DNA from: an uncultured Gammaproteobacteria bacterium
Lineage (GTDB): Bacteria; Patescibacteriota; Microgenomatia; JALYQM01
Length of the DNA stretch: 64,000 nt
NCBI GenBank assembly: GCA_964403585.1
Contig: CAYOFQ010000002.1
Span: forward strand, 5,667 to 69,666
Reading direction: 5' to 3'
Shown here: positions 1-64,000 of the stretch, in pieces
How the letters are laid out: each line of letters starts with the position of its first letter
Position numbering within the stretch: the first letter of the stretch is position 1
The notes under the pieces: model-generated
The model's input: only the letters and a program-made list of their open reading frames with translations
The model's database searches: none
Told to the model about the DNA's origin: nothing
Program-made: the position numbers and the translations under genes

Positions 1-2155
1 CAATACATTGTTTATATAATTCCGCACGCTCCAACTCAGGAATATATCTCCACTCTCTGTATTCAACACCCTCAAAATACTTATCAACTTCGTTATATCG
101 CTGCATCATTTTTTCAATAAGAAGCTCAATCGGCTGCATAGGTTGCTGATGTACTTCAGATGTGTATTCAGAAATTGCCTTCTTCAAAGCCAAGGCAACT
201 CCAATATAATCAACTACTATGCCAGCTTCTTTATCTTTATATCTTCTATTAACTCGGGTAATTGCCTGCATCAAGGTATAACCTTTAATCGGCTTATCTA
301 TGTAAATTGTATGCAAATGAGGAACATCAAATCCCGTTAACCACATGTCACAGACAATAACTATTTTGAGTTTATCATCAGGATTTTTAAATCTCTTTTC
401 CAATTCTTTGTTACTCAATTCGTCTTGAATTTTTCCTTTATAATCGCTATTACTAGAAATAACAATTGCCATCTCAGGAGCTAAAGGTAAATCCTTCATA
501 ATATTATAAAGATCAACGGCTATCTTTCGAGTCATCGTTACAACCATTGCCTTACCTTCAAGTTTTCTATGTACAAAATGGTATATAATATCCTTTGCAA
601 CTCGTCTCAACCTATCATCCGCACCCACTAAACGCTCTAATTCGCTAAATTTCTTTTTTAATGTTTCCTTCACTTCTTCGGGATGTTCCGAAAAATAATC
701 ATCAAAATCTTCATTGATAAATTCATTCGCGAAATGAAGTGGAATTAACCGGCTATCATAAAAAATTGGAACCGTAGTCTGGTCACGCTCTGAACGATCA
801 ATAGTATATCTGCTAACAACCTTCCCAAACACGAGCTGAGTATTTCTATCGCTAAAAGCTATCGGAGTACCTGTTATACCTAAGAAAGAGGCATTCGGAG
901 CAGCAGTACGGATATTACCTGCGTAATCAGCATATTGAGAACGATGAGCTTCATCTGCTATTACAATTAGATTAGCTCGATCCGTAATCTTATGGTCAAA
1001 ATCAAACTTCTGGATAGTCGTAAAAAGTATTTCGGAACCAGGATAGGACAATTTCTCTTTTAAATCCTCAACGGTAACAGCAATTTTCGAACCTATAAAA
1101 CCTGAACGTAAAAAAGTCTTATACAATTGCTGATCTAAATCATTTCGATCAGTCAAAAATAACAGCATGGGACCAGAAAGTTCATCAAGTTGTCGCACCT
1201 TATTGGTATAAAAAACCATTGACAAGGATTTTCCACTACCTTGAGTATGCCAATAAACACCAATCTTTTTGTTACCTTTCACCGAATCAAGAGTTTGCTT
1301 AATCGTCCTATTAACTCCAAAGTACTGATGATACATGCACATTTTTTTTGTGTATTTTGTAGCATCTTTTTCTGCATCAGCTTCGAATACAATGAAGTAA
1401 TGAATAATATCAAGCAAATGATCTTTATTAAATATACCCTTAGTCAATACCTCCAGCTGATATTTATCTTCATTATTCTCTTCTTCACTTTCGATCCCGT
1501 CCCAAGGCACAAAGAAATCCCATGAGGAAGAAACCGTTCCATGTTTCGCCTTAAAAGAGTCACTAGCTACTAAAACTTGGTTAAAATAGAAGATTTTAGG
1601 AATATCCTGCTTATACTTCTCATGCAGTTGAGTAAAGGCATCAACAATTGTAGCATTAGGATCTGTAGGATTTTTCAATTCATAAATAGCGATAGGTAGA
1701 CCATTAATAAACACAACAACATCTGGCCGTCTTGTTTTCTCAACACCTTGCACAGAAAATTGATTTACAACTAAGAACTCATTATTAAACAAGTTTTTAA
1801 AATCAATCAATTTAACATATTCATTTTTAGTATCTCCAGCTTTATTCCTAAAATGAACTTCGATTCCTTTAATTATCCACTCGTAGGCTTCTTTATTTCC
1901 AAGCTCAATATCTACGTGATGAAATCTCATAAGCAGTTGCACAACTTCGTAAATTTTTTCTTCTGGAATTGACGGATTAATCCGTATAAGCGACCGAGTC
2001 AATCGTGATTTTAGAATTACATCACGATAATCCTCCCGCTCAGGTGCAACCCCTCCAGGAGCAATATCAGGCCCATATGCATACTCATACCCAAGCTGCT
2101 TAAACCAACCTAATAATGGCTGTTCAGACAATGTATCTTCATTCAACTTACTCAT
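1..2155 (-). CDS. hsdR: Type I restriction enzyme R subunit HsdR (partial; C-terminus lies beyond window start)
   Basis: Minus-strand frame is open from ATG at 2155 to the window edge. There is no stop, so it is absent from the ORF track. My own translation gives N-terminus MSKLNEDTLSEQPLLGWFKQLGYEY (HsdR N-terminal domain), Walker A HTQGSGKSLSMVFY near 1200-1260 and a DEAH box IVIADEAHRS near 930-960. The ATG sits 2 nt after the hsdS stop. Confidence 0.85.
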   Translation of the reverse strand, partial: MSKLNEDTLSEQPLLGWFKQLGYEYAYGPDIAPGGVAPEREDYRDVILKSRLTRSLIRINPSIPEEKIYEVVQLLMRFHHVDIELGNKEAYEWIIKGIEVHFRNKAGDTKNEYVKLIDFKNLFNNEFLVVNQFSVQGVEKTRRPDVVVFINGLPIAIYELKNPTDPNATIVDAFTQLHEKYKQDIPKIFYFNQVLVASDSFKAKHGTVSSSWDFFVPWDGIESEEENNEDKYQLEVLTKGIFNKDHLLDIIHYFIVFEADAEKDATKYTKKMCMYHQYFGVNRTIKQTLDSVKGNKKIGVYWHTQGSGKSLSMVFYTNKVRQLDELSGPMLLFLTDRNDLDQQLYKTFLRSGFIGSKIAVTVEDLKEKLSYPGSEILFTTIQKFDFDHKITDRANLIVIADEAHRSQYADYAGNIRTAAPNASFLGITGTPIAFSDRNTQLVFGKVVSRYTIDRSERDQTTVPIFYDSRLIPLHFANEFINEDFDDYFSEHPEEVKETLKKKFSELERLVGADDRLRRVAKDIIYHFVHRKLEGKAMVVTMTRKIAVDLYNIMKDLPLAPEMAIVISSNSDYKGKIQDELSNKELEKRFKNPDDKLKIVIVCDMWLTGFDVPHLHTIYIDKPIKGYTLMQAITRVNRRYKDKEAGIVVDYIGVALALKKAISEYTSEVHQQPMQPIELLIEKMMQRYNEVDKYFEGVEYREWRYIPELERAELYKQCI

Positions 2156-2156
2156 A

Positions 2157-3326
2157 CTAAACATCTAGTTCCCCTCTTAACAACTTAGGCAGCAAGATGT
2201 CTTTCAATGAAATTAATTCATTATTTTCAACTTCTAACAGTTGAATCTTATGTTCTATACCTCCTGCAATTATTTCAAACTTTGAGATTAACTCTTCTGG
2301 AGGTAATATAACCTTTATATTTTCTAATTCACTTTTAGTAACAGCAGCAAAGATAGAACCAGATCCAAAACTATCTTCTTTTTTAAATACATTTCTTAGT
2401 TGGTAAAACAGAAAACTCTGGCTACCATTTTTATTTCGAACAGATGCTAGGCCTCGACCTAAGGACAACTCTCTATCAGCAATGTTCAGTCTTCCAACAG
2501 GGGCACGCACACTCAATAAAATATCTCCTTTTGCAGCTTTTCTCGGATTATTTGTACAGAAAATTTTATGAGTAGGATAACGCCGTCCAAAATAAGTAAC
2601 TCCCTGATGAAAAGGAAGACCCTTACCTTCTATGTTATAGTCTTCAGATGGTGGAGATTGACCCATTATAATATCTGCTACTTCAGCAAGAGTAGTTAAC
2701 CTCCACGTAGACTCAGACAAGACCTTATTACCTTGAATCATAAACCATTCTTTATAAACTAATTGGGCAACAAGTTCCAGCTTTTCTACAATTTTATTAT
2801 TTAGTACGATTTTTTCATCTAGTCTTGAAATTATCGAAGATATTTTAGACTGTATTCTCAAATTTTCAGGATACTTAATCAATATTTGCCTCAACTCAGC
2901 TTGCCTTATTCCTTCTGCAGCAGTTCCGCTCAATCTCTTAAGTAATTCATGTCTCCCCTCAGCTCCCTGAAGGTAATAGTATAAGTACTTAGGATCCAAT
3001 TTAGTTTTATCAGTCCTTAGTCCAAATAGCCTTTGGCTTAAAACAAGATCTTTTTTTTCAGCTAAATAATATATCTCACCTAAAGGCGCTTCTGATGTTA
3101 ACAAAATATCCCCTGCTTCAAGCTTTTCAGGCATCCACTTCTCATATAAATCCGAACTAACATACCTTATATCATCATGATTGACTATTCTACCTGTCTT
3201 AATATTTTTAGCAGATATCGCTGGAATGCCTTTACTCGACCAATCACCTCCTAATTTTTTAGGAGTTAAACCTCTATGATCAATTATCAATTCCATTAGA
3301 TTATCAAGTCTATCTTGTTTCCACAT
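2157..3326 (-). CDS. hsdS: Type I restriction-modification specificity subunit HsdS
   Basis: 389 aa with two target-recognition-domain halves. C-terminal conserved helix ISLKDILLPKLLRGELDV is typical of HsdS. It is positioned between hsdM and hsdR on the same strand. Confidence 0.85.
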   Translation of the reverse strand: MWKQDRLDNLMELIIDHRGLTPKKLGGDWSSKGIPAISAKNIKTGRIVNHDDIRYVSSDLYEKWMPEKLEAGDILLTSEAPLGEIYYLAEKKDLVLSQRLFGLRTDKTKLDPKYLYYYLQGAEGRHELLKRLSGTAAEGIRQAELRQILIKYPENLRIQSKISSIISRLDEKIVLNNKIVEKLELVAQLVYKEWFMIQGNKVLSESTWRLTTLAEVADIIMGQSPPSEDYNIEGKGLPFHQGVTYFGRRYPTHKIFCTNNPRKAAKGDILLSVRAPVGRLNIADRELSLGRGLASVRNKNGSQSFLFYQLRNVFKKEDSFGSGSIFAAVTKSELENIKVILPPEELISKFEIIAGGIEHKIQLLEVENNELISLKDILLPKLLRGELDV

Positions 3327-3401
3327 ATACTAAACCCTTATTAAATTTGACTTATATCCACATTTTGCATATAATTAACATATAACGATGACTGGATAAG
3401 C

Positions 3402-3914
3402 CTAAGGTTTCGACCGACCGCTGATGCCAGTCGTTTTTTTGACATATTTTAAGCTCATTTTGAGCTTATCCAACGTTACTATATATTGAGCATACTTTCT
3501 CAATAAACTGGAATAATGCCTATTAGGCGTAATTACCTTCAAAAGCTTATTCTTACCAACTAAATGCTCAACTAAACAGTGAAAATCTCCATCATTAGAT
3601 ACAATTATCGCCTTTTCATAGTTTTCAAGCTCAATCATAGTATGTAAAACAAGCTCAGCATCAACATTCCCCTTCACAACTCCAGTTTTCAAAGTTAAGG
3701 TAGGCTTCAAAATGACTATATACCCCATCTCTTGTAAATGTGTATAAAGCTTTTCATTATCAGCTTTAAATCCGATAAAAACAAATGCTTTTTCGATCTT
3801 ATATTTATTTTTTAGATACTGACGAAACTTTCGCCAATCCAATTCCCAACCTTCAGATCGAACTCCTAAATTGAGATTTTGGCTATCTATAAATGCATAA
3901 TTCTCTTTACTCAT
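3402..3914 (-). CDS. NYN/LabA-like (PIN-fold) predicted nuclease inserted in the R-M operon
   Basis: 170 aa. Motifs AFIDSQNL (N-terminal Asp) and DAELVLHTM...IIVSNDGDFHCLVEHL match the NYN-domain acidic core. Its start overlaps the hsdM stop (3911-3914). Confidence 0.65.
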   Translation of the reverse strand: MSKENYAFIDSQNLNLGVRSEGWELDWRKFRQYLKNKYKIEKAFVFIGFKADNEKLYTHLQEMGYIVILKPTLTLKTGVVKGNVDAELVLHTMIELENYEKAIIVSNDGDFHCLVEHLVGKNKLLKVITPNRHYSSLLRKYAQYIVTLDKLKMSLKYVKKTTGISGRSKP

Positions 3915-5704
3915 AACTCAAATCCTAAAGTTTTCAAATTCTTTCGTATCTCTTCTTCTAGTTGTCTCGATTTAGCAAAGTCAGCAGATAAACTCTTCGT
4001 CAACTCCGACATTTTTTCTTCATATGAAATACCGTCATCTTCTTCCTCCGCAATCTCAACATATCTCCCTGGAGTCAACACATAACCATTTTCAGCAATC
4101 TCAGAAAGAGTTACTGATTTACAGAACCCAGCTACGTTCTCATAAGTACCCACTTCACCTCTCCAAGCTCTCACAGTATCAGCAATCTTCTTAATTTGCT
4201 CATCATTAAATATCACTTGCTTCCTCGAAATTTGCTCGAATAGATCCTTGGCATCAATAAACAACGTTTCTCCAGCTCTATTTCGAAACCTTCCAGAAAC
4301 TTTATTCTTAGTCATAAACCACAAAGAAACAGGGAGTGAAACATTATAAAATAGTTTAGGAGGGCAAGCGATAATAATATCAATAAGGTCATCATCGATC
4401 ATCTTCTTACGGATTTCCCCTTCTTTACCACCTACAGCTAATGCCCCGTTAGCCATAACAAAACCAGCCATACCATTGGGAGTTAAATGATGCAAAAAAT
4501 GTTGAATCCACATAAAGTTAGCATTACCGGATGGAGGCGTTCCATATTGAATTCTCGGATCTTTTTCATCTAGTCGATCAGGGTTCCACTCAGCATTAAA
4601 AGGAGGGTTACAAATTTCGAGATCTACCTTTAAGTCGGAAAATTTGTCATCATAATAAGTATTTCCAAGTTCAATCTTTCCATAAATGCCTCTAATCGCT
4701 AAGTTCATTTTACATAACTTAAGAGTAGTTTGATTACTTTCTTGACCATAAATCGCAATCTTTGTAGGGTCTTTATGATGTTCTCGTAAAAATTTACTCG
4801 ACTGAACAAACATACCACCCGATCCACACGCAAAATCCGCAACTCTACTATTTTCAAAAGGTTCAAGCACTTCGACCAAAACCTTAACTATTGAGCGAGC
4901 AGTAAAAAATTCACCTCCACGCTTACCTTCTTCTGAAGCAAACTGACCTAAGAAATATTCGTAAACCCTACCCAATAAATCTTTTTCTTTTTCAATGTCG
5001 TGATCAAAGTTAATTCTAGAAAATATATTTACCAATTCTCCGAGGATGTGACTGTCAAGGCCCACACGAACGTAACTTTTGGGAAGTACCCCAGTAAGCT
5101 GTTCAGGATTATCTTTTTCTATAGCATCCATAGCTTCATCAATGTATTTCGCGATATCACTTGAAGTAGCCTTTGAACGCAAGTATTCCCATCGAGCAAT
5201 TTCTGGTATAAAGAAAATTCCTTTACTTTTATACAAGTCTTTTTCCTCTAGCATTTTCTCTCTTATTTGAGGATCCGGAACATACTCAGGTCTACTAGAA
5301 TCAGCCATAAATTCGACTAATTCATCCCGCCTTTGATAATAAGTGTCGGTAATGTATTTAAGGAATATAAGGCCCAAAACAATATGCTTATAATCGGAGG
5401 CATCAATTGAGCCACGCAGCTTATCTGCAGCGGACCAAAGATCATTCTCAAAATTTATATCTTTGTCCTTATTGATCTCTTGAGTAAGTCTTTTTGCCAT
5501 TTTGGCTGTTTCTAACTGAGCAACACTCACTCTAGATTGAAGTTCACTTGGCAAAGTATCCACTCGAATAAGGTATTTCTTACCTACCTCTTTGATTAGC
5601 ACCTCTCCAGCCTGTATTTTACCTTGTAACTGTTTTTGTATAGCTTGTCGCGACACACCAAGTATCCGTGCAAGGTCATTAATGGTGATATATTTTTCTT
5701 CCAT
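3911..5704 (-). CDS. hsdM: Type I R-M N6-adenine DNA methyltransferase HsdM with extra N-terminal HTH domain
   Basis: 597 aa. HsdM_N-like region NDLWSAADKLRGSIDASDYKHIVLGLIFLKYI, motif I FACGSGGMF and motif IV NPPF (EICNPPFNAEW). The first ~85 aa, ITINDLARILGVSRQAIQKQLQ, form a MerR/excisionase-type helix-turn-helix that canonical HsdM lacks. Confidence 0.9.
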   Translation of the reverse strand: MEEKYITINDLARILGVSRQAIQKQLQGKIQAGEVLIKEVGKKYLIRVDTLPSELQSRVSVAQLETAKMAKRLTQEINKDKDINFENDLWSAADKLRGSIDASDYKHIVLGLIFLKYITDTYYQRRDELVEFMADSSRPEYVPDPQIREKMLEEKDLYKSKGIFFIPEIARWEYLRSKATSSDIAKYIDEAMDAIEKDNPEQLTGVLPKSYVRVGLDSHILGELVNIFSRINFDHDIEKEKDLLGRVYEYFLGQFASEEGKRGGEFFTARSIVKVLVEVLEPFENSRVADFACGSGGMFVQSSKFLREHHKDPTKIAIYGQESNQTTLKLCKMNLAIRGIYGKIELGNTYYDDKFSDLKVDLEICNPPFNAEWNPDRLDEKDPRIQYGTPPSGNANFMWIQHFLHHLTPNGMAGFVMANGALAVGGKEGEIRKKMIDDDLIDIIIACPPKLFYNVSLPVSLWFMTKNKVSGRFRNRAGETLFIDAKDLFEQISRKQVIFNDEQIKKIADTVRAWRGEVGTYENVAGFCKSVTLSEIAENGYVLTPGRYVEIAEEEDDGISYEEKMSELTKSLSADFAKSRQLEEEIRKNLKTLGFEL

Positions 5705-5744
5705 GACAATATCGTAACATATTAAAATAGAAAGTCAAGTTGCA

Positions 5745-5768
5745 ATATGACAACAAAAGTTGTCATAT
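5745..5768. promoter_or_regulatory. Perfect palindrome ATATGACAAC-aaaa-GTTGTCATAT immediately upstream of the hsdM promoter (candidate operator)
   Basis: 10-bp inverted arms ~40 bp upstream of the hsdM ATG. Minus-strand -35/-10-like TTGACT...TAATAT/TACGAT lie between the palindrome and the ATG. It is a plausible binding site for the HsdM N-terminal HTH. Confidence 0.4.
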
Positions 5769-5776
5769 GAATATCA

Positions 5777-6469
5777 CTATTCGTCCACTCTCACCTCGTT
5801 CACCACATCATAATATGCATGCAAATACGAATTCTCCAACACCTCGCACTTCACCAACCGCAACGGTCGCACCTTCAACAAATCCACCTGCGTATGAAGC
5901 GACTCTCCATCCACCAACGTCGACGTATCCTTACCACCCACCAACACCGCCGCAATCACCACCGAAACATGATCAATCAGTCCTCGCCGCACCCATTCCG
6001 CATTCAACGTTCCTCCCGACTGAATCGTAATCCGATCCACCCTATACTCACGCTTAAGTTTCTCCATTAACCCAGCCAAATCCACTTCACCGTCATAAAA
6101 TAGAATCTCAATATTCGAATATTCCTGCTTCACCTTAAAAGCCGGATGATTTTTATTCGTCGTCACCAAATACAACGTCTTCACCCACTGCGCCAAATAC
6201 GCCACACCCTTTTCATTTAAATGAGGCTTATTATCCAGGATAATAAAACTACAATCAATTTTCTTCGGCGGAGTCGTTCGCTCATTCACCCCAATCTTCG
6301 CCATCACCCGCCCTGTATTTAACGAAAACAAATCCGTCTGCTTCTCCAAGTCATAGTACTGCTGTAACCCTTCCTTAACCCCCACAATCCGCTTAAAATC
6401 CTTATCTACATCCAACTCGTCTACATCCCCGGTGGAAATCTTTCCATCCATGTGATACACAATAATCAT
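5777..6469 (-). CDS. Dihydrofolate reductase-like / RibD C-terminal domain family protein
   Basis: 230 aa. C-terminal ITIQSGGTLNAEWVRRGLIDHVSVVIAAVLVGG resembles the RibD_C NADPH-binding core. Confidence 0.55.
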   Translation of the reverse strand: MIIVYHMDGKISTGDVDELDVDKDFKRIVGVKEGLQQYYDLEKQTDLFSLNTGRVMAKIGVNERTTPPKKIDCSFIILDNKPHLNEKGVAYLAQWVKTLYLVTTNKNHPAFKVKQEYSNIEILFYDGEVDLAGLMEKLKREYRVDRITIQSGGTLNAEWVRRGLIDHVSVVIAAVLVGGKDTSTLVDGESLHTQVDLLKVRPLRLVKCEVLENSYLHAYYDVVNEVRVDE

Positions 6470-6493
6470 TACTACACGTAAGAAAGGTCATAT

Positions 6494-6997
6494 ATGGAAG
6501 AAACATCCCCTATCGGTGAAATAAAAGGTACCCCAAAAGACGAACGAGGCGAACTACAGACCAATGGAGTATGGAAATTAACCGAAACGTCATCATTCGT
6601 AGAACCGGCAACCCCGGATAATCCGGATCATCGAACCCACAATGTAACAAAAACAACCTTCACCGTCGAAGGCCCAAATGATGAAGTATATAAAGTAACC
6701 AACACCAACGATCGTATCGATGTAGAAGGACCGGGGTACAACAGAACCGACGAAGTTATTACCAATACCGGTATCACTCGCAATAGCGAAGACTGGTTAC
6801 CATTCCAGATTGCCAACCAGCTCATTGATCGTGGTGACGCATTTAATCGAAGCAATCGGAATCAACTGGTAAGAACATTAGATACAATTGGCTCAAACTA
6901 CCAACAAGCAGTCGCAAAAGCAACTGAGAGCGGTGACCGCCTTGCTGCTATTCAAACCGCTGTTGATCAAGCTAAGGATTTTACCGACCAGCTATAA
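6494..6997 (+). CDS. Hypothetical protein
   Basis: 167-aa ORF, no recognised domain, followed by an intrinsic terminator. Confidence 0.5.
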   Translation: MEETSPIGEIKGTPKDERGELQTNGVWKLTETSSFVEPATPDNPDHRTHNVTKTTFTVEGPNDEVYKVTNTNDRIDVEGPGYNRTDEVITNTGITRNSEDWLPFQIANQLIDRGDAFNRSNRNQLVRTLDTIGSNYQQAVAKATESGDRLAAIQTAVDQAKDFTDQL

Positions 6998-7023
6998 AAA
7001 ATAAAATTCAAAGTGTAATAATA

Positions 7024-7054
7024 AAAAAGAGCCGTAATGGCTCTTTTTTATTTT
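7024..7054. terminator. Rho-independent terminator (bidirectional position between convergent genes)
   Basis: aaaaAGAGCCgtaatGGCTCTtttttatttt: a GC hairpin flanked by A-run and T-run. Confidence 0.65.
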
Positions 7055-7066
7055 ACGATAATTAGG

Positions 7067-7861
7067 TTAAAAAATCTTTAAGTAACAATATACCACAATC
7101 ACACTGGCTACCACCAGCAATCCCACCATCGCCAACGGAACCACCGCTTCAGCATTCCCTGTACGCAAATCTAAAAACAACGTCGCCACAATACTACTCC
7201 CCATCAATACCGAAAATACCAGCCACGGCGCGGCAAACACATACCCTAAGGTTTTCTTTCGCCATAACAAAACGCCTATTAGTATCATCGCCGACAACAC
7301 TAACGACAAATCTATAACCTGAATAGGATTCACCCATAACCCGGCCGTTGCAATACTTTTTGGTAGATCTCCAGAGATCAGCGCCGGAATAATCTCAGAC
7401 AACCACAGCAAGGCAAATAACCCTCCCGTAAGCATCAGCAAAACACTCGCTCCGCGGAATCTCTTACCCACAACACTTTTGGCCAAGATAGCCAGATCCT
7501 GACCCAATAACCCAACTATCACGCTGTACGCAGATAAACCCAAAATAGCTACATACACTAAGAATAAATAATTGAAATGCACAAAAAAGGCATAGATCAA
7601 AAACGCGTAAATAAAATACAGCAGCGTACCCAACCACACCAGCCAAGCCGCAACAGATTTCTTAGTGAGAAAATACGTACTAACAAGCAACACCGGCACC
7701 GCCAACAAATTCCCAATATCCTGCCCCACCGCCTGCATCGCCCAGTTCGCCGATTCCTGCGCATACGTAACCGGATCAAAAATACCCAGTAAACTCGACA
7801 GCAAAACTAACGCGCCAATAAGCACCGAACAAAAAATCCAAACTTTAGATACCGAATGCAT
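7067..7861 (-). CDS. Polytopic membrane protein (about 8 TM), unknown function
   Basis: 264 aa, highly hydrophobic with multiple predicted TM helices. Confidence 0.55.
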   Translation of the reverse strand: MHSVSKVWIFCSVLIGALVLLSSLLGIFDPVTYAQESANWAMQAVGQDIGNLLAVPVLLVSTYFLTKKSVAAWLVWLGTLLYFIYAFLIYAFFVHFNYLFLVYVAILGLSAYSVIVGLLGQDLAILAKSVVGKRFRGASVLLMLTGGLFALLWLSEIIPALISGDLPKSIATAGLWVNPIQVIDLSLVLSAMILIGVLLWRKKTLGYVFAAPWLVFSVLMGSSIVATLFLDLRTGNAEAVVPLAMVGLLVVASVIVVYCYLKIF

Positions 7862-7913
7862 ACCAACATGATAGCGTATTCTAAATTAAATACTGTGATC
7901 TGGATAAAATGAT

Positions 7914-8021
7914 TCATTGGGGAAACAGAGAGATAACCGAACCTATAAACATAAAAATGCCAAAAAACAACAGCGACAAGCCGCCAAGCTTTAACTTCTT
8001 ACTCCATACGTTCTTTTTCAT
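7914..8021 (-). CDS. Small membrane peptide (35 aa) MKKNVWSKKLKLGGLSLLFFGIFMFIGSVISLFPQ
   Basis: Not in ORF track (too short). Perfect SD AGGAGGTGA 5 nt before the ATG at 8021, one TM helix, stop TGA at 7914-7916. Confidence 0.35.
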   Translation of the reverse strand: MKKNVWSKKLKLGGLSLLFFGIFMFIGSVISLFPQ

Positions 8022-8035
8022 GATTTCACCTCCTG

Positions 8036-8072
8036 GTAGAGCGCAGATTGCGCTGCATAGCTACGCTCTACC
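8036..8072. terminator. Stem-loop (9-bp stem GGTAGAGCG/CGCTCTACC with a nested inner hairpin) downstream of lipoprotein gene
   Basis: Inverted repeat read directly. It lies 3' of the minus-strand gene 8098-8403. Confidence 0.4.
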
Positions 8073-8097
8073 ATAGTTCATTTGAATCCAGTTTAGG

Positions 8098-8403
8098 CTA
8101 GGGTGATGCTGCCGGGGGCGGCGCTGGCCGGTGAATGGTGCAATAGTCTTCCCCTTTCAGATTGTAGGTTGTCATGATCGGAACTGAAAAGTCACCTACT
8201 TTAATCGAACTAGTTTTCACTAACCACGTCGCCGGACAATCCTCCTCGCCTTCTCCCAAAATCCCTGAAAAGGTTTGTTCGTCTTGAGCGCACCCGTTCG
8301 GGTGGCAGTAGACTCCCTTCCAGGTCAGGGATGATCCATCACATGCGGCCAAAGCCAACGCAGCAAGAAGGCCCAAAAGTACCAGGGATAGACCCCGAAA
8401 CAT
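8098..8403 (-). CDS. Small Cys-rich lipoprotein (GC-rich, compositionally atypical)
   Basis: 101 aa. Signal peptide with lipobox LAAC and 6 Cys. Local GC is clearly higher than the flanks. Confidence 0.6.
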   Translation of the reverse strand: MFRGLSLVLLGLLAALALAACDGSSLTWKGVYCHPNGCAQDEQTFSGILGEGEEDCPATWLVKTSSIKVGDFSVPIMTTYNLKGEDYCTIHRPAPPPAASP

Positions 8404-8606
8404 CGCACGCTCCTGTGCTAAAAGGATCCAAAGTCTGCCCAGAAAATGAGCTAAAATGTTAACTCGCTTACTGAGCAGACCTTGAGTAATTATGAAGTGA
8501 ATTCCTGTGTTATCTCTCTGTTAAAGAACTTGCCGAATGGTGAATTCAGCCCGGTAATTATACTACAAAATTAACAAAAGTAAAATACTATAGGATATCA
8601 AAGAAG
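8404..8606 (-). promoter_or_regulatory. Promoter-leader module copy L4 (CCTATAGTA box, TATAAT, leader with TTTAACAGAGAG and AGCTCATTTT motifs)
   Basis: Minus strand reads atatCCTATAGTAttTTACTT-N-gtagTATAAT, then a ~140-nt leader containing cTTTAACAgAGAg. It is homologous to the leaders at 23905, 25181, 29160 and 18404. Confidence 0.45.
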
Positions 8607-8609
8607 AGG

Positions 8610-9038
8610 TTATGCCACATGCTTCTTCATATACTCATATGCCGACCTGATTATCGATTCCAAAACCGCCAAATCCACATCCGAAAGCTTATTAATATAC
8701 AAACATCCACCCATTCCGCTACCGCTCGTTTTATGTTTGCCTAATTTCTCCAAAGCCGGATTATCGTGATTCCCTTGCAACACATACAACGTTAAGTTCT
8801 GCTTCCGCGGCGAAAACCCCACCAACATCCAATCCCCTTCCTGAGCACTTCGTTCGGATTTATAATGATACTTTCCAAACCCTACAATACTCGTTCCCCA
8901 CATCACCGCTTTTTCTCCGGTAACTTTTTTGAACATTTCCAACAGCGCCAACGCATCTTCACGCTTCTGCTGCGGCTCAACGGAATTCAAAAACTCTTTT
9001 GGATCTTGATCGGTAATTTTCGTTTTAGGTTCGGCCAT
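8610..9038 (-). CDS. DUF1801 (YdhG-like) family protein
   Basis: 142 aa with DUF1801 core GKYHYKSERS...LGKHKTSGSGMGGCLYINKLSDVD. A paralog lies at 14774-15205. Confidence 0.6.
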   Translation of the reverse strand: MAEPKTKITDQDPKEFLNSVEPQQKREDALALLEMFKKVTGEKAVMWGTSIVGFGKYHYKSERSAQEGDWMLVGFSPRKQNLTLYVLQGNHDNPALEKLGKHKTSGSGMGGCLYINKLSDVDLAVLESIIRSAYEYMKKHVA

Positions 9039-9057
9039 AGGTTGATTATATCAAACC

Positions 9058-10053
9058 TTACGGAAACAAGGTTTCAAACGAAGGACTATGCTCGAGGATT
9101 TCTCGCAGAAAAATATTCTTGGCAAAACGGTCAACTATTCCGGCAGCCGTATCCGTCAGTTCATCAGGCAATCGTCGCATCGTTATGCGTTGGTACATCG
9201 GATGAATCAGCGCGAAACCGTATTCAACAGTTCTCACCGCCAAATTACTAAAACCCATTTCCCGGCATTTCGAACGCAACTGTGCTTTATGTTCACGTAC
9301 AAGCCACTTTGGATCCTCTGTCGGATGTATCGATTGCAGCGCGTTATAGTAGTTTGGTATAGCCAACCGACCATCCAATTCCGCCCCGTTAATATCATCA
9401 TCAATCTGAGCCAACATCGTTGTGTAATGCAACCCCACCAGCGCCCGGCGAGTCCGTGTCACATCGCTACCTGCATCGAAGAAAACTGAATATTTAGCCA
9501 CCATCTCTTCAAAATTTCGCGGCATCTGAGCAAAGTTAAAACCAACTTCTTCTAATACCTGCGGACTCAGTAAAGACAAACAAAACGCCTCATACATAGC
9601 CACATCACAATGGACATGTTGCAGCTGTTGCTCCGGTGTCAGTTCACCTTGGTAGGTTGACAGAAACAAACTATCCCGGGAAAAATGACCAAAAGCAACA
9701 TCAGCTTCTCCACACGGCACTGCCGCAAATTTTTCAAAATACCGTTTGTGCAAACGTTGAGACATCTCTACTAATGCATCTCGATGATCTGTAGCACCGA
9801 CAGCTTTACGCTCAGCCGGTCGGCCAACATCAATATAGTCATTCAAGGCCGTCAGAGCCACCAAATACGCATCCAAGCCGCGCACCCTCTCGGCGATAGT
9901 ACCCTGCAAATAATCGGGGAATAAACATTCCACTGCCGAAACAATCGTCGCCGTCGTTACGGGCAAAGTTAACCCAGGTTCTTTTCGCTTCTCAGCGGCC
10001 ACAACCCGTCCAACTTCAATAAAAGAACTCACACCTTCAGAGAAACTTGCCAT
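9058..10053 (-). CDS. Isoprenoid-synthase-fold protein (terpene synthase / prenyl-diphosphate synthase-like, degenerate Asp-rich motifs)
   Basis: The track ORF extends to 10149, but that would overlap the divergent P450 start. The internal ATG at 10053 (MASFSEGVSS) is preceded by TATAAT 9 nt upstream (leaderless). Asp-rich motifs LNDYIDVGRPAERK (~aa 70) and AQIDDDINGAELD (~aa 220) sit at FARM/SARM-like or DDxxD/NSE-like spacing. Confidence 0.35.
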   Translation of the reverse strand: MASFSEGVSSFIEVGRVVAAEKRKEPGLTLPVTTATIVSAVECLFPDYLQGTIAERVRGLDAYLVALTALNDYIDVGRPAERKAVGATDHRDALVEMSQRLHKRYFEKFAAVPCGEADVAFGHFSRDSLFLSTYQGELTPEQQLQHVHCDVAMYEAFCLSLLSPQVLEEVGFNFAQMPRNFEEMVAKYSVFFDAGSDVTRTRRALVGLHYTTMLAQIDDDINGAELDGRLAIPNYYNALQSIHPTEDPKWLVREHKAQLRSKCREMGFSNLAVRTVEYGFALIHPMYQRITMRRLPDELTDTAAGIVDRFAKNIFLREILEHSPSFETLFP

Positions 10054-10115
10054 ATCGCGAATTATACCATTACTAAGCAAAAAAGCATAAATATGATACA
10101 ATCCGTTCTTAATAT

Positions 10116-11567
10116 ATGAACGAATTAGTTCGGGAAATTGGATATGCACTCCACAGCAGGATAGCGGTGGAAACCCGCCGCGCCCTGGCGCCTAATCAAA
10201 CTCCGGGGCCTCGGAAACTTAATCCGCTACTCGGATGTTTACCGGAAGTCAGCACAGGACTTCTTGAATATATAGATACCGTCGCGCATCAGTTTCCTGA
10301 AATAGCGTTCTATCATGCCGGCGCTGCTATCTGTCAGGTTACCGATCCTGGGTTGGTGCGGCAAGTGTTGGCAGTGCAGCACGAAAAAACCCAGGCCATA
10401 GTTTTCCCGCGCACGGCCATGCGTTCCACCTTAGGCGAAGGAGTATTATTTAGCCAGGGCACCAAATGGCGCAACTCCCGCGAAGCAATGCAACCACAAT
10501 TTCATCACGGGAAACTGGAAAATTTCGCCGATATTGTCCACTCGGTATTGGATGAAACAGTCGACCAACTCAAATCATACCAAGAAACCGGCGCTACCTT
10601 TGACCTTAACAACGCCATGTCCGAAATGACTTTAAAAATCGTTCTGCGATCACTCTTTTGTCAGGACCTACCGCTGCAGGATTACCGTTCCATCATCGAC
10701 TTCACTATTAGATACAACGAGCTTTTTGTAGATACCCTCACTAAATCTCCTCTCTCACTTGTCAATCTGTTACTGGACAACAAATGGGACAAAAACGTCC
10801 GCAAGCTTCACGATATCGTCGAACAGGCAGATATCATTTTCGACCGGCTTATCGATCACCACCTCGAATATCCGCCCGGAACCTTTGACGACCTCTTATC
10901 ACTATTTATGAATATTCAATTTGAAGGACAACCAAACACACGAGAACAAGTCAAAAACGAAATCCGCACCTTCATACTCGCCGGGCACGACACCTCTGCG
11001 CGAGGTTTAACCTGGCTCTGGTACAACCTTTCTCAAAAACCGGAATGTATCGCCAAACTAACAGGTGAATTACAAGCCACCGGTAAAAACGCGCGCGAAT
11101 TAGGTCCGCATGATCTCAGAGAACTTCCGTACCACCGTGCCACCATTGAAGAAAGCCTGCGACTACACCCGCCTTCTTGGGTAAATTTACGCATGGCCAA
11201 AGAAAACCTGGCCCTAAAAAGTTCGAGCGGTAAGGATTATTTCGTCCCGCGGGGTACATACATTATTGTCAGTCCGTATGGCACCCACCGCAGCCCTGCG
11301 TATTGGGAAAATGCCGAACAATTCAATCCGGAAAGATTTCTTCTGCCGAATAGAAAAACAATCCACCCCGGCGCCTTCTTTCCGTTTGGCGGCGGTCCTC
11401 GTCATTGCATTGGCCAGGGCTTTGCTATGACGGAAATGCAGTTAGCAGTAGCACGACTTAATTCCGAATTTGCTATTCAAATAATTACCGGAGAAGTTGA
11501 ACCAATGGCCTCACTTGTGCTTCGAGCTAAAAACCCCATTATGGCTAAAGTAACACAAAAAGAATAA
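10116..11567 (+). CDS. Cytochrome P450 monooxygenase
   Basis: 483 aa. Heme-binding loop FPFGGGPRHCIGQGFA, I-helix AGHDTSA, ExxR motif ESLRLHPP and an N-terminal PGPRKLNPLLG. Confidence 0.9.
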   Translation: MNELVREIGYALHSRIAVETRRALAPNQTPGPRKLNPLLGCLPEVSTGLLEYIDTVAHQFPEIAFYHAGAAICQVTDPGLVRQVLAVQHEKTQAIVFPRTAMRSTLGEGVLFSQGTKWRNSREAMQPQFHHGKLENFADIVHSVLDETVDQLKSYQETGATFDLNNAMSEMTLKIVLRSLFCQDLPLQDYRSIIDFTIRYNELFVDTLTKSPLSLVNLLLDNKWDKNVRKLHDIVEQADIIFDRLIDHHLEYPPGTFDDLLSLFMNIQFEGQPNTREQVKNEIRTFILAGHDTSARGLTWLWYNLSQKPECIAKLTGELQATGKNARELGPHDLRELPYHRATIEESLRLHPPSWVNLRMAKENLALKSSSGKDYFVPRGTYIIVSPYGTHRSPAYWENAEQFNPERFLLPNRKTIHPGAFFPFGGGPRHCIGQGFAMTEMQLAVARLNSEFAIQIITGEVEPMASLVLRAKNPIMAKVTQKE

Positions 11568-11611
11568 CTCACCACTACTTAACTGGATTCTTCTTTGTTA
11601 TTATTAAATCG

Positions 11612-14203
11612 ATGCTTAAGCGACTGCTCACTTTTCTACTGCTTCTATCACTCTCGATATTTATTTTTCCGGGCAAAGTCCACGCGGCGTATTCCCTTGC
11701 TGGAAGCAACTCCTTCACCGGAACCAGCAGCGTCGCCATGCCAATTACAGATTTACAAATTAGTGGCACCGGTACCGAACCAATCAATGTAAAACTATTA
11801 GTTACCAGTGGAACACTTTCCATGTCTACCACCACCGGACTTACCTTCGATGGCAGCTCCAGCGGTTCTACAATCTATTTCAGCGGAACACTTACCAATA
11901 TCAATAACGCCTTAGCAACACTCACCTACACCAGAGCTTCAACCGGAACTGATACACTCGAAGTGTCACTGGTCCCGCGCGGTGAAGTTTTTTTTACAGA
12001 CAATAACCACTTATATAAATTTATCTCCGGAACCATCACCGCCAACAGTGCCCGTACCTCAGCCGCAGCACAAACCGCATACGGGGCCACCGGCTATCTT
12101 GCCACTATCACCTCCCAAGCCGAAAACGATTTCGTTGCAAACCGTCTCCAGGGTGATGGGTGGATCGGTGGCAGCGACGCCACTTCTGAAGGCACTTGGA
12201 AATGGATCACTGGACCTGAAACCGACACAACCTTCTGGTCTGGCGCATCAGGTGGAAGCACCGTAGGTGGCAATTACGCCAACTGGGCCTCCGGCGAACC
12301 AAATGACTGGGGTGGCAACGAAGACTGTATCCAGTTTTATATCACCAGCCGCAACTGGAACGATCTACCTTGCACTGGAAACACCCTTTCCGGGTATGTT
12401 GTCGAGTTTGGAGCACCGGGAGATCTACCCAGTGTCGTCGCCAAAAATATTTCTATCACTACCAGTAACGCACCAACCGTGAACACCTTCAGCCCTCTGG
12501 ATAACGCTACTAATATTTCCACCACCTCCAACCTTACATTGACGTTTAATCAAACTATCACTAAAGGTACGGGGAATATTCTCATTAAAAAAACTTCCGA
12601 CAACTCCACCGTTGAAACCATCGATGTCACCAGCTCGCAGGTTACCGGCCAAAGCACCAGCACTATTACTATCGACCCAAACACTACACTCGATGAAAAC
12701 ACCTCCTATTACATCACTATCCCAAATACCGCTTTTAAAAATGGCAGCAACGCGTTTTATACCGGCATCTCCACAACTACTGGCTGGAATTTTACCACCG
12801 GAGATTTCACTAACCCCGGCTTAAGCAGCATAACTGCCACATCAATTTCTAATTCCGGAGCAACTATCACCTGGGCGTCTACCGAGAGTTCGTCATCCCG
12901 GGTAACCTACGGACTCACGACATCATACGGCACTCAAACCTCCGAAACAGATACCTCTCCACGCGTCACATCTCATTCAGTTGCATTAACCGGTTTACTC
13001 GCCTGCACGACCTATCATTACACTGTCACATCACGCGATGCTTCCTCAAATAGCAGCACTTCCTCAGATAATTCATTTACTACCACCGGCTGTGAGGCTA
13101 GCCAAACTCCAGTCGACACCAACACCGAAACCATAACTACAACAACCGGCGGAACAACTACTCTTGAGGAAAACAACAACGAACTGACCGTCCAGGCACC
13201 GGGCAATTTCACTACTGCCGCATCGTCGGTTGTAATCCAAATCAAAGCAGTCGAAAGTTCACCGGTATTAAGTGCAACCGGTAAACCAACCGAAGTCCCC
13301 TTACCGGTCGGCAATATCGTCTTCGATGTTAAAGCCATTATTAATGGAACAACCGTGTTAGATTCATTTGATCAACCGGTCACGATCACCTACCACTATA
13401 CCGATGCAGATATCGTTGGCATCAAAGAAGAAACGCTCAGACTGTATCATTACCACAATAACACCTGGGAAGAACTCGACTCCTGTTATGTTAACCAGAC
13501 TACCAACACCATTTCCTGCACCACCGACAGTTTCTCAATTTTCGCGCTGTTTGGGAAATCCATCAACAGCCCAACCGCTCAAGTTGCTACAACCAACAAC
13601 GGTCCGGCCACATGCGGCTCATCCGTTCCGTCTACGCCCACACTATTTCAAATTGACGCAGCTCAAACCCAAGCCAAGGTATACCTCTCACCCGTTAGTA
13701 ATCCGGTTACCAACTACTTTATTTCCTACGGATACTCACCAAACGAAGAACGCTTTGGCACCTTCACCAACCTAAACCAGTCTACGGGAGTTCTTTCATA
13801 CACCGTCAACTTTTTAAGTGCCAACACCACCTACTATTTCAAACTACGCGCCTACAACGACTGCATGCCGGGCAATTGGAGTAACGAGATGAAGATCACC
13901 ACCCATAAACGCTTATCCGGCAGCACCGTGTACTATAAAAACTCACCCACACACACGCTCTCGGTTTTCCCCAGCCCGCTCAAAAACATTCCCTCCGTTC
14001 TCATATCGCAAAACAACACCTCCCGCATTCTCGGAGCTACAACCGGCACTACCTGTGAATATACTGTCCAATCGGGTGATTCACTCTGGACCATTGCATC
14101 CCAAAAACTCGGTGCCGGCTGGAAATACCAATCGATCATGGAGCAAAACAATTTAAATTCTACTTTCTTGAAGACAGGCTCCGTCTTAAGAATTGGCTGT
14201 TAA
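11612..14203 (+). CDS. Large secreted surface protein with C-type lectin, Ig-like/FN3 and C-terminal LysM domains
   Basis: 863 aa with signal peptide MLKRLLTFLLLLSLSIFIFPGKVHA. CTLD core is WIGGSD...EGTWKW...GEPND...EDC. The FN3-like segment is ATITWASTESSSSRVTYG...YHYTVTSRD. LysM is YTVQSGDSLWTIASQKLG...GSVLRI. Confidence 0.75.
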   Translation: MLKRLLTFLLLLSLSIFIFPGKVHAAYSLAGSNSFTGTSSVAMPITDLQISGTGTEPINVKLLVTSGTLSMSTTTGLTFDGSSSGSTIYFSGTLTNINNALATLTYTRASTGTDTLEVSLVPRGEVFFTDNNHLYKFISGTITANSARTSAAAQTAYGATGYLATITSQAENDFVANRLQGDGWIGGSDATSEGTWKWITGPETDTTFWSGASGGSTVGGNYANWASGEPNDWGGNEDCIQFYITSRNWNDLPCTGNTLSGYVVEFGAPGDLPSVVAKNISITTSNAPTVNTFSPLDNATNISTTSNLTLTFNQTITKGTGNILIKKTSDNSTVETIDVTSSQVTGQSTSTITIDPNTTLDENTSYYITIPNTAFKNGSNAFYTGISTTTGWNFTTGDFTNPGLSSITATSISNSGATITWASTESSSSRVTYGLTTSYGTQTSETDTSPRVTSHSVALTGLLACTTYHYTVTSRDASSNSSTSSDNSFTTTGCEASQTPVDTNTETITTTTGGTTTLEENNNELTVQAPGNFTTAASSVVIQIKAVESSPVLSATGKPTEVPLPVGNIVFDVKAIINGTTVLDSFDQPVTITYHYTDADIVGIKEETLRLYHYHNNTWEELDSCYVNQTTNTISCTTDSFSIFALFGKSINSPTAQVATTNNGPATCGSSVPSTPTLFQIDAAQTQAKVYLSPVSNPVTNYFISYGYSPNEERFGTFTNLNQSTGVLSYTVNFLSANTTYYFKLRAYNDCMPGNWSNEMKITTHKRLSGSTVYYKNSPTHTLSVFPSPLKNIPSVLISQNNTSRILGATTGTTCEYTVQSGDSLWTIASQKLGAGWKYQSIMEQNNLNSTFLKTGSVLRIGC

Positions 14204-14755
14204 TACTTTAAAAGTAATGCTTGTTCTCATCGCAGTAGTTTGTTCTACCTTAATTCTCTCGAGCCGTATCTTATCCGCATCGAGGTTATCTAACAATCGA
14301 AGTCCTTTGCCAATCAAAACCGGCATAATATCTACCGACAATTCATCACATAATCCCGCATTGAGACATTGTCGGATCGTATCCGGCCCACCGATTACCT
14401 GAACCATTTTTTCTCCGGCAGCTTTCCTTGCTTTTGCCACAGCACTTTCAATACCATCCGAAACAAACGTTACGCTCAGTCGACCATTTCCTTGAGGATA
14501 CTTTTCAGGAGGAGTATGCGTTAAAATAAACAGCGGAACCTGAAATTCATAATCATCATTAATCCATTCAAACGGATCGGCCATTTCATATACATGCCTG
14601 CCCATTACCACTGCACCGGTGTTTGCAATCATCTCTTGGAATGAATGAACAGTATGCAACTCTTCAAAGTCAGTATACAGTCTATCTACACTGCCGTTAC
14701 TGTCCTGAACAAATCCGTCCAGTGACATCGTCATACCTGCAACTACTTTACTCAT
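14186..14755 (-). CDS. Dihydrofolate reductase family protein (RibD_C domain)
   Basis: 189 aa. MSLDGFV...VMGRHVYE...PLFILTHT...VIGGPDTIRQCLNAGLCDEL..VLIGKGLRL. Confidence 0.7.
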   Translation of the reverse strand: MSKVVAGMTMSLDGFVQDSNGSVDRLYTDFEELHTVHSFQEMIANTGAVVMGRHVYEMADPFEWINDDYEFQVPLFILTHTPPEKYPQGNGRLSVTFVSDGIESAVAKARKAAGEKMVQVIGGPDTIRQCLNAGLCDELSVDIMPVLIGKGLRLLDNLDADKIRLERIKVEQTTAMRTSITFKVLTANS

Positions 14756-14773
14756 AGAGGAATTATACCAAAG

Positions 14774-15205
14774 TTAGGATTTCCACAATATGCGGTCAAT
14801 CGGACCTTTTTGGGACTGTAACTTTATATTCTCATACGACTGCCGCACAATTTGTTCAAGTACTGTCATATCAACATCGCTAAGTCGTTTAATATAAATA
14901 CAATATCCGGTAAGAGTGTGCTTCCCCAACTTCGCCAGTAACACCGAATAACGTGCAGTCCCATCCATCAGGTAAATAGTAATCTTCCCTTTGCGTGGAT
15001 AAAAACCAATCACCAGAGCATCACCTTCCCGGCCACTGTCATATTTGTAATGATACGTATCGAAACCGAGAGTTCCTTCATTCCATTTTTGCGGGATATG
15101 TCCACTTATTCGCTGCATCATCGCCAGTAATTTATGACTGTCTTCAATAGTTTGCGCATCGGTAAGTGAATCAATATAATCTGCAACTGAGCTGTCAGAT
15201 TTCAT
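14774..15205 (-). CDS. DUF1801 family protein (paralog of 8610-9038)
   Basis: 143 aa. GFDTYHYKYDSGREGDALVIGFYPRK...LGKHTLTGYCIYIKRLSDVD. Confidence 0.6.
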   Translation of the reverse strand: MKSDSSVADYIDSLTDAQTIEDSHKLLAMMQRISGHIPQKWNEGTLGFDTYHYKYDSGREGDALVIGFYPRKGKITIYLMDGTARYSVLLAKLGKHTLTGYCIYIKRLSDVDMTVLEQIVRQSYENIKLQSQKGPIDRILWKS

Positions 15206-15395
15206 GTATTAGTTTTCCTTTCGTGTCATACTTCATCCACGGTTTCGCCAATTTTCCCGCCACAAAATATCCCGTCTTTAGTTTAGTTGCATCCCTGCGA
15301 TACCATTTCCAATACCCTTCACGTTTTCCATCTTTAAGCTTTCCTATTGCATGAATTGATCCATCTGAATAATACGTAACACTGGAAATCTTCAT
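15195..15395 (-). CDS. MORN-repeat (YwqK-like) small protein
   Basis: 66 aa. YYSDGSIHAIGKLKDGKREGYWKWY is a MORN repeat variant. Start and stop overlap the neighbours, so it is part of the operon. Confidence 0.5.
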   Translation of the reverse strand: MKISSVTYYSDGSIHAIGKLKDGKREGYWKWYRRDATKLKTGYFVAGKLAKPWMKYDTKGKLIHEI

Positions 15396-16000
15396 AAGAC
15401 ATTGTATCTGATATGTGTCACAAAGCTGGTTCCACTCACTTCAATTGGTTCAAGTTTAAGATTAGGCACTCCTTCGAAAAGTCGTGACCCTGTTCCGATC
15501 GTTACCGGCACAATATGTAACCACAGTTCATCAATAAATCCGCCGGCCAAATATTGATTTATCGTGCTCGCGCCTCCCATAATCTTAACATTCCTATTCC
15601 CGACAGCCTCTTTAGCCTGTGTGAGAGCCGACTCAATACCATCAGTTACAAAGAAAAATGTCGTTCCACCTTCCATATTAATCGGTGCACGCGCTTTATG
15701 AGAAAGCACAAACACCGGAGCATGGTACGGAGGATCGTCACCCCACCACCCCTTCCATTCAGGATTATCACGTCTGTCACGAGGCCCAAACATGTTACTC
15801 CCCATAATAAACGCACCCGCATCAAGAATAGCGTCAATTTCTTTGGTATGTTTATGCTTTTCGGGTTCGGCAAACATCCAGCGATCAAGTAAATCGGCGT
15901 CAAAATTATCTCCAAACGGGTGTTCAAAACTCTGGTTCACACCGGCGCCAAACCCGTCCAAAAAAATAGTCAACCCTGCAGTAACTTTTGTTTTATTCAT
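15392..16000 (-). CDS. Dihydrofolate reductase family protein (RibD_C domain), second paralog
   Basis: The track ORF runs to 16051. The likely start is MNKTKV at 16000, which overlaps the upstream stop by ATGA. Motifs FLDGFGAG..., VFVLSHK..., IMGGASTINQYLAGGFIDELWLHIVPVTIGTGSRLF. Confidence 0.7.
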   Translation of the reverse strand: MNKTKVTAGLTIFLDGFGAGVNQSFEHPFGDNFDADLLDRWMFAEPEKHKHTKEIDAILDAGAFIMGSNMFGPRDRRDNPEWKGWWGDDPPYHAPVFVLSHKARAPINMEGGTTFFFVTDGIESALTQAKEAVGNRNVKIMGGASTINQYLAGGFIDELWLHIVPVTIGTGSRLFEGVPNLKLEPIEVSGTSFVTHIRYNVL

Positions 16001-16440
16001 AATTCTTGAGCTAGCCCAATGAGAATTCCTTCGGGTCCACGGATATAACAAAGCCGATACGAATGCTCATATTGGACCACTTCACCAACTAGCTGTGCAC
16101 CTTTCTTCTGAAGTCTTGTTAAAGTATCGTCGATATCCTGTACAGTAAACATAACCCGCAAGTAACCAAGCGCATTTACTGGAGCATTCCGATGATCGGC
16201 AATAACAGACGGAGCAATAAAACGCGAAAGCTCCAGGCGACTATGCCCGTCCGGGGTAACCATCATCGCAATCTCTACTCGCTGATTACCCAAACCCGTC
16301 ACTCTTCCGGCCCATTCACCTTCTACCATACCGCGTCCTTCCAGTGTCAGACCGAGTTCGGTAAAAAAGGCAATCGCCTCATCGAGAGACTCCACAACAA
16401 TACCGACGTTATCCATCCGTTTCAAGTTAGATGCGCTCAT
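15997..16440 (-). CDS. VOC/glyoxalase family protein
   Basis: 147 aa. MDNVGIVVESLDEAIAFFTELG...GPEGILIGLAQ is glyoxalase/bleomycin-resistance-like. Confidence 0.65.
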   Translation of the reverse strand: MSASNLKRMDNVGIVVESLDEAIAFFTELGLTLEGRGMVEGEWAGRVTGLGNQRVEIAMMVTPDGHSRLELSRFIAPSVIADHRNAPVNALGYLRVMFTVQDIDDTLTRLQKKGAQLVGEVVQYEHSYRLCYIRGPEGILIGLAQEL

Positions 16441-16811
16441 CCTTCTACCTCTACCTGAAATCCGCCATACGCCATTCGCTTCATATCTACAGGCATCTCA
16501 AAATCTTTAAAATCCATCTGTCCCATTTCCTCCATAACCTTAGCATTCACTTCATCACGATGTTCTTTTGAGTTAAAAACAATAAACGAAAACCAGACGT
16601 TCTCATCACCACTGGCACCCATAACTTCCGGAAAAGCACGTGACTTCTCATCACCCATTTCCTGAGGAGCAAGTTCACTGCCACGGCATTCATAGTACTC
16701 CAGCGCACCATGCTTCATCCACGACTCCTTACCCATTTCAGCCATTTTCTTGTAGTCCTCCTCTTTACCCTTAGGAACAACCAGTACAAATCCGTCTACA
16801 TATTTTGCCAT
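16437..16811 (-). CDS. DUF1428 family protein
   Basis: 124 aa. MAKYVDGFVLVVPKGK...LEYYECRGSEL. Confidence 0.55.
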   Translation of the reverse strand: MAKYVDGFVLVVPKGKEEDYKKMAEMGKESWMKHGALEYYECRGSELAPQEMGDEKSRAFPEVMGASGDENVWFSFIVFNSKEHRDEVNAKVMEEMGQMDFKDFEMPVDMKRMAYGGFQVEVEG

Positions 16812-16845
16812 ATAAAATTCCTTCCTTTTACTAATAAAATATATT

Positions 16846-17331
16846 TTATTCTGAAACCGGACTCCAATTTTTAATATTCTTCATCAATTCCCTACACTCA
16901 TCTCGCAACACTCCGCCAGCAACCGAAATACTTCTGCCATCAAAGGTAACTAATCGCTTACCATGCTCCTCGGCATGATAATCTCTCAACTCATACGGAT
17001 TCGGCTGAACATCTTCTTTGTAAGCACCAAAAACAATCCGGGACACCCCGGACCATCCTGCACAACCAAGACACATCGAACATGATTCTAACGTTGAATA
17101 GAGAGTACACCCGGATAAGTCTAAACTACCAAGTTTTTGGCATGCATTGCGTAAACACTCAGTCTCACCATGAGCAGAGGGATCTTTCTTAGGCCAAACT
17201 AAACTCCATCCGGTAGAAATAACGTCGTCACCCTTTACAAGAATAGCTCCAATCGGCGCACCTCCCGCAGCCTGTGACTTCTTCGCTTCCTCAATAGCTA
17301 ATCTAACATAGTATTCATACTTGTCATTCAT
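16846..17331 (-). CDS. Cytidine/deoxycytidylate-type nucleoside deaminase (zinc-binding)
   Basis: 161 aa. HGETECL and ESCSMC zinc ligands (HxE...PCxxC). TATAAT 7 nt before the ATG (leaderless). Confidence 0.75.
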   Translation of the reverse strand: MNDKYEYYVRLAIEEAKKSQAAGGAPIGAILVKGDDVISTGWSLVWPKKDPSAHGETECLRNACQKLGSLDLSGCTLYSTLESCSMCLGCAGWSGVSRIVFGAYKEDVQPNPYELRDYHAEEHGKRLVTFDGRSISVAGGVLRDECRELMKNIKNWSPVSE

Positions 17332-17372
17332 AATGTAATTATATCGTAGTTGGAAGATTTGAGATAATACTA

Positions 17373-17400
17373 AAAAAGGGCTTCATAAAGCCCTTAAAAA
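17373..17400. terminator. Bidirectional intrinsic terminator aaaaAAGGGCTTcataAAGCCCTTaaaaa
   Basis: 8-bp GC-containing stem with A-run and T-run on both sides. It abuts the direct repeat at 17403. Confidence 0.6.
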
Positions 17401-17402
17401 TC

Positions 17403-17418
17403 TGCTCCCCGACTGGGA
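17403..17418. repeat. Direct repeat of the tRNA-Asn 3' end (TGCTCCCCGACTGGGA vs TGCTCCCCGACTAGGA at 18403-18418), att-like
   Basis: 15 of 16 positions are identical and in the same orientation, 1 kb downstream of the tRNA 3' end. Confidence 0.55.
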
Positions 17419-17455
17419 CGTTATTCGGACTGAGATGTACTTGAGAAATTATTTT

Positions 17456-17519
17456 TTATAGTTTGTTTCGGCTTCTATTTGCCTCATCAGATAGAGATAA
17501 CTCTATGACAAACTACAAC
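17456..17519 (-). ncRNA. Hammerhead ribozyme, type III (helices I and II closed, III open)
   Basis: Minus-strand RNA GUAGUUUG-UC|AUAGAG-UUAU-CUCUAU-CUGAUGA-GGC-AAAUAGAA-GCC-GAAAC-AAACUAU. All invariant core nucleotides are present (CUGAUGA, GAAA, GUC cleavage triplet). Helix I is 6 bp with a UUAU loop, helix II 3 bp, helix III at least 8 bp. Predicted cleavage is after the C complementary to plus 17507. Confidence 0.75.
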
Positions 17520-17713
17520 ACGAGGAAATTATGAAACTATACTTAAAGCAAAAAACTAATTCTTCGACTTTCGTCAAAGCAAGTCTTATGCAATGAGCAT
17601 ATGTTCATCGCTTCCTCGTACTGTAGTTTGTATAAAACCCTTCGATTGTTTCGCGCAATGCGCAAGTACAATTCTTTAGTCGGGAGGGCCAAAGACAAAA
17701 CTTTCAGATGCGA

Positions 17714-18094
17714 CTACTCCGCCCAGGGATCGAAATCAGTTTCGGTAAGTTCTACCACTCGCGGATGCTTCTGCAGCTCGGCAAGTTCGACCTCCGAAAC
17801 GTTTTCGAAGAAACATCCTGCATAAGAGACAACCATTTGGTCATCCCTCATCTGGTTGAGCTCAACAATCGCGTCGGGATAGAGCGGCTGCTCCATTCCA
17901 CCGTGATTTATGAACCACTGCTTCTTACCTTCGGCTACAGCCTCGGCGGGAGTTAACGATCGCGGCACGATGATCCAGCCGTGGCCACAAATCAAGGCTC
18001 CAGCATTGAGCGGGAACTCGTCTTCGAATCGCGAGATCACACAACCCCAATAATTTTTGCCGGCGGTCTGATTGGCGATGTTCGATGCGTTCAT
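17714..18094 (-). CDS. Hypothetical protein (GC-rich, compositionally atypical), cargo of the tRNA-associated mini-island
   Basis: 126 aa, no signal peptide, GC about 50% versus about 35% for the flanks. It is preceded by promoter-leader module L5. Confidence 0.5.
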   Translation of the reverse strand: MNASNIANQTAGKNYWGCVISRFEDEFPLNAGALICGHGWIIVPRSLTPAEAVAEGKKQWFINHGGMEQPLYPDAIVELNQMRDDQMVVSYAGCFFENVSEVELAELQKHPRVVELTETDFDPWAE

Positions 18095-18404
18095 TATTTT
18101 TCCCTTTCTTAGCTAAGACTGCTTGCAGCGAAAGTGCTACCGCTTTGTCTTAAAAGACCCTTAATACATTCGAATTTAATCAAATGCATAAAGGGTCTTT
18201 CATTACTAAGAAAGAAGATAAACTACATATTTTGAGGAAGATATAAGCTAAAAAGCTAATCCTCGTGTTGTAAAAGAACACTTATGAGCTCAATTGAGCT
18301 CAATCTTAATTACATTCATAAGTTCAATTTGAGCTTAGAGTATAACTAAGATATGTTTATTATATCACAAAATAGGGAAAAAGTAAATTACTATAGGTTA
18401 TTTG
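18095..18404 (-). promoter_or_regulatory. Promoter-leader module copy L5 (CCTATAGTA box, TATAAT, perfect GAGCTCAATTGAGCTC palindrome, TTTTACAACACGAGG box, structured 3' leader)
   Basis: Minus strand reads aaCCTATAGTAatTTACTT...gaTATAAT, then a leader with the 16-bp perfect palindrome at 18286-18301 and two strong hairpins before the RBS. It begins 1 nt after the tRNA 3' end. Confidence 0.45.
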
Positions 18405-18681
18405 CTCCCCGACTAGGATTCGAACCTAGAACCTTCTCGTTACATGAACCCCACAAGTTTCCTAGTGGCATGGACTATCTCATCACCATACTTAAAAAGC
18501 ACAGGTGTCAGGCGTATAGTCTCTGAACCTTCAATACGCAAGAAGCGTAAAGCTTGGCTGCGGATTACCATAATCTTTCGATCGTAGGCTTCCCGACAGT
18601 TAACCCAATTTTCACTTCAGGATTTCTCCAGAAGGCTGCATCAATCTACAGCGAGCCGCTCTACCGTTGAGCTATCAGGGA
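18405..18681 (-). tRNA. tRNA-Asn(GUU) interrupted by a group I intron (exons 18648-18681 and 18405-18442)
   Basis: 5' half UCCCUGA-UA-GCUCAACGGUAGAGC-G-GCUCG-CUGU. 3' half UAACGAGA-AGGUU-CUAGGUUCGAAUCCUAG-UCGGGGA-G. The acceptor stems pair (UCCCUGA/UCGGGGA). Spliced anticodon loop is CUGUUAA, class I variable loop, discriminator G73, no encoded CCA. Confidence 0.65.
18443..18647 (-). ncRNA. Group I intron (IC3-like, Azoarcus/cyanobacterial tRNA-intron type), 205 nt, no ORF
   Basis: 5' exon ends in U. IGS GCAG pairs with the exon CUGU. P2 is CUUC-U-GGA-GAAA-UCC-U-GAAG. The core shows extended identity to the Azoarcus pre-tRNA-Ile intron as recalled from memory (UAUGGUAAUCCGCAGCCAAGCUU...UUGAAGGUUCAGAGACUAUACGCC...CACCU). 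The intron ends with omega-G (CAUG|UAACGAG). Confidence 0.65.
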
Positions 18682-18684
18682 ATA

Positions 18685-19401
18685 TTAACTTTTACCGTGC
18701 TTTAAGCACGATGCATCCTGAATTCTATCACCAAAAACAGCAGAAATCCACCCCATAATTTGACGCTGTATATCTGAGCAACTGAACCTAATAGAAAACA
18801 CTCCATAAGAGTGTATATTTTTTCTAATTTTCTGTGAATCAATCTTATTTTTTACTATATAAGTTTTATGGAATTTAGCCTTAGAAATACCCGTTAGTTG
18901 AGACCAAAATTCCCTTGCAGCTTCTATATCTAAACCTTCATGAATCCAAAGTGCACCTCTAAATCTATCTTCAGGGACCTTCGCAAATTGCCGTAACCAG
19001 CCCATCATAAACTCGATTATCCGAGGATCAGAATTTGCGATACCTCCCTTCCCATCGGCTTTATCACCTTCACCCAAATAAATAGCGATACCTGCCAACA
19101 ACCTGTCCCTTTCAGAAATCGCACCTAGTTCATTTTTTGCATGTAAAAATATTTGCTGAGTTTTATTAATTCTGTAGGAACGTTTATTTTCAGCTGCAGC
19201 AAGAGAACCCTTTTTTTGACCGTTAATTTTTGTAGTAATAAGCCGGTTTCTCTGTTCATCAGTTAATACTATATCCCTACACCAACGACTTAATGTGTCT
19301 TTAGAAACTTTAACCTGTAATAAAATCTCATTATAAGAAAGACCTTTACTTCTTAATTTCTGAGCAATAATTCGTTCTTCCAATTTCCCTGAATAACCCA
19401 T
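18685..19401 (-). CDS. HTH-domain protein, possible LAGLIDADG-like endonuclease fold (uncertain)
   Basis: 238 aa. N-terminal HTH (RSKGLSYNEILLQVKVSKDTLSRWCRDI). Segment ERDRLLAGIAIYLGEGDKADGKG loosely resembles a LAGLIDADG motif. It ends 4 nt before the intron-containing tRNA. Confidence 0.3.
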   Translation of the reverse strand: MGYSGKLEERIIAQKLRSKGLSYNEILLQVKVSKDTLSRWCRDIVLTDEQRNRLITTKINGQKKGSLAAAENKRSYRINKTQQIFLHAKNELGAISERDRLLAGIAIYLGEGDKADGKGGIANSDPRIIEFMMGWLRQFAKVPEDRFRGALWIHEGLDIEAAREFWSQLTGISKAKFHKTYIVKNKIDSQKIRKNIHSYGVFSIRFSCSDIQRQIMGWISAVFGDRIQDASCLKHGKS

Positions 19402-19504
19402 GTCTATTTTATAAGATACGAAACAAGGATATACAAGTATATATTTCTAGATCCACTATTTGATAATTGCATCTAAATCCTAATTATTGCTAAAGTAAAA
19501 GAAG

Positions 19505-20206
19505 ATGAAAAACTCTTTTAATGTCAAATTTGCGCTAACCGCCATCGCAGTGGCTTTAATCCTCACCGGATTGGTTTTCACCGAAGTACTCCAGAGCAAT
19601 GCTAAAAAAGAATACCTCCGTAAAGCCGAAATTCAGCGCAAACTCGAAGACACCGCCCCCGCTCTTCTCCAGAAAGGCATCGATAAAATCCTCGGCGCTC
19701 AAGAGTTGAGCTTTTCAATGACCGAAACCTTCAGTGCTTTTGGCTGCGAATATACCACCATTTATGAAGGCCGGATTAAGGATGGCGAACAATACGCCAA
19801 AAATAACGTCAAATACGATAATAACGCCGTATTAAAAGATATCTGTCCCACTCAGTATAACGAAGTTATGTCCAATCTGTCAGGCGAACACTATTGGAAC
19901 ACCGCCAGTGATTCATACGAATATTCACCCGTCGACCAGCCAACCGAGTACCGCCAGCAGTTCTTCCGGGAAAATGTCGTCAACGCCAGTATTCAGGAAG
20001 TCTATGAAAACCCCACCAATATCCTGATGCGTACCAAATATACCAAAGACGACCAGGTCACCACGTACACCATAACTATAAACAAGCAAACCGAATCAAT
20101 TCAGAAAATTACCTTTACCCGCTCGGGCGATTCATCGCTCACCTCGGATACCGGTGACATCATCTTCATCTACGATGTCGACGAAGTTGCCCCGGCCCGG
20201 GGATAA
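19505..20206 (+). CDS. Hypothetical membrane-anchored protein
   Basis: 233 aa with an N-terminal TM anchor (ALTAIAVALILTGLVF). No recognised domain. Confidence 0.5.
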   Translation: MKNSFNVKFALTAIAVALILTGLVFTEVLQSNAKKEYLRKAEIQRKLEDTAPALLQKGIDKILGAQELSFSMTETFSAFGCEYTTIYEGRIKDGEQYAKNNVKYDNNAVLKDICPTQYNEVMSNLSGEHYWNTASDSYEYSPVDQPTEYRQQFFRENVVNASIQEVYENPTNILMRTKYTKDDQVTTYTITINKQTESIQKITFTRSGDSSLTSDTGDIIFIYDVDEVAPARG

Positions 20207-20524
20207 TTAACTGTTCTTAATTTTTTCTTCAATGTGATCCATTGTTTGTAAAAAAGCTTTTTCGATATCAATGTTGTAGCGCTTTGAAAGCACCAACACA
20301 CACCACAAACAATCTGCCAGCTCATGGGCCAATCGCTCATCTATATTTTCAAGTTTACGCACACCCTCTTTCGCCATGATTACTTCCATTAATTCACCAA
20401 TATCCGCCACAAACCCTTCCATAATATTGAGGTTAGTCCACGGAGTCCCCGACCGTTTTAACTCCAACTCCGAATACTTCTCCCGAATCTCAATCGCCCG
20501 CGCAGCTAAATCTTTAATGTCCAT
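20207..20524 (-). CDS. MazG-like nucleotide pyrophosphohydrolase
   Basis: 105 aa. EGFVADIGELMEV and ELADCLWCVLVLS match the MazG/YpjD EExxE/D motifs. SD AGGAGG 4 nt before the ATG. Confidence 0.65.
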   Translation of the reverse strand: MDIKDLAARAIEIREKYSELELKRSGTPWTNLNIMEGFVADIGELMEVIMAKEGVRKLENIDERLAHELADCLWCVLVLSKRYNIDIEKAFLQTMDHIEEKIKNS

Positions 20525-20625
20525 ATGCCTCCTATAAAAAATGAGAGCTATCTGCTAGATAACTCTCATTGTACTACGCTATAGAATGTTCAGTCTCCTG
20601 GAAATATTTTCCTGAGCTTAGGTTA

Positions 20626-20711
20626 TTCAGCGACATTCTTTGCCATACCTTAGCGGCAAAGCATAGGTTTAAAGGCTGAGACAAAGTCGAAGCGTTAACC
20701 GTGTCGCTGAA
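20626..20711. repeat. Conserved structured intergenic element, copy X1 (10-bp outer inverted repeat TTCAGCGACA/TGTCGCTGAA, inner hairpin CTTTGCCataccttagcGGCAAAG)
   Basis: Homologous to 63721-63833, sharing TTCTyTGCCATACCTT...GGCArAGCA.AG.TTTAAA.GC...cGTGTCG. It lies between the rpoD stop and the mazG-like start. Confidence 0.5.
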
Positions 20712-20732
20712 TACCCAAGCGAAGGGAAGAAC

Positions 20733-21872
20733 TTAATCTATATAATCTTTCAATTTTTTAGATCGGCTCGGATGACGCAACTTCCGCAGCGCCTTCGCCT
20801 CAATCTGACGAATACGTTCTCGAGTCACACCAAATTCCTTTCCAACCTCTTCCAGCGTTCGGGATTTACCGTCAATCAACCCAAACCGCATCTCAATAAT
20901 CTTGCGCTCACGATCAGTTAACGTAGATAAGACTTCCCAAATATGTTCACGCAATAAACCATGTGCAGCTTCGTCTTCCGGCAACGGCTCGTTGGCTTGC
21001 ACGAAATCTCCCAGGAAGCTGTCCTCATCCTCTCCAACCGGTTTTTCCAGAGAAGCCGGCTCTTGAGACACCTTAATAATCTCACGGGCCTTCTCGGGCT
21101 CTATACCCATTACTTTGGCCACTTCCTCTGGCGTTGGCTCACGACCCAGGTCCTGCATCATCTTACGTGATGTACGAACAAACCGGTTGATCGTTTCCAC
21201 CATATGCACCGGAATACGAATAACACGAGCCTGGTCAGCAATCGCACGGGTAATCGCCTGACGAATCCACCACGTCGCATACGTAGAGAATTTGTATCCG
21301 CGTCGCCAGTCATATTTTTCAACCGCACGAGCCAAACCAATATTTCCCTCCTGAACCAAATCCATCAAACTCATACCACGACCAACATATTTTTTGGCAA
21401 TTGAAACTACCAAGCGTAAGTTAGCTTCAACCAGTCGGTCATATGCTCGCTTATCTCCCTTTTCCACTTTCTTCGCCAAATCAATTTCCTGTTCAAAAGA
21501 CAACAGCGGAATGCGTCCGATCTCACGCAGGTACATACGTACCGGATCGGTTACAAAACCCTCATCAACCGTTGAAAGCACTTCCAGTTCTTTCTCAAGT
21601 TCCGAAGTACTCTTAACCGTATCTCCAGCCACTTCACTGGAAGTCTCAAACACATCAATCGACTCGGTGAGTAACTTGAGATACAAATTATCTAAGTCTT
21701 CTATGAAATATTCAGGCTGAGTATAGATTTCGAGAATATCATCCTGAGTAACAAAACCTTGCTTTTTACCTTTTTCAAGTAACTTCTTAATCATTCCGTT
21801 AACCACTTTAGGGTTAAGCACGGGAACGTCTTTGGTAACCTCGGCAGCAGGTGCTGCAGCAGTACTAGACAT
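20733..21872 (-). CDS. rpoD: RNA polymerase sigma factor RpoD/SigA
   Basis: Regions 2-4 are present ([61 protein letters not shown]). The track ORF is extended to 21938. The likely start is MSSTAAAP at 21872, with AAGGAG 7 nt upstream. Confidence 0.9.
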
Positions 21873-21946
21873 GCAATACTCCTTCTTTCGGTATCCCCAG
21901 AGAAAAAAGACAAAAAAATGAATTCTCCAGGAATCCAATCACTAAA

Positions 21947-23866
21947 TTACAGCTTTTGCAATTTGCTCAAGCGTACAACAAGCATATCAACTTGCTGTTG
22001 TAAATGCGATATCTCGTCAGCCGTTCCTGAAAGCTCATTTTGCTTGATCTCAAGCGAAAGTACGCGCATTTGCTCGCGGATCATCATTTCTTTCAGGTTT
22101 TTAATAGTCAGGAACAATTCGCTACGCAACGCTTCGTCGCCTTCGGGCTCAATATCAATCAGGAAAATTTCATCAATGATTGGAATAATATCGCTCGTAG
22201 CACCTGCTATAAAATCCTGTACAAAACTCTCGGGATTAGCTATAAAGAAATCGACAAAATGAGTATACACCTCTTTGACCTTTTTGTCATCTATATCCTC
22301 TATCTTCAGCTTTTTCTCAATCCCCTGGACCGGCAGATGCAGGCGCATCAAAAGGGAGATAAAGTACCACTCCATCCGACCTTTTTTTGCCTGGTAGTCC
22401 ACTGCATACCGGTCAACCTCTTTCTGCTTCGCCCGGTTGGACAATTCTTCCAAACTGACAGTTTTAGGAAGCACCGGCCTGGTGGCCTTCGACTGTAGAA
22501 CCACCTTAGCAGAGTCCTTAACTTTCCCTGAATCACCAACTGATACACTTTGTCCTAGTTTAATCAACTCTACCTCTGAAATACCTAAATGAGTACTCAA
22601 TTTCTGGAGATAATGCGACCGTATAATCATATCCTTAATTCGCGAAAGCTGAGGCATTACCTCCCGTATGAAGTCACGCTTACCCACCGCATCCTTCACA
22701 TCGTACCGCTTCATGCCGCTTTGAATTATATAGTCGTAATACGGAACAGCCTGCTCCACTGCATCAATCCAGTTTTGAACTCCCTTACGGATGCATTCAT
22801 CCGGATCCTTACCGTTTTTTATTTGTATAACTTTTATCTCCATTCCCTTCTCTTCAGCCAAATAGATAGCCTTTCTCATTGCCATGTCCCCAGCCTTGTC
22901 CGCATCAAAACACAACAGCAAACGATTACATAATTTCCCCAGCATGGTAATCTGCTCTTCCGTTAAAGCTGACCCTTTTACTGCACACACATTCTTTACA
23001 CCGACACGGAAAGAAGACAGCATATCCATTTCACCTTCCACCAAAATAGCCTCACCTTTACGTCGGATAAACTCCTTCGCCTGGTAAAAGCCAAATAGAA
23101 ACTCCCGCTTATGGAAAATAGCTGTCTCCGCCGAGTTAATATATTTGGCAGTCTTATCCGTACCCAACACACGCCCGGCAAAACCTACTACCTGACCTGC
23201 TTTATCAAACAAAGGGAACATCACCCGTCCACGAAACATATCATAAAATCCGATACCTTTATCACTCTTAACACCCAATCCACCGGCAATAATTTCTTCT
23301 ATTGTAAAACCCTTCTTAAGTAAAAAATTTCCCAAACCATCCCAGCTCTTTGCCGAATACCCCAGCTGAAACAGCTCCGCCACATCATTCTTATCGGCCT
23401 TACCAGCCACAGGAATACTCTCACCAACCACCACACCCCGCTTCTCCAAATAATCCCGGGCTTCCTGCCCAACTTCATGCTTCACCAGCAAAAAATGATA
23501 GTACGCTACTGCCGCATCATGCATTTCATACAAACGTTCCCGTAAATCATTCTCCTGCCGGGACTGTTTACTCTCGATCTTCTGTATCTCTACTCCGGCT
23601 TCATCTGCCAATACTTTTACCGCTTCCGGAAACGTTAGTCCATCATGTTGCATCACAAAAGTGAACAAATCTCCGGATACTCCGCATCCGAAACATTTAA
23701 ATATCTGTCTATCAGGTGAAACATTGAATGAAGGAGAATTCTCTCCATGAAAGGGACACAAACCGGTAAAGTTTCGCCCTGCTTTTTTAAGTTGTATACT
23801 GCGCCCAATATAGTCAACAATATCTATCTTGTCTTTTATCTGTCGGATCTCGGTCTCGCTTGCCAT
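21947..23866 (-). CDS. dnaG: DNA primase DnaG
   Basis: 639 aa. Zinc-binding CPFHGENSPSFNVSPDRQIFKCFGCGVSGD, Toprim EGEMDMLS...DAD, and dnaG-rpoD operon order. TATAAT-like TAATAT 6 nt before the ATG. Confidence 0.9.
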   Translation of the reverse strand: MASETEIRQIKDKIDIVDYIGRSIQLKKAGRNFTGLCPFHGENSPSFNVSPDRQIFKCFGCGVSGDLFTFVMQHDGLTFPEAVKVLADEAGVEIQKIESKQSRQENDLRERLYEMHDAAVAYYHFLLVKHEVGQEARDYLEKRGVVVGESIPVAGKADKNDVAELFQLGYSAKSWDGLGNFLLKKGFTIEEIIAGGLGVKSDKGIGFYDMFRGRVMFPLFDKAGQVVGFAGRVLGTDKTAKYINSAETAIFHKREFLFGFYQAKEFIRRKGEAILVEGEMDMLSSFRVGVKNVCAVKGSALTEEQITMLGKLCNRLLLCFDADKAGDMAMRKAIYLAEEKGMEIKVIQIKNGKDPDECIRKGVQNWIDAVEQAVPYYDYIIQSGMKRYDVKDAVGKRDFIREVMPQLSRIKDMIIRSHYLQKLSTHLGISEVELIKLGQSVSVGDSGKVKDSAKVVLQSKATRPVLPKTVSLEELSNRAKQKEVDRYAVDYQAKKGRMEWYFISLLMRLHLPVQGIEKKLKIEDIDDKKVKEVYTHFVDFFIANPESFVQDFIAGATSDIIPIIDEIFLIDIEPEGDEALRSELFLTIKNLKEMMIREQMRVLSLEIKQNELSGTADEISHLQQQVDMLVVRLSKLQKL

Positions 23867-23904
23867 ACCCCAATATTACCAGAAAACAGTTAACACAAAA
23901 ATAT

Positions 23905-24268
23905 CCTATAGTATTTGACTATTGGATATTTAGGAGTATAATAGATAGTGCCTCCAAAAGGCTATTTACCTCAACTGAGGTAGACAAGCTCAAAAGAGGC
24001 GCGAGCTCAAGCTCAACTTGAGTTCACAGTACTTTAACAAGAGAACATGCAAAATAAGCTAAAACACTTCCCCAACCCGGTAACCTACAGGATTTTGAGC
24101 TCAATTGAGCTAGATTGAACTCAGTATCCTGTAGTTTGCTCGGGTAATCAAGGAGGTGTAAACACCTACCCGAAAGTGACAAATCGTCACCGCAAATTGC
24201 AATCGAGGTCGTATGCCTCAGGATGACTTATTCAGTAGTAGCCGTTTTAAAACAACAAGGACAACACA
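23905..24268 (+). promoter_or_regulatory. Promoter-leader module copy L1 (CCTATAGTA-TTGACT-N16-TATAAT, about 320-nt leader)
   Basis: Box 23905-23913, -35 at 23915-23920, -10 at 23937-23942. The leader has hairpin GCCTccaaaAGGC, stem CUCAAGcucaaCUUGAG, the TTTAACAAGAGAAC box (~24013-24026) and GAGCTCAATTGAGCTa (24097-24112). RBS AAGGA before the ATG. Confidence 0.5.
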
Positions 24269-24958
24269 ATGCCAACCCAACTCCGCTACCTGCTCGCCGC
24301 CATCTTGCTCGCGCTCGTCGTCGTTCTGCCCGCGGCTGCACAACCCTCAACACCCCCCGCAAACCCAGAGCCGACCACGATCGAGCTGAAACCGGCCTCG
24401 AAGACCATCACCGTAACCGTTCCCGCCAACGCAACGTTCGAGCAACGCCATGCCCTTATTAAGGCTGCCGCGCCTCAGAACGAGCTCGTTCGGATCCACC
24501 TCGTGATCGACAAGACGCTGGCTCCCAAGCCCGCCATCACGACCGCCGAGGCCAACCCGATCGCTGCATCCCACGCTGTCAGCTACACTATGCAGTGGAA
24601 CCGGCCGGTGTTCAACAACTACAGCAGTGCTACGCCTGAAGACTTGTCGCCCACGCTCACGTTCAATGTGTACACCGATACCGTAGGGCTCTCGCTCTAC
24701 AGCTGGATCAACTACAAGAACATCGAGCGCGGGGAGAGTGAATTTTACGTCGATTTCGACTTCGTTAACGTCACTGTCACCGGATCCGGCTCAATCCAGC
24801 TACATCTACCCACATATACCCCCAAGGCAGGATATGAGCAGGACGCTCAGTTCAATGCGTATCTCGGCGAGTACACCACTAACGGCTGGCTGAAGCAATC
24901 AACCATCCACTTCTACTCGCACGTCAAGCACATTTACTCGCCCGTCGCCCTTAGTTAG
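24269..24958 (+). CDS. Secreted hypothetical protein (GC-rich, about 60% GC)
   Basis: 229 aa. Signal peptide MPTQLRYLLAAILLALVVVLPAAA. Its composition is strongly atypical for this genome. Confidence 0.6.
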   Translation: MPTQLRYLLAAILLALVVVLPAAAQPSTPPANPEPTTIELKPASKTITVTVPANATFEQRHALIKAAAPQNELVRIHLVIDKTLAPKPAITTAEANPIAASHAVSYTMQWNRPVFNNYSSATPEDLSPTLTFNVYTDTVGLSLYSWINYKNIERGESEFYVDFDFVNVTVTGSGSIQLHLPTYTPKAGYEQDAQFNAYLGEYTTNGWLKQSTIHFYSHVKHIYSPVALS

Positions 24959-24977
24959 CAGCTTATCCGAGGCAGTT

Positions 24978-25006
24978 GAGCCACGCACACACGCTTACGC
25001 GTGGCT
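24978..25006 (+). terminator. GC-rich hairpin GAGCCACGC-N11-GCGTGGCTC (terminator-like, no T-run)
   Basis: Perfect 9-bp stem 20 nt after the stop of 24269-24958. Confidence 0.4.
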
Positions 25007-25180
25007 CAGCTCCTCGCAGGAGAAACCAAATGGAGTTTACTAAGCCCTTGAGTCTTGAACTCATTCGTAGCGTATTTCCCTATTTAGCCTCAACCTGTAC
25101 ATGTTCTCTTGTCCCATTTTAACCTCAAATAAGCTCAAATCTTATCCAAGCTCAATTTTAGCCTAAATATAACGAAATAA

Positions 25181-25671
25181 TAACCTATAGTATTGACATA
25201 TAGGACAAAATATGGTAATATACAAGATGCCTCACCGAGGCTACCAGTTCAAATAGAACCGTCTAGACTCAGTTGAGGCTAGGAAGAGAGCGCAAGCTCA
25301 ACTTCCGCACCTTAACAAGAGTGCTTAGCAACAAGTCAGAGTTACACGCTCGGCTAGCACAAATGAGCTCACGCTCATCCGCTATCCAATGGGCAACTAC
25401 CTCTGAAATAGCAACATTTTTTGAAACCAAATCCTCTTTCTCCCATTACAGCGGAATTCTGGACCTCATAATTGAGATTCGGTATTCCGCTGCAATGAAG
25501 ATTGAGTAAACTCCTTAGTTTGGAGAGCTCCTTGAACGCAAGTTCAAGAACTTCGTTATAGATCCAGCGGCCCGAGACCCTTCTCAACGACGCAAGTCGA
25601 AAAGATATAGGTCATATTTCCGCGCGGACTTTTCGACAAGTTTACAAGCAACCGAACAAGGAGCAAACACA
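25181..25671 (+). promoter_or_regulatory. Promoter-leader module copy L2 (CCTATAGTA-TTGACA-N17-TGgTAATAT, about 445-nt leader)
   Basis: -35 at 25193-25198 and extended -10 at 25213-25221. The leader has hairpin GCCTCaccGAGGC, GAGCGCAAGCTCAACTT and the CCTTAACAAGAGTGC box (~25300-25314). Confidence 0.5.
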
Positions 25672-26514
25672 ATGGAAACCCTCAACCGCAACCGCACCAA
25701 GCTCATCATCGCCGCCATCGCCATCATTTTCGCCATCTCTGCGCTTCCGCTGGCTGACTATTACTTCGGTACCAAGGTCACACCAATGACCAGCTACCAG
25801 CAGCCGACCGCCGCCCCGACCGCGGCCGCCCAGCCGACTAACGATCCCGTTGGTACCCCCAGCGAGAACGACCACAGCCTGCTGAAGGTGGCCTTCGACG
25901 ACGAGCCGATCACCGTGATCACCCCGACCGAGACCATCTCCTACGAGTTGGATCTCCTCCGGCTCTTCAACTACCAGCACGGTGACGTGTTCACAGGCAA
26001 TGATGACATCAGCGTTTCAATGGAAACTTTGGACGGCGACCCTGCCACAACAATCGTGTTCGACACCAGCTCAGACCAGCTCGGCGCCACCGACCTCGAC
26101 AAGCACACCACCACCTTCGGCAAAGGCCTCGCCATCAACAAGAGCGACCACTCGATCCACGCTGACGGCGGTGCTGTGATCACCTTCACCCTGACGACCT
26201 CGACCTTCGTGTCTGACGTTCAGGTTGTCGACCTGGATCGCGGCGCTATGCGAGTTGTTGGCCTAGATGAGAAAGGCAATGAAGTTTTCCGGCAGAGCAT
26301 GAGCCCCGACGCTCAGTTGATCAAGACGATGGCTGTCAACACGACGGTCAAAACGCTGATCATCCGGGTCAAGGACAGCTTTGTGTTGTTGCCACACTTC
26401 CGTGCCTTCTCCTCCGGCGAGCTGCGCGCCTTCTGGCTGCCGAAAACCCTCGGTGAGTGCACCAGCACCGCCGAAGAGGCCGCGCAATACCCCGATAAGC
26501 CGAGCTGCAACTAG
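25672..26514 (+). CDS. Membrane-anchored hypothetical protein (GC-rich)
   Basis: 280 aa. N-terminal TM LIIAAIAIIFAISALPLA, then a Pro/Ala/Thr linker and a beta-rich domain. About 60% GC. Confidence 0.55.
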   Translation: METLNRNRTKLIIAAIAIIFAISALPLADYYFGTKVTPMTSYQQPTAAPTAAAQPTNDPVGTPSENDHSLLKVAFDDEPITVITPTETISYELDLLRLFNYQHGDVFTGNDDISVSMETLDGDPATTIVFDTSSDQLGATDLDKHTTTFGKGLAINKSDHSIHADGGAVITFTLTTSTFVSDVQVVDLDRGAMRVVGLDEKGNEVFRQSMSPDAQLIKTMAVNTTVKTLIIRVKDSFVLLPHFRAFSSGELRAFWLPKTLGECTSTAEEAAQYPDKPSCN

Positions 26515-26751
26515 CAGTTCACTCGCCCTTCGGACTAACCGCCGCCAAGATGGAGCACGCGCTCACCACCACGCCGAGTGCGTGTTCCATCTACAATTGA
26601 TTTCAAAATGTTACGAAAAAATAGAAAGGAAGAAAGACAATGAAGAATCTAAAGCGTTTTAGCTTTACCATTTTTCCCCCGTCCGCCCGAATTTTCTAGC
26701 TATCTGCACTCTTGTTACCGATTTTACTTATCCCCAATTAACGTATATTTA

Positions 26752-28896
26752 TTACCTACCAAATTTAGCATTCTTTAGTGCTAACGGAACATATTGTTTA
26801 TACTCGTCATTCTGAGGTTGGCCACCGCTGCTTGGAGTAGTAACCATATCCATCAATTGCGCCAATATTCCCAAGGTATAATCAACAACCTCCGCTTGAT
26901 CATAGACTCCCTGATCACCTTTTAACGGCGCATTAGGATTACGTGCATTCGAAAAATCTGGTGCTCGAACCGAACCATTCTCAGGGTACGTCATCGCATC
27001 ACCTTGCCCATTCTTAATTCGACCTCGCCCCCATAGACGAAGCAACACTTCATCCATAACACTTTTATTAATTGCCTGATGATCTAATGCCAATAAATGC
27101 CCCAATTCGTGCATTAAGGAGTGAAAAGTTTCCATACAACTCCGAGTTACAACCAAAATACCGTATGGACGCATCGCATCTGCCGAGTCAAACCCCTTAG
27201 CCATAATATAACTATTTCCGCACGATGCGTTATCCTCAACCACAATAACAATAATATCTGCACCCAACTCTTTTCGTTTACGCTGCACATTTTCATCTTG
27301 TTGTACTTTATCGCGAATTTGCTGCAATGATTCCTTTGTTTCATCAAAACTAAGCGTACCTGGACGATCTACTGCGCCGAGTGAATGAACACGACCATTA
27401 ATTCCGTCACGGGCAAAGCCCTCGTTAATTTCAGCAGTAGCAATATTAAAACCACCCAAAAAACCCGGATGCGTTGCTGATACCTTAGCACTTGGAATAA
27501 CAGCCCACTGAATTATACGATCATTAGTTACACCAAACTCAGGATTAAAGGAAGTATCCACTCCCTGAGGAACAGATTGAACCTGCGGAGATCCGGAAGC
27601 TGGAGGAATATCTGCATCAATTTCAGGTTCCAGTTGTCGTGGTGGACGCTCTTCAACAGCAACAACATCTGTTTGGCCGGGGACACCTTCCAAAATGTAG
27701 GTAGTGCCATCTGCAGCCACAACTTTTCCTGCATTAATCGAACCGTCGGGATTAGTATCAATGTAGGCCGCCGTGCCTTCAACACCATTGACAGTACCCG
27801 TTAATATACCGGTACCTGTTAATGCAGCAGTTGAGGTTAAAGGTTCCGAGATTCGGGTACGCAACTCTTCCCCAAATGGATTTATTGCTACAGTACCATC
27901 CTTAAGAGCATTTTCATCGACTTGCACAATAGCTCTCCGTGTTGCTGCAGAACTAAGTGGAGGCAAAGCTCGACTCACAGTATTTAATACATCACCCGAA
28001 ACATCTTGGAACAGCGGCGGATATACATAATCCAACTGCTTATTAACCGCAAAAACTCCTGCAACTATAGACAGTACTAAGGTTGCAGAAATGATAGGTA
28101 TTGTCCACGATCGAATCTTCTCTCTAATTCTATTGGACTCATCAGATTCAAAAACAGCATGCTCAAATGCATAACGCAAATAGACACGCTCCTTAAAGTC
28201 CTCCTCTGATTCACCCGGCATGCGCTGTATGTACTCTGGCTCAGTTAAGTTCCCTCGTCCTTTTTTATTTTTTGACGCATTAGACCAAGACTCTTTAACT
28301 AAAGCAGCAACTATATCTCGAGAATCCTTTGGCTCAAGCAATCTCCCTTCTTTTACAGCTTTAATTTCATTCTTAGAATACTTAAGTCGAGTCTTTCCAT
28401 CTAATTTAATTCGCTCTTCATCCTGTTCAAGGAAATCTTCTTCAACAAAAGAAAACAGTTCTAATGCCATACGTTTTCTTATCTCTTGTAACATGAAACG
28501 CTCTTCATCTTTTAAAGTCTGGGTACTGTGTCCATCGACCAATTCGGACCGAACTTCGGGATCCAGTGCTACTGCTGGTCGAGAAACATTATCGATCCAA
28601 CCCGCCAGCGCGACATAAGATTCAACTACTTCCTTAAAGCTAGATAGCTTCTCCTCAGCGAATAAATCTATTTCAAATCTACCGAAGTTATTAAGTACAA
28701 AACCGGAGTCAGTTACCTGTACAAACATACCAACTCGATCTAATATTTGAGAAATACTTTCTTGATTATCTATGTGTGAATTCCGTTCAACATAGTTACG
28801 ACCTACCCGGTCCACATACTCAAGTGTACGCGTCCCAAGATGCTTCGCTGATTCGGCTATACGGTGAGGTACTCCTCCACTATTTTCGACAGACAT
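26752..28896 (-). CDS. Membrane-anchored zinc metalloprotease, metzincin-like (HELGHLLALDH)
   Basis: The track ORF runs to 28995. The likely start is MSVENSGG at 28896, with TATAAT 9 nt upstream. About 300-aa cytoplasmic N-domain, TM IPIISATLVLSIVAGVFAV, and an extracellular domain with HExxHxxAxxH plus a downstream SVMD Met-turn candidate. Confidence 0.7.
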   Translation of the reverse strand: MSVENSGGVPHRIAESAKHLGTRTLEYVDRVGRNYVERNSHIDNQESISQILDRVGMFVQVTDSGFVLNNFGRFEIDLFAEEKLSSFKEVVESYVALAGWIDNVSRPAVALDPEVRSELVDGHSTQTLKDEERFMLQEIRKRMALELFSFVEEDFLEQDEERIKLDGKTRLKYSKNEIKAVKEGRLLEPKDSRDIVAALVKESWSNASKNKKGRGNLTEPEYIQRMPGESEEDFKERVYLRYAFEHAVFESDESNRIREKIRSWTIPIISATLVLSIVAGVFAVNKQLDYVYPPLFQDVSGDVLNTVSRALPPLSSAATRRAIVQVDENALKDGTVAINPFGEELRTRISEPLTSTAALTGTGILTGTVNGVEGTAAYIDTNPDGSINAGKVVAADGTTYILEGVPGQTDVVAVEERPPRQLEPEIDADIPPASGSPQVQSVPQGVDTSFNPEFGVTNDRIIQWAVIPSAKVSATHPGFLGGFNIATAEINEGFARDGINGRVHSLGAVDRPGTLSFDETKESLQQIRDKVQQDENVQRKRKELGADIIVIVVEDNASCGNSYIMAKGFDSADAMRPYGILVVTRSCMETFHSLMHELGHLLALDHQAINKSVMDEVLLRLWGRGRIKNGQGDAMTYPENGSVRAPDFSNARNPNAPLKGDQGVYDQAEVVDYTLGILAQLMDMVTTPSSGGQPQNDEYKQYVPLALKNAKFGR

Positions 28897-29159
28897 AGGC
28901 CGGTGAATTATAACATTTACTATAAGATAAGTAAATGATCTACATATAACCTGACGAAAAAGAGATATTAATCGGACAAAGGGTTGACAATTCACTAAAT
29001 GTATAGTAGAGTTTATAGGTCATAATACCCTAACTCAAGGGCCGCTTCACTACTGCTGCTCCAGCCTTAACAAGGCGAATCAGCAATTTTGGTAATACCC
29101 GAATAAAATACGAAACTAATAAATCCGAAGTGAAGACAGGAAAACGCCTTTTGATAAGA

Positions 29160-29676
29160 CCTATAGTGTTGACTATTATGACAAAATGTGGTATTATGAT
29201 GCTACCTTAAATGAGCTTAGGCTCAAAATGAGTTAAAAAGCGCTTTTAAGGTAAGTACATTTACAAGAGAGCAATAGCAAAAGTCTACAGTAGTCTGGAT
29301 GCCTACGGTACCGGTTTACCCGCCCCGTTAAGCAATATCCTCCCGCCTGTAGCATTCCGATACTAAACAATTCCCTTCACTACCTACGAACAGTGGAATT
29401 CTGCGAATAAGTAATCTTGTTCCCGGGATTCCACTGCTCAGTAGGAAAAATAGTGAAAGGAGGATGTTCCTACAACGACCACGTACGTCGTGAGCAGTTT
29501 ACATAGCAGGCTGGTCAAGTCCTATCGACATGGGAATGTCCAATCCGACAAGGTAGAGTGTGGCAAGTATCCACATCTATCAGCGTTGGTGCGGAATATA
29601 CCATGAAAGCAGGAGGAGATCTTCTGTCCGCCCGTCGTATCTCATATCGGCCGATAGAACTGAAGGATGTGCAACC
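29160..29676 (+). promoter_or_regulatory. Promoter-leader module copy L3 (CCTATAGTG-TTGACT-N17-TGgTATTAT, about 470-nt leader)
   Basis: -35 at 29169-29174 and extended -10 at 29189-29197. The leader has AAAAGCGCUUUU, the CATTTACAAGAGAGC box (~29245-29260), a 9-bp inverted repeat CAGTGGAAT/ATTCCACTG (29392-29440) and RBS GAAGGA. Confidence 0.5.
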
Positions 29677-30939
29677 ATGCGTAACAAACGCAACAACCGT
29701 AACCCTTTGCGGAACCCGTGGTTCCGCCGGACGAGCATCGCGATTCTCGTCGCGTTGGCGCTCGCCAACACCTTTCAGTGGGTGACTCTGGCGTCAGCTG
29801 CCGGGCACTTTAACTTTGAGGTGATCCGCAGGGATGAGAAGGGCTGGGAAGTTCGCGTCACCAACCCCGGGTGCCCCGAGGGTTGGAACTACAAGACGAA
29901 GAACTTGAGCGGCTCGTGGGAAGACGGGGATAACGGGGAAACAGCGCGCGCCTGGTGCGAGCGTGAAGTTCCCGATCCCAAGGATCCGACCAAGACCATC
30001 AAGGAGAAGTGCTGGGAGAGTTCGAAGTGGGTGGATAACCCCAACACGAAATCGCCCACGCGCGACCCCAACGTGCCCACCCGGACGCCGCGCCCCACGG
30101 TCGACTGCCCGCTCTGCACCGAAACGCCGACGGAGGAGGAGAAGACCGCCACGCCGACCGAGGAGGAGAAGACCGCCACGCCGACCGAGGTGGAAAAAAC
30201 CACCACGGCCACACCTCCCGGCGGCGGCGACACGGCTACCCCCCAGCGTACGGCGACCAGCACTTCCACAAGCACAAGCAACACGGCCACGCCGACCCGC
30301 CGCCCGCCCGGTGGTGGTGACAACCCGACCGCAACGACCATCGTGACGACCTACCTAGACGCCCGCGTCCTCGCGGCTTGCCGCGCGGATACCGGCCTGG
30401 GGGCTGACGTCGACCTCTATGTGTCGCCCAACCTGGCGAAAGCCTATAACCTCGGCGACAGCGTCAGCATCTACGCCCAGTACAGCGGCGGCACCGAGAT
30501 CGTGGTCGTGACGAAAGTTGGCTCAACGGACGACGGCTCGATCCACTACCGCGGTACGCTGCAGAGCGCGCGCAACGAGGTTCACTTCCTCAGCGTGGAG
30601 TTCGACAAGGTGTACAGCGTCAATGTCATCCCGTTCTGCATCACCGCCAGCACCGCCACCGTCGGCACCAGCGCCACCAAGACCCGCACGCCGGTCATTC
30701 CCCGCCAGGAAGGCTCAATCACACCCAACGCCGGCTTCGCAGCCGACGTTGACATGGCAGCGCTCCTGGCCGAAAACCCCACGATCGGGATGGTCGCCGT
30801 GAACGTGTTCGATCCCGAACACGCCTACGACCTGGCCTACCTGGCCGGAGCATTGATCAGCGCGCTGCTGGCAATCCTCCTCACCTGGTACGACCGCCAG
30901 CTCGCCGCCGCCAAGCCCCGCCGCCGCGTGACCGCCTAG
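29677..30939 (+). CDS. Secreted Thr/Pro-rich repeat protein with C-terminal hydrophobic anchor (GC-rich, about 62% GC)
   Basis: The track ORF starts at 29560. The likely start is MRNKRNNRNPLRNPWFRRTSIAILVALALA (signal/anchor). It contains TPTEEEKTA repeats. The C-terminus is a TM segment plus KPRRRVTA. Confidence 0.6.
   Translation: MRNKRNNRNPLRNPWFRRTSIAILVALALANTFQWVTLASAAGHFNFEVIRRDEKGWEVRVTNPGCPEGWNYKTKNLSGSWEDGDNGETARAWCEREVPDPKDPTKTIKEKCWESSKWVDNPNTKSPTRDPNVPTRTPRPTVDCPLCTETPTEEEKTATPTEEEKTATPTEVEKTTTATPPGGGDTATPQRTATSTSTSTSNTATPTRRPPGGGDNPTATTIVTTYLDARVLAACRADTGLGADVDLYVSPNLAKAYNLGDSVSIYAQYSGGTEIVVVTKVGSTDDGSIHYRGTLQSARNEVHFLSVEFDKVYSVNVIPFCITASTATVGTSATKTRTPVIPRQEGSITPNAGFAADVDMAALLAENPTIGMVAVNVFDPEHAYDLAYLAGALISALLAILLTWYDRQLAAAKPRRRVTA
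30124..30205 (+). repeat. Tandem 27-bp coding repeat x3 (ACGCCGACCGAGGAGGAGAAGACCGCC) encoding TPTEEEKTA
   Basis: Direct tandem copies read in the sequence; the third copy is diverged. Confidence 0.7.
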
Positions 30940-31243
30940 TATCGGAAACCACTCACATCGGACGTCGTAAGATTTCCATAGCCGCAAGGTGATGTGAGTG
31001 TTATCCTGGCTTCCAGCCGAGTAAAACTGATGCCGTCTTCGAGACGTCATAAAGATACTCGGCTGGGACCAGGCGCTAGAAGCAATAGTAGAGAGGAATT
31101 CCTCAAGTCGATTGGGGTAATCCCAAACTTCTTGACCTTCTCGCACCGCTATTGCTCTCTGTTTCCGCTTGATTTTAAGTTCAAGAATTTGAAGTCAGAC
31201 AGAAACAAATTAAAAGTAAATGTGTTAAAATAAAGTTACTATA

Positions 31244-33103
31244 ATGAATATAGAAACAATGGATATAAATCACCATAACGACATCTATTTCAATAATAAC
31301 CTCAATATCCCCGGCGAATCACTGCAAGGCCGTGGAGTTATCGTGCCTGACCGAAAAGCCGACCCACTACCTAAGGATGAAAAAACACGCGCCATCGAAG
31401 AAGAAAGCCGTACCCGTATTGACAGCATCTTAGACAGAGCTGACGATTTAACTGCAGCCAAGGACTATTACCAATTCGGTAAACGCAAAGGCCAGGTTCG
31501 TTCAGCTCGCTTGAATATGCAAGGAAGACAAGCAATCTCAGGTAAAGATGGGTATACCGAAAAACTAAAAGGCACCTCAATTGATGCAATCTTTCAAGAT
31601 TACAGATACTTGAACGAACGTTTAACTGGCGAACTTAATGACGAAAATTCAGAAATTGAGATCGAATACACTGTTGAAGAAAGAGCCATCATGCGCTCAA
31701 TGCGTGAAGCTGCTTATCTCCAATTGCAGTATCGGGTGCAGGACATCTTGAAAAAGCAATCACCTGAAATGCATGACGCGTGGCTGCAAAATATGTACAG
31801 CCTCTCACACGACGCCCAGGGCAACAAAGTTGATCACATTTCAATGAGAGAAATTTATCTCGATGAAGCACGAGCATTTATTAAAGCGGGAATCGACGTT
31901 AATACCGTTAAACCAATCGAGATCGCACCACGAGAAGAAAAAACTAAATGGCAAAAAGCAGCAAATTTCTTAATGCAAAAAGCTAATGGTTTTATGCGTA
32001 TAGCAGGATTGTTATCACCGGCAACAGCTATTATCCCTCCTGCAGAATACACTCCCCCAATAACCAGTTCAATAGTTGTTGATCGACCAACTCCACCAAG
32101 TCCAATCACCAAGGATAATCCAACTCGCGGTTTGAATTACTTCAATGCCCAACCACAAGCCACCGAAGCTCCTGCAGCACCGGAAAATTTCACGACCAGC
32201 AGTATTGGTAAAAATAGAGCCGAACCGTCTCCAACACCTGAGGTCGTACCAACAACCCTTGCCACCCCCGAGCCGGTTATTACAAGAACCGAACCGACAG
32301 CCAAAACAGAAACACTACCTCCTCAGGAACCATTCACTATTGGCAGAGGCACAGATAAATTAAGATTAATGGAGGTTGGAAATGAGCAAACCGCACCACA
32401 AATACGCTGCGAAATTCCTGCACTTGACGTCCGTTTCGGATTTAAGCCACGACTCTGGGATCCAGAAGAAATACCAAACCCGCTGAATCAGGAGTATAAC
32501 GCCGTAGCTCAACTATCAGTCAATGGAGATATGCTAACAGATTTCCATGACCAATTCTATCCGATGAAGGCCGATCCGGCAGATACAAAACATAATCCTC
32601 CGTGGCCGAAAGACGTAGCTACGTTCCAGAAATTTCAACAGGAACATGACGAAAAAGATATAATCTGGTGGGAAGCCGAACAAACCTGGTTAATAGCCAA
32701 TAACGGTGAATGGCTACGAAGAGTATTCGACGGAGAAACATCCAAGAAACCGTTAAAAACGGTACAAGAAATTGAAGATACCATTGCACAAACCAACGGC
32801 ACACGCTTCACATGCGAACAAACCATAGACGGCAAGAAAGTAGTAAGAACAGGTACCATAAAAACATTCCACTTGGATGAAGATGCCACAACCGATTATT
32901 ATGCCGATAAGTCGCGCCTTCTTGAACTAATTAAAGCTAAATATGGGAATGGCGCAGTACCTGAAAGCAGCTGGAATAATTTATATGCCACCTATTGTGG
33001 CTTACGACCTAAAGACGCACCTGAAGCCACTAAGGCTAATGAAAGATTACCTTGGTCAGCCTGGATGTACGCAACCGTCTTTATGTTTGACGATCAAGCA
33101 TAA
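31244..33103 (+). CDS. Hypothetical protein (619 aa) with central Pro/Thr-rich linker
   Basis: Long ORF with normal (AT-rich) composition and no recognised domain. Confidence 0.5.
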   Translation: MNIETMDINHHNDIYFNNNLNIPGESLQGRGVIVPDRKADPLPKDEKTRAIEEESRTRIDSILDRADDLTAAKDYYQFGKRKGQVRSARLNMQGRQAISGKDGYTEKLKGTSIDAIFQDYRYLNERLTGELNDENSEIEIEYTVEERAIMRSMREAAYLQLQYRVQDILKKQSPEMHDAWLQNMYSLSHDAQGNKVDHISMREIYLDEARAFIKAGIDVNTVKPIEIAPREEKTKWQKAANFLMQKANGFMRIAGLLSPATAIIPPAEYTPPITSSIVVDRPTPPSPITKDNPTRGLNYFNAQPQATEAPAAPENFTTSSIGKNRAEPSPTPEVVPTTLATPEPVITRTEPTAKTETLPPQEPFTIGRGTDKLRLMEVGNEQTAPQIRCEIPALDVRFGFKPRLWDPEEIPNPLNQEYNAVAQLSVNGDMLTDFHDQFYPMKADPADTKHNPPWPKDVATFQKFQQEHDEKDIIWWEAEQTWLIANNGEWLRRVFDGETSKKPLKTVQEIEDTIAQTNGTRFTCEQTIDGKKVVRTGTIKTFHLDEDATTDYYADKSRLLELIKAKYGNGAVPESSWNNLYATYCGLRPKDAPEATKANERLPWSAWMYATVFMFDDQA

Positions 33104-33121
33104 TTCCTTATTCTATTTGAG

Positions 33122-33208
33122 CGGAGAGGGAGGGATTCGAACCCTCGATACCCTTGCGAGTATATTGTCTTTCCAGGACAACGCACTAGTCCACTATGCG
33201 ACCTCTCC
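33122..33208 (-). tRNA. tRNA-Ser(GGA)
   Basis: GGAGAGG acceptor, anticodon arm UUGUC-CUGGAAA-GACAA, long variable arm UAUAC...GUAUC, T-arm GAGGGUUCGAAUCCCUC, discriminator G. Confidence 0.85.
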
Positions 33209-33342
33209 TTAAAATAACTGGGTTGTATCAATAACTATCTGCTTTGATACAAGCCAGGTATTTTAACTGTGGGGTCGTCCTGTAAGGGCGACCTCTCCAA
33301 ACATGCTCCTTATTCTAACACAGATTCAACTGAAAATCTCAC

Positions 33343-33825
33343 CTAGTACAACTTTCGCTCATAAGTAATAACCGGCGTTGTGGAAATAAAAACTTCCGGT
33401 ACACCCTCTTGCCCTAAATTCTCCCCCACCCGCCGTACTCCGTCTATCGTGTGGTCTACAATCCGTCGAGCGACATATTTACTTGTCTGCCACGGATGAG
33501 CATCAAAACAACATGCTAACTCGTAAGCTCTATGTACCAATCGCCCGGTCTTACTCTCGGCGTTTTTACCATAGAAAGCAGTCATACCCCAGGTAAACGC
33601 TGCGCCACCAACATTAATTGCCATTGCCCCTATAGTCGCTGTCCTGGCATCAACCAGATTAAGTGCTGCAGCACCCGCCCAAACCGCATTTTGACCATAT
33701 CCGACTAAACGGACAGGGACATGTGCTGCAAAAAGTATTTTACGCTCATGGCGTTGAAGAAATCCTGCAACCCGTTCTTTTACAGGAGTAAGGAGGTCTA
33801 AATTGTCACGATACTGCTCTAACAT
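33343..33825 (-). CDS. Hypothetical protein
   Basis: 160-aa ORF, no recognised domain. Confidence 0.4.
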   Translation of the reverse strand: MLEQYRDNLDLLTPVKERVAGFLQRHERKILFAAHVPVRLVGYGQNAVWAGAAALNLVDARTATIGAMAINVGGAAFTWGMTAFYGKNAESKTGRLVHRAYELACCFDAHPWQTSKYVARRIVDHTIDGVRRVGENLGQEGVPEVFISTTPVITYERKLY

Positions 33826-33925
33826 AAGGGTAAATTATACCATCCCGGAAAACAAATACGAAGTTCGACAATCCTGACAAAATTGTCATGGACTCCGTTC
33901 CGCATACACATAACAATAGCAGCAT

Positions 33926-36397
33926 ATGCACCAACTCTTCAAACCCCGCATTATAATCTATTGTGTTCTTTTTGCTTCAATGTTGACCATGCCAACACTG
34001 ATTCACCAACCACCGACCGCTGATGCCCACGTCATCAAGTACCCGATTATCCTAATCCCCGGCTTTGCCGGGACTACCCTGAGTACCTCCGACCTGGGTA
34101 CGGTATACGAAGGTGACGACGGGCACGGCGGTATATTTGAACACCACTACCTCGCCAATGAGCAAGTTTGGATTAATACATCCGAAGCAGCCAACCCGGG
34201 TGAAGACGATTATTTTGACGCGCTAAAGATGAAGCCTGACGGCCAAACGCCAGAATCTAATCTATATCCCCGGTTTCCCGTACCAGAAGTCTACCAACCC
34301 ACACTCGAATACTTCCGAACCAAAGGCTATCGTGACGGGAGAGACCTTTTTACTTTTGCCTACGATTGGCGCAGAGATATACGTATAAACAATGACCAGC
34401 TCGACGACCTCATCACCTATGCCAAACAAAGAACCGGACTACCGAAAGTTAATATAATAGCTCATTCCATGGGAGGACTGTTAATTAGACACTATATTAC
34501 CGACGCAACCAAAGCACAAAACATCTTCCGCGCAGTGACACTTGGCACACCGTATCTTGGTTCTCCCGAATTTCTCAAGTGGATGGGCTATGGAGGGTGC
34601 CTGACCAATCTCAACACAGGAGCTCCGTGTATTGGCATACCCGCTTCGGAAACCAAAGATATCGTCCAAAATTTCATTTCCGGCTACCAACTACTTCCTT
34701 CTCAAAAATATTATGATTTTTACGACGGGCACGACGCACAACATCCACGACCGTTTAAAGACACACGAGATATAGATACAAATGGAATCACTGGCGAACT
34801 AAGCTATCTCCAAGTAAAGGAATTATTAACAAACACTGGATATAATACCGCTCTTTTTACACCTGCCGAAGAACTGCATCAGCAAATAGATACAACTCTC
34901 CCAGTAATACTTGGTGGACAATTAACACTCATCGTAGGATCAGGTCAGGCAACTATTGGGCAAATTGAAGAACGTAATGTAGTGAACGTAGGGAATATTG
35001 CAATCAATAAACGCGACATTCACATGATCAACGGCGACGGCTCGGTACCACTTTTTAGCGCATCATTAGACGACAGCACCAACGGTCACCTGCTAACCGG
35101 GAATGCCCAAGTATTTTACACTAAACAAAACCACAATCAACTCCCTCAGGACAGTAATACCTTGGGATTGATTAATCATATATTTACGGGCAATCCCGGA
35201 GACACATACACCAATCCCGCTATTACGACACAACCGTTCCCACTCAATGGATGGTTAGTCTCAGTACATTCTCCGGTAACGCTGGACTTATATGATGAAA
35301 ATGGACTACTCACCGGAACCTCAAGCACAAACATAGAAACTGCTATTCCAAACACGTATTACGACACGGTAGACGACACTAAATATATTTGGGTAGATAA
35401 CATTTCCAACTACTACCTAAAATTCAAAGCCACAAGCGCAGGATCATTTGACCTAAAAATTCGTGAATACAACAACAATCAAATAGTCCAAGCCATCTTA
35501 TATAAAGATATTCCACTAACACAAAACACCATTGTTCAAAGTAGACTTAATACAGATAATTTCATGATACCCATACTGCAGATAGATGCCGACGGCGACG
35601 GAACATGGGAGAGTCTCGTTGATCCGACCGAAACCACTCATGAACACATTGACAACCTCCCACCCACCACTCAGATCACCGTTTCCGGCGAGCAAGGGAA
35701 TCAAGGTTGGTATAAAGACACTGCAACCATCCAATTAGCCGCTGAAGACAACCAAGGAGGCTCAGGAGGGGTAAAAATACACTACTCGGTGAATCAGGAA
35801 CCGATGAAGCAGTACAGCACTCCTTTTCAAATTTCCTCAGAGGGAGTCTCTACTTTAACCTACTATTCCGAAGATCAGGTCGGCAATACAGAAACGCTGA
35901 AAGAGCAACAAATAAAAATCGATCGTACCGCACCTGAAGTACAGGTGATGTTTATCAGCAATCAACTGGTCACGGAAATTGTAGGTAAAGACAATCTAAC
36001 CCCTGTGTCTACAGTGAAAAATACTGACCAAGTAGTAGTAACCGACGAGGCAGGTAATACCACCTCCATAAAACATCAAGCTAAAATAAACAAAGATCAA
36101 ACTAAAATCGAATTAACCACCATCTCATATAATGGCCAAGTATTCTCCCTGACTCCTAATCGATACGAATCCACGTATGAGACACAAAGCGGTACCGATC
36201 CCCTCAAGGAACTAGAACAAAAAATCAGTATTAAAGGTGAAGAAAAACTAACCGCACACTACTCTCAAAAGAAATACAAGACAGTTATTAAAGATAAAAA
36301 CCGCCAAGACAAAAAACAAAGCTATGAGGTGGAAGGCCTACAAACTATTATTCTCGGCACCAATAAAGGAGTAGTTTATACTAGTCTAAACATATGA
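33926..36397 (+). CDS. Secreted alpha/beta-hydrolase lipase/acyltransferase (LCAT/PGAP1-like) with C-terminal Ig-like (chitobiase C-terminal-like) domains
   Basis: 823 aa. Signal peptide, PIILIPGFAGT oxyanion region, nucleophile elbow AHSMGG (GxSxG), and C-terminal repeats TTQITVSGEQGNQGWYKD...VKIHYSVNQEP. Confidence 0.7.
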   Translation: MHQLFKPRIIIYCVLFASMLTMPTLIHQPPTADAHVIKYPIILIPGFAGTTLSTSDLGTVYEGDDGHGGIFEHHYLANEQVWINTSEAANPGEDDYFDALKMKPDGQTPESNLYPRFPVPEVYQPTLEYFRTKGYRDGRDLFTFAYDWRRDIRINNDQLDDLITYAKQRTGLPKVNIIAHSMGGLLIRHYITDATKAQNIFRAVTLGTPYLGSPEFLKWMGYGGCLTNLNTGAPCIGIPASETKDIVQNFISGYQLLPSQKYYDFYDGHDAQHPRPFKDTRDIDTNGITGELSYLQVKELLTNTGYNTALFTPAEELHQQIDTTLPVILGGQLTLIVGSGQATIGQIEERNVVNVGNIAINKRDIHMINGDGSVPLFSASLDDSTNGHLLTGNAQVFYTKQNHNQLPQDSNTLGLINHIFTGNPGDTYTNPAITTQPFPLNGWLVSVHSPVTLDLYDENGLLTGTSSTNIETAIPNTYYDTVDDTKYIWVDNISNYYLKFKATSAGSFDLKIREYNNNQIVQAILYKDIPLTQNTIVQSRLNTDNFMIPILQIDADGDGTWESLVDPTETTHEHIDNLPPTTQITVSGEQGNQGWYKDTATIQLAAEDNQGGSGGVKIHYSVNQEPMKQYSTPFQISSEGVSTLTYYSEDQVGNTETLKEQQIKIDRTAPEVQVMFISNQLVTEIVGKDNLTPVSTVKNTDQVVVTDEAGNTTSIKHQAKINKDQTKIELTTISYNGQVFSLTPNRYESTYETQSGTDPLKELEQKISIKGEEKLTAHYSQKKYKTVIKDKNRQDKKQSYEVEGLQTIILGTNKGVVYTSLNI

Positions 36398-36651
36398 AAG
36401 TTACCAAGCATCTTCCAATTGTATTCGCAAGTATTGTAATCTGGCTCTTTTCACTTGTAACTCAAGCATACATAGATATGGCGGTATTTAAACACGCACC
36501 GGTCTTCCCTGCTCCCACATGTTCAGGAACCGGCTACCCTATTGCCTTGTGCAGCAGCAACGGCACCATAACCATTATCGTATGCCTTTTAAATATTACT
36601 CTTATTTTTGGAATACTTTCCCTTATTCGGTGGATCTATAATACGAAATAA
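36394..36651 (+). CDS. Small membrane protein (85 aa)
   Basis: ATGA overlap with the upstream gene. Two hydrophobic helices. Confidence 0.4.
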   Translation: MKVTKHLPIVFASIVIWLFSLVTQAYIDMAVFKHAPVFPAPTCSGTGYPIALCSSNGTITIIVCLLNITLIFGILSLIRWIYNTK

Positions 36652-36654
36652 CAG

Positions 36655-36738
36655 CGGAGAGGGTGGGATTCGAACCCACGAGGCTCATCACCTAGACGTG
36701 TTCGAGACGTCCGCACTCGGCCACTATGCGACCTCTCC
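36655..36738 (-). tRNA. tRNA-Ser(CGA)
   Basis: GGAGAGG acceptor, anticodon arm GACGU-CUCGAAC-ACGUC, long variable arm, T-arm GUGGGUUCGAAUCCCAC. The 3' half is identical to tRNA-Ser(UGA) at 41983. Confidence 0.85.
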
Positions 36739-36837
36739 TTAATATATCTTGTTCATACCTACTGGAGCCTGATAGGCATGAACAAGATATATTATCGTGA
36801 GCGTCGTCCTGTAGGGACGACCTCTAGCCCATTCTAG

Positions 36838-36910
36838 TGCACTCGACAGGAGTCGAACCTGTAACCGTCAGCTCCGCAAGCTGATGCTCTATCCATTAAG
36901 CTACGAGTGC
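36838..36910 (-). tRNA. tRNA-Arg (anticodon read as GCG)
   Basis: GCACUCG acceptor, D-arm GCUUAAUGGAUAGAGC, anticodon arm UCAGC-UUGCGGA-GCUGA, T-arm ACAGGUUCGACUCCUGU, discriminator A. The GCG anticodon assignment is tentative. Confidence 0.65.
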
Positions 36911-36981
36911 CCATCTTTCATGCCTAAGCACAAAACTACCGTCATATTATAACGCACAAAGCCATTTCGCACAATTGAAGA

Positions 36982-37530
36982 TTATTGAGCGGTTTTCTCA
37001 AGAGGAAACTTCTTCGACACCCATTCTGCAGCCCGATCCACCGCTGAAGTATCCTTGCTGTCTTTCAGGATCAACCGTGTTCCAATTACCTGCTCGATTT
37101 GCTCCCGGGTAGCCGGCTCTCGCAACAATAAGTATATTGACCCGGGGAGACTGGCTTTAGTTCGCGCCACCATAATATCATTACCCCAGCGTTTCTCGAA
37201 CCAGTAGTACAGAAGATCCGGCCAGGCATAAAAGTGATTCCCGTTCTTAATTCCTGTCGTAAAAATTTCATTATCAATATCGTCAGGCGGAACGGTATAC
37301 AATACGTACACCAGAAAAACAAACGCAATCACTACGGCAATGACCAGGAACTCCCGCATAAAAAACAGGATCACAATAGATAAAATTGCCATAATAGTCA
37401 CTGTAGTGAAAAAATCTTTATCACGCTTTTTAAATGGGCGTGAAGGAGATCGCCATTGTAAAAGTAACTTTTTTTCTTCCTCAGGAACAATAGCTACCGT
37501 TGGTTGAGAGGAAACAGAAGAAGTGTCCAT
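36982..37530 (-). CDS. Membrane protein, unknown function
   Basis: 182 aa with two adjacent TM helices (AILSIVILFFMREFLVIAVVIAFVFLVYVLY). Confidence 0.45.
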   Translation of the reverse strand: MDTSSVSSQPTVAIVPEEEKKLLLQWRSPSRPFKKRDKDFFTTVTIMAILSIVILFFMREFLVIAVVIAFVFLVYVLYTVPPDDIDNEIFTTGIKNGNHFYAWPDLLYYWFEKRWGNDIMVARTKASLPGSIYLLLREPATREQIEQVIGTRLILKDSKDTSAVDRAAEWVSKKFPLEKTAQ

Positions 37531-37595
37531 AAGCGAATAAAAAGGATTATACTGAACACAGAATATCAGATGTGCGTAATAATGCGCAAGAGCTA

Positions 37596-39419
37596 TTATC
37601 CAAAAGTAAATGCAAAAACCTGAACACGATCATCTAAAAACTCTAATTCAATAGTCGCATCCGTCCATTCGGCAAAGGTAGCCAAATTGTATAACTTGGC
37701 AGCTTTCACCAGAAGTGAATTATCCCGAACGTCTTTACTGACATTTTTCTTATTAGTCCCCGTAACAGTGATCTTCACTCGCTTCCCATTTACCAATACT
37801 GTCTTAGGTTGTCCGTTCCCCTGACAATATTCACCTGTACAAACAAGCGAATCATCACCGGACGCAATAGGTACACTCACCCCGTCCGACATTACTAAAT
37901 TAATCTCTTTACCAATAAAATGGTAACGGAGTGTACTCCCCTTCTCTGCTTCAGCGTATTCAGGAGTTATTTTCCATCTCCCTCCTAAACTATACTGACT
38001 TGCCGACAAATCGTATCGCAATGAATAAGTGGAAAATGAATCCCGAACAACGCTTTCTTTTGACCTAAATTGCTCTTCATCTAATCGTGCGTAACCAACA
38101 TATGTCTCTGGACTAATATCCCGATCTACCACAACACCCGCTTCCTTAGTAAGTTCATAATCTGCCTGCACACCCCGCTCTGCCAATAATAACTGGATCG
38201 CCCGTTCCATATTCTCATAATCACCTTCTCCAAAATGATAGCGCCGGATTCTTCCCTGTGCATCAATCAGGTAATGTGCCGGCCAGTAATGGTTTTCATA
38301 CGCCCGCCAGGTACCAAAGTCATTATCCATCACCACCGGATACGTCAAACCAAAATCAGCAATTGCTTTCTCTACATTTTCCTGAACCTTTTCAAACGCA
38401 AATTCAGGCGAATGCACACCAATAACGGTGAAACCTTTATCTTTATATTTCTTATGCCAATCCTCAATATACGGCAATGTACGAATACAGTTAATACAGC
38501 TGTAGGTCCAAAAATCCACTAAAACAACGTTTCCCTGTAATGCTTTAAGTGTAAAAGGTTCCGGAGTATTCAACCATTTGGTTGGCTTTACAAACTCGGG
38601 AGCCGGACCGACATCTCTCAACAGAGTAGCGCTATCAAAACGGATATCACGTTGTGGAGTTCCCGGATTCTCACGAAGCTGCTGTAATTGACCCACAACC
38701 TCGCTACTCGATTCATACGAAGCTAAGGGGGTTAATACCCAACTCGGTAAACGCTGTACAATAAAAGTCTGAAAACGGCGGTCAATATTGAACACCAAAG
38801 CTAAAGCTGCCAGGATCATTACCACGCCAAAGAATTGTTGGATTCGCCCGGAATATTTATTAAGCAAACGGAAGCGACTTAATATCTCTTTACCACCATA
38901 CGCAATCATCAACAGCACCGAAGCGGATCCGCAAACATATGCAAAGGTTATCAAAACTGCCTCAATAGTTACTGACTGAGTCGCCACCAAAGTAATAACC
39001 GCCGCCAGTATTGGCCCTGCGCAGGGAACCCACAATAAACCGACTGTCAATCCAATCACTACCCCACCCCAAAATCCCGTCCGCTGTCCGACACTTCCCA
39101 CCTGCCCGCTCAACCGGGAAAAAACCCGCTCCGTGAACTGTGAAAAATACGGTACCACCATGGATAAACCAAACATAAATATTAGAACAATGGAAAGATT
39201 CCGCAGCAAATCCGGCGGCAAATTAAAACGATCTACTAATGCGGTTAAACCCAATGTAAAAAACGTAAAGCTGAAAATAAGTCCGAGGATAACCCCCAAC
39301 GGACGACGCGAACCACCAACAACAGTTGAAGATAGAACAATCGGTAAAATTGGCAATACACACGGTGTTAAAGCAGTAACAAATCCGGAAACAAAGGCAA
39401 AAATGAGAAGAAGTGCCAT
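37596..39419 (-). CDS. CcdA/DsbD-family cytochrome-c-biogenesis/disulfide-reductase membrane domain fused to TlpA-like thioredoxin domain
   Basis: 607 aa. N-terminal TM core ALTPCVLPILPIVLSS (DsbD/CcdA Cys). Thioredoxin fold VVLVDFWTYSCINCIRTLPYI (CxxC). C-terminal about 200-aa beta-rich domain. Confidence 0.7.
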   Translation of the reverse strand: MALLLIFAFVSGFVTALTPCVLPILPIVLSSTVVGGSRRPLGVILGLIFSFTFFTLGLTALVDRFNLPPDLLRNLSIVLIFMFGLSMVVPYFSQFTERVFSRLSGQVGSVGQRTGFWGGVVIGLTVGLLWVPCAGPILAAVITLVATQSVTIEAVLITFAYVCGSASVLLMIAYGGKEILSRFRLLNKYSGRIQQFFGVVMILAALALVFNIDRRFQTFIVQRLPSWVLTPLASYESSSEVVGQLQQLRENPGTPQRDIRFDSATLLRDVGPAPEFVKPTKWLNTPEPFTLKALQGNVVLVDFWTYSCINCIRTLPYIEDWHKKYKDKGFTVIGVHSPEFAFEKVQENVEKAIADFGLTYPVVMDNDFGTWRAYENHYWPAHYLIDAQGRIRRYHFGEGDYENMERAIQLLLAERGVQADYELTKEAGVVVDRDISPETYVGYARLDEEQFRSKESVVRDSFSTYSLRYDLSASQYSLGGRWKITPEYAEAEKGSTLRYHFIGKEINLVMSDGVSVPIASGDDSLVCTGEYCQGNGQPKTVLVNGKRVKITVTGTNKKNVSKDVRDNSLLVKAAKLYNLATFAEWTDATIELEFLDDRVQVFAFTFG

Positions 39420-39518
39420 ACTTCAGTATAGCATAGTGCGGAGAGGATTGGGCGATATTTGAACTTTTCTAAGTCAATCCTCTTGTGCATAAAACAGAAA
39501 AATTCGTAAGATATTATT

Positions 39519-40343
39519 ATGGCTAAGAAAAAGGGTGTCCAAAAATATTTTATACACCTAATTATAGCAGTTATATTAATAACCGGACTATATATAACTA
39601 TCTTCCTAAACCTCATCACTCCTCGTCATTCTAATAATATTAGACCTCAAAAAAATATAATAAATACGCCTACTTCTTCGTTCAAGGCAACTATTCTACC
39701 TATACCGACTCATACACCATATCCAATCAAATATAAAACTTATATAAACAATAAATCTGGGTTTTCTATAAAATATCCAGAAGTTACAGAAGCACTTTGG
39801 ACAGGTTGTGACGTTAATTCACAATCTTCAGGGATGACTAGCGGAATAATTCCAACAAAGTTAATCGAAGATCCGTCTAATGACACTATTTACCTCACCG
39901 TCACAAAATACGCCCATGTAGATATGATAAAAACCGCAAACAGTATGGTTAATGATCCTACATCGTGTAAAGTTGAGGAGGTAAATTTAAACCTAGTAAA
40001 AAATGGATATACTCAAAAACCATACGGACCAAATTATCCTAAACATACAAAGTTCATCTATAAGCAGATCAATAACGATAAAGACTTATCAGCTTTCGCT
40101 CAAGAGGTATATGGGGACAAATGTAATAACATAACAAAAATTCCATCTAACGAACTTAAGGGTATTTACAATATAGAATTTAATAATAGAAACCCAGATA
40201 CCGGATGCTGGATAGGAGCTGTTATCCGCTTTATATATTCACCTAAAAACAGGTTAGCAGTTACTTGGATCTTAGGACATGAACCACCATATCAAATATA
40301 CGGGCAAGTCCACGAGCTAGAAGTTAACTTTTTACAACATTAA
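39519..40343 (+). CDS. Hypothetical secreted/membrane-anchored protein
   Basis: 274 aa with an N-terminal TM anchor. No recognised domain. Confidence 0.45.
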   Translation: MAKKKGVQKYFIHLIIAVILITGLYITIFLNLITPRHSNNIRPQKNIINTPTSSFKATILPIPTHTPYPIKYKTYINNKSGFSIKYPEVTEALWTGCDVNSQSSGMTSGIIPTKLIEDPSNDTIYLTVTKYAHVDMIKTANSMVNDPTSCKVEEVNLNLVKNGYTQKPYGPNYPKHTKFIYKQINNDKDLSAFAQEVYGDKCNNITKIPSNELKGIYNIEFNNRNPDTGCWIGAVIRFIYSPKNRLAVTWILGHEPPYQIYGQVHELEVNFLQH

Positions 40344-40400
40344 CCCTACATTTACAGATTCTGTAAAGACCTCTTCTGTTATAAACTTGAAGACTACTGG

Positions 40401-40491
40401 CGGAGAGGGAGGGATTCGAACCCTCGATACGGGTTTAGGCCCATATAATTTCTTAGCAGGAAATCGCTTTCGTCCACTCAGCCACCTCTCC
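40401..40491 (-). tRNA. tRNA-Ser(GCU)
   Basis: GGAGAGG acceptor, anticodon arm AUUUC-CUGCUAA-GAAAU, long variable arm, T-arm GAGGGUUCGAAUCCCUC. Confidence 0.85.
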
Positions 40492-40552
40492 AAAGGTAAC
40501 CTGGAAACTTGAGGAAGTATATCACAAAACAGGCAGAAAATTCTCCCCCATC

Positions 40553-41380
40553 TTACGCAACCCGGTGACGAAGCCGTTTGAACTTGAACAAAAACCAGAT
40601 AAAAGCCACATAATAGACCATAATTGCCAGTTTCATCACACTGAATTCACGGTCAATCCCTACCAAACCCTTAAGCAAGTGTCCCACCATCGTTTCATCA
40701 TCAGGCAGGAAATTCAGTGGTATCGGCACAATACTGGACAAGTGAATATCACCATAAACCTCAAACAACTCCCCCAGTCCCCGCTGCACCAGAGCAGCAC
40801 CCGTTACCACAATTAAAGCCTCTGTGGCCTTAAAAATTTTACGGATCGGGAATTTGGTATACAGGAAGAATATAGCCAACCCAATCACGCTTGCACCGGC
40901 AAATCCCAAAAGCAATCCGACAAAATTCTGGAAAAAGACCGAAAAAAGCGCCGTACTGGCAGTAAATAAAGCTATCTCCGCCCCTTCACGAATCACCATA
41001 AAAAAGACCGTAAAAAAGAGCGAAAAATCAAACGCGTCCGGTCGAACACGTCCGGTTACCGTCGAAATCTGGTCACTATCCTTCTTTTTGAGGCGACCAT
41101 GTAAAGACAAAACTAAATAAACAATAAAGAACCCGGAGAAGGTCATTAAGTATCCCTCAAGCATATCCGCATTGCGTTCAGTCAACACCCCTCTGGCGAG
41201 ATCTCCAAACACATAGGTAAGACTGGAAAGAACTAATGAAAAGATCATTCCCACCCCGGCTGCCCAATAAATCTCACGCTCTTTTTTTAATTCAAGTTTC
41301 CGCGAAATCCCAAGGAAAACACCGGTAATCAGAAAGGCTTCTAAAAATTCACGAAAAGCAACAAGTGCAATAATTAACAT
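40553..41380 (-). CDS. FTR1-family high-affinity iron permease
   Basis: 275 aa with 7 TM and two RExxE motifs (FREFLEAFL and IREGAEIAL). Confidence 0.75.
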   Translation of the reverse strand: MLIIALVAFREFLEAFLITGVFLGISRKLELKKEREIYWAAGVGMIFSLVLSSLTYVFGDLARGVLTERNADMLEGYLMTFSGFFIVYLVLSLHGRLKKKDSDQISTVTGRVRPDAFDFSLFFTVFFMVIREGAEIALFTASTALFSVFFQNFVGLLLGFAGASVIGLAIFFLYTKFPIRKIFKATEALIVVTGAALVQRGLGELFEVYGDIHLSSIVPIPLNFLPDDETMVGHLLKGLVGIDREFSVMKLAIMVYYVAFIWFLFKFKRLRHRVA

Positions 41381-41452
41381 AGATCAACACTATACTAAAA
41401 ATAATATTTTGTGTATTTACAAATAAAACCCGAAGTAGTATAGTAACCTTGC

Positions 41453-42019
41453 ATGAGAAATACTCGTAAAACGCCCAACACTACTTGTGCTTACTGCCAA
41501 ATTCCTTTCTATAAAAAACCTTCAGAAATAAAAAAATATAAGCACACCTTTTGTTCGACTAAATGCTATGGAAAGTTTAGTAGCCACCCCTTAACTTGCA
41601 TTATCTGCGGAAAAGAATACCCAAGAAAATTTCACAAAAAAACCTGTAGCCGCAGCTGCGCTAATAAGCACCGAAGTGGAATAAAATATAAAGTAAATCG
41701 ACCAAGAGACAAAGTCGCTTACTCAACAGGGCTTAAAATACGCTTATTATCTGAAAGAGGCTCATCATGCCAAAGATGTAATTTCCCAAAAACAGAAATT
41801 TTAATTGTTCACCATAAAGACAGGGATAGGACCAACAACAACCTGAAAAATTTGGAGCTTATTTGCCCAAACTGTCATGCTGAAGAACACTATCTAGAAA
41901 AAAACTGGCTAAAAAGATATAATGTTCAGGAATTTAAAGAAAAGCTCCTTTTGAAAGAATCTGCTTACTTTATCTATCGTACGGAGAGGTCGCCTAGTGG
42001 TTTATGGCAGAAGTCTTGA
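41453..42019 (+). CDS. HNH endonuclease with N-terminal Cys-rich zinc ribbon
   Basis: HNH core ILIVHHKDRDRTNNNLKNLELICPNCHAEEH, plus multiple CxxC pairs N-terminally. The ORF's last ~12 codons run into the tRNA-Ser(UGA) gene, so the true C-terminus may be slightly shorter. Confidence 0.65.
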   Translation: MRNTRKTPNTTCAYCQIPFYKKPSEIKKYKHTFCSTKCYGKFSSHPLTCIICGKEYPRKFHKKTCSRSCANKHRSGIKYKVNRPRDKVAYSTGLKIRLLSERGSSCQRCNFPKTEILIVHHKDRDRTNNNLKNLELICPNCHAEEHYLEKNWLKRYNVQEFKEKLLLKESAYFIYRTERSPSGLWQKS

Positions 42020-42069
42020 AAACTTCCAGGTGATGAGCCTCGTGGGTTCGAATCCCACCCTCTCCGCCA
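41983..42069 (+). tRNA. tRNA-Ser(UGA), CCA encoded
   Basis: GGAGAGG acceptor, anticodon arm GAAGU-CUUGAAA-ACUUC, long variable arm, T-arm GUGGGUUCGAAUCCCAC, 3' CCA present. Confidence 0.85.
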
Positions 42070-42089
42070 TAATTTGATACAATACTTCC

Positions 42090-42875
42090 ATGTCTCATGA
42101 ACTAGAAATCATACTCCGGGCAATCCAAGAAGCTTCAAAAATCCACCGCAAGTATTTTCAGGACCCTAATCTTACACATACGCCAAAAGGATTATCAGAC
42201 TCAGTTTCTCAGGCAGATCTCGAATCAGAAAAGATAATTCTAGACATACTTACTAAAGAATTCCCTGATTATTCCTTTTTCTCTGAAGAATCCGGACTCT
42301 CGGAAAATAAATCGAACAATCAGTGGATCATCGATCCAATGGACGGATCAAGTAACTTCAAGCTTGGTTTAACAGAAATCGGTATAACTATAGCCTTGCT
42401 ATCAGAAGGCCAAATAATAGCCGGAGCAGTTGCCGCGCCTTTACTAAACATTCTTGCTTATGCCGAAACAGGCGGGGGAACGTATCTTAATGGCACTAAA
42501 ATTACTCCTGACTCAACACCTCAAAGTAACATCATCTCCTTAATTGCCGGATACGCGGCTGTAGAAAGCCAAACCAAGGTTTGGACTGGATTACAAGGCA
42601 AAGTCAAACGGATTCTAATGCAATGGGCACCAACCATAGATTCCTTACTATTGCTTTCCGGTAAAACCGATGCCTTAATATCGTTGGACAACGAAATAGA
42701 AGATCAAGCCGCAGCGCTACTACTCTTCAAAGAGGCCGGATTCACTACCCGCACACTGGATAATAAAGACTATGATCTGAACGAATTTTCACTCCTATTA
42801 CCCAAAATGGTCATCTCCCGTAATGAGGATATAAGTAACAGATTAATAGCTGAAGTTAATCAAAGCCTGCAATGA
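42090..42875 (+). CDS. Inositol monophosphatase family protein
   Basis: 261 aa. IMPase motif WIIDPMDGSSNF and FFSEESG. Confidence 0.8.
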   Translation: MSHELEIILRAIQEASKIHRKYFQDPNLTHTPKGLSDSVSQADLESEKIILDILTKEFPDYSFFSEESGLSENKSNNQWIIDPMDGSSNFKLGLTEIGITIALLSEGQIIAGAVAAPLLNILAYAETGGGTYLNGTKITPDSTPQSNIISLIAGYAAVESQTKVWTGLQGKVKRILMQWAPTIDSLLLLSGKTDALISLDNEIEDQAAALLLFKEAGFTTRTLDNKDYDLNEFSLLLPKMVISRNEDISNRLIAEVNQSLQ

Positions 42876-43666
42876 AACTCCTTAATATCAACATCGGCAT
42901 CAAAATAGACAACACCCCAGAAATTGCTGAGTTCATCAAGCAAACGAATGCCGACATTGTCGCCGTTCAGGAAATAGTTCGCCACCTTGAACCTTCCGTA
43001 TATGACCAATATAAAACAAAAGAAGGCATTGAAAAGATCGTTAACAACGTCTATCCATATAAGTTCTTCGGTCCGCTCTGGGTAACGGAAGCATTTAGAA
43101 AAAACGGCAAAATTCACCGTGATTTTAACGGTATAATTGAGCAAGGAAATGAAATTCTATCCAAATTTCCCATCACCGAAGCAACCAATGAGCATTACTA
43201 CAAATCCTATTCCTACGCACTTGATTGGACCAATTGGGAAGCAGAAGACCATGGGCGCGCCGTTCAAATTGTTGAAATTACCGTCAACAACAAACCATTA
43301 CAAATACTCAACTTACACGGAATATGGACAAAAGATAAGCTTGGAGATCAGCGAACCGACGCCGAATGCGAATATATTATTTCAGCTGCTCAACGGAAAA
43401 AAATACCAACTATTATTACCGGCGACTTTAACTTACTCCCCCACTCTAACTCAATAAAAATCATAAACAGTGAGTACAATAACTTAATCAAAAAATTCAA
43501 CATCACCAGCACCCGTCCGGAATTTAAAGACAACATCGATATAGGAAACAACGTGGTAGACTATATTTTTATAAGCAAAGATATCATAGTAAACAGCTTT
43601 GAAGTCATCCAGACTAATATTTCCGATCATTTACCACTTCTTCTTGATTTCGAGATTGAACAATAG
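42872..43666 (+). CDS. Endonuclease/exonuclease/phosphatase (EEP) family protein
   Basis: 264 aa. DIVAVQEI, ITGDFNL and SDHLPL catalytic motifs. Start overlaps the upstream stop. Confidence 0.75.
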   Translation: MKLLNINIGIKIDNTPEIAEFIKQTNADIVAVQEIVRHLEPSVYDQYKTKEGIEKIVNNVYPYKFFGPLWVTEAFRKNGKIHRDFNGIIEQGNEILSKFPITEATNEHYYKSYSYALDWTNWEAEDHGRAVQIVEITVNNKPLQILNLHGIWTKDKLGDQRTDAECEYIISAAQRKKIPTIITGDFNLLPHSNSIKIINSEYNNLIKKFNITSTRPEFKDNIDIGNNVVDYIFISKDIIVNSFEVIQTNISDHLPLLLDFEIEQ

Positions 43667-43671
43667 CAAGG

Positions 43672-44103
43672 CTACTGAGCACCACCCCACGCCACCGCTT
43701 GCACCTGTTTATATTCCGCCTCTTTACGGTCTATCATGCCATCACCCAAACGGGCTAATGCCAACGCCCGATGTGGAGCTTTTTGCAAAGTCATATCCAT
43801 CGCATATACTTGCATCTCTCTATATGCAGCTCCCACCGCGGCTACCCGACACAGCGATTCAACCGAATGAGGATTTTCCGGAGTCACACTCGCCCGCAAA
43901 GCCATCGCCGCTTCCATTCGTGCTTTAGTAGTTTCCTCAGTCCGTCCGTCTACAGCTTCATCTTTTACAACCGCCACTAAATACGTTGCTTCCAAAGGAG
44001 TCGGATTAATAAACGTAATCGCATCGCGAACAAGCGGCGGTAATTCTTCGACAGGATTTGGTTGTTGAGCTTCTTCTTCACCCATAACAGAATTATAATC
44101 CAC
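43672..44103 (-). CDS. Hypothetical protein (GC-rich, leaderless, TATAGTA box at -35)
   Basis: 143 aa, about 58% GC. Upstream minus strand reads gcgTATAGTAtttcgtggatTATAATtctgttATG. Confidence 0.45.
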   Translation of the reverse strand: MDYNSVMGEEEAQQPNPVEELPPLVRDAITFINPTPLEATYLVAVVKDEAVDGRTEETTKARMEAAMALRASVTPENPHSVESLCRVAAVGAAYREMQVYAMDMTLQKAPHRALALARLGDGMIDRKEAEYKQVQAVAWGGAQ

Positions 44104-44145
44104 GAAATACTATACGCAATAGCTGCCGGTTGGTATTATTAAACC

Positions 44146-44898
44146 ATGAACCTCAAACGACTACTCTTTTTAACAGTAATCACCTCTCTTAGTTTTAGTG
44201 CCTTTCTTGGAATCGTAGTTTTTCTCTTTGGAACCTTAAGTGAAACCGAAGGTCGCATAATCGGAACAACTTTTTTTGTAGGAATTTATTCTCTATCCGG
44301 ACTTGCGAGTTTCTCTCTCTACGAAAAAAAGAAATATCAAATACTCGCTACAGCAAACATTACCTTCGCAGCGGCAAGCTTCTTTATGACCGAACTGGTT
44401 TTATGGGATATACTGGACTTTGAGGACATCTGGCGGGCGGTTGCTGCAGCCGGCGTAATCGCCTATGCACTGGCACATATTTCGCTAGTAATGTTGGTCA
44501 ATCCCAAAAGCAACGTCGTAAAAACAATTCAAGTAGTAACTGCTGCTGCGATTGCACTGGTTGCAGGAATACTGAATATCCTGCTTTTTGAGATGATCAG
44601 CACATATAATAATGATGGCATCATCAGATTACTTGGTGTGTGTGCAATTCTCTCCGCTACCGGCACTATTCTGGGACCACTCATCAACAAAACTATCAAA
44701 AATCCCCATGAACAATTTACGTTAAACACTACTCCATCAACAATTCACCGCAGTGTAGCAAGTACTACCATCACTGAAACCGATCTGGGAATTACTACGG
44801 TCAAACATGCCATTACCGGAGAAAAGTTTCACCTGTTCAAAGAAGTAGATCAGACCACCAACAAAACCGAATTATTTATTGAACCCATCAACCAATAG
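44146..44898 (+). CDS. Polytopic membrane protein, unknown function
   Basis: 250 aa with about 6 TM helices. Confidence 0.5.
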   Translation: MNLKRLLFLTVITSLSFSAFLGIVVFLFGTLSETEGRIIGTTFFVGIYSLSGLASFSLYEKKKYQILATANITFAAASFFMTELVLWDILDFEDIWRAVAAAGVIAYALAHISLVMLVNPKSNVVKTIQVVTAAAIALVAGILNILLFEMISTYNNDGIIRLLGVCAILSATGTILGPLINKTIKNPHEQFTLNTTPSTIHRSVASTTITETDLGITTVKHAITGEKFHLFKEVDQTTNKTELFIEPINQ

Positions 44899-44916
44899 CA
44901 CCTCAGAGACAAAACC

Positions 44917-45534
44917 TTGCCCACTTGGTATACTACCCGCATGAATGACTTACTCAAAAAACCGGAAATTAAATATGGATTAATCATTGGCCTCGCAGTT
45001 GCGGCCTACGTATATGCAGAATATTTGTTGGGATTCCATGGAAAGTACGCAGATTTCGGCCGCTATACAGGCTATGCCTCTACCTTAATACCCGTAATTG
45101 GATTATATTATGCCATGAAGAAAAAGAAGGCTGAATTAAATAATACGATATCCTTTAAAGAGGCCTTTATGACAGGGTTAATTGCTAGCGCTATTGCCGC
45201 CGCTATCATCTCCGGATTTTTCTACCTGTATAACACCAAAATAAACCCTACCTGGATAGATAAAGCGGTCGATTCCGCCCGCAAGGAAATGGTTAAGGAA
45301 AAAGTCGATCCAAAGAAAATTGAAGAAAATATTAAGGACTTAAAACAAATATACAGCCCCCAGACACAGCTTACTGCGGTATTTGTCGGTACCTTCATTA
45401 ATGGAATGATTCTCAGTCTCATTTTAGCCGCTGTTATGGCCAGAAAACGCAAAAAAACAGACGCAGCTACTCAAACCGAAGAAGTAAAAGAAATAGAAAC
45501 AACCAAAGAAATAAAAACTGAAGATAAATCATGA
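44917..45534 (+). CDS. Membrane protein (DUF4199-like), C-terminal Lys/Glu-rich tail
   Basis: 205 aa with 4 TM helices. Assignment is by topology only. Confidence 0.4.
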   Translation: MPTWYTTRMNDLLKKPEIKYGLIIGLAVAAYVYAEYLLGFHGKYADFGRYTGYASTLIPVIGLYYAMKKKKAELNNTISFKEAFMTGLIASAIAAAIISGFFYLYNTKINPTWIDKAVDSARKEMVKEKVDPKKIEENIKDLKQIYSPQTQLTAVFVGTFINGMILSLILAAVMARKRKKTDAATQTEEVKEIETTKEIKTEDKS

Positions 45535-46310
45535 ACAAAACAGTCCTGATCACAGGAGCTTCCGGTGGACTCGGCTATGCGTTCGCCAAGCTGTATGCTC
45601 AAAAGAACTACACACTTATTCTCACTGCTCGCAATCACCAACGATTAAATGACATTGCTGCAGAACTGCTGGCCCAACACCATGTTACAGTTATCACCAT
45701 TCCCAAAGATCTGTCACAGACCAACGCACCTCAAGAGATACATCAGGAGATCCAAAAAACTAACCACCAGGTTGACATACTTATTAATAACGCCGGATTC
45801 GGCAACTATGGAGAATTTGCCGATGTTGAGTGGTCGCGGCAGAGCAACCTGTTACAAGTGAACATCGTCGCGTTAACACACCTCACACACCTTATTAGTA
45901 GTGATATGAAGAAAAGAAACTCCGGTCAAATTCTAAATATTGCCTCAACAGCCGGATTCCTGCCTGGTCCACTGATGGCTACATATTATGCCAGTAAAGC
46001 CTATGTCGTATCGTTTTCCGAAGCCATCCATGAAGAATTAAAAAAATACGGCATTACGGTAACTTGCCTATGCCCGGGCGTCGTTAATACCGGTTTTGGC
46101 AAAAACGCCGGGGCGCAAAGTACCCGTTTATTTAATACCTTTCACCTTGAGCCGGACACAGTTGCCGAAATGGGATATACCGGACTGCAACAAAGAAAAA
46201 ATGTCGTAATTGTGAATTGGGTGAATAAATTCCTGATCACAGCCAGCAAATTCGTACCAATAACTCTTACGCTAAAGGCAGTACGCTATATCCAGGAAAG
46301 CAAAAATTAG
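45531..46310 (+). CDS. SDR-family short-chain dehydrogenase/reductase
   Basis: 259 aa. TGASGGLG NAD(P)-binding motif, NNAG, catalytic YxxxK (YYASKAY). Confidence 0.85.
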   Translation: MNKTVLITGASGGLGYAFAKLYAQKNYTLILTARNHQRLNDIAAELLAQHHVTVITIPKDLSQTNAPQEIHQEIQKTNHQVDILINNAGFGNYGEFADVEWSRQSNLLQVNIVALTHLTHLISSDMKKRNSGQILNIASTAGFLPGPLMATYYASKAYVVSFSEAIHEELKKYGITVTCLCPGVVNTGFGKNAGAQSTRLFNTFHLEPDTVAEMGYTGLQQRKNVVIVNWVNKFLITASKFVPITLTLKAVRYIQESKN

Positions 46311-47407
46311 CCAGTAGCCTGAAGAATAATTCCCTGTCCTTTTTTAGTAGTTAATACGAACGGAGCGTGGGAAATTTTTATCTTTTCCCGTAAACGATGT
46401 ATAAGTTGATCAAGTGCATCATCTGAATATTTGTCTTTCCACCCGTCTCCCCACACTACCCCGGCTAAAGCAGATCTGCTGATAAGCTCTCCTGCATGCA
46501 AAGTTAGATACCTGAAAATATCACCCTCTTGTCCCGTTAGCTCTTGAACTATTTTATTTTCCGCAACACTATATCCCTTAAGAACTAAATACCGGGATAG
46601 TAGCGGATTAAAAATCACTCCATCACAGGTAAAACCAAACTTTTCCAAGAATAACCTGTCTAAATAGGATCCACTTCCGGAGGCTAAAACTGCAACCTTG
46701 TCTTCGGGCAAATCAGTTAGGATGGATTCCAATCGTAACAATAGGGAATCCTGCTCAAGCAGATATGAAAGACTCCAGTCAGCCTGAGGATAATCTTTTC
46801 GTAAAAGATACAGTGATTTAATTAATCCGTCATGGCCACGACTCCACTCATAAATCTCCTTACTTTGCTCCAGTGTAAGCGAAAATGCATATCGCTCACT
46901 AAAGTTAGCAATCAGGCGAAGGGTATCATCAAAATCTAAATGGGTAAGCACAAACATCGACCGGGTCAAGCTCTTGTTACGCTTTTCTAATGCGGCATAG
47001 ACTGATTTAAGGTACGCGAGTGTTATGCATATAAATTTCATCTGTAAGGTCTCACGAACAGCATCAATTTCTGCGAATAAATCAGACACATCCTCACTGA
47101 GAGCCAAATCTACAACATAAACCGAGGGAGCTGAAGTTTCACACATTAACCGGACAAGTGATTCCATTTCTTCCCTGCTTTTTATCTTTACGGTAGTTAC
47201 ACGATAACTTCCACTCTCAGCGCGTAAAGCCTCACCAAGGGCATCGAAAACCACATTCTTACCCTCATCGGTCATGCTAATTATTGAACAGGGTTCCGCC
47301 TGCCGAATACGACTCAAAGCAAAATCCACGGCCTTCTGATGATGGTCGGTACACAGTTTTGGACCCGGTATTGCTTTTGGTATAGTCATAGCTCGTAATT
47401 GTATCAT
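46307..47407 (-). CDS. Transcriptional regulator with C-terminal OmpR/PhoB-type winged-helix DNA-binding domain and uncharacterised N-terminal domain
   Basis: 366 aa. The C-terminus LTGQEGDIFRYLTLHAGELISRSALAGVVWGDGWKDKYSDDALDQLIHRLREKI...FVLTTKKGQGIIL matches trans_reg_C. Confidence 0.6.
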   Translation of the reverse strand: MIQLRAMTIPKAIPGPKLCTDHHQKAVDFALSRIRQAEPCSIISMTDEGKNVVFDALGEALRAESGSYRVTTVKIKSREEMESLVRLMCETSAPSVYVVDLALSEDVSDLFAEIDAVRETLQMKFICITLAYLKSVYAALEKRNKSLTRSMFVLTHLDFDDTLRLIANFSERYAFSLTLEQSKEIYEWSRGHDGLIKSLYLLRKDYPQADWSLSYLLEQDSLLLRLESILTDLPEDKVAVLASGSGSYLDRLFLEKFGFTCDGVIFNPLLSRYLVLKGYSVAENKIVQELTGQEGDIFRYLTLHAGELISRSALAGVVWGDGWKDKYSDDALDQLIHRLREKIKISHAPFVLTTKKGQGIILQATG

Positions 47408-47409
47408 AG

Positions 47410-49164
47410 TTACCTGATCCCTACCCTTTCACGCACAAATAACTTTCTAAAACTATGATGTTCTTTAATATCCGGCAGCACGACAATAATCTCTGCATTG
47501 ACATCAAGATAGTCACCATTCGAAAAACCGTATTCACCTGATCGCGAGGGAGGCAAAGCTATCGGAGCAAGCAGTTGAATCCCTGCAAATGTTCGCTCAT
47601 GAAGAAATTGACTCCGGAACCAGGCACATGGATTCCGCTCTATACTGGAAAGCTGATCGGATTGACGTAAGTTTGACAACACAACCCCTGCGCCCGGTTT
47701 ATAAAGGAGCAAATTAGCCGTTACCCGGTACCGGTCTAAGTCAGTGTTAACCAGCCTATGGACAAGTACCGAAAAGTCTTTTTCCTCTTTAATCTGTGAA
47801 CGATACCGGATTCCATCTTTTGTAGCGCGTAAATAGTCAGGCAGTGAGTACAAAGCTGCCGGATCAAATAAAGACTTAAATGCCATCAAATAATGAGTAG
47901 CATTCGCATCAATCATCCCCTCACCTTGTACTAAACGATCAAGATTAATATCAAAGTCCGTTAAGTGCGCCTGCACACGCAGAGCGGCCTCTGGACCAAG
48001 AAGATCATGTAAATATGCATAGCGGGGATTCTCAGGATCGGCAAGAAAACCCGCCGCTAATTGGGCATAGTATTCAACCTGTTGCCGATACGGTTCTCGC
48101 CGTAAAAAAACTCGCGTTCCTGACTTTACTGAAGCATCAATCTGCCCTTTGCTCACCATATCCAACCCTGCATCAACCAATAGCAGTCTAAGGGAACTTT
48201 CCTTCCGCGCCGGATGAAGCATTTTCATTATCCGGATCTTGCGCTCCGTATCATAAACTACCCGATCTTCTTTTGTGCTGGCAACACGACTGCGCAATAC
48301 TTCCAGACTATACCTGTCATTAAGCACCGCCAGTAACGAAGAGAACCGGGTTAAATCATTCTTGTTGTCCCCCGGACCAAACCATCCGCCTTCTTCCAGC
48401 ACTGCGTCCTCTGAAAGTTCGAGCGACTGAATTATCTTTCCTAAACCGTGAAAGTTAGAATACACCAGCTGATGATACTCATGTGAGAATCTCTGTGTGT
48501 TCAATTCAGGATTACATACAATTGCCAGGTTAAGCATTAACGACTGCACTAATGCCGGATTATATTCAAAATCCCGCTGCACATACTCCTCGTCTCCACT
48601 AAGTAAGGCAAAATGTAATCGAGCTAAGCTAAAGAGATTATGGCAGGTATCAAAGAATATATACCGGTCCTGATCGGTTTTGAAGTTAAGACTGCTTAAA
48701 AAAGCTTCGGTAACCGGAGAGGTATACAGCATTCCCCGCAAAAACCGTTGAAAATGGTAATCCTCAGTCTCCACCAGCGGAAGTACTCCCGGCTTAATGG
48801 CCAATTCACGGGTAGCCAACAGACACGTCGCTTCGATCTCCCGTGAATGATAATATACCGGCTGAGCATCAGAAGTTTGCCGAGCGATCCGCTCAGCCAT
48901 TTGAAAGATATGTAGCCCTACCCCAGAATAATGATACAAACGGGCCAGCTGTGCCCGATCCTCAGGAAGCCCGATTAAATCTGCTAGATGTTCACAAAAT
49001 TCACTCCAGCGCGGGTCGGCATCCCTGCGCAATAGCACATCAAGCTGAGCCGGAGATTCTGTATGAATACGTTTTAACCGTACATGTGGAGCCAGTATCC
49101 CGGCTGCTATCTCTCGAGCATGAGCTTCAATATTCGAATAAGTGAGATCTTCCCCTGAACACAT
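47410..49164 (-). CDS. Large hypothetical protein (584 aa)
   Basis: Long ORF separated from the regulator gene by 3 nt. No recognised domain. Confidence 0.5.
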   Translation of the reverse strand: MCSGEDLTYSNIEAHAREIAAGILAPHVRLKRIHTESPAQLDVLLRRDADPRWSEFCEHLADLIGLPEDRAQLARLYHYSGVGLHIFQMAERIARQTSDAQPVYYHSREIEATCLLATRELAIKPGVLPLVETEDYHFQRFLRGMLYTSPVTEAFLSSLNFKTDQDRYIFFDTCHNLFSLARLHFALLSGDEEYVQRDFEYNPALVQSLMLNLAIVCNPELNTQRFSHEYHQLVYSNFHGLGKIIQSLELSEDAVLEEGGWFGPGDNKNDLTRFSSLLAVLNDRYSLEVLRSRVASTKEDRVVYDTERKIRIMKMLHPARKESSLRLLLVDAGLDMVSKGQIDASVKSGTRVFLRREPYRQQVEYYAQLAAGFLADPENPRYAYLHDLLGPEAALRVQAHLTDFDINLDRLVQGEGMIDANATHYLMAFKSLFDPAALYSLPDYLRATKDGIRYRSQIKEEKDFSVLVHRLVNTDLDRYRVTANLLLYKPGAGVVLSNLRQSDQLSSIERNPCAWFRSQFLHERTFAGIQLLAPIALPPSRSGEYGFSNGDYLDVNAEIIVVLPDIKEHHSFRKLFVRERVGIR

Positions 49165-49212
49165 AAGGCCTACAATAAAAATTATAGGCCATTATACCAC
49201 AAAAAGGTATTA

Positions 49213-50391
49213 TTAGGCTTGGAACTGTCCACCACGAACTGCAGTTATGCTGCCATTCTGGTGCTCTGTTACAGCGACAACCGGAATTATCCCATCAGGA
49301 AGAGTTCCATTCTTCTGCAAAGTTTTTGCTAACGCAGGCATTGTCAGTCCGGCTTGCTTTCCTGCTTTAGCAGTCGCAGCCAAAACAAATTCTGACTCTG
49401 TTAAGGCAGAAGAATCCGCCTGGACACCGGCAAGAACAGCCCGCAACCCTTCCAATCCGCTTGCATAACGCATCTCGGCAACTTGCGGATATAAGGGGAA
49501 CAGTGGCTGACCATCCTGATCAGGCACAACAACTTTTACAGTATCGTCAGAAGTTAATCCTTCTTTAGTATATTGTGCTACCAGCAATTCACCATGATCA
49601 CCCGGGAGAAATTCAATATCAACATTTTTACCTGCCCACTTAGCACGGACAATAGCTTTAACAACATCTCCTACTAATCCCTGCCGGGCATCATATTCTC
49701 CGCTGCGGGAGTTCATTTGAGCCAGATGACCACACCCTAAGTATTTAACCATTAAGTCAAGCACGGCATCCTGTGTTGCTCGTGTATCGCTAACACCCAT
49801 CTCATCCAAAACACGCGCAGGATCGTTAATAAGTTCAACTATCCATTGATCTGCATCAACCTGTGCAGCGCGGGCAACCACCGCTTCCGGTAAATCTTCT
49901 ACCGCAGCTAAATTATGCGCCATTTTCTGCGCAGCATGCATATCTGAATGGAGATACACACCGCCATTCTGCTCTATATCACCATCCACTACTTTCTGGA
50001 CCATCTCGGGAGTGAACACAGTACCGGTTAGATCTTCAGCAGTGCTGATCTTTACTGCAATAATACCTGCATCGCCGGCAGGAACATTAACACTCTCTTT
50101 TTTACGACGCCCGTCAATACAGCAAATTTCTGCAATCTCAGCTACTTTCTGTTCCGCAGCAGCTCTAAATCTATCCTCTGCAATTGCTTCGGGATTAGTC
50201 TCTATCTCACGTTGTGTAGATTGTTCTTGCATGACACCTCCTTGTCCTCCAATAGACTCACTACGGCCATCAGTTAATCCGACAACCCGCCGAGGCGGAA
50301 TTGGCCCTTGGTGCCCTCGCTGATCGTTTCCGGAATCGGGAGCAAATAAGCGCTGGTCCATCTCAATAGGCAAATAAATTTCTCTCGGCAT
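49213..50391 (-). CDS. Hypothetical protein (392 aa, moderately GC-rich)
   Basis: SD AAGGAG 8 nt before the ATG. Motifs CCIDGR, HSDMHAAQKMAH and GCGHLAQM are noted, but no family could be assigned. Confidence 0.5.
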   Translation of the reverse strand: MPREIYLPIEMDQRLFAPDSGNDQRGHQGPIPPRRVVGLTDGRSESIGGQGGVMQEQSTQREIETNPEAIAEDRFRAAAEQKVAEIAEICCIDGRRKKESVNVPAGDAGIIAVKISTAEDLTGTVFTPEMVQKVVDGDIEQNGGVYLHSDMHAAQKMAHNLAAVEDLPEAVVARAAQVDADQWIVELINDPARVLDEMGVSDTRATQDAVLDLMVKYLGCGHLAQMNSRSGEYDARQGLVGDVVKAIVRAKWAGKNVDIEFLPGDHGELLVAQYTKEGLTSDDTVKVVVPDQDGQPLFPLYPQVAEMRYASGLEGLRAVLAGVQADSSALTESEFVLAATAKAGKQAGLTMPALAKTLQKNGTLPDGIIPVVAVTEHQNGSITAVRGGQFQA

Positions 50392-50490
50392 AAGTATACT
50401 CCTTAAAAAACAAAAATATCAGAATCTGACAAAATCCTGATAATCTTGACCGAATATACTCCTTAAGCCTGATATTTACAAGCGACCGTT

Positions 50491-51198
50491 TTGAACACCT
50501 CCCCTTTTGCTATAATCAAACCAATGCTACTCGACCTACTCTTCCCCAAGCAGTGCCTCTCCTGTAATAAATACGGTTCCTACATCTGTGATAACTGTGC
50601 GGCCAAAATAACCCGTCATAATCAAACCTGCATTGTCTGTTATCACTACTCACCATTCGGTAAAACCCACCCTGAATGCCAAAAACACACGCCACTTAAT
50701 GGCGCCATCCTGACAACCGAATATAAGGAACTGACACGCCATGCCCTCCACCAGATAAAATACAAACTAAACTACGATATCCTGAGAGAGCTCTTACAAA
50801 AAACACTCGACTCAAAAAAGATAGCGCAATGCCTAATTCAGGAAGAAATAGAGCTCTGCACCGAAGTACCTATGCATCCTTATAAACAGAATCAGCGGGG
50901 ATTCAATCAGGCATTGCTCATGGCAAAATGGCTCGCCGGACATTACTCCATTTCCTACCGGTCGCTGCTAATCAAGAAACACAACACCCTGCCACAAATG
51001 AAACTATCCCGTGAAGAACGGATCTTCAACATCAAAAATGCATTTTTAGTAAAAGATCCTTCCCTGATAAACGGCAGAAACATACTATTTGTCGATGATG
51101 TCACAACGACCGCCTCAACACTCGAAGAGTGTGCTTCCATCGCAAAAAAAGCAGGAGCAGGAAAAGTTTGGGCCATCGTCATAGCCGCTCGGCGATAA
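50491..51198 (+). CDS. comF: ComF-family protein (zinc ribbon plus phosphoribosyltransferase domain)
   Basis: 235 aa. N-terminal CLSCNKYGSYICDNC. C-terminal PRTase signature ILFVDDVTTTASTLEECA. Confidence 0.7.
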   Translation: MNTSPFAIIKPMLLDLLFPKQCLSCNKYGSYICDNCAAKITRHNQTCIVCYHYSPFGKTHPECQKHTPLNGAILTTEYKELTRHALHQIKYKLNYDILRELLQKTLDSKKIAQCLIQEEIELCTEVPMHPYKQNQRGFNQALLMAKWLAGHYSISYRSLLIKKHNTLPQMKLSREERIFNIKNAFLVKDPSLINGRNILFVDDVTTTASTLEECASIAKKAGAGKVWAIVIAARR

Positions 51199-51231
51199 AT
51201 ATACATTTGACATTCAATCAAAAAGTGATCT

Positions 51232-52956
51232 ATGCTAATTACATCTATGAAATCTGCCCACCTCAAAGTAATTACCATAGCATTTTTAGTAACCGTCGGA
51301 ACCTGGGTAGCATTAATGGGCGCACGCGGTGCCAACCAGGTAGCCTTGCATGAAGTAAATAAACCTTCCATTATTGGAGCAGAACCCCAGATTAACGTAG
51401 CTGCAAAAATGGGTCCGCTCGTACCGAATCCCCGCCAGGAAACAGACGACCCGGCTATCTGGATCCACCCTACTAATCCCAGCAAAAGCTTCATGATTCT
51501 TTCAGATAAATATAAAGGAATGTTTGTCTTTGATTTTAATGGAAATCAAATTCAACAATTACAAGCTACAGATTGGAATTTATCCGGCAGAGTAAATAAC
51601 ATCGATCTGCGCAAAGGCTTTAAACTCGGCAATGAAACTGTTGATGTAGTCGCCGGAAATTTCCGCGATGCCGGTAAATTGGGTATGGCTAAAGTAAATC
51701 CGAATTGGGGCGGAACGGTAAAACCATTAGAAGTAATCCCGGGCACTCCAACCATTTCCAGTGCAAGTTATGGATTTACTCTATATAAGCGCAAATCCGA
51801 CGGCCAACTGTTTATGTTTGATCAACCTAAATCAAGCGCACCTATAAAGCAATGGAAAATTGACGGAAGCTCTGGAACAATTACAACGACCTTTGTGAGA
51901 GATGTAGCAACAATGGGAGTTGCCGAAGGATACGTCGCCGACGATGATGCCGGATTAGTATATTTCACTGAAGAAGGCACCGGCATTCATAAATATAATG
52001 CCGATCCGGATAATCCGGTTAAAACTCGCTTGAATCTTTTCGCTAACGGTTCAGATACCAAACCGGATCGCGAAGGGTTAACACTCTATGCCTGTAACGA
52101 CGGAACCGGTTACTTAATCCTCTCCAACCAGGGATACAGCAACTTTAAAGTATACAACCGTCAGGGCAATAATGAGCTGGTTAAAACTTTTACTGCAGAT
52201 AAATCCAAAGGCACCGATGGCTTGGATGTTACTGCCTATGCAGCACCCGGTTTCCCGAACGGATTTGCCATAATCCAAAACGATGCCTCTACAGCCGGCG
52301 GAGCGACCACAATGAGTTATTATGTCTATGATTGGGCATCAATCGCACAGTCGGATATGAAAATCTGCCCGAACGGTGGCGGTGGTGGACCAACTATTAA
52401 CCCGACACCGACTAACAACCCTACCCCAACCATCCATCCTACTCTTACAGCTAATCCAACCCCAACAGAAGACCCGTTTACACTCTGCGACAAAAACGCC
52501 TATTCCATCAACAATCCGGCCGGATGGAATTTCACCGAAGAGTGCTTACAAAGAGATAGTGTTATCTATCAAAACGATAACCGCTTTACCTTCTTCGGAG
52601 TACCAACAGACTACAATGAAATATCATATATAAAAACACCTAACAATGTCATCAAAGACAGCACAACCCTTAGCTGGTCAATTAATCTAACCAAAACTGC
52701 CGACGTCTACGTGTTCTACCGAAAAATCCCCGGCCAAACAGTACCGTCCTGGCTATCAACATACACCAAAGTAACCCCTGCTGGATACGCAGATCTACCG
52801 CAGCATATCTTAAGAAAAAATGAGTTAGGCTTAATTGGCGTATATGATATTTACAGGAAACGCTCAACACCCGGTAACGTCAGCTTCGGAGCAGCGTCAA
52901 CGTCCTCGGTAAACGCTTACTCCATGTACATCACAGCGATAAAAACCAATATCTAA
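51232..52956 (+). CDS. Beta-propeller phytase (3-phytase) with C-terminal extra domain
   Basis: 574 aa. Signal peptide. BPP motifs DDPAIWIHP, EGYVADDDAGLVYFTEE, GIHKY and REGLTLY. Pro/Thr linker, then an about 140-aa C-terminal domain. Confidence 0.75.
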   Translation: MLITSMKSAHLKVITIAFLVTVGTWVALMGARGANQVALHEVNKPSIIGAEPQINVAAKMGPLVPNPRQETDDPAIWIHPTNPSKSFMILSDKYKGMFVFDFNGNQIQQLQATDWNLSGRVNNIDLRKGFKLGNETVDVVAGNFRDAGKLGMAKVNPNWGGTVKPLEVIPGTPTISSASYGFTLYKRKSDGQLFMFDQPKSSAPIKQWKIDGSSGTITTTFVRDVATMGVAEGYVADDDAGLVYFTEEGTGIHKYNADPDNPVKTRLNLFANGSDTKPDREGLTLYACNDGTGYLILSNQGYSNFKVYNRQGNNELVKTFTADKSKGTDGLDVTAYAAPGFPNGFAIIQNDASTAGGATTMSYYVYDWASIAQSDMKICPNGGGGGPTINPTPTNNPTPTIHPTLTANPTPTEDPFTLCDKNAYSINNPAGWNFTEECLQRDSVIYQNDNRFTFFGVPTDYNEISYIKTPNNVIKDSTTLSWSINLTKTADVYVFYRKIPGQTVPSWLSTYTKVTPAGYADLPQHILRKNELGLIGVYDIYRKRSTPGNVSFGAASTSSVNAYSMYITAIKTNI

Positions 52957-52959
52957 AAA

Positions 52960-52986
52960 AGTCCCAACAACTGTTGGGACTTAATT
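52960..52986 (+). terminator. Intrinsic terminator aGTCCCAACaactGTTGGGACttaatt
   Basis: 8-bp GC-rich stem followed by a T-rich tract, 4 nt after the phytase stop. Confidence 0.5.
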
Positions 52987-53111
52987 GTGGACATCCATGA
53001 CGAAAGTAGCCGACAATGACGAAGTGGAGAATGAATTAGAGAATATAAATCAACTCAATAATAATTCCAACAAAAGATGAATAAACGATAGTAGTGTAGT
53101 AAAATCAAGCA

Positions 53112-54005
53112 ATGTCACACATAACAAAAACCTTAAGAACAGGAGAATGGATTCATATTGAAAATCCAGACGCAAAAGACATAACCTTTCTACATACACA
53201 ATTCCCTTTTATTCATTCAGTAAACTTAGAAGATATACAAGAATCTGTTATTCGTTCCAAACTTGATACCTATCATGACCATATATTCGTATCTTTAGCA
53301 GTTCCCATAGACTATACACCAGGCACAAGATTAGAATACCTTGAGTTAACAATAATTTTTAATAAAGATATAATCATTACAGTAACCAACTCAAAAAAAA
53401 ACACCTCCAGACTATTCGAAGATATCTATAAACCCCAAGAAAATCCAGCAATAAGTGCATATGAGTTAAGTAGAAGACTTTACGCAAAATCAAGTAACGT
53501 TATCGCTCACATGGGCAAAGCTGTAGCCGATATTGATTCTGATATTCTTAACACACGCTCAACTACTGTCATTAGAAAAATATCAATATTACAAAGAAAT
53601 CTTATATATTTTGCAACCACTTTAGATGCAGCCTTACCTATATTCGAAAAACTTGAAAACACAACACATTCATTTCTCCAAGAACAAATAAGCGATTATT
53701 GGGGAGACATTATTGATACACTCTACGAACAAAGAGATCTTCTAGACGATTATTACAATATTTTGAAGGAATTATCTAATTCCCATCAAATTATTCTAGA
53801 CTACCATACTAATCACGTTATTCATATTCTAACGATTATCTCAGTTATATTTTTACCCTTGAATTTAATTGCAGGTATTTACGGTATGAATTTTGATTTT
53901 TTGCCTGGTACACACTATCCATATGGGTTCACTTTCACTATTCTAAGCATGGTTTTAATTACAGTTATTACTTTTATTGTAATCAAATACAAGAAATGGT
54001 TATAA
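53112..54005 (+). CDS. corA: CorA-family Mg2+/Co2+ transporter
   Basis: 297 aa. Two C-terminal TM helices with YGMNF (GMN motif). Confidence 0.8.
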   Translation: MSHITKTLRTGEWIHIENPDAKDITFLHTQFPFIHSVNLEDIQESVIRSKLDTYHDHIFVSLAVPIDYTPGTRLEYLELTIIFNKDIIITVTNSKKNTSRLFEDIYKPQENPAISAYELSRRLYAKSSNVIAHMGKAVADIDSDILNTRSTTVIRKISILQRNLIYFATTLDAALPIFEKLENTTHSFLQEQISDYWGDIIDTLYEQRDLLDDYYNILKELSNSHQIILDYHTNHVIHILTIISVIFLPLNLIAGIYGMNFDFLPGTHYPYGFTFTILSMVLITVITFIVIKYKKWL

Positions 54006-54133
54006 CTGAAAGGTCGGTGGAGCAAGTGCGTAACCTGCATAATGTGATAAAGGCAGCCGCAACGCTCACACAATGCACATCAAACAACATAGCGTTCTGT
54101 GTGAGTATACTGCTTTCCCCTCAATTTTGTAGG

Positions 54134-54733
54134 CTATGGTTGTATGAAAGATGATGTCGAGAGAAGCAACATTATCCCTATGGTATTAAGTAAAAACGAT
54201 AAGACTATAAATTTGTACGTTCCCATTTTAGATATACCCATCAAACTAATCCCGATCTCATCAGGCAAAGGTGAAGCAATAATGAAAGCTCCAAGTACAG
54301 GTAATGTCCACATAAAATATTTTGTGTGCAGCACTCGATTACAGTAGGCACCTCCTAGTTTGTAATAAAAAAATTTAAGCTCATCAATGATGCTGTATTT
54401 GATGAAATGAAATATTGTAAGATCGCCAACAACCGCACCCACTCCAGCAATGATTGCAAGGATATAAAAAGGTAACTTTTCAGCAAGTACGAACAGAATT
54501 ACTGCACCAGTAGCAACGGTGAACGTAGATACAAATAATATACCCGCAATAAATGCTCCAATATAACCAAGCTCACCTAAACTAAGCAAAAACATGTGAA
54601 ATATTTCCAGGCGAGAGATAACAACAGCAACGATAACGCTGAGTGCAAAAATTGCCAAGTTCCGATAGTTAATACTCGTTTTTTTCAACTTTATTTTACG
54701 CATCCATATGATTAGTATATGACTAAGTTGCAC
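54134..54733 (-). CDS. Polytopic membrane protein, unknown function
   Basis: 199 aa with about 5 TM helices. Confidence 0.45.
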   Translation of the reverse strand: MQLSHILIIWMRKIKLKKTSINYRNLAIFALSVIVAVVISRLEIFHMFLLSLGELGYIGAFIAGILFVSTFTVATGAVILFVLAEKLPFYILAIIAGVGAVVGDLTIFHFIKYSIIDELKFFYYKLGGAYCNRVLHTKYFMWTLPVLGAFIIASPLPDEIGISLMGISKMGTYKFIVLSFLLNTIGIMLLLSTSSFIQP

Positions 54734-54998
54734 ATAAATTCACTAGTCAACCTAAAATTCAAACAGATCACGCACCTCAACACCCAATCGCACAGCAAGC
54801 TTTATCAAATACCACACCGTTGTATTCACATATCCATTTTCAATTTTAGCCGGGACCGAAGTGAAAAGTATTATCTTCTCTCAATAATCATTTACAGATG
54901 TGGAAAAGTTACCGGTCTACAAGACAAACCATTTATGACAAAAAATCAGGGGTTGGAACCAGTACTTTATCCAGTCCTATTAAGGTTTTTGATGCTTT

Positions 54999-55021
54999 AA
55001 AAACATCAAAAGAAAATGATG
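54999..55021 (-). terminator. Intrinsic terminator immediately 3' of ssrA (CAUCA-uuuucuuu-UGAUG-UUUUU)
   Basis: 5-bp stem plus a U5 run on the minus strand. A second overlapping hairpin gives it bidirectional character. Confidence 0.5.
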
Positions 55022-55455
55022 TGGAGATGCCGATCTATGAAATCGGGTCTGGAATCTGTAATTAAAAACATCTACATAGCATAGTCGGTACTTATATCTC
55101 GTACCACAACGATCCTACCGACAGGAGAAGTGATACAAAGGTCAAAGTCTTAAAGGATTACAGCGACCACCCCGAATCCTCGCATACAATCTTTGTTTAC
55201 GCCCTACTCCGCTCGATTGTAAAATCAGAATAGAACGTCCATTGTTTAGCTAAAGAAAAGTTTAGCCAAATGCAGGATAGCTAACGCCTGCTACAGCGTT
55301 ACCCAAGCCGAAGTTTGGGAACTTTGCAGCGATTTTGTCAGCTATTGATGTAGAAGAATCTGCATCTATATTTTAGTCCCGTTTTTACGACTCTTGAGAC
55401 CATCGTCGGCTATGCAGTTTTTAAAGAGCACATCCCATCGAAACAACACATCCCC
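55022..55455 (-). ncRNA. ssrA: tmRNA (SsrA)
   Basis: 5' end GGGGAUGUGUUGUUUCGAUGGGAUG matches the canonical GGGGcUGauucuggaUUCGAcGGGAu. 3' end ...CCGAU-UUCAUAG-AUCGG-CAUCUCC-A forms a T-arm and an acceptor strand pairing with the 5' GGGGAUG. A candidate tag ORF begins after the UAG at ...AAUAGCUGAC... and ends at the UAA inside hairpin GCUAAAcuuuucUUUAGC. It is divergent from smpB. Confidence 0.6.
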
Positions 55456-55910
55456 ATGAGATTTTATGTTAAGACTAGTGCTTAACAAGACTGAATTATA
55501 ACACATTTTAAGCCATTTTTCCAGTAAAATAAACCTGCCAAACCGCTAATAGCAGAGCAAAGCTTTAAACGCAAGCAGAGCGAAGCCTTAATCGTATCAC
55601 TGGCAAGCTCGACAAGAAGGGTATAATTACCCTGTTGACATACATACACTAATGATATAACATATAAATATACTTACAGTATAACAGTCATCACTCGCTG
55701 TAAGTGTTCCTTAAAAATTCCTTTTCTGATTTCGTCGCAGACCCCGGGATCATATAAAAAGGGCACAATACATGTCCTGTCAGTATCTCATTATAGGTGC
55801 CGCTAAATTGGATAAGGAATTTATGAATAAACCCGTCTTTGAAACATAAGGCGGGTTTATTTTTATGCAAAGCCTTTCTCCCTTTACCCCTACACTGGTA
55901 TAATACGCTC

Positions 55911-56354
55911 ATGAAATCACTCGTCTACAACAAACGAGCCAAATTCGACTATTTTCTGGAAGACAAATACGAGGCAGGTATGGTACTTACCGGAGGAGAA
56001 GTCAAATCGATCCGGGAAGGCCGTGCAAGCCTCCAGGATAGCTTTGTGCGGGTTAAAAATGGTGAGGCTTACCTATTGAATGCCTTTATTAATCCCTACA
56101 GCTTCGCCGATAACAGAAACCTCGATCCACGCCGGGAACGCAAACTGTTACTCCATAAAAAACAAATCAACGAACTGATGGCTAAAAGTAATGGCAAAAA
56201 TACCACCATAGTTCCCGTTTCTTTCTACAACAAGAACAACACCATTAAAGTAGAGATCGCCATTGGTAAAGGTAAGAAACAATACGATAAACGCGCCGCT
56301 ATCAAGAAACGCGACTTAGATAAAAAAATCCAGCAGGAAATGAGGATTAGATAG
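55911..56354 (+). CDS. smpB: SsrA-binding protein SmpB
   Basis: The track ORF starts at 55839. The likely start is MKSLVYNKRAKFDYFLEDKYEAGMVLTGGEVKS at 55911, with TATAAT 8 nt upstream (leaderless). C-terminal basic tail KKQYDKRAAIKKRDLDKK. Confidence 0.9.
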   Translation: MKSLVYNKRAKFDYFLEDKYEAGMVLTGGEVKSIREGRASLQDSFVRVKNGEAYLLNAFINPYSFADNRNLDPRRERKLLLHKKQINELMAKSNGKNTTIVPVSFYNKNNTIKVEIAIGKGKKQYDKRAAIKKRDLDKKIQQEMRIR

Positions 56355-56515
56355 CCACGCGAAGCTTACCATTTCATTTTATGAAGCCGAACTTCCGCCC
56401 TGGGGAACGTTTATGGCTAAAGAAAAGATCGTGGTGCGAAGGGCATTGAGAAAGAGCAACTGGAGCATGTGAGGCCATTAAAACGAAATGGTAAGCGAAG
56501 TGACAAAGAAGTTTA

Positions 56516-58576
56516 TTACTCTTTCTTCGTCACATTTTCCTTCAACTCCACCTTAAAAATCTTCTGCTTTGTCAAAACATATAATTGCTTTTGCGCAACA
56601 TCAATTAGAATATCACTCGCATCTTTAAACTCTGGTGAAGTATATGTCGACACATAACTGCCATCCTTTTTAGAAACCACTACCACCCGGGCATTCATCT
56701 CATCCAGAATATATAAAAAATCAATCTCAGCATCAGTCGCAACCGCCCGTACATTTGTCAAATCCCCCTCCACTCCTGATACACTAAAGGTATCCTCTTT
56801 TCCTGAGAACAATTTAATAATATCCCCACTCTTTTTTCCGATCCACACATTTCCGTCGATCGCAAAACTAACTGCATCAGACAAATCCACCGTCACATCT
56901 GATGAAATATAATTACGAACCGGACCGAAACCATTCCCTTCAGGAATGTATTTCCAGATCTGAGCTTTTCCCTGATCTAAAAGGTATAAATTCCCGCCAA
57001 ATAGCTGAACATCAGTCAAGGTGCCCCAAACATCCGCGGGCTCAAGTAATCGCACCACTTCTGAACTTTGCTCTTGAGTACGCACAATACCTTTTCTTGC
57101 ACTCACACCGTAAGTAACAGTCTTATCACCTTCTGCACCGATCAATCCATCTAAATCATTAGGGCCAATCACCGCTGAGGCTGACCGTGTTTCCGTTCCT
57201 ACCTGGTATACGGAATTATGCGCAACATCTGCGACCAGCAACGCTGTTCCGGTAAGCGCAAATCGTTCCCCCACCGCCTGAGCATTTACCGTCGACAAAT
57301 CAAAGTAAGGTGAAAGATCAGTTAATGCGTATGTTTTAGTAACAACTCCATACGCCGACTCAATATCCCGGGATAACTTTTGAACTTCCGGATCTTTAAG
57401 AGTAGCCTCATCGAATTGCGATATAACCCGTCGGGCTTCCTGGAGATAATTCTTAGCTCGCTCGGGATTCAACTCAGCATAGTAAAGCCCTTGTTTATAC
57501 GCTTCTTCAGCTTGCGGCAATATTTCACTTTTAAGAACTGCGGTTTGCTTCTGGTTCTTAAACCTGTTCTCGTAATCATGTCCAATAAAAATAAACCCTG
57601 CAAATAAAAGCAGGATCATACATCCTAAAATAAAAACTCGTCGTCGGGTAAAAAAACTGGTAATTTTCTTACCGGCAGCAGCAATCTTACCCCGCGCCGC
57701 AGAAGGAATAATTTTTGCACTAAACCCTCGAATCGAAGCTTCTGATGAAAACAATCGCTCCCGCTCGGGGACCGGACTAGACAACGCAGCATCAACAGCA
57801 AGCTCTTTCTCAACAAACTCCGGATCCTCAGTCAGGGGAAGAGGTGAAGTAACATCTTCCTCCCGGCTTTCAGCAAAAACGATACTCTCTTCCTCTATAG
57901 AAGGCACGGCATCCGAACCGACATAACATCCAACAATACAGCAACTCGGATGAGTTTGTATTGGTTCATTAAAATACTGGGCTAATTTGGAATACGCTAA
58001 TGCCGAATCTAATTCTTTTAAACTTCCTAAGGTCAAAGGAAAATGACTTGTATCAACAGAACGATTAAATAAGCACAAAGTATCATTGGGTTGAATATAT
58101 CCGGAGAGACTTACAGCCAGGCTGGATCCTGAAGAGTCATCCGTCTCAAACAAATTTCCAAAAGTAGCCTCACGGTATAACCTCATTCCTGTCATTCCCC
58201 CACACCGAACCGTATACAAAACACTGCCCCAAACCACACCTATACAAAGCGAAAAATCAATATTCTCAACATTACCATACTCAAGGATCTTCTTCTCAAT
58301 GAAAGCCTGAGTTTGACGAACACAGTCCAGTAAATGTCCATGAACAGATACACACTCTCCCTGATAATATAATCCTTCAAAAAAAGGAAACACTTCCCTC
58401 CCCATTTGATCTATCGGGAAAACTTCCGGATACGTTATACAAAACAAACCAAAGATTCTCCCATGTGAAGCCAAAACAGAACCGACAGGACTGGTCAGAG
58501 GTAATCCTTCTACATATGATCCGGGAGCCGAAGCCGAGCTAAAAACAAATGGCTGGAAATTGAGCAGAGTATCCAT
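56516..58576 (-). CDS. Large membrane-spanning hypothetical protein (cytoplasmic N-domain, 1 TM, extracellular beta-propeller-like C-domain)
   Basis: 686 aa. TM VFILGCMILLLFAGFIFIG near aa 300. No confident domain call. Confidence 0.5.
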   Translation of the reverse strand: MDTLLNFQPFVFSSASAPGSYVEGLPLTSPVGSVLASHGRIFGLFCITYPEVFPIDQMGREVFPFFEGLYYQGECVSVHGHLLDCVRQTQAFIEKKILEYGNVENIDFSLCIGVVWGSVLYTVRCGGMTGMRLYREATFGNLFETDDSSGSSLAVSLSGYIQPNDTLCLFNRSVDTSHFPLTLGSLKELDSALAYSKLAQYFNEPIQTHPSCCIVGCYVGSDAVPSIEEESIVFAESREEDVTSPLPLTEDPEFVEKELAVDAALSSPVPERERLFSSEASIRGFSAKIIPSAARGKIAAAGKKITSFFTRRRVFILGCMILLLFAGFIFIGHDYENRFKNQKQTAVLKSEILPQAEEAYKQGLYYAELNPERAKNYLQEARRVISQFDEATLKDPEVQKLSRDIESAYGVVTKTYALTDLSPYFDLSTVNAQAVGERFALTGTALLVADVAHNSVYQVGTETRSASAVIGPNDLDGLIGAEGDKTVTYGVSARKGIVRTQEQSSEVVRLLEPADVWGTLTDVQLFGGNLYLLDQGKAQIWKYIPEGNGFGPVRNYISSDVTVDLSDAVSFAIDGNVWIGKKSGDIIKLFSGKEDTFSVSGVEGDLTNVRAVATDAEIDFLYILDEMNARVVVVSKKDGSYVSTYTSPEFKDASDILIDVAQKQLYVLTKQKIFKVELKENVTKKE

Positions 58577-58619
58577 TACATAGAATATATCAGAAAAATG
58601 GAAGAAAGCGAAAGATCGA

Positions 58620-58856
58620 CTAGGACAAGAAAGACAACAGTGTCAAACCAAACAAACCAATCGCGCCTAATAGCAGAAACAAACTGATCACCACAAAAAC
58701 CGGCGCCAGCTGCGTCCTCAATACCCGATTCATCATTTGTACTTGGCGCATAATCAAAAACGTAAACCCTAAAACACCAAAAGAAACAACAGCAAAGATA
58801 ACCTTAATTAAAAGTATAAAAGCGGAATCAAAAGAAAAATCGGTAAAATTATCCAT
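58620..58856 (-). CDS. Small membrane protein (78 aa)
   Basis: Two TM helices. Separated from the upstream gene by 1 nt. Confidence 0.4.
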   Translation of the reverse strand: MDNFTDFSFDSAFILLIKVIFAVVSFGVLGFTFLIMRQVQMMNRVLRTQLAPVFVVISLFLLLGAIGLFGLTLLSFLS

Positions 58857-58857
58857 A

Positions 58858-59457
58858 TTAGTGCTCTTTCCTGCTAATTACTCCCCCATGCTCGGCAACA
58901 AGTTCACCAACCAGTCGGCTCACTTGATCAGGATACGGAATGTCATCAAACTCGATGTTGGTCATTTCCGCTGCGGTCTGTACAAAAACATCACCGTAAT
59001 TAAATGCCAGCTGAAACGCACCGGCTACTTCCGAACGGACATCCTGTATTTTAGTAAATTGGGCTTCTGCAAAGTTCTTGTTAAACAACCCCACAAAATC
59101 GACATCAATAATACGGTCATTAGTAATAATATTTACTGTAAAGAACCAAATCAGGAGACGCTCAAAACCATAAGCAAATACTAATAAATACCAGAAGATA
59201 AACATCGCGAAGCGCAACATGAGTGGAAGACTTTCATACATATTAGGTGCCAGATACAGTACCGCTCCTTGAGCAAAAAGTGGCACCAGCAGCATAGCAA
59301 AGACTCCCACGATCCAGGGTACATTAGTAATCTGATGCTTGCGAATCAGGAGATATAACTGCTCCCCTTCCTGTTGCTCGTTGAAGATCACTGAACGAGG
59401 CTGGACCAGGAACGCGGAGGTCAGAGTATTGTTATTGCGTGCTGCAGGTAAATGCAT
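58858..59457 (-). CDS. Bacterial PH-domain (bPH_2/YdbS-like) membrane protein
   Basis: 199 aa. Two N-terminal TM helices, then a beta-rich domain typical of bPH_2. Confidence 0.5.
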   Translation of the reverse strand: MHLPAARNNNTLTSAFLVQPRSVIFNEQQEGEQLYLLIRKHQITNVPWIVGVFAMLLVPLFAQGAVLYLAPNMYESLPLMLRFAMFIFWYLLVFAYGFERLLIWFFTVNIITNDRIIDVDFVGLFNKNFAEAQFTKIQDVRSEVAGAFQLAFNYGDVFVQTAAEMTNIEFDDIPYPDQVSRLVGELVAEHGGVISRKEH

Positions 59458-59510
59458 AGATATGAGTATATCAGTAACTATTATCTATTGTCTATGAGCT
59501 TTTTCCACGG

Positions 59511-61343
59511 TTATTTCTTCTCAATATTAAACAAGGCGCTCTGGATAAATAACTCACCCGGAGCACGCAGGTTAAACACTTGCTTAAATAAATCACCACT
59601 AATGGTTACTGTACCTTTATCAGTCTGGAAACTAACCTGATTAGTATATCCGCCATTAGCATATTGAGTAGAACCGATACCGGTAACGGAATTCACCGCA
59701 TCACCCCCAAGCTCCTGTTTTACCCGTTCAACCGACCAGGTATCACCGTTTGCTTTATCAGTCTGGGATACATGGGTAATGTTATTTCCGTCTTTCTTTA
59801 CCACCAGCACGGCATTCACAATATCGGCCATTTCTGATGAATTTAACCATGGATGCTTACGGGAACCACCACCACCGCGCGGCTTATACCAACCTTTATA
59901 AAACCAGGGGGAACCCGCAATCTTTTCATAGGCATCACCGGTCCAGCAACTCTGCGACCCGCACTTAGTATCCCACAACATCGGAGTGCTATGCCCTCGA
60001 CCTGAGTATGAATAAATCGCACCACCGGCAGTTGAAGCATAATAAGTCGTGATCATATCGTTAGAGGAGTTCGAAACAACGACCATACCTTTCGTTTCTT
60101 CCACTGCCTTATGCCATATGCTCGCTACCCCGCTGGTAGCCTTACTTGAGTTGTATACTTGACATGATTCAGTAATACAGATTGGTTTTGAAGCCACCAT
60201 TGCATAAGTACGGGCCGCAATAGCCTGAGCCTTCTGAGCTTCTAAATCCCACGATGAAGGCATCTCGGCAATACCCTTTAAGTAATTACCTTCAAAATCC
60301 AACGCTCCGGAACTGGTTTGAATTGTCGACGGAAAATCTCGCTTCTCAACACGGATATTCCCATAATACGCTTTAAGAATAGTTTCGTAATTTTGCCCGC
60401 TCTTAGCACGTCCTAAAGCGCCATACTGGCTCATTCCTTTGCGGTGTGGAGCTCCGAAAGAAAATGCTGCAAATGCCGGCGAGAAACCCGGATTATAGGT
60501 AGGGCTCGATGCTGCATCATCAGTCAAAGGGACATCCCCCACTGAAGACGTAAATGATCCGGTCTTCTCTGCTAATAATTGCTGTTGCCTGGCCGACAAA
60601 GCAGCAATCTGCGTCGATAAATCTGCCTGATACTTCTTTGCTTTAGCAATCTCTGCCTCATAAAAAGTTGCTTCTTTTGCAGTCTTCTCTTTTATTGAAG
60701 CCAGTCTGGAATTTTCTTTTTGTAAATCATTTTTAAGTTTCTCTGCGGTAGCCTTATCATCGTTGAGCGAACGCAACTCTGCACCAATACCTTTAATAAA
60801 TCGCTGATCTTCCTCAAGCGCCGCTTCTCTATAAGCAAGCCTTCTCGTTGCATCTCCTAATTCCGAACTTGAGAACAAAATCATTAACGGTGATGTACTT
60901 TTTGAGGTTATATAATAGGAATTTACCTTAGACTCAAACATATCCTGCTGTTCTTGCAGGCGTCCATCAGATTCTGCAATTGAGGTCTGCAGCCGTTTAA
61001 GTTCTTTTTGCTTCTGAGCTATTTGGCCTTCAACTTTTGTAATGGAATTCTTAACGCTATTAAGAGTGGTGGTTAAGCTGGTTAACTGCCCTTCCAAAGG
61101 CTTGGTAGCTTTTACTGAAGCTTCTCGGGCTGACTGCAATTCAGACAGCTTTTTTTCAATATCATCCAACTCATCAGCAAATACCAATGATAAAGAAGTG
61201 GAAGAGTGAATGAGTAAAGATAAACTGAGGATAAAAAGCAAAAAAGCTTTCATCCAAAAAGGTACACGCGAGAACATACTTTCATAATACCATACTAAAA
61301 TAAAGAGTACGCTAAACATCCGATTTACAATTAAGAAACACAT
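59511..61343 (-). CDS. SpoIID/LytB-domain protein with N-terminal coiled-coil
   Basis: Signal peptide (likely start MKAFLLFILSLSLL at 61253), about 230-aa coiled-coil, SpoIID/LytB core HRKGMSQYGA...AQKAQAIAARTYA, C-terminal beta domain. Confidence 0.65.
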   Translation of the reverse strand: MCFLIVNRMFSVLFILVWYYESMFSRVPFWMKAFLLFILSLSLLIHSSTSLSLVFADELDDIEKKLSELQSAREASVKATKPLEGQLTSLTTTLNSVKNSITKVEGQIAQKQKELKRLQTSIAESDGRLQEQQDMFESKVNSYYITSKSTSPLMILFSSSELGDATRRLAYREAALEEDQRFIKGIGAELRSLNDDKATAEKLKNDLQKENSRLASIKEKTAKEATFYEAEIAKAKKYQADLSTQIAALSARQQQLLAEKTGSFTSSVGDVPLTDDAASSPTYNPGFSPAFAAFSFGAPHRKGMSQYGALGRAKSGQNYETILKAYYGNIRVEKRDFPSTIQTSSGALDFEGNYLKGIAEMPSSWDLEAQKAQAIAARTYAMVASKPICITESCQVYNSSKATSGVASIWHKAVEETKGMVVVSNSSNDMITTYYASTAGGAIYSYSGRGHSTPMLWDTKCGSQSCWTGDAYEKIAGSPWFYKGWYKPRGGGGSRKHPWLNSSEMADIVNAVLVVKKDGNNITHVSQTDKANGDTWSVERVKQELGGDAVNSVTGIGSTQYANGGYTNQVSFQTDKGTVTISGDLFKQVFNLRAPGELFIQSALFNIEKK

Positions 61344-61363
61344 GCTTATGATAAAATAAACGT

Positions 61364-61786
61364 ATGAAGAAATGTTTAATTCTCATCCTCTTTTGTTTCT
61401 CATTTTTTGTTGCCCAGAATAGTATAGTTTTTGCCGCACCAACAGTCGAATGCAGCGCCACAATCAAGTGTCCTGCAGGTAAGTCGTGTGTTGGCTCATT
61501 TTGTGTTCAAGCTGCTCCCAGCCTACGCCCTGAATTCCAACAGGAAGGAGCCTTAACCTTTGCCGTCTCTCGATTCTTTACCTATTTATTGCCGGTTATC
61601 GGTATTCTCGGTTTCCTGCTTTTCCTCTGGTCGGGCTTCCAATTCCTGATGAGTAAAGGCGATCCTAAAGCCCTTGCCGCAGCTCAAGCGAGATTAACCT
61701 ATACCGCTATCGGATTGCTAATAATTTTCCTGGCATATAGTATTACAGCATACACAACCGGATTATTTGGATTGGTAACACCATGA
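61364..61786 (+). CDS. TrbC/VirB2-like pilin-family small membrane protein, paralog 1 of 5
   Basis: 140 aa. Signal peptide and Cys-rich short ectodomain. Two hydrophobic helices joined by the conserved turn WSGFQFLMSKGDPKALAAAQARLTYTAIG. Confidence 0.5.
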   Translation: MKKCLILILFCFSFFVAQNSIVFAAPTVECSATIKCPAGKSCVGSFCVQAAPSLRPEFQQEGALTFAVSRFFTYLLPVIGILGFLLFLWSGFQFLMSKGDPKALAAAQARLTYTAIGLLIIFLAYSITAYTTGLFGLVTP

Positions 61787-62205
61787 AAAAAGTATTTAAG
61801 AAAAGCTTTATCATCTCAATATTTGTATGTATCGGACTCTTGGGTATCAAAAATATTCAAGCTGCCAGCTCCGTTCCGGTTGCTACCTGCCAACCGATCC
61901 CGGGACAGGGAGTCTCCATTCAGGATTGTGCGAACGCTAACTTCCCAAAGGGTGCGCCCACTACGATCGGTGGTTGGGTTTCTACCATCTTAGGCCAGGT
62001 ATATACCATAGCGCTTGTCGTCATGCTCGCCTATTTAATCTGGGGTTCATATCGTTTTATGATGGCCGCCGGAGACCCCAAAGCCATTGCCGCAGCCAGA
62101 GCCCATCTGACGTGGGCAATCGCTGGTATGATCATCGTGTTTGTGGCATATTGGATATATCGTGTCATCAACGAACTGGCATTCTATGTATTCCAGGACA
62201 TTTAA
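61783..62205 (+). CDS. TrbC/VirB2-like pilin-family small membrane protein, paralog 2
   Basis: 140 aa. WGSYRFMMAAGDPKAIAAARAHLTWAIAG. ATGA overlap with paralog 1. Confidence 0.5.
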   Translation: MKKVFKKSFIISIFVCIGLLGIKNIQAASSVPVATCQPIPGQGVSIQDCANANFPKGAPTTIGGWVSTILGQVYTIALVVMLAYLIWGSYRFMMAAGDPKAIAAARAHLTWAIAGMIIVFVAYWIYRVINELAFYVFQDI

Positions 62206-62222
62206 TGGTACTATAAAAACAT

Positions 62223-62849
62223 ATGTATATATATAAATTGTTCTTAGATGTAATCGCAGCCGTAGCACCCCCTGAACCGGGAAGCAATACCCCAAGCAAT
62301 GAAGCCGGAAGCATTGTCGGACGAATTTTCCCTCCATTTCCCGGATTTAGCGGATCAATCAGTTTAACCAGATATTTTCTTACCTTATTCAATACAGCCC
62401 TCTATGTCGGCCTCGTCGCTGCTCTTATATATATAGTCTACGGAGCAATCAAATGGATTACCTCGGGCGGAGATATCAAAGCCCTCGCCGCAGCTCGCAA
62501 TACCATTACCCACGCTATAATGGGTGTTATCCTTCTTTCACTCGGCTTAGTCATGAGTCAGGTTGTCGGAACATTTGTCTCTCCCACACTCGACGACACT
62601 AATTCAAAGGCAGTATATATCTGCGGCTATGGCAGCCGCAAAGAACAATGCGATTTAAGTGGCATTCCACCATCAGAATGTTATCAGTCTATTACCTGTC
62701 ACCAAGTCTACTCACGTATTTTAAATGAAAAGGCCGACAAACTACAAATGAGCTACCCAAGCCAATACTGCTTCAGTGCCCAGGAATGCGACAAGGGCTG
62801 TAAACAAAATGAATTAATTAACACATATAAATATTGCCAGCCAATCTAA
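62223..62849 (+). CDS. TrbC/VirB2-like pilin-family protein, paralog 3, with extra Cys-rich C-terminal domain
   Basis: 208 aa. YGAIKWITSGGDIKALAAARNTITHAIMG, plus an about 80-aa C-terminal domain with 8 Cys. Confidence 0.45.
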   Translation: MYIYKLFLDVIAAVAPPEPGSNTPSNEAGSIVGRIFPPFPGFSGSISLTRYFLTLFNTALYVGLVAALIYIVYGAIKWITSGGDIKALAAARNTITHAIMGVILLSLGLVMSQVVGTFVSPTLDDTNSKAVYICGYGSRKEQCDLSGIPPSECYQSITCHQVYSRILNEKADKLQMSYPSQYCFSAQECDKGCKQNELINTYKYCQPI

Positions 62850-62853
62850 GAAT

Positions 62854-63204
62854 ATGAATAGTAAAAAATTACTTATCTTTTTCATACTGCTCACGGGGTT
62901 AATACCTACCCGGCTGGCTGAAGCGGCCGGGCTGGGAACCTTAAGTCCACCGACTGGTACAACTCTAGATCTGAATGCCAACGTTATCCGTTTTGTTAAT
63001 TTTGCTATCGGCAGCGGTACGGTTGTTTTTCTGTACATGTTTGTCCGTGGAGCGATTGAATGGACTATTTCCGAGGGAGATAAAATGAGGCTCGAAACCG
63101 CACGAAACCGCATGACCCAAGCCGCTATCGGACTACTGCTTTTAGGTACCTGTTTCGCAATCGCATCAATTGTGAGATCCTTAACCTATTCACGGGGATT
63201 TTAA
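62854..63204 (+). CDS. TrbC/VirB2-like pilin-family small membrane protein, paralog 4
   Basis: 116 aa. VRGAIEWTISEGDKMRLETARNRMTQAAIG. Confidence 0.45.
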   Translation: MNSKKLLIFFILLTGLIPTRLAEAAGLGTLSPPTGTTLDLNANVIRFVNFAIGSGTVVFLYMFVRGAIEWTISEGDKMRLETARNRMTQAAIGLLLLGTCFAIASIVRSLTYSRGF

Positions 63205-63262
63205 ACAATTTTGGAAAAAATATGGTATAATAAGTTGTCTTGAAGGGAGGTGAATTTAAAAC

Positions 63263-63646
63263 ATGTTCAAAAAAGCATATGCAAAATTAGTTGGTGTTTC
63301 ATCAGCAGCAACAGCGGTATTATCTTTGGCAACGGCTACATACGCTCAGGTAACCTTATCGTTCCCTACTACCAGCCAATACGGTTTCAACGATTTGCCA
63401 ACAGCTCTTAGCGGAGTCTTAAACCTCGTTTTCTTCTTTGCGTTAATCTTAGTTTTGATCTACCTCGTTTGGGGTGGTATCCAGTGGATCACATCCGGTG
63501 GAGACAAAGCAGGAACTGAAGCAGCTCGAGGTAAGATCACTGGCGCTATCGTCGGTATCATTATCGTTGCAGTAGCATTCGCAATCTTCCGATTGCTCAT
63601 GACATTCGTCGGTGCTACAAACTCTATCGTTATCACCAAACAATAA
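63263..63646 (+). CDS. TrbC/VirB2-like pilin-family small membrane protein, paralog 5
   Basis: 127 aa. SD GGAGG. WGGIQWITSGGDKAGTEAARGKITGAIVG. Followed by a strong terminator. Confidence 0.5.
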   Translation: MFKKAYAKLVGVSSAATAVLSLATATYAQVTLSFPTTSQYGFNDLPTALSGVLNLVFFFALILVLIYLVWGGIQWITSGGDKAGTEAARGKITGAIVGIIIVAVAFAIFRLLMTFVGATNSIVITKQ

Positions 63647-63672
63647 AACTCAAAAACAAAATAGAGTTAAAA

Positions 63673-63702
63673 ATACCGGTCTTTATGACCGGTATTTTTT
63701 TG
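63673..63702 (+). terminator. Rho-independent terminator ATACCGGTCtttatGACCGGTATttttttt
   Basis: Perfect 9-bp stem plus a T7 run, 25 nt after the last pilin-like gene. Confidence 0.8.
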
Positions 63703-63720
63703 CATAAAGTAATATTTTTT

Positions 63721-63833
63721 ACGAGTCATAAGTGTAAGACGACCTTCTCTGCCATACCTTGAACGGCAGAGCAGAGCTTTAAATGCCAATAAGTAAAGGC
63801 ATTAAGCGTGTCGTCTTACACTTATGACGAGTA
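63721..63833. repeat. Conserved structured intergenic element, copy X2 (19-bp outer inverted repeat, inner hairpin CTCTGCCataccttgaacGGCAGAG)
   Basis: Outer arms GTCATAAGTGTAAGACGAC/GTCGTCTTACACTTATGAC. The core is homologous to X1 at 20626-20711. Confidence 0.5.
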
Positions 63834-64000
63834 GGATTAATTTAAAGCGGTATCGTCACCGGCAACCAATAGGCAAAGAAAGCAAAATAGGCAATAAAAA
63901 ACAGTGCCGTTAATTTCCAGTCACAGTATTTGAAAAGATAATAGCAAGTTAAAAGCAAAATAAAAGGAAACGCCGGAACATAATAAAAAGAATATTGAAC

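Follow-up and report, generated by a model that had tools for sequence, protein, structure and literature searches.

We consider it fairly probable that site-specific recombination brought a 984-bp segment of the window (the whole 64-kb stretch of DNA that was analysed) to the 3' end of a tRNA-Asn gene, and that this segment is a CIME-like islet, either a remnant or a hitchhiker. The 3' end of tRNA-Asn, a minus-strand gene, is formed by the 16-mer TGCTCCCCGACTAGGA (18403-18418), and a second copy, TGCTCCCCGACTGGGA, lies at 17403-17418, in direct orientation and agreeing at 15 of 16 positions; our exact search thus agrees with the preliminary description, which had reported that this tRNA 3' end recurs there with one mismatch. 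The two copies start exactly 1000 bp apart, leaving 984 bp (17419-18402) between them, and they are the only matches to the 16-mer in the window when up to three mismatches are allowed. With two mismatches the repeat grows to 19 nt (TCCyAGTCGGGGAGCArAT), and the repeat search and match statistics then delimit a proximal, attL-like copy at 18400-18418 (TCCTAGTCGGGGAGCAAAT, minus strand) and a distal, attR-like copy at 17400-17418 (TCCCAGTCGGGGAGCAGAT, minus strand), the latter being a putative displaced tRNA 3' end. By an analytic and shuffle estimate, chance should yield 4.6e-4 matches of at least 15/16 on a 64-kb strand, or 3.6e-5 in a 5-kb interval.

The repeat extends from the 3' strand of the T-stem to 3 nt beyond the end of the tRNA and does not include the T-loop, the proximal copy taking in the 3' strands of both T-stem and acceptor stem together with the discriminator and CA. 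Both copies in the window read GAGCA and not GAGCCA, as do the tRNAs of two related loci (L008 and L216; our loci are designated by the letter L), whereas most relatives have GAGCCA at the 3' end of tRNA-Asn, which argues for a common descent of the two copies. An extension of the distal repeat into a T-arm-like CTCAGTCCGAAT, compared with CTAGGTTCGAAT and requiring a 5-nt insertion, was suggestive and was rejected as not significant under ordinary alignment scoring. The whole arrangement is present at 100% identity in three independent public assemblies.

The target is a tRNA-Asn(GUU) gene on the minus strand that is split at position 35/36 by a group I intron. The 34-nt 5' exon (18648-18681, minus strand) ends in ...GCUGU (G34 U35) and is identical to positions 286-319 of L004; it is followed by the 205-nt intron in the anticodon loop (18443-18647, minus strand), recognised with Rfam RF00028 and by comparison with L004, and by a 38-nt 3' exon (18405-18442, minus strand) that the same comparison extends to the discriminator G73. 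After G73 comes CA (18404-18403), CCA being not fully encoded. The acceptor stem has 7 bp, its 5' exon strand pairing with 18411-18405, and the exons, once joined, have exactly the sequence of the L004 tRNA-Asn, which lacks an intron. The intron matches the full RF00028 model with 79.7 bits (gathering score 50), and its boundaries are GCUGU/A...CAUG/UAACGAG, with U as the last nucleotide of the 5' exon and G as that of the intron. ARAGORN did not detect the tRNA-Asn of the window, because the intron splits the gene. Related introns occur in the same tRNA at L008, L212 and L215, and none was found in the tRNA-Asn genes of metagenomic loci (0/120); the large insertions apparent in some metagenomic tRNA-Asn genes were rejected as artefacts, produced by tandem tRNA genes whose 5' ends are similar. 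Group I introns at 35/36 of Patescibacteria tRNA-Asn have been published and their splicing shown in vitro (Nakagawa et al. 2026, PMC13011429). The window intron shares with that class the tRNA, the insertion site, the phylum, the lack of an encoded endonuclease and the property of being missed by standard finders; it differs in nothing essential and belongs to that class. The same report makes no mention of integrases, direct repeats or islands at tRNA-Asn. Island finders that depend on tRNA annotation will overlook this hot spot, since the split gene escapes the standard tRNA finders.

Transcription of the islet would start from a cassette promoter (18359-18397, minus strand), identified by promoter scan and composed of a CCTATAGTA motif, a -35 element TTTACT, a 17-nt spacer and a TG-extended -10 element TATAAT; the core, TTTACT-17-TGnTATAAT at 18387-18359, has 10 of 12 consensus matches plus the TG. 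It begins 5 nt past the proximal tRNA copy, which is suspiciously tidy for the outcome of a random deletion and counts against the reading that we favour. An AT-rich leader of about 264 nt (18095-18358, minus strand; 30% GC) follows, with a GAGCTCAATTGAGCTC palindrome and a Shine-Dalgarno-like AAGGGAAAAA. A cassette-type promoter-leader is therefore present between the repeats, as had been claimed, and its promoter type is common to four other loci of the window: CCTATAGT followed by the -35 element is invariant at all five, the others lying near 8594, 23891, 25170 and 29150. The preliminary description had supposed that this family is linked to tRNA integration and had proposed looking for short direct repeats around the other GC-rich cassettes. 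That link did not hold, as none of the four lies beside a tRNA 3' end and none is flanked by direct repeats of at least 9 nt other than its own promoter motif. A promoter type found at four host loci away from tRNAs is odd for freshly imported DNA and counts against the integration reading.

The only ORF of the islet encodes 126 aa (17714-18094, minus strand, from the ORF list) and is, as described earlier, GC-rich, with 52.8% GC against 43.1% for the window. It is a near-orphan: a search among 5.8e9 proteins returned only the ORF itself, no Pfam or NCBIfam family matched, and neither INPHARED (by tblastn) nor IMG/VR contained a match. One remote relative, P0122, was found among 1.84e9 cluster representatives (34% identity, E = 2e-9), on a phage-like contig that also encodes a PIF1 helicase, HTH_17, AAA_24 and an Rv2525c-like lysin. 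Across the 5.8e9 proteins, the Logan, ENA, JGI and NCBI contigs, IMG/VR and INPHARED, the cassette was seen in a single genomic context. An AlphaFold model built on the two-sequence alignment was set aside, its mean pLDDT of 59.5 being too poor for a fold search.

Downstream of the ORF, the 346-nt 3' region is strongly structured (folding z = -6.6). It contains a long imperfect hairpin (17509-17631, minus strand; inverted repeat 17508-17527 against 17612-17631), inside which the terminator scan places a terminator-like stem at 17579-17562 and whose 3' arm doubles as the 5' strand of stem III of a hammerhead motif. This type III motif (17456-17518, minus strand), located with RF00008, our own descriptor and folding, bears out the earlier claim of a hammerhead in the 3' region: it has a complete core (CUGAUGA / GAAA, triplet GUC) with every core position matching the consensus, three helices of 6, 3 and 10-11 bp (stems I, II and III; I and II loop-closed, III open) and a predicted cleavage site after C17507 (GUC/A). 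It matches the full RF00008 model with 33.6 bits, under the gathering score of 48.5, with an E-value of 4e-6 for the 116 nt searched, or about 2e-3 scaled to the whole window, and it went unreported in wider Rfam scans. The descriptor has one match in the window, 0 in 100 shuffles and 0 in 1.9 Mb of other loci. When 67 nt are folded in isolation, the minimum-energy structure is the hammerhead three-way junction (z = -3.9); in the prediction for the whole 3' region, a stronger competing hairpin upstream takes up the 5' strand of stem III. No homologs were found from which covariation could be assessed. To our knowledge, few hammerheads have been reported in the Patescibacteria lineage, and this motif is a candidate ribozyme there.

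In bacteria, hammerheads typically occur close to integrases and in prophages, flanking single genes (PMC3088659). The window motif shares with those of PMC3088659 and RF00008 the complete core, the three helices and a position beside a single small gene and near an att-type boundary, and differs from them in scoring under gathering and in having the stem III 5' strand sequestered upstream. The usual loop-loop tertiary contacts are doubtful, because stem I is a minimal hairpin (6 bp with a 4-nt loop) and stem II has 3 bp. The motif ends 37 nt before the distal repeat, and 7 nt past that repeat lies an intrinsic terminator (17376-17395, minus strand, by scan) with an 8-bp stem followed by TTTTTT. 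Of the bidirectional terminator described earlier as abutting the repeat, the terminator stands and the bidirectionality does not, since only the minus strand has the T-run. No terminator follows the tRNA end as it now stands, and a distal copy followed by one supports the view that this copy is the displaced 3' end; the terminator at 17376-17395 is probably the original one of the tRNA.

Gene arrangement in relatives marks the tRNA-Asn 3' end as a hot spot of integration. Genes for large serine recombinases (LSRs) terminate within it at L004, L008 and L214/L215 and, among 88 metagenomic loci, in 7; an LSR gene abuts or overlaps tRNA-Asn at L004, L008, L215, L130, L145, L160, L174 and L186. 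Synteny is recognisable at L008 (dnaG-rpoD-tRNA-Asn with intron) and L214/L215 (239-aa homolog, then tRNA-Asn with intron), L004 carries a tandem array with a degenerate second att, and the DNA downstream of tRNA-Asn differs among the window, L004, L008, L212, L215 and L216. A deaminase 92% identical to that of the window lies in L004 inside an LSR element at tRNA-Asn. The LSR elements of L008, L215 and L130 have no clean 16-nt distal repeat in the available flanks, and the distal end of the L004 element has, besides the tail of the LSR gene, tRNA sequence of about 8 nt only, which makes LSRs no more than candidate makers of a repeat as long as that in the window. Cassettes without an integrase, with repeats of the tRNA-Asn 3' end at their borders, also exist, at L137 (1522 bp), L118 (2355 bp) and L098, the last with a hicAB-like pair closed by a 14-nt repeat; none of the three has repeat-adjacent motifs in common with the window islet. 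The 238-aa ORF upstream of the tRNA was considered as a free-standing LAGLIDADG endonuclease or transposase and rejected, as Pfam, NCBIfam and PDB gave no support beyond a weak N-terminal HTH. It belongs to a conserved Microgenomates family that always lies upstream of tRNA-Asn, and is thus a resident neighbour and not a mobile gene.

We found no recombinase for the islet in the window. As the preliminary description had stated, no integrase lies between the repeats, the near-orphan being the sole ORF; tblastn with 10 LSR queries found nothing in the islet or in the 64-kb window, and neither contains a remnant of an integrase or LSR, so that the proposed search for integrases elsewhere came back empty for the rest of the window. 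At the attL-like end, the plus-strand frame ending in TAG at 18414-18416, where an LSR gene might have been expected, is open for 9 codons only. An empty site, which should join the tRNA T-loop directly to ...AGTCGGGGAGCAGATTTTTAAGGGC (longer form ...GGTTCGAATCCTAGTCGGGGAGCAGATTTTTAAGGGCTTTATG), was also proposed earlier and was not found: all contigs with the islet locus are identical to the window, and none of the relatives L004, L008, L212, L215 and L216 has the distal flank next to the tRNA. No circular junction, of the form ...CCGAATAACG-TCCyAGTCGGGGAGCA-AATAACCTATAG..., was found. An IMG/VR search for a parent element or attP, using two junction patterns, alignment of the 126-aa ORF, two LSR proteins and a tRNA 14-mer, gave nothing usable, and no parent element turned up in IMG/VR or INPHARED. 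That neither an empty site nor a junction, a recombinase in the window or a parent element was found weighs against the integration explanation.

Several other approaches were abandoned. An 'RWLPD*' attP candidate in L249 had no adjoining LSR, and a profile of six LSRs intended for a wider viral scan came from an alignment too divergent to use. As a synteny anchor rpoD was too conserved, 78 of the 80 loci returned being from unrelated phyla and only L008 useful, and the deaminase, used as a downstream anchor, had different neighbours in every relative and so gave no empty site.

In the scenario that we favour, the incoming DNA would have carried a copy of the last 16-19 nt of the tRNA. This copy would now complete the gene at 18400-18418, and the original 3' end would have been displaced downstream by 1 kb, to 17400-17418, where the terminator that belongs to the tRNA still follows it. 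The segment itself encodes no recombinase. We infer both the integration event and the type of integrase: the enzymes likely to use the tRNA-Asn site in this lineage are LSRs encoded by prophage-like elements, with genes that terminate within the tRNA, and the islet would be what remains of a larger phage-derived element or a small passenger on such an integrase. It appears to be fixed in the population. Its gene would be read from the host-type promoter, and transcripts reading through the internal hairpin could be cut at the hammerhead motif before reaching the terminator. Integration is supported by the foreign-looking content of the islet, that is, a near-orphan ORF of deviant GC, a homolog on a phage-like contig and a hammerhead of the kind typical of prophages. 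The attL/attR footprint seen in the preliminary description is likewise sustained by a repeat far beyond chance, a terminator 7 nt past the distal copy and a hot spot in relatives.

The match could also owe nothing to recombination, the 15/16 agreement being due to chance or to a functional RNA motif such as a mimic of the tRNA acceptor end. The repeat is indeed short, and the fold of the 3' region allows its distal copy a small local hairpin (CCC-AGUC-GGG), but we regard this as very improbable, with a chance expectation of about 4e-5 within 5 kb and no 5' acceptor strand partner nearby, so that a minihelix is impossible; the exact coincidence with the tRNA 3' terminus, the shared GAGCA and the terminator that follows would all be left unexplained. 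A doubtful alternative is that the repeats are the true att scar of an older element, later deleted or imprecisely excised, or of island accretion, and that the promoter and ORF are a resident host gene of the CCTATAGT regulon lying within the scar interval. This would fit the promoter type shared with four host loci without tRNAs or repeats, the tandem and decayed arrays typical of such sites (PMC3146451, PMC5704250), and the 92%-identical deaminase in the LSR element of L004, by which the window genes past the distal repeat may be old cargo. It sits badly with the sole relative of the ORF being on a phage-like contig and with a hammerhead motif typical of prophage contexts (PMC3088659); moreover, DNA between a regenerated tRNA and its displaced fragment is imported by definition, unless rearranged later. 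The deaminase block further downstream may belong to the same old island.

Unlikely, in our judgement, is an active minimal cassette without integrase, self-contained in its promoter, gene, RNA-processing signal and att core and still excised and inserted in trans by a tRNA-Asn-specific recombinase from the genome or from an infecting phage. The clean boundaries, with 5 nt separating the promoter from the proximal repeat and 37 nt separating the hammerhead from the distal one, and the absence of truncated genes or LSR remnants inside the islet would suit it; so would the existence of other integrase-less cassettes with tRNA-Asn repeats (L137, L118, L098) and of known cis-mobilizable units (PMC5704250, PMC3146451). 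Against this, the islet is known from one context, the same in all three assemblies, and neither an empty nor an alternative site was seen; its ORF is a near-orphan, the 64-kb window holds no recombinase, the cassettes at L137, L118 and L098 share no repeat-adjacent motifs with it, and the four promoter-leader cassettes lack repeats. More speculative still, and quite improbable to our mind, is the idea that the 3' end of the intron-bearing tRNA-Asn serves as a cassette-capture site in Patescibacteria of the Microgenomates group, where self-contained single-gene units would be inserted and exchanged in trans by tRNA-Asn-specific LSRs from resident prophages; the unit in the window would combine a promoter and a gene with a hammerhead as processing signal and an att core of 16 nt. 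If true, it would amount to an integron-like acquisition of genes built from a tRNA and a serine recombinase, with L137, L118 and L098 as further members.

Patescibacteria genomes are tiny and the way in which they gain genes is little understood. The locus and its relatives show that LSR elements and small integrase-less inserts alike have landed repeatedly at the 3' end of the intron-split tRNA-Asn, which offers mobile DNA in Patescibacteria a concrete point of entry.

Among known systems, the islands collected by Islander are marked at their ends by a regenerated target gene and a displaced 3' fragment (PMC4383910). The islet shares with them an intact tRNA at one end, a direct 3' fragment at the other, foreign-looking cargo and a synteny breakpoint; unlike them it has no integrase, measures 984 bp, carries one gene and is bounded by a 16-19-nt repeat without the T-loop, and the tRNA that it targets carries a group I intron of its own. 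In Dehalococcoides, the ssrA islands have 20-bp repeats of the gene 3' end, tandem arrays, a recombinase gene over attL and integrase-less cis-mobilizable units (PMC3146451). A short repeat of a small-RNA 3' end, tandem arrays, a recombinase gene reading into the target, as the LSR genes of the relatives do, and units lacking an integration module, proposed there to be cis-mobilizable, are features in common with those islands and their serine recombinase DsiB (PMC3146451), whereas here the target is tRNA-Asn, the host belongs to the Patescibacteria and no recombinase is seen in the window; the Dehalococcoides islands are also far larger than the window unit, their vcr cargo alone taking about 7 kbp (PMC3146451). 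With CIMEs, as defined in PMC5704250, the islet shares att-like ends, the lack of a recombination module, location at a tRNA 3' end and a plausible history of decay and accretion. The known CIMEs treated there derive from decayed ICEs or IMEs, which are conjugation-linked (PMC5704250), whereas the helpers of the window islet, if any, would be LSR prophage-like elements, and its att sites are putative. Set beside these systems, the islet looks like an ordinary object, an att-bounded remnant at a known kind of site, in an unusual organism.

The 16-mer TGCTCCCCGACTAGGA that closes the tRNA-Asn gene (18403-18418) has exactly one further match in the window at up to three mismatches, TGCTCCCCGACTGGGA at 17403-17418, which lies in direct orientation at a distance of 1000 bp. 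This bears out the repeat of the tRNA 3' end, with one mismatch, of the preliminary description, and it far exceeds chance expectation (for matches of at least 15/16, 4.6e-4 per 64-kb strand and 3.6e-5 within 5 kb from base composition, and 0.001 per strand in shuffles). With two mismatches allowed the repeat reaches 19 nt, TCCyAGTCGGGGAGCArAT; the uninterrupted identity is the 12-nt AGTCGGGGAGCA, flanked by a T/C difference on the left and an A/G difference on the right, and the T-loop lies outside. The arrangement, with 984 bp between the copies (17419-18402), was found at 100% identity in three independent public assemblies.

A genuine tRNA-Asn(GUU) has the proximal copy as its 3' end; ARAGORN did not report this tRNA because its gene is split by a group I intron (RF00028, 79.7 bits, full model). 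Coordinates were set by comparison with the intron-less tRNA-Asn of a relative's locus, L004, to which the joined exons are base-for-base identical: the 5' exon at 18681-18648, the 205-nt intron at 18647-18443 and the 3' exon at 18442-18405, followed by CA, all on the minus strand. The intron interrupts the tRNA between nucleotides 35 and 36, the last base of the 5' exon being U and that of the intron G. A 2026 paper (PMC13011429) described this class of Patescibacteria tRNA-Asn introns, missed by standard tools, and showed splicing in vitro; the window intron is therefore already known. Since standard tools miss such a split tRNA, the integration site at 18403-18681 (-) would escape island finders relying on tRNA annotation. 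In the Daviesbacteria locus L212 (6696-6840), the first ~18 nt of tRNA-Asn and its upstream flank (AATATTCCTCGATAGCTC) are duplicated ~125 nt apart, upstream of an intron-bearing tRNA, and the Rfam intron match begins within this stretch. In L183, whose contig also has an intron-less tRNA-Asn ~800 bp away, positions 997-1140 share 76% identity with the 5' exon and the 5' part of the window intron; Rfam finds no group I intron at 997-1140, which may be a truncated intron-bearing copy.

The source genome is a Patescibacteria (CPR) of Microgenomates type, the closest named relatives of the window proteins being Candidatus Daviesbacteria, Roizmanbacteria and Woesebacteria. On the minus strand the order is dnaG, rpoD, a MazG-like gene, a 233-aa gene (opposite strand), the gene of a conserved 238-aa HTH protein, tRNA-Asn and the segment, then a nucleoside deaminase and small accessory genes (DUF1428, glyoxalase, RibD_C, DUF1801). 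The 238-aa gene (18685-19401 (-)), whose stop codon is 4 nt away from tRNA-Asn, encodes a conserved protein type of ~231 aa with an N-terminal HTH and no Pfam family, whose gene directly precedes the intron-bearing tRNA-Asn both here and in each of the three relatives examined for context (L212 6001-6696; L215 1329-2048; L216 6001-6690). Elsewhere in the window are a somewhat long tmRNA gene (55019-55455 (-), 437 nt for a model of 374 positions, 91 bits) and type I restriction-modification genes (2157-5704 (-)), with a 389-aa S subunit (Methylase_S) and a 597-aa ORF that was judged by eye to be the methylase subunit.

The segment opens with the expected cassette-type promoter at 18387-18359 (-) (-35 TTTACT, 17-nt spacer, TG-extended TATAAT, with CCTATAGTA ahead). 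Immediately 5' of the -35, CCTATAGT is invariant at five window loci: ~8560-8600 (-), near 8594; 18359-18397 (-), near 18397; 23895-23945 (+), near 23905; 25175-25225 (+), near 25184; and 29150-29200 (+), near 29160. All five promoters drive a relatively GC-rich ORF (53-64% GC), their leaders contain GAGCTCAA-type motifs and four of the five ORFs have signal-peptide-like N-termini; the set looks like a regulon or an acquired secreted-protein gene set. A search for short direct repeats around the other four loci found none, and none of them lies at a tRNA 3' end, which leaves the proposed link between this cassette family and tRNA-targeted integration unsupported; the common promoter-leader looks like a host regulatory type rather than a mobility signature.

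The 126-aa ORF of the segment (18094-17714 (-)) is indeed GC-rich, at 52.8% against 43.1% for the window, 30% for its leader and 37% for the 3' region. It matched only itself in an index of 5.8 billion proteins, and among 1.84 billion cluster representatives a single remote relative was found, P0122 (117 aa, 34% identity, E = 2e-9). The P0122 gene lies at one end of a block that also encodes a PIF1-type helicase, an HTH_17 protein and an AAA_24 ATPase and is faced by an Rv2525c-like glycoside hydrolase, a phage-like context.

Downstream, a complete type III hammerhead motif at 17456-17518 (-) has a stem III of 10-11 bp, a 6-bp hairpin as stem I, a 3-bp stem II followed by GAAA, the core CUGAUGA and the cleavage triplet GUC. 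The full-model match to RF00008 (33.6 bits) is under the gathering score of 48.5 and emerges only in a short-stretch search; a structural descriptor matched the window at this site alone and had no hits in 100 shuffles or in 1.9 Mb of unrelated loci. Folded on its own, the 67-nt stretch gives the hammerhead junction (z = -3.9). When the whole 3' region is folded (z = -6.6), the competing structure is a long imperfect hairpin at 17509-17631 (-), with an outer stem of ~20 bp, whose 3' arm doubles as stem III's 5' strand; the two folds are therefore mutually exclusive, and in this model their exclusivity could gate the predicted cleavage. A terminator-like stem (17579-17562) lies inside the hairpin, upstream of the motif. 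With this stem and the competing hairpin, the motif itself stands as described, while its placement within an mRNA 3' UTR, and its activity, are uncertain. The terminator near the distal repeat is likewise real (17395-17376 (-)) and not bidirectional, its T-run being on the minus strand only.

Relatives show that the tRNA-Asn 3' end is a recombination hot spot. In the Patescibacteria MAG locus L008 (rpoD 67% identical to that of the window), the order dnaG-rpoD-tRNA-Asn is kept, the tRNA carries a group I intron (107 bits) and likewise ends GAGCA, and the final codons and stop (..LLRD*) of a split large serine recombinase (LSR) gene, read from the opposite strand, fall within the tRNA 3' end. 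In L214/L215, the upstream gene of the window has a homolog of 239 aa, which is followed by an intron-bearing tRNA-Asn, a 521-aa LSR ending in the T arm and then phage-like genes. The Daviesbacteria loci L212 and L216 share the upstream gene and intron-bearing tRNA with the window and differ downstream, where one has Fic and hydrolases and the other a BrnT/CopG toxin-antitoxin pair. L004, whose tRNA is otherwise identical and whose deaminase is 92% identical to that of the window, continues into an LSR ending ..WLPD* (TGGCTCCCCGACTAG), ~12.6 kb including the deaminase block, and a degenerate second junction copy GGGAGTCAATCGCTAATTAAT adjoining a second LSR, which is split; the whole forms a tandem array. 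Since its deaminase/HD/RibD_C/MazG/GNAT block (360-13036) lies between the tRNA-proximal LSR and a degenerate att with a decayed LSR, it looks like the cargo of an integrative element; the 92%-identical deaminase lies just beyond the distal repeat in the window, and 14186-17400 may therefore be an older island.

LSR genes on the opposite strand, with last codons and stop inside the tRNA 3' end, occur in L004 (345-1850), L008 (11489-12980), L215 (2331-3896), L130, L145, L160, L173, L174 and L186, in two reading frames, that of L004 and ...GSPTRIRT*. In a metagenome scan with the 3' 30-mer of tRNA-Asn, seven of the 88 loci with usable flank had such an LSR. Copies of the tRNA 3' end recur in direct orientation downstream in eight or nine loci, and in three they bound integrase-less cassettes: L137 (1522 bp, dipeptidase-like gene, 41-nt repeat), L118 (2355 bp, 45-nt repeat) and L098 (hicAB-like pair, closing 14-nt repeat). 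Mini-elements of ~311-360 bp were also seen at tRNA-Asn (L155 390-780; L116 8067-8450; L132 484-875; L200 1900-2290; L190 175-610; L098 1282-1790), in which a GIY-YIG ORF (at most ~96 aa when intact) follows a complete tRNA and extends with its C-terminal codons into a second, 5'-truncated and altered tRNA copy (D-arm to 3' end). These elements resemble homing-endonuclease-type insertions duplicating part of the tRNA.

In the proposed mechanism, an element with its own copy of the 16-19 nt would recombine site-specifically with the tRNA 3' end, leaving the element-borne copy to complete the tRNA and pushing the original end, with the tRNA's terminator, 1 kb away; differing attP and attB arms would give the flanking mismatches. 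As the T-loop is outside the repeat, crossover would fall in the acceptor or 3'-end part, a placement compatible with an LSR as well as with a 3'-end-class tyrosine integrase. In the flanks available for relatives, LSR elements lack a clean 16-nt distal repeat, and the second att of L004 retains only ~8 nt of tRNA sequence. The attL/attR footprint is supported by its statistics, its anatomy and the comparative context; it is not proven, because comparison with relatives, none of which has both flanks of the segment, yielded no empty site.

The segment was correctly described as lacking an integrase, and the search beyond it found no LSR or LSR remnant in the 64-kb window and no integrase domain in 20 ORFs tested; it is therefore best called a CIME-like islet. 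Its clean left edge, with the promoter 5 nt past the tRNA, slightly favours a small passenger captured at the tRNA site, and its single, fixed and identical context favours a remnant left by decay of a larger phage-derived element. A phage origin would fit the surroundings of P0122 and the precedent of bacterial hammerheads, often near integrases in prophages and flanking single genes (PMC3088659); the promoter type shared with four other host loci counts against recent import.

Att-bounded, integrase-less islets at tRNA genes are already known, and the segment fits the CIME definition (PMC5704250); of interest here is the setting, an intron-split tRNA in a CPR genome with LSR-type neighbours in relatives and a hammerhead motif. 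The tRNA-Asn picture in the window and its relatives closely parallels the Dehalococcoides ssrA islands, which show 20-bp repeats of the gene's 3' end, islands in tandem, an attL overlapped by a serine recombinase gene, and units that lack an integration module and for which cis-mobilization was proposed (PMC3146451). The oddity of LSR genes ending within the tRNA has a described counterpart there, DsiB at ssrA.

Follow-up and report, generated by a model that had tools for sequence, protein, structure and literature searches.

Introduction

To our knowledge, hammerhead ribozymes of bacteria and phages have been catalogued for fifteen years and their function in these genomes is still unclear. 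The stretch of DNA analyzed here, 64 kb in length and termed the window, carries a complete hammerhead motif near the 3′ end of a small transcription unit in a bacterial chromosome. The ribozyme itself is ordinary and adds little as a further hammerhead. It is however unusually well framed, i.e. it belongs to one transcription unit with a defined promoter, a terminator and att boundaries. The features of the locus are collected in Table 1.

Table 1. Positions of the features of the cassette locus in the window
Feature	Position	Strand	Basis
tRNA-Asn(GUU) gene with group I intron	18405..18681	(-)	Rfam Intron_gpI 79.7 bits; exon alignment
Group I intron, anticodon-loop positions 35/36	18647-18443	(-)	Rfam Intron_gpI, exon alignment
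Proximal att-like repeat: functional tRNA-Asn 3′ end (acceptor 3′ strand and discriminator)	18400..18418	(-)	Repeat D1
Promoter, sigma-70-type, TTTACT-17 nt-TATAAT, extended -10 TG	18359..18387	(-)	Promoter scan, 10/12 matches
Structured 5′ leader, ~250 nt	18095..18352	(-)	Fold, z -6.91
Cargo open reading frame, 126 aa	17714..18094	(-)	ORF list
Imperfect hairpin, 124 nt, with ~21-bp basal helix	17508..17631	(-)	Inverted repeat I1, fold
Type III hammerhead ribozyme (very probable), complete	17456..17518	(-)	Sequence, MFE fold, RF00008, model R1, descriptor and simulations
Helix III 5′ strand, UUGUAGUUUGU	17518-17508	(-)	Sequence
C17 of hammerhead	17507	(-)	Sequence
Predicted scissile bond, C17507 / A17506, 3′ of GUC triplet	17506..17507	(-)	Hammerhead numbering and established chemistry
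Helix I and loop	17506-17491	(-)	AUAGAG (17506-17501), UUAU, CUCUAU (17496-17491)
CUGAUGA core	17490-17484	(-)	Sequence
Helix II and 8-nt loop, GGC AAAUAGAA GCC	17483-17470	(-)	Sequence
GAA core	17469-17467	(-)	Sequence
Helix III 3′ strand, ACAAACUAUAA	17466-17456	(-)	Sequence
Distal att-like repeat: displaced, partly decayed copy of tRNA-Asn 3′ end	17400..17418	(-)	Repeat D1
Intrinsic terminator AAGGGCUUUAUGAAGCCCUU and U tract	17368..17395	(-)	Terminator scan (17395-17376), sequence

The hammerhead motif

The hammerhead core is complete on the minus strand, i.e. C3 U4 G5 A6 U7 G8 A9, G12 A13 A14 and C17 are all present, as are the pairs A15.1-U16.1 (A17466 with U17508) and G10.1-C11.1. A 4-nt loop caps the 6 bp of helix I, and an 8-nt loop caps the 3 bp of helix II; the 11 bp of helix III are left open, as in hammerheads of type III. 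The first-pass annotation had described an intact type III core on this strand (CUGAUGA, GAAA and GUC), with 6 bp in the capped helix I, 3 bp and an 8-nt loop in helix II, and at least 8 bp in the open helix III, all at positions 17456-17519. This description is borne out by the sequence, where every invariant base can be read, and the coordinates are right to one base; helix III is longer than was claimed.

When the 76-nt hammerhead segment is folded alone, its MFE structure is the same three-way junction, at -18.1 kcal/mol (z = -3.55), and none of 200 shuffled sequences equals it. A type III descriptor finds a single site in the 64-kb window, namely the motif at 17518-17456, and no site in approximately 180 kb of related CPR loci. 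A loose descriptor gives a mean of 0.045 matches per window in 200 Markov-simulated 64-kb windows; made as strict as the observed motif, the descriptor matches in 0 of the 200. With high probability, the sequence at 17518-17456 (-) is a true self-cleaving hammerhead of type III, a kind frequent in phages and prophages.

Judged from sequence only, loop 1 (UUAU, 17500-17497) could pair with an AUAG in loop 2 (17478-17475). In hammerheads a tertiary contact of these two loops is required if cleavage is to be fast at physiological Mg2+. In the subfamily to which the motif belongs, loop 1 is pyrimidine-rich and loop 2 is purine-rich; the loop lengths vary, and hence covariation between them is not countable.

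Rfam score and hammerhead subfamily

The hammerhead site is missing from the Rfam scans of the whole window, whether the cut-off is the gathering score or E ≤ 1. Compared directly with a 221-nt segment, RF00008 (Hammerhead_3) covers its model positions 1-54, i.e. its full length, with a score of 33.6 bits (E = 7.9e-6), which is below the gathering score of 48.5 bits. The loss falls in helix II, where the model wants 4 bp and a shorter loop, and where the sequence has 3 bp and the 8-nt loop RAAUNGAA. Absence of the site from the whole-window scans is attributed to filter loss together with a bias of RF00008 against a 3-bp helix II. Other members of the subfamily score 34.5-39.4 bits with the same model, likewise below the gathering score. 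Since the whole subfamily scores below it, the threshold is no evidence against the site. A cmsearch with RF00008 had been proposed in the first-pass annotation, a score under the gathering threshold, together with a lack of cleavage in vitro, being taken to refute the ribozyme. The low score, i.e. half of this criterion, was indeed obtained; as a refutation the check is invalid for a subfamily whose members score at 34-39 bits.

In viral contigs the pattern CTGATGAGGC-N(4-12)-GCCGAAAC is found at 120 or more loci, and the type III version of the helix-II-specific pattern also gives at least 120. Among the viral-contig loci listed, at least 83 distinct type III examples could be parsed. A narrower pattern, which requires 3 bp in helix II and a loop of the form NAAUNGAA, is present at 29 metagenomic loci and 4 viral ones. 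The majority are type III hammerheads with the unusual architecture seen in the window, i.e. a 6-bp helix I, a 3-bp helix II and RAAUNGAA as loop 2. Helix I in the subfamily is invariably 6 bp and its pyrimidine-rich loop is 4-9 nt. Bacterial hammerheads had initially been called sporadic, which does not agree with a pattern that twice gave at least 120 viral loci, nor with the published link to prophages and integrases (PMC3088659). The exact loop-2 pattern finds nothing in the viral-contig scan. A search of viral contigs with the helix I pattern returned type II hammerheads.

An alignment of 18 relatives (A2), from which the window sequence is excluded, shows pairing in 96% of cells versus 71.5% in shuffles, a percentage that for helices I and II is partly by construction because the search pattern (core plus loop 2) was derived from the window and the loci it retrieved were then filtered for these two helices. 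The variety of pair types is not by construction. Changes on both sides are found in 10 of 14 pairs, and the covariation score is 0.69 versus 0.195, a level that none of 500 shuffles reached. If the partner columns are slid, pairing falls to 31-44%. A covariance model built from A2 (R1) has one match in the 64-kb window, at 17459-17515 (-), with a score of 68.5 bits (E = 4e-20); it has no match in 306 kb of other loci.

Concerning gene order, a start codon follows within 10-35 nt in 69 of the 78 phage type III hammerheads among the matches listed, and phage hammerheads of this type mostly follow a structured segment. The order gene, hammerhead, intrinsic terminator is nevertheless not confined to the window. 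It is present in two other members of the subfamily (L233 and L259), and this supports a 3′-end role for the window ribozyme.

The tRNA-Asn target and the host genome

The tRNA-Asn(GUU) gene at the edge of the insert is split by a group I intron and is missed by both ARAGORN and the Rfam tRNA model. Aligned to the tRNA-Asn(GUU) of the closest related Patescibacteria locus (L004), which has no intron, its two exons are contiguous. Introns at position 35/36 in tRNA-Asn of Patescibacteria have recently been described (PMC13011429). The 3′ end of this tRNA gene is found again exactly 1000 nt away as a direct repeat (D1), the two copies being identical at 17 of 19 positions. The local alignment score of the repeats is 28, compared with 12.6 ± 2.3 in shuffles, where 0 of 300 are as high. 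The distal copy is 38 nt past the hammerhead, at the far end of the insert. As read from the DNA, repeats of this kind are the mark of site-specific integration at the 3′ end of a tRNA gene, and the tRNA-Asn gene is the target. A putative integrated cassette adjoining a group I intron had been proposed in the first reading of this region. Both parts of that proposal stand: the insert lies between direct repeats of the tRNA 3′ end, and the intron is the one carried by the neighboring tRNA.

No integrase is encoded in the insert or within 6 kb on either side. The neighbors within 6 kb are a deaminase, DUF1428, glyoxalase, RibD_C, DUF1801, MazG, RpoD, DnaG and a LAGLIDADG-like protein. The integrated arrangement is identical in three independent assemblies, and neither an empty site nor a circle junction was found in these three. 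Among 14 related Patescibacteria loci that were compared, none has tRNA-Asn next to the deaminase; in L004 the tRNA gene is in a different neighborhood.

The window is part of a bacterial chromosome, as it carries rpoD, dnaG and tmRNA. Relatives of the deaminase are mostly in MAGs labelled Patescibacteria, Woesebacteria, Saccharibacteria and Paceibacterota, and several of the closest are labelled Gammaproteobacteria. The cassette thus resides in a Patescibacteria (CPR) genome. The presence of a tRNA group I intron that adjoins a hammerhead cassette extends the ribozyme-rich view of this group.

Organization of the cassette

The order of elements in the insert is a strong promoter of host type, a structured leader, the 126-aa open reading frame and a 195-nt 3′ UTR with the hammerhead as its last element. 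The ribozyme had been placed on the same strand as the open reading frame and about 195 nt downstream of it, and this is correct. The stop codon is at 17716-17714, and gene and hammerhead are within one promoter-to-terminator unit. A block, CCTATAGTA, precedes the promoter. It occurs three times in the window, the other two copies being intergenic at 8594(-) and 23905(+).

In its predicted fold the leader has a three-way junction that engages the ribosome-binding region CUAAGAAAG (18112-18104) in pairing with CUUUCUUAG (18214-18206). Another class of ribozyme was not detected in the leader, where the best Rfam E-value is 0.28 and the matches are miRNA noise only. The intrinsic terminator is just beyond the distal repeat and outside of the insert. 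It (17395-17376) probably served the tRNA gene originally and now ends the cassette transcript. A weaker terminator-like stem is predicted inside the insert at 17579-17562; the strongest predicted terminator of the unit is the one outside the repeats.

A short direct repeat, UGUAGUUU[A/G]UC, flanks the open reading frame at 18227-18217 and 17517-17507. The upstream copy, UGUAGUUUAUC, repeats the substrate strand of the hammerhead, and a second hammerhead was sought there; no CUGAUGA or GAAA core follows it. Trans-cleavage at 18227-18217 was also considered and rejected. The site has no core of its own, and helix I of the ribozyme at 17518-17456 is capped, which makes cleavage in trans impossible. 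Local alignment of the 5′ and 3′ UTRs, as would detect a tandem or permuted unit, is not above shuffles.

Searches of GenBank phages, in near or distant mode, show no DNA similarity to the insert. Scans of viral contigs with cassette motifs (the pre-cleavage strand and the leader motif) gave nothing or chance matches.

The cargo open reading frame

The open reading frame has a GC content of approximately 0.50 versus 0.35-0.42 in the flanks. The translated sequence has no match in Pfam, PHROG or NCBIfam, and a search for homologues among 5.8 billion clusters returned only the sequence itself. One relative, P0002, was found among 1.84 billion representatives and is 34% identical. It is encoded on a phage-like contig together with a PIF1 helicase, AAA_24, HTH_17 and a glycoside-hydrolase-like protein, and no hammerhead is near P0002 on this contig. 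The higher GC content and the location of the sole relative in a phage-like contig point to a foreign origin of the open reading frame. The AlphaFold2 model has a mean pLDDT of 52, which is below use for a fold search.

A second cassette

A unit homologous to the window cassette is present in a metagenome contig, L251 (also L282 and L283). In the data searched, the cassette family has two members only. The L251 cassette starts with the same promoter block, CCTATAGTA. Both leaders contain the motif UUCUUUxACAACACGAGGA and form the same large hairpin, in which L251 displays 4 compensatory pairs. In L251 too, the ribosome-binding site pairs with an upstream anti-SD stretch. The 3′ UTRs also have a common plan: CAxxACGAGxxAGCGAUG opens a hairpin of approximately 125 nt that ends in UUUCCUCGUGUUGU(A)GUUUGUC, and the hammerhead follows.

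The open reading frame between these conserved ends is unrelated. That of L251 is an ORFan of 91 aa with no detectable similarity to the open reading frame of the window. The L251 cassette follows the end of a transposase-like gene, and the similarity of its flanks to the tRNA-Asn 3′ half is not above chance, i.e. tRNA-Asn-like repeats were not found there.

The hammerheads of the two cassettes have 5 differences, which are one compensatory pair in helix I (A-U to G-C) and 3 loop positions. Two of these 3 loop positions (loop-2 positions 1 and 5) vary across the subfamily. The sequence flanking the hammerhead is far less conserved between the two cassettes. Selection for ribozyme function would be expected to leave such a pattern, with differences that are compensatory or at loop positions.

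A competing hairpin

In the predicted folds of longer segments, the 5′ strand of helix III is not free. It is contained entirely within the 3′ arm (17528-17508) of the 124-nt hairpin. The hairpin 5′ arm (17631-17612; ACAAACUACAG..., ACAAACUACAGUACGAGGAA) begins with ten bases that match the helix III 3′ strand ACAAACUAUAA almost exactly. The ends of the hairpin read ACAAAC... and ...GUUUGUC.

The fold of a 211-nt segment has an energy of -67.5 kcal/mol (z = -7.64), and in this fold the hairpin is closed and helix III is open. When the hammerhead fold is enforced on the same 211 nt the energy is -60.7 kcal/mol, a cost of 6.8 kcal/mol in a model that ignores hammerhead tertiary contacts. With nearest-neighbor energies, the probability of the A15.1-U16.1 base pair is about 2e-5. 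For the L251 copy the enforced hammerhead fold costs 5.9 kcal/mol. The window and L251 have identical 3′ arms, and their 5′ arms differ only by changes of G-U to A-U and U-G to C-G, so that the pairing is kept.

The first-pass annotation had treated a self-cleaved mRNA 3′ end as a simple consequence of the ribozyme's position. This does not follow, as the helix III strand is shared with a hairpin whose fold is predicted to be better by 6.8 kcal/mol. On these energies, cleavage may be slow or conditional.

A further complement of the pre-cleavage strand is found in the leader, where UACAACACGAGGA (18272-18260) is perfectly complementary to 17526-17514 over 13 nt (inverted repeat I5). This is the case in both cassettes. 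The pairing shows no covariation between window and L251, both partners being identical, and it is not used in the MFE fold of the whole insert.

Proposed mechanism and alternatives

The explanation that is favored here, at somewhat better than even confidence, is that a type III hammerhead of a phage and mobile-element subfamily serves as the 3′ module of a ~1-kb foreign cassette lodged at the 3′ end of the tRNA-Asn gene, where it cuts the cassette mRNA in competition with the long hairpin. Transcription would run from ~18352 to the terminator at ~17370. Hammerhead cleavage leaves an upstream RNA with a 2′,3′-cyclic phosphate and a downstream RNA with a 5′-OH. A cut between C17507 and A17506 would shed the tail that carries the att repeat and terminator, and would leave the mRNA with a cyclic phosphate one base past the foot of the hairpin; the predicted 5′ cleavage product is a hairpin with a single-base 3′ overhang. 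An end of this kind, capped by a hairpin and closed by a cyclic phosphate, should withstand 3′ exonucleases and polyadenylation. The hairpin 5′ arm would mimic the helix III 3′ strand, so that both compete for one substrate strand; due to this competition, the active fold would be transient or conditional. After cleavage, closure of the hairpin would expel the ribozyme fragment and stop re-ligation despite the 11 bp of helix III. The competitor helix thus gives a double prediction: the hairpin 5′ arm slows cleavage and then locks the product. If true, this would give a prokaryotic hammerhead a concrete role, the making of hairpin-capped, cyclic-phosphate mRNA 3′ ends on mobile cargo genes. Some observations are at odds with this explanation: helix II has only 3 bp, the RF00008 score is below gathering, and no gene directly follows the hammerhead, unlike the case of most phage type III hammerheads. 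In addition, the ribozyme could be largely silent in the native transcript, since the predicted active fold is worse by 6.8 kcal/mol and the hairpin is transcribed first.

A merely accidental resemblance to the hammerhead consensus, with no catalytic activity, is scarcely credible. The RF00008 score below gathering, the AT-rich region and the short helix II would fit such an origin, but the strict descriptor found nothing in 200 simulated windows, an independent model recovers the site at E = 4e-20, and the L251 homologue has compensatory changes; this reading is already strongly disfavored. A real ribozyme may nevertheless have no present role. The 1-kb insert could be all that decay has left of an integrative element or prophage, and the hammerhead, active or recently active, could formerly have been located between two cistrons of a phage operon. 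The absence of an integrase within 6 kb, the mere 1000 bp of the insert, the partial decay of the distal tRNA copy and the lack here of the typical phage type III position just before a start codon all agree with such a remnant. We consider it unlikely: the hairpin-plus-hammerhead module has been kept in the diverged L251 cassette, with ribozyme substitutions that are compensatory or mostly at positions variable in the subfamily, which argues for continuing selection and against decay, and the gene-hammerhead-terminator order recurs in L233 and L259. Far less probable still is a 1-kb DNA circle, excised by way of the 19-nt repeats. Its transcription would give multimers, because the insert contains no terminator of comparable strength, and these would be cut to unit-length and possibly circular RNA in the manner of viroids or retrozymes. 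Ligation is favored where a type III topology is combined with a long helix III, and both are found here; the strongest terminator (17395-17376) is outside the repeats and the hammerhead is 38 nt from a repeat. Such a circle is however difficult to reconcile with the absence of an integrase or excisionase, with the integrated form seen in three assemblies that have no empty site or circle junction, with a 1-kb RNA that is not rod-like, and with an L251 cassette that has no flanking tRNA-like repeats.

The order of importance of hairpin and hammerhead could also be reversed. The hairpin would then be the primary element, e.g. a 3′ stabilizer or a site of recombination or protein binding, and the hammerhead would fire only once the hairpin is opened, which would make cleavage a regulated step in place of constitutive 3′-end formation. 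Agents that could be envisaged as openers are pairing of the leader (18272-18260) with 17526-17514, a helicase or a temperature change. The hairpin fold is the better one in both cassettes (by 6.8 kcal/mol in the window and by 5.9 kcal/mol in L251), the perfect 13-nt complement of the pre-cleavage strand is kept in both leaders, and the two cassettes have the same 3′ arm and only wobble-compatible differences in the 5′ arm. Set against this, the pairing of leader and 3′ UTR is without covariation and absent from the whole-insert MFE fold, no trigger is known, and the energy model omits tertiary contacts. Primacy of the hairpin is rather improbable on this balance, and cleavage of the cassette mRNA in competition with the hairpin is retained as the preferred explanation. 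A broader proposal, for which our expectation is low, is that a two-state RNA device (hairpin or helix III) ends each member of a ~1-kb Patescibacteria cassette family and acts as a regulated switch for the 3′-end structure and lifetime of mobile cargo mRNA. Related to this proposal, the two cassettes have the promoter block, the leader and the hairpin/hammerhead tail in common, the ORFan cargo would be interchangeable, and landing could be at tRNA 3′ ends or next to transposase genes. There is a modest chance that the arrangement is a new variant, i.e. a ribozyme switch on mobile gene cassettes.

Comparison with known systems

Bacterial hammerheads have been reported by the hundreds since 2011 near integrases and in prophages, where they flank varied genes, and several of them cleave in vitro (PMC3088659). 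The window hammerhead resembles those of prophages and phages in its canonical core, its mobile-element context near an attachment site and its association with a small gene of unassigned function (PMC3088659). It differs in location, as the published cases are just upstream of the next gene in polycistronic units (PMC3088659) and the window ribozyme ends a monocistronic unit before a terminator. It differs also in that its substrate strand is part of a conserved long hairpin and in its Patescibacteria host. In the literature, no paper was found that treats hammerheads in Patescibacteria as its topic. With respect to RF00008, the open helix III and all invariant core bases are alike, and the helix II of 3 bp with its 8-nt loop is unlike.

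Hammerheads of viroids and satellite RNAs, e.g. those of avsunviroids, are controlled by alternative folding. The window RNA is similar to the avsunviroid type in that a hammerhead strand is predicted to be held in a stabler alternative helix, so that the catalytic fold could be no more than transient. Unlike avsunviroids, it is encoded in DNA with a promoter and a terminator, contains a single ribozyme and is not rod-like. A circular RNA of the viroid or retrozyme type was rejected as an identity for this RNA: the hammerhead is single, the 1-kb fold is no rod and the site at 18227-18217 is without a core. The competition between hairpin and helix III goes beyond the known picture and offers a small new lead, which rests on two cassettes.

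In layout only, the cassettes are comparable to those of integrons, where a variable ORFan cargo is followed by a conserved imperfect palindrome of ~120 nt. The window cassette carries its own promoter, unlike integron cassettes. An integron attC site was rejected, as the hairpin is without RYYYAAC / GTTRRRY core sites and no integron integrase was found. The layout of conserved non-coding ends around unrelated ORFan cargo, seen in two cassettes, also goes beyond the known picture.

Leader RNA and putative promoter of the cassette

The leader of the cassette, i.e. the insert behind the tRNA-Asn gene that carries the hammerhead, has a predicted fold with a z-score of -6.9. The fold displays a three-way junction whose outer helix is formed by CUUUCUUAG paired with the ribosome-binding region. 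L251, a metagenome contig with a second, homologous cassette, shows four compensatory pairs that preserve the main hairpin. No match to the leader is found among the Rfam families. The leader RNA is possibly a translational control element.

Leader positions 18260–18272 (UACAACACGAGGA) are perfectly complementary over 13 nt to positions 17514–17526 (UCCUCGUGUUGUA), directly before the predicted cleavage site, and this complementarity is also kept in L251. Were the two segments to pair, the mRNA might be circularised or the inhibitory hairpin opened.

The block ATCCTATAGTATTT[T/G]ACT...17 nt...TATAAT is found at three window sites, 18397 (-), 8594 (-) and 23905 (+), and the L251 cassette begins with the same block. 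The repeated block resembles a strong promoter particular to this genome, in which a conserved element precedes the -35 box.

RNAs and open reading frame of the window and L251
Feature	Source	Positions	Strand	Remarks
Conserved structured leader RNA of cassette	window	18095-18290	-	
Conserved structured leader RNA of cassette	L251	655-812	-	
tRNA-Asn(GUU) gene, split by group I intron	window	18405-18681	-	
238-aa ORF	window	18685-19401	-	ends 3 nt ahead of tRNA-Asn gene
tmRNA gene	window	55019-55455	-	91 bits (Rfam)

tRNA genes, tmRNA and neighboring open reading frame

The group I intron is 205 nt long (18647–18443) and is located at anticodon-loop position 35/36, in agreement with tRNA introns reported recently from Patescibacteria (PMC13011429). 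The split gene of the window escapes both ARAGORN and the tRNA model of Rfam. The orthologue in the related Patescibacteria locus L004 (2267–2341) is intron-less.

The 238-aa sequence displays a LAGLIDADG-like motif (LLAGIAIYLGEGDK) and, at its N-terminus, a weak helix-turn-helix match (Pfam HTH_23; PHROG DNA-binding). The ORF resembles a stand-alone homing-endonuclease-like gene that adjoins the group I intron rather than lying within it.

The tmRNA gene has large insertions compared with the Rfam consensus.

Loci retrieved by the hammerhead pattern

At L239, L258 and L264 the search pattern also matched coding sequence, and the translated flank resembles a prepilin N-terminus (...FTLIELV...). 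These are rejected as chance matches because helix II is unable to pair; they illustrate the type of false positive given by core-only patterns.

Other self-cleaving ribozyme candidates are present near hammerheads of the subfamily: a twister-P1 match below threshold (59 bits, threshold 67.2 bits) at L262 9–60 (-), a second type III hammerhead candidate at L241 130–184 (+), and a weak type I match at L238 157–197 (-). L240 has three subfamily hammerheads at a spacing of 320–350 nt.

Follow-up and report, generated by a model that had tools for sequence, protein, structure and literature searches.

Group I introns located between positions 35 and 36 of tRNA-Asn(GUU) genes from Patescibacteria were described by Nakagawa et al. 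(mSystems 2026; bioRxiv 2025; PMC13011429), whose survey of 95 complete genomes from this phylum turned up 15 tRNA-Asn genes of this kind. According to this paper, the 35/36 site was first detected by tFind, as category Asn.4Ug (Williams 2020, bioRxiv 10.1101/2020.01.27.920355). One tRNA-Asn and one tRNA-Asp intron self-spliced precisely at 35/36 in vitro, in the absence of any protein and with the product verified by sequencing, and mutation of the omega-G to C blocked exon ligation. With covariance models, 25 of 28 introns at 35/36 were classed in subgroup IA, and not one Patescibacteria tRNA intron was classed in IC; additionally, intron-less duplicates of tRNA-Asn were rare, and tRNA finders missed or mislabelled the genes split at 35/36 (PMC13011429).

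We analysed a 64-kb stretch of DNA (hereafter, the window) containing a further gene of this type. Its intron is one more member of the published Patescibacteria tRNA-Asn/tRNA-Asp 35/36 family, and the arrangement is already known. The window gene and the published ones share the tRNA, the anticodon and the insertion site, a U at position -1, the omega-G and the lack of an intronic ORF, with an intron length (205 nt) within the published range of 184-894 nt; they also share homologous intron sequence, as seen from a common 20-mer and an alignment of 37 introns, and the fact that standard tRNA finders miss or mislabel the gene. The original prediction, made from the sequence of the window, knew of no example of a tRNA-Asn gene with a group I intron, a view overtaken by the 15 tRNA-Asn introns already published, with splicing shown (PMC13011429). 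Conversely, the window copy lies on a 74-kb contig of a MAG, whereas the published survey covered complete genomes only; no hairpin separates P7 from P3' in its intron, in spite of the assignment of the family to IA by the published models; and it is directly preceded by a conserved ORF, which is undiscussed in that paper, where the term 'free-standing' occurs 0 times. The split tRNA-Asn type itself being already published, the only new lead from this locus is the neighbouring ORF family.

Boundaries and fold of the split tRNA-Asn gene

The minus strand of the window contains, at 18681-18405, a tRNA-Asn(GUU) gene interrupted between U35 and U36. The 5' exon (18648..18681, minus strand; 34 nt) comprises the 5' strand of the acceptor stem, the D-arm, the 5' strand of the anticodon stem and loop positions C32-U35, and its 3' end reads ...CUGU, with U at -1. 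The 3' exon (18405..18442, minus strand; 38 nt), UAACGAG...GGUUCGAAUCC...UCGGGGA plus the discriminator G73, provides U36, A37 and A38, the 3' strand of the anticodon stem, a 5-nt variable loop, the T-arm GGUUCGAAUCC and the 3' strand of the acceptor stem, and the encoded 3' end lacks CCA. The two acceptor halves singled out in the original prediction, UCCCUGA (18681-18675) and UCGGGGA (18412-18406), do pair with each other, forming 7 pairs of which one is U-G.

When introns were allowed, ARAGORN returned tRNA-Asn(gtt) i(35,205). After removal of the intron, the 72-mer produced a clean canonical cloverleaf with discriminator G73; the mature tRNA-Asn has a small irregularity, a G27-A43 mismatch atop the anticodon stem. 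The spliced sequence was identical to naturally uninterrupted tRNA-Asn genes at 61/72 and 57/72 positions. Eight boundaries are possible within the anticodon loop, and only 35/36 combines U(-1) with an omega-G; joining the exons there generates the Asn loop CUGUUAA, as had been predicted. With default settings, ARAGORN did not call the split gene, and neither did the Rfam tRNA model, while many of the homologues were mislabelled by ARAGORN as Thr, Gln, Asp or Tyr. The window locus is, then, another essential tRNA gene missed by a standard tRNA finder because of a group I intron at 35/36. Missed tRNAs affect the estimates of completeness of CPR genomes, a point already made in PMC13011429.

The intron (18443..18647, minus strand) occupies 205 nt between tRNA positions 35 and 36 and contains no sense-strand ORF of at least 50 aa. 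It matched the Rfam model RF00028 (Intron_gpI) over its full length (model positions 1-253, at 18657-18451) with 79.7 bits and E = 1.2e-18, the gathering cut-off being 50 bits, which bears out the prediction of an ORF-less group I intron splitting tRNA-Asn(GUU) at U35/U36. In P1 (18635..18652, minus strand), the exon sequence GCUGU (18652-18648) pairs with the guide GCAGC (18639-18635) around an 8-nt loop, and the 5' splice site falls at a U-G wobble; this is the pairing anticipated between the exon-terminal U and a guide GCAG, and CUGU/GCAG is invariant in 37/37 homologues. P2 (18615..18634, minus strand; 8 pairs), whose GAAA cap had also been noticed beforehand, and P9 (18451..18468, minus strand; 6 pairs) are hairpins with GAAA tetraloops, showing compensatory changes in all their pairs. 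The 5' strand of P3, UUGGG (18608-18604), is followed by the P4-P5 domain (P3 5' strand and domain, 18558..18608, minus strand) and by the P6 region (18528..18557, minus strand), which was delimited from the Rfam alignment and varies in length among homologues. The stretch 18508..18525 (minus strand) contains the 5' strand of the guanosine-binding helix P7, CAGAGACUA, with its bulged A, as well as J7/3 and the 3' strand of P3, CCUGA (18512-18508). The P8 hairpin (18507-18484), together with J8/7 and the 3' strand of P7, AUGAGAUAGUCC (18483-18472), extends over 18472..18507 (minus strand). The terminal G of the prediction corresponds to the omega-G at 18443, which is an invariant column across the alignment of 37 homologous introns.

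We examined covariation in these 37 non-redundant homologous introns, using 42 pairs from the well-aligned helices P1-P5 and P7-P9, P6 being poorly aligned. The 42 pairs were formed in 96.8% of the cells, as compared with 37-46% when the 3' partners were slid, and compensatory changes occurred at 27 pairs; none of 500 shuffles matched the observed values. Pairing reached 100% in P3, where 3 pairs covaried, and 99.5% in P4; the P7 pairs were invariant in 36-37 of the 37 sequences, and all 4 pairs of P8 showed covariation. The conserved core put forward in the original prediction corresponds to P3-P8, with the P3/P7 pseudoknot and the guanosine-binding helix P7, and is maintained by covariation. 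Taken as a whole, the split tRNA-Asn has its boundary at 35/36 and a group I fold, and has evolved under strong purifying and compensatory change.

Homologous introns were found at the same 35/36 site in around 60 further loci. A 20-mer from the intron core occurs mostly in Patescibacteria (CPR) MAGs, and is also present in the complete Berkelbacteria genome CP011213, whose tRNA-Asn intron encodes an HNH ORF, of a kind reported in PMC13011429. This distribution, and the named relatives of the adjacent ORF described below, point to a probable CPR host for the window locus. In BLASTN comparisons of the whole split gene with 50,697 phage records, the sole match was of 67 nt (82.6%), in the P3-P5 region, and corresponded to two unannotated 735-kb 'uncultured phage' records.

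The failure of default ARAGORN and of the Rfam tRNA model to call the gene, and the other identities that homologues often receive, here as in the published family (PMC13011429), could also be expected from a decaying pseudogene or from a misread boundary, such as a tRNA-Thr(UGU) with an intron at 33/34, a call that annotation tools often produce for the tRNA-Asn 35/36 intron family, but we consider this highly improbable, as a 33/34 boundary would make omega an A instead of a G, the tRNA body and its G73 match those of uninterrupted tRNA-Asn genes, every core helix is intact and covaries across the family, ARAGORN found no second tRNA-Asn within the 64-kb window, with or without introns allowed, and the sequenced splice products of relatives back 35/36 (PMC13011429). 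It is very probable, instead, that 18681-18405 (minus strand) is a functional tRNA-Asn(GUU) gene of a bacterium of the Patescibacteria (CPR) type, in which a self-splicing group I ribozyme of 205 nt, devoid of an ORF and belonging to the published 35/36 family, is inserted between positions 35 and 36.

From established group I chemistry and the published assays on relatives, we infer that splicing of 18681-18405 would proceed in two steps. The precursor would fold with the exon ...GCUGU paired to the intron guide GCAGC in P1, placing U35 in the U-G wobble, and an exogenous guanosine held in the P7 pocket would attack the phosphate following U35. The terminal G of the intron (18443) would next take over the P7 pocket, and the 3'-OH of U35 would attack after G18443, joining U35 to U36 within the loop CUGUUAA. 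The expected product is a 72-nt tRNA, to which CCA would be added later.

Subgroup of the intron

The architecture of the window intron looks like that of IC3 introns of the Azoarcus type, the label used in the original prediction, yet the published models call the family IA. Rfam and RNAalifold indicate a compact, IC3-type core, with P2 and P9 but devoid of P2.1, P5abc and P7.1/7.2. The IA subgroup is recognised by P7.1/P7.2 between P7 and P3', and in the window intron this gap consists of UAC alone, with no P7.1/P7.2 hairpin; in seven relatives, it is occupied by a 12-nt hairpin. The alignment with the Azoarcus intron was collinear, with 119 identical positions, although it serves as a lead and not as a test.

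The classical IC3 introns, from Azoarcus tRNA-Ile(CAU), cyanobacterial and plastid tRNA-Leu(UAA), tRNA-fMet and Agrobacterium tRNA-Arg, have in common with the window intron a compact core of around 200 nt that includes P1-P9 but not P5abc, the GAAA loops on P2 and P9, and, apparently, very similar J6/7-P7-J7/3 and J8/7-P7' stretches. They are nevertheless inserted at 33/34, 34/35 or 36/37, whereas the window intron is at 35/36, and differ from it in host tRNA and, probably, in host phylum; besides, the Patescibacteria introns were published as IA, not IC (PMC13011429).

A free-standing ORF family that adjoins tRNA genes

The ORF preceding the split gene (18685..19401, minus strand) is free-standing and codes for 238 aa, and its stop codon ends 3 nt before tRNA-Asn. 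Its deduced product contains an N-terminal HTH (residues ~6-57), of the transposase/Hin type, and a probable C-terminal LAGLIDADG-like domain (residues ~97-226). All 81 copies of the family that we compared are intact, showing 48-67% identity and many invariant residues. Within the motif LLAGIAIYLGEGDK / ..AGIALYAGEGDK.., position 111, of the catalytic, metal-binding type in LAGLIDADG motifs, is always acidic (E in 76 copies and D in 5), while neither G112 nor K114 varies among the 81 copies. Named relatives were from Daviesbacteria, Roizmanbacteria and 'Patescibacteria group', and the superfamily amounts to around 5,600 clusters at 50% identity, with no curated Pfam or NCBIfam profile. A six-frame profile scan identified no second copy of the family within the 64-kb window.

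A weak LAGLIDADG-like segment had been suspected in this protein, and the evidence gathered for it is moderate. In searches of the whole PDB sequence set, the family profile retrieved I-DmoI only, an archaeal LAGLIDADG endonuclease encoded in an rRNA intron, with a marginal E = 0.011. The alignment falls on the second LAGLIDADG motif, GLYVAEGDKT, and places E111 and K114 opposite I-DmoI 117 and 120 by alignment position. This match and the acidic residue at 111 favour the suspected segment, whereas other comparisons did not recover it: Pfam yielded HTH families only, with no match to LAGLIDADG models for the window protein and 48 relatives; NCBIfam gave no match; a single-sequence search against PDB sequences gave 0 matches; Foldseek returned nothing usable from PDB (best E = 4e-3, OmpA-like, with low TM-scores) or from viral structures (best E = 4e-2); and hhalign of the family with I-CreI gave a probability of 0.6%, in the HTH region only.

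A LAGLIDADG fold joined to an HTH is also seen in the bacterial transcription factor WhiA. However, I-DmoI and WhiA have two LAGLIDADG-like domains each, and the ORF has one; moreover, the HTH is C-terminal in WhiA and N-terminal in the ORF. The acidic residue that is kept in the ORF is said to be absent from WhiA.

The ORF adjoined tRNA-Asn in 76/76 scorable loci, and a tRNA gene was found directly downstream in all the members examined (76 close and 7 distant), with distant relatives adjoining intron-less tRNA-Glu, Gln and Met. The junction between ORF and tRNA is constant while the upstream context varies and, in many relatives, the ORF runs into the tRNA, using as stop either the U8-A9-G10 of the tRNA or a second TAG in the D-arm. 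The intron was present in 57 of 59 ORF-bearing lineages, compared with 15 tRNA-Asn introns for the 95 complete genomes surveyed in PMC13011429; in two lineages, the ORF, intact and acidic at position 111, adjoins an intron-less tRNA-Asn. Intron-bearing tRNA-Asn genes without the ORF were found at four loci (L001, L007, L008 and L009), and at a fifth (L005) the ORF is reduced to a remnant, its final ~21 codons. At L078, the whole 5' exon is duplicated and flanks the ORF, with the upstream copy stopping exactly at 35/36. Partial 5' tRNA remnants are present at L010 and at L077/L084, and at the latter a GIY-YIG ORF takes the place of the ORF 5' of tRNA-Asn.

We considered and rejected a specific tie between the ORF and the intron, given its occurrence beside intron-less tRNA-Asn in two lineages and beside tRNA-Glu, Gln and Met. 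The location of distant relatives beside intron-less tRNAs indicates that the intron is not needed for the coexistence of ORF and tRNA. The ORF at 18685-19401 is not part of the intron; it is free-standing and goes with tRNA genes in general. Its link to the intron is associative, and a functional link only putative. That the ORF of L078 was once encoded within the intron seems to us less likely than a duplication by break repair.

Possible homing or host function, and comparison with known systems

The product of the free-standing ORF may be a homing endonuclease of the LAGLIDADG type, which would cleave tRNA-Asn genes as a homodimer. The intron at 35/36 would interrupt or shield the target in the host copy, and ORF, tRNA and intron would spread together by double-strand-break repair, a process known as collaborative homing. 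This reading is tentative and we do not favour it strongly, with the nuclease activity and its target being putative. The exclusive match of the family profile to I-DmoI in PDB, on its second motif, and the conservation of the acidic residue 111, G112 and K114 are consistent with a nuclease, against which stand the lack of a Pfam LAGLIDADG match and the negative Foldseek and hhalign comparisons. Likewise, homing would agree with the constant abutment on tRNA-Asn beneath a changing upstream context and with the high proportion of lineages containing the intron, but this enrichment is confounded by phylogeny, and two lineages maintain an intact ORF, with its acidic residue, beside an intron-less tRNA-Asn. 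The association of distant relatives with intron-less tRNA-Glu, Gln and Met also speaks against it. Possible footprints of homing are the 5' exon duplication of L078, ending at the 35/36 site, the partial tRNA remnants of L010 and L077/L084, and the reduced ORF of L005, even if no more than 3 lineages show duplication footprints; to these can be added the GIY-YIG gene found at the equivalent position in L077. The DNA of the anticodon arm is an inverted repeat, whose dyad we infer to be at about position 35 and which would suit a homodimeric enzyme. There are precedents in F-CphI with the psbA intron (PMC6083498) and mobE with I-TevIII (PMC2790892). However, the 81 intact and conserved copies agree no less well with a gene useful to the host than with a selfish element.

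Alternatively, the ORF could be a splicing helper, as LAGLIDADG proteins can act as maturases, or some other tRNA-linked host factor, which would be co-transcribed with the pre-tRNA and assist its splicing or maturation. The stop codon 3 nt before tRNA-Asn and the ORFs of relatives reading into the tRNA, which implies a single transcript, agree with this possibility, as does the strong purifying selection evident from 81/81 intact copies. Nevertheless, we deem it improbable, because relatives of the intron self-splice in vitro without protein (PMC13011429), L001, L007, L008 and L009 bear the intron without the ORF and L005 with only a remnant, the family also precedes intron-less tRNAs, and the transposase/Hin-type N-terminal HTH suggests binding to DNA.

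Returning to homing, we propose, as a speculative extension that carries a similar degree of doubt, that the ORF belongs to an uncharacterised superfamily (around 5,600 clusters) of free-standing homing endonucleases with an HTH and a single LAGLIDADG-type motif, encoded directly 5' of tRNA genes and targeting tRNA genes, whose stem DNA constitutes natural inverted repeats. With its insertion site no more than ~1 nt away from the anticodon-arm dyad, the tRNA-Asn intron would protect the host copy against cleavage and be carried along with the nuclease gene. If true, tRNA-targeting homing endonucleases would constitute a previously unrecognised class of mobile elements in bacterial chromosomes, and would give those tRNA introns that have been reported without endonuclease genes a mechanism of mobility and retention. 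They would also help explain the persistence and spread of ORF-less tRNA introns in the streamlined genomes of Patescibacteria, counter to what has been inferred in the literature, namely that a lack of endonuclease genes leaves them largely immobile.

Known cases of collaborative or trans homing, F-CphI and the cyanophage psbA intron (PMC6083498) and T4 mobE/I-TevIII and nrdB (PMC2790892), reviewed in PMC3984707, share with the window locus a nuclease-like gene beside a gene with an ORF-less group I intron, as well as duplication footprints at the intron insertion site, here represented by L078. They differ in being phage systems, while the ORF resides in a cellular, probably CPR, chromosome, and in involving HNH or Endo VII nucleases, as opposed to a LAGLIDADG-like protein whose activity and target are only putative and whose family also accompanies intron-less tRNAs. 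The T4 SegB endonuclease (PMC2330249) is a phage protein of another family, GIY-YIG, whereas the activity of the ORF is putative; it is located in, and acts on, the T4 tRNA cluster and is encoded by a free-standing nuclease gene situated among tRNA genes, a location that resembles those of the ORF described here and of the GIY-YIG ORF of L077/L084.

The split tRNA-Asn gene and its published relatives

The original prediction, that a tRNA-Asn(GUU) gene is split between positions 35 and 36 by a group I intron, proved correct in all its coordinates, lengths and structural details upon sequence reading and analysis with Rfam and ARAGORN. On the minus strand, the 5' exon (18681-18648; UCCCUGA-UA-GCUC-AACGGUA-GAGC-G-GCUCG-CUGU) and the 3' exon (18442-18405; UAA-CGAGA-AGGUU-CUAGG-UUCGAAU-CCUAG-UCGGGGA-G) flank a 205-nt insert (18647-18443). 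Neither ARAGORN at its default settings nor the tRNA model of Rfam called a gene at this locus. Two of the checks proposed with the prediction gave clear results: the Rfam group I model matched at full length at 18657-18451 (79.7 bits versus a gathering score of 50, E = 1.2e-18), and ARAGORN, run with introns allowed, placed a 205-nt intron behind position 35 of a tRNA-Asn(gtt) whose joined exons form a canonical cloverleaf of 72 nt, G73 being the discriminator. Among all eight anticodon-loop boundaries tried, only 35/36 leaves a U as the last 5' exon nucleotide and a G as the last intron nucleotide (omega), and joining there produces the anticodon loop CUGUUAA. The tRNA-Thr(UGU) reading, often preferred by tools for 35/36 introns, places an A at omega and was rejected. 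Compared with two naturally uninterrupted tRNA-Asn genes of related loci, the joined exons were identical at 61/72 and 57/72 positions.

It had also been supposed that no tRNA-Asn example was on record, but Nakagawa et al. (mSystems 2026, PMC13011429; bioRxiv July 2025) describe exactly such introns. Their survey of 95 complete Patescibacteria genomes reports 15 tRNA-Asn(GUU) and 3 tRNA-Asp(GUC) genes with 35/36 group I introns, which tRNAscan-SE, ARAGORN and tFind miss or mislabel. One tRNA-Asn and one tRNA-Asp intron self-spliced precisely in vitro, as confirmed by sequencing of the product, and an omega-G to C mutation blocked exon ligation (PMC13011429). According to the same authors, who cite the tFind category 'Asn.4Ug' (Williams 2020, as quoted there), no 35/36 intron had been reported before the development of tFind. 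Since they describe the same arrangement, the window locus is a further member of a described, experimentally validated intron family, coming from a 74-kb contig whereas their survey covered complete genomes only. The split tRNA-Asn is thus in itself ordinary given the 2025-26 literature, and the window locus is very probably a functional, predicted self-splicing gene of the published kind.

The hexamer (A/T)AATAT lies directly 5' of tRNA-Asn position 1 in the window (18682-18687) and in seven of the relatives' loci fetched for comparison (L001, L005, L008, L010, L012, L021 and L078), with and without the neighbouring ORF described below; it could reflect common descent, serve as a recognition element or belong to the processing context.

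Conservation and class of the intron

A 20-mer from the intron core was found in nine species-representative genomes, mostly Patescibacteria; eight of these nine loci gave a group I match above threshold, and their readable flanks correspond to tRNA-Asn split at the same site. Loci fetched via the neighbouring ORF provided about 60 further examples of tRNA-Asn introns. To evaluate covariation, we aligned 37 non-redundant homologous introns, from which RNAalifold recovered P1, P2, P3, P4, P5, P8 and P9, and P7 was added as a pseudoknot before scoring. The resulting 42 pairs were 96.8% paired, as compared with 37-46% in controls that slid the 3' partners, with changes on both sides at 27 of them, and none of 500 shuffles attained any of the observed covariation measures. 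P1 (CUGU/GCAG, including the U-G wobble) and P7 were invariant. Judging from this covariation, the window-family intron is a ribozyme fold under selection.

The window intron contains P1-P9, with GAAA loops on P2 and P9, lacks P5abc, and has only three nucleotides separating P7 from the P3' strand. It is collinear with the Azoarcus intron, with 119 identical positions; we take this alignment as a lead rather than a test, because the Azoarcus sequence used was an unauthenticated one. Conversely, subgroup covariance models assigned 25 of 28 introns at 35/36 to IA, and no Patescibacteria tRNA intron to IC (PMC13011429). Our alignment contains three variants: the window type; a majority type, which differs from the others in its P3-P4 and P6-P7 sequence; and a third type (L012, L015, L035, L036, L046, L062 and L086), in which an additional hairpin of 12 nt (GGUGAGUACACC) follows P7 and precedes P3', and P9 is missing from most members. 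This hairpin occupies the position of P7.1 in IA introns, and the variant may explain the IA class given to the family by the published models. The IC3 label of the original prediction agrees with the architecture of the window intron, which is IC3-like, but is at odds with the published model-based class, IA, and we leave it between both.

A 67-nt match (82.6%) to the P3-P5 region occurs at 718282-718349 of LR756501.1 and LR756503.1, unannotated 735-kb 'uncultured phage' records; a huge phage may thus carry a relative of these group I introns. Window-type introns also appear on contigs binned outside the CPR, as Woesearchaeota archaeon (L001), Rhodospirillales (L002) and Pseudomonadales (L004). 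L001 and L004 contain a split tRNA-Asn, whereas the HNH-bearing intron of L002 is interrupted by the contig end; in the nominally archaeal L001, an rpoD-like C-terminus lies directly 5' of the split gene. Mis-binning seems likelier than transfer, and a passage in Williams 2020 suspects it for a similar case.

A family of ORFs adjacent to tRNA genes

Directly upstream of the split gene, and outside the intron, lies an ORF of 238 aa (18685-19401, minus strand) whose stop is 3 nt short of the tRNA. Its 284 close relatives share 48-67% identity with it and are about 231 aa long; the handful with a name, mostly 'hypothetical protein', come from Daviesbacteria, Roizmanbacteria or 'Patescibacteria group'. 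This close subfamily comprised 83 encoding loci, 76 of them scorable, and in all 76 tRNA-Asn(GUU) was directly downstream on the same strand, with gaps of -77 to +41 nt except in two lineages with secondary insertions. The 35/36 intron was present in 70 loci and absent in 6, or present in 57 of 59 lineages after collapsing loci at about 97% identity. In the ORF tree, the two lineages without it branch from among lineages that have it. Upstream neighbours vary: 30 loci have rpoD at a distance of 55-1785 nt, and about 20 have none within 2.5 kb. In the ORF-less loci L001 and L007, rpoD is followed directly by the split tRNA-Asn.

Comparison of the family profile with 1.84 billion representative proteins yielded 5,617 clusters (50% identity) at E <= 1e-3 and 3,214 at E <= 1e-10, so the window subfamily falls within a far larger superfamily, whose C-terminal domain is covered by no Pfam or NCBIfam model. 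Besides the window ORF, members examined were those of L010, L012, L013, L015-L094 and L096-L102. Each of the seven distant representatives examined is immediately followed by a same-strand tRNA gene: tRNA-Glu(CUC), tRNA-Gln(UUG) and tRNA-Met(CAU) in two cases each, and a split tRNA-Asn in one. Several ORFs extend into the tRNA, their stop being the TAG of U8-A9-G10 or a second TAG in the D-arm, which implies a single transcript.

No other copy of the family occurs in the window, including beside the four tRNA-Ser (GGA, CGA, GCU, UGA) and one tRNA-Arg(GCG) genes found within 9 kb at 33121-42069. The window also contains a tmRNA (55019-55455, minus strand; Rfam 91.3 bits versus a cut-off of 47) uncalled by ARAGORN, of 437 nt versus 374 model positions; in the region of the tag reading frame a long insert stays unaligned. 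In L100, a CAU-anticodon tRNA resembling initiator tRNA-fMet (23-309) and split by a group I intron of 214 nt (Rfam 88.3 bits) precedes a superfamily ORF (392-1084), which overlaps an intact tRNA-Met(CAU) (1075-1150) by 10 nt.

A weak HTH was the sole Pfam match of the window ORF, and the family carries the motif FIAGIALYAGEGDK. The AlphaFold model (48 sequences) was confident, with a mean pLDDT of 85.9, and Foldseek found nothing significant for it among PDB and viral structures. Against the whole PDB sequence set, the family profile gave a single match, to I-DmoI (E = 0.011), spanning its second LAGLIDADG motif, GLYVAEGDKT. All 81 copies examined have an acidic residue at position 111 (E in 76, D in 5), and none departs from G112 or K114. 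From the I-DmoI match and these residues, the ORF probably encodes a divergent, single LAGLIDADG-like domain preceded by an N-terminal HTH. The LAGLIDADG-like segment originally suspected in this protein is thus plausible, although curated LAGLIDADG profiles (Pfam, NCBIfam) do not match the family.

Footprints at tRNA-Asn loci and a possible role for the ORF

In L078, sister to an intron-less lineage in the ORF tree, the whole tRNA-Asn 5' exon occurs twice (340-373 and 1117-1150, 33/34 identical), flanking the ORF on both sides; the upstream copy stops, with CTGT, precisely at the 35/36 insertion site, and the duplication looks like a footprint of break repair or recombination. In L010 (3697-3827), a duplicated tRNA-Asn 5' end (13 nt of tRNA by BLAST), followed by an insertion of about 130 nt, separates the ORF from the intact split tRNA. 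In L077 and L084, a degenerate tRNA 5' fragment is followed by an 83-aa GIY-YIG gene (L077:3292-3543; Pfam 56.7 bits versus a cut-off of 22.6), which separates the LAGLIDADG-like ORF from the split tRNA-Asn and ends at the TAG of tRNA positions 8-10 (U8-A9-G10). In Levybacteria (L005, MFNZ01000040), the ORF is reduced to its final ~21 codons (ending in RKIMWWIYGLFSAKITSAL and the stop), ~95 nt upstream of the split tRNA-Asn and preceded by an unrelated gene; this remnant reads as a decayed copy beside an intact intron-bearing tRNA. HNH genes lie within four of the tRNA-Asn introns surveyed by Nakagawa et al. (PMC13011429), and the Berkelbacteria locus L009 (CP011213) has a 568-nt intron with a 107-aa ORF containing CANCHREIH. 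By sequence, three nuclease families therefore occur at the tRNA-Asn locus: the LAGLIDADG-like ORF, GIY-YIG and intron-encoded HNH.

We tentatively favour the ORF being a free-standing, homing-endonuclease-like gene that would target tRNA genes. This role is doubtful because the evidence for the fold is of moderate strength, intron-less tRNAs also occur beside the ORF, and the footprints are limited to three lineages. Moreover, all 81 copies are intact, which would equally fit a domesticated function; the main alternative is a host factor linked to tRNA, such as a maturase. The superfamily of tRNA-adjacent ORFs is the lead worth passing on. If the ORF is a homing-type nuclease, the 35/36 intron might shield tRNA-Asn from it in this subfamily, as in the collaborative homing outlined for phages in PMC6083498 and PMC2790892.
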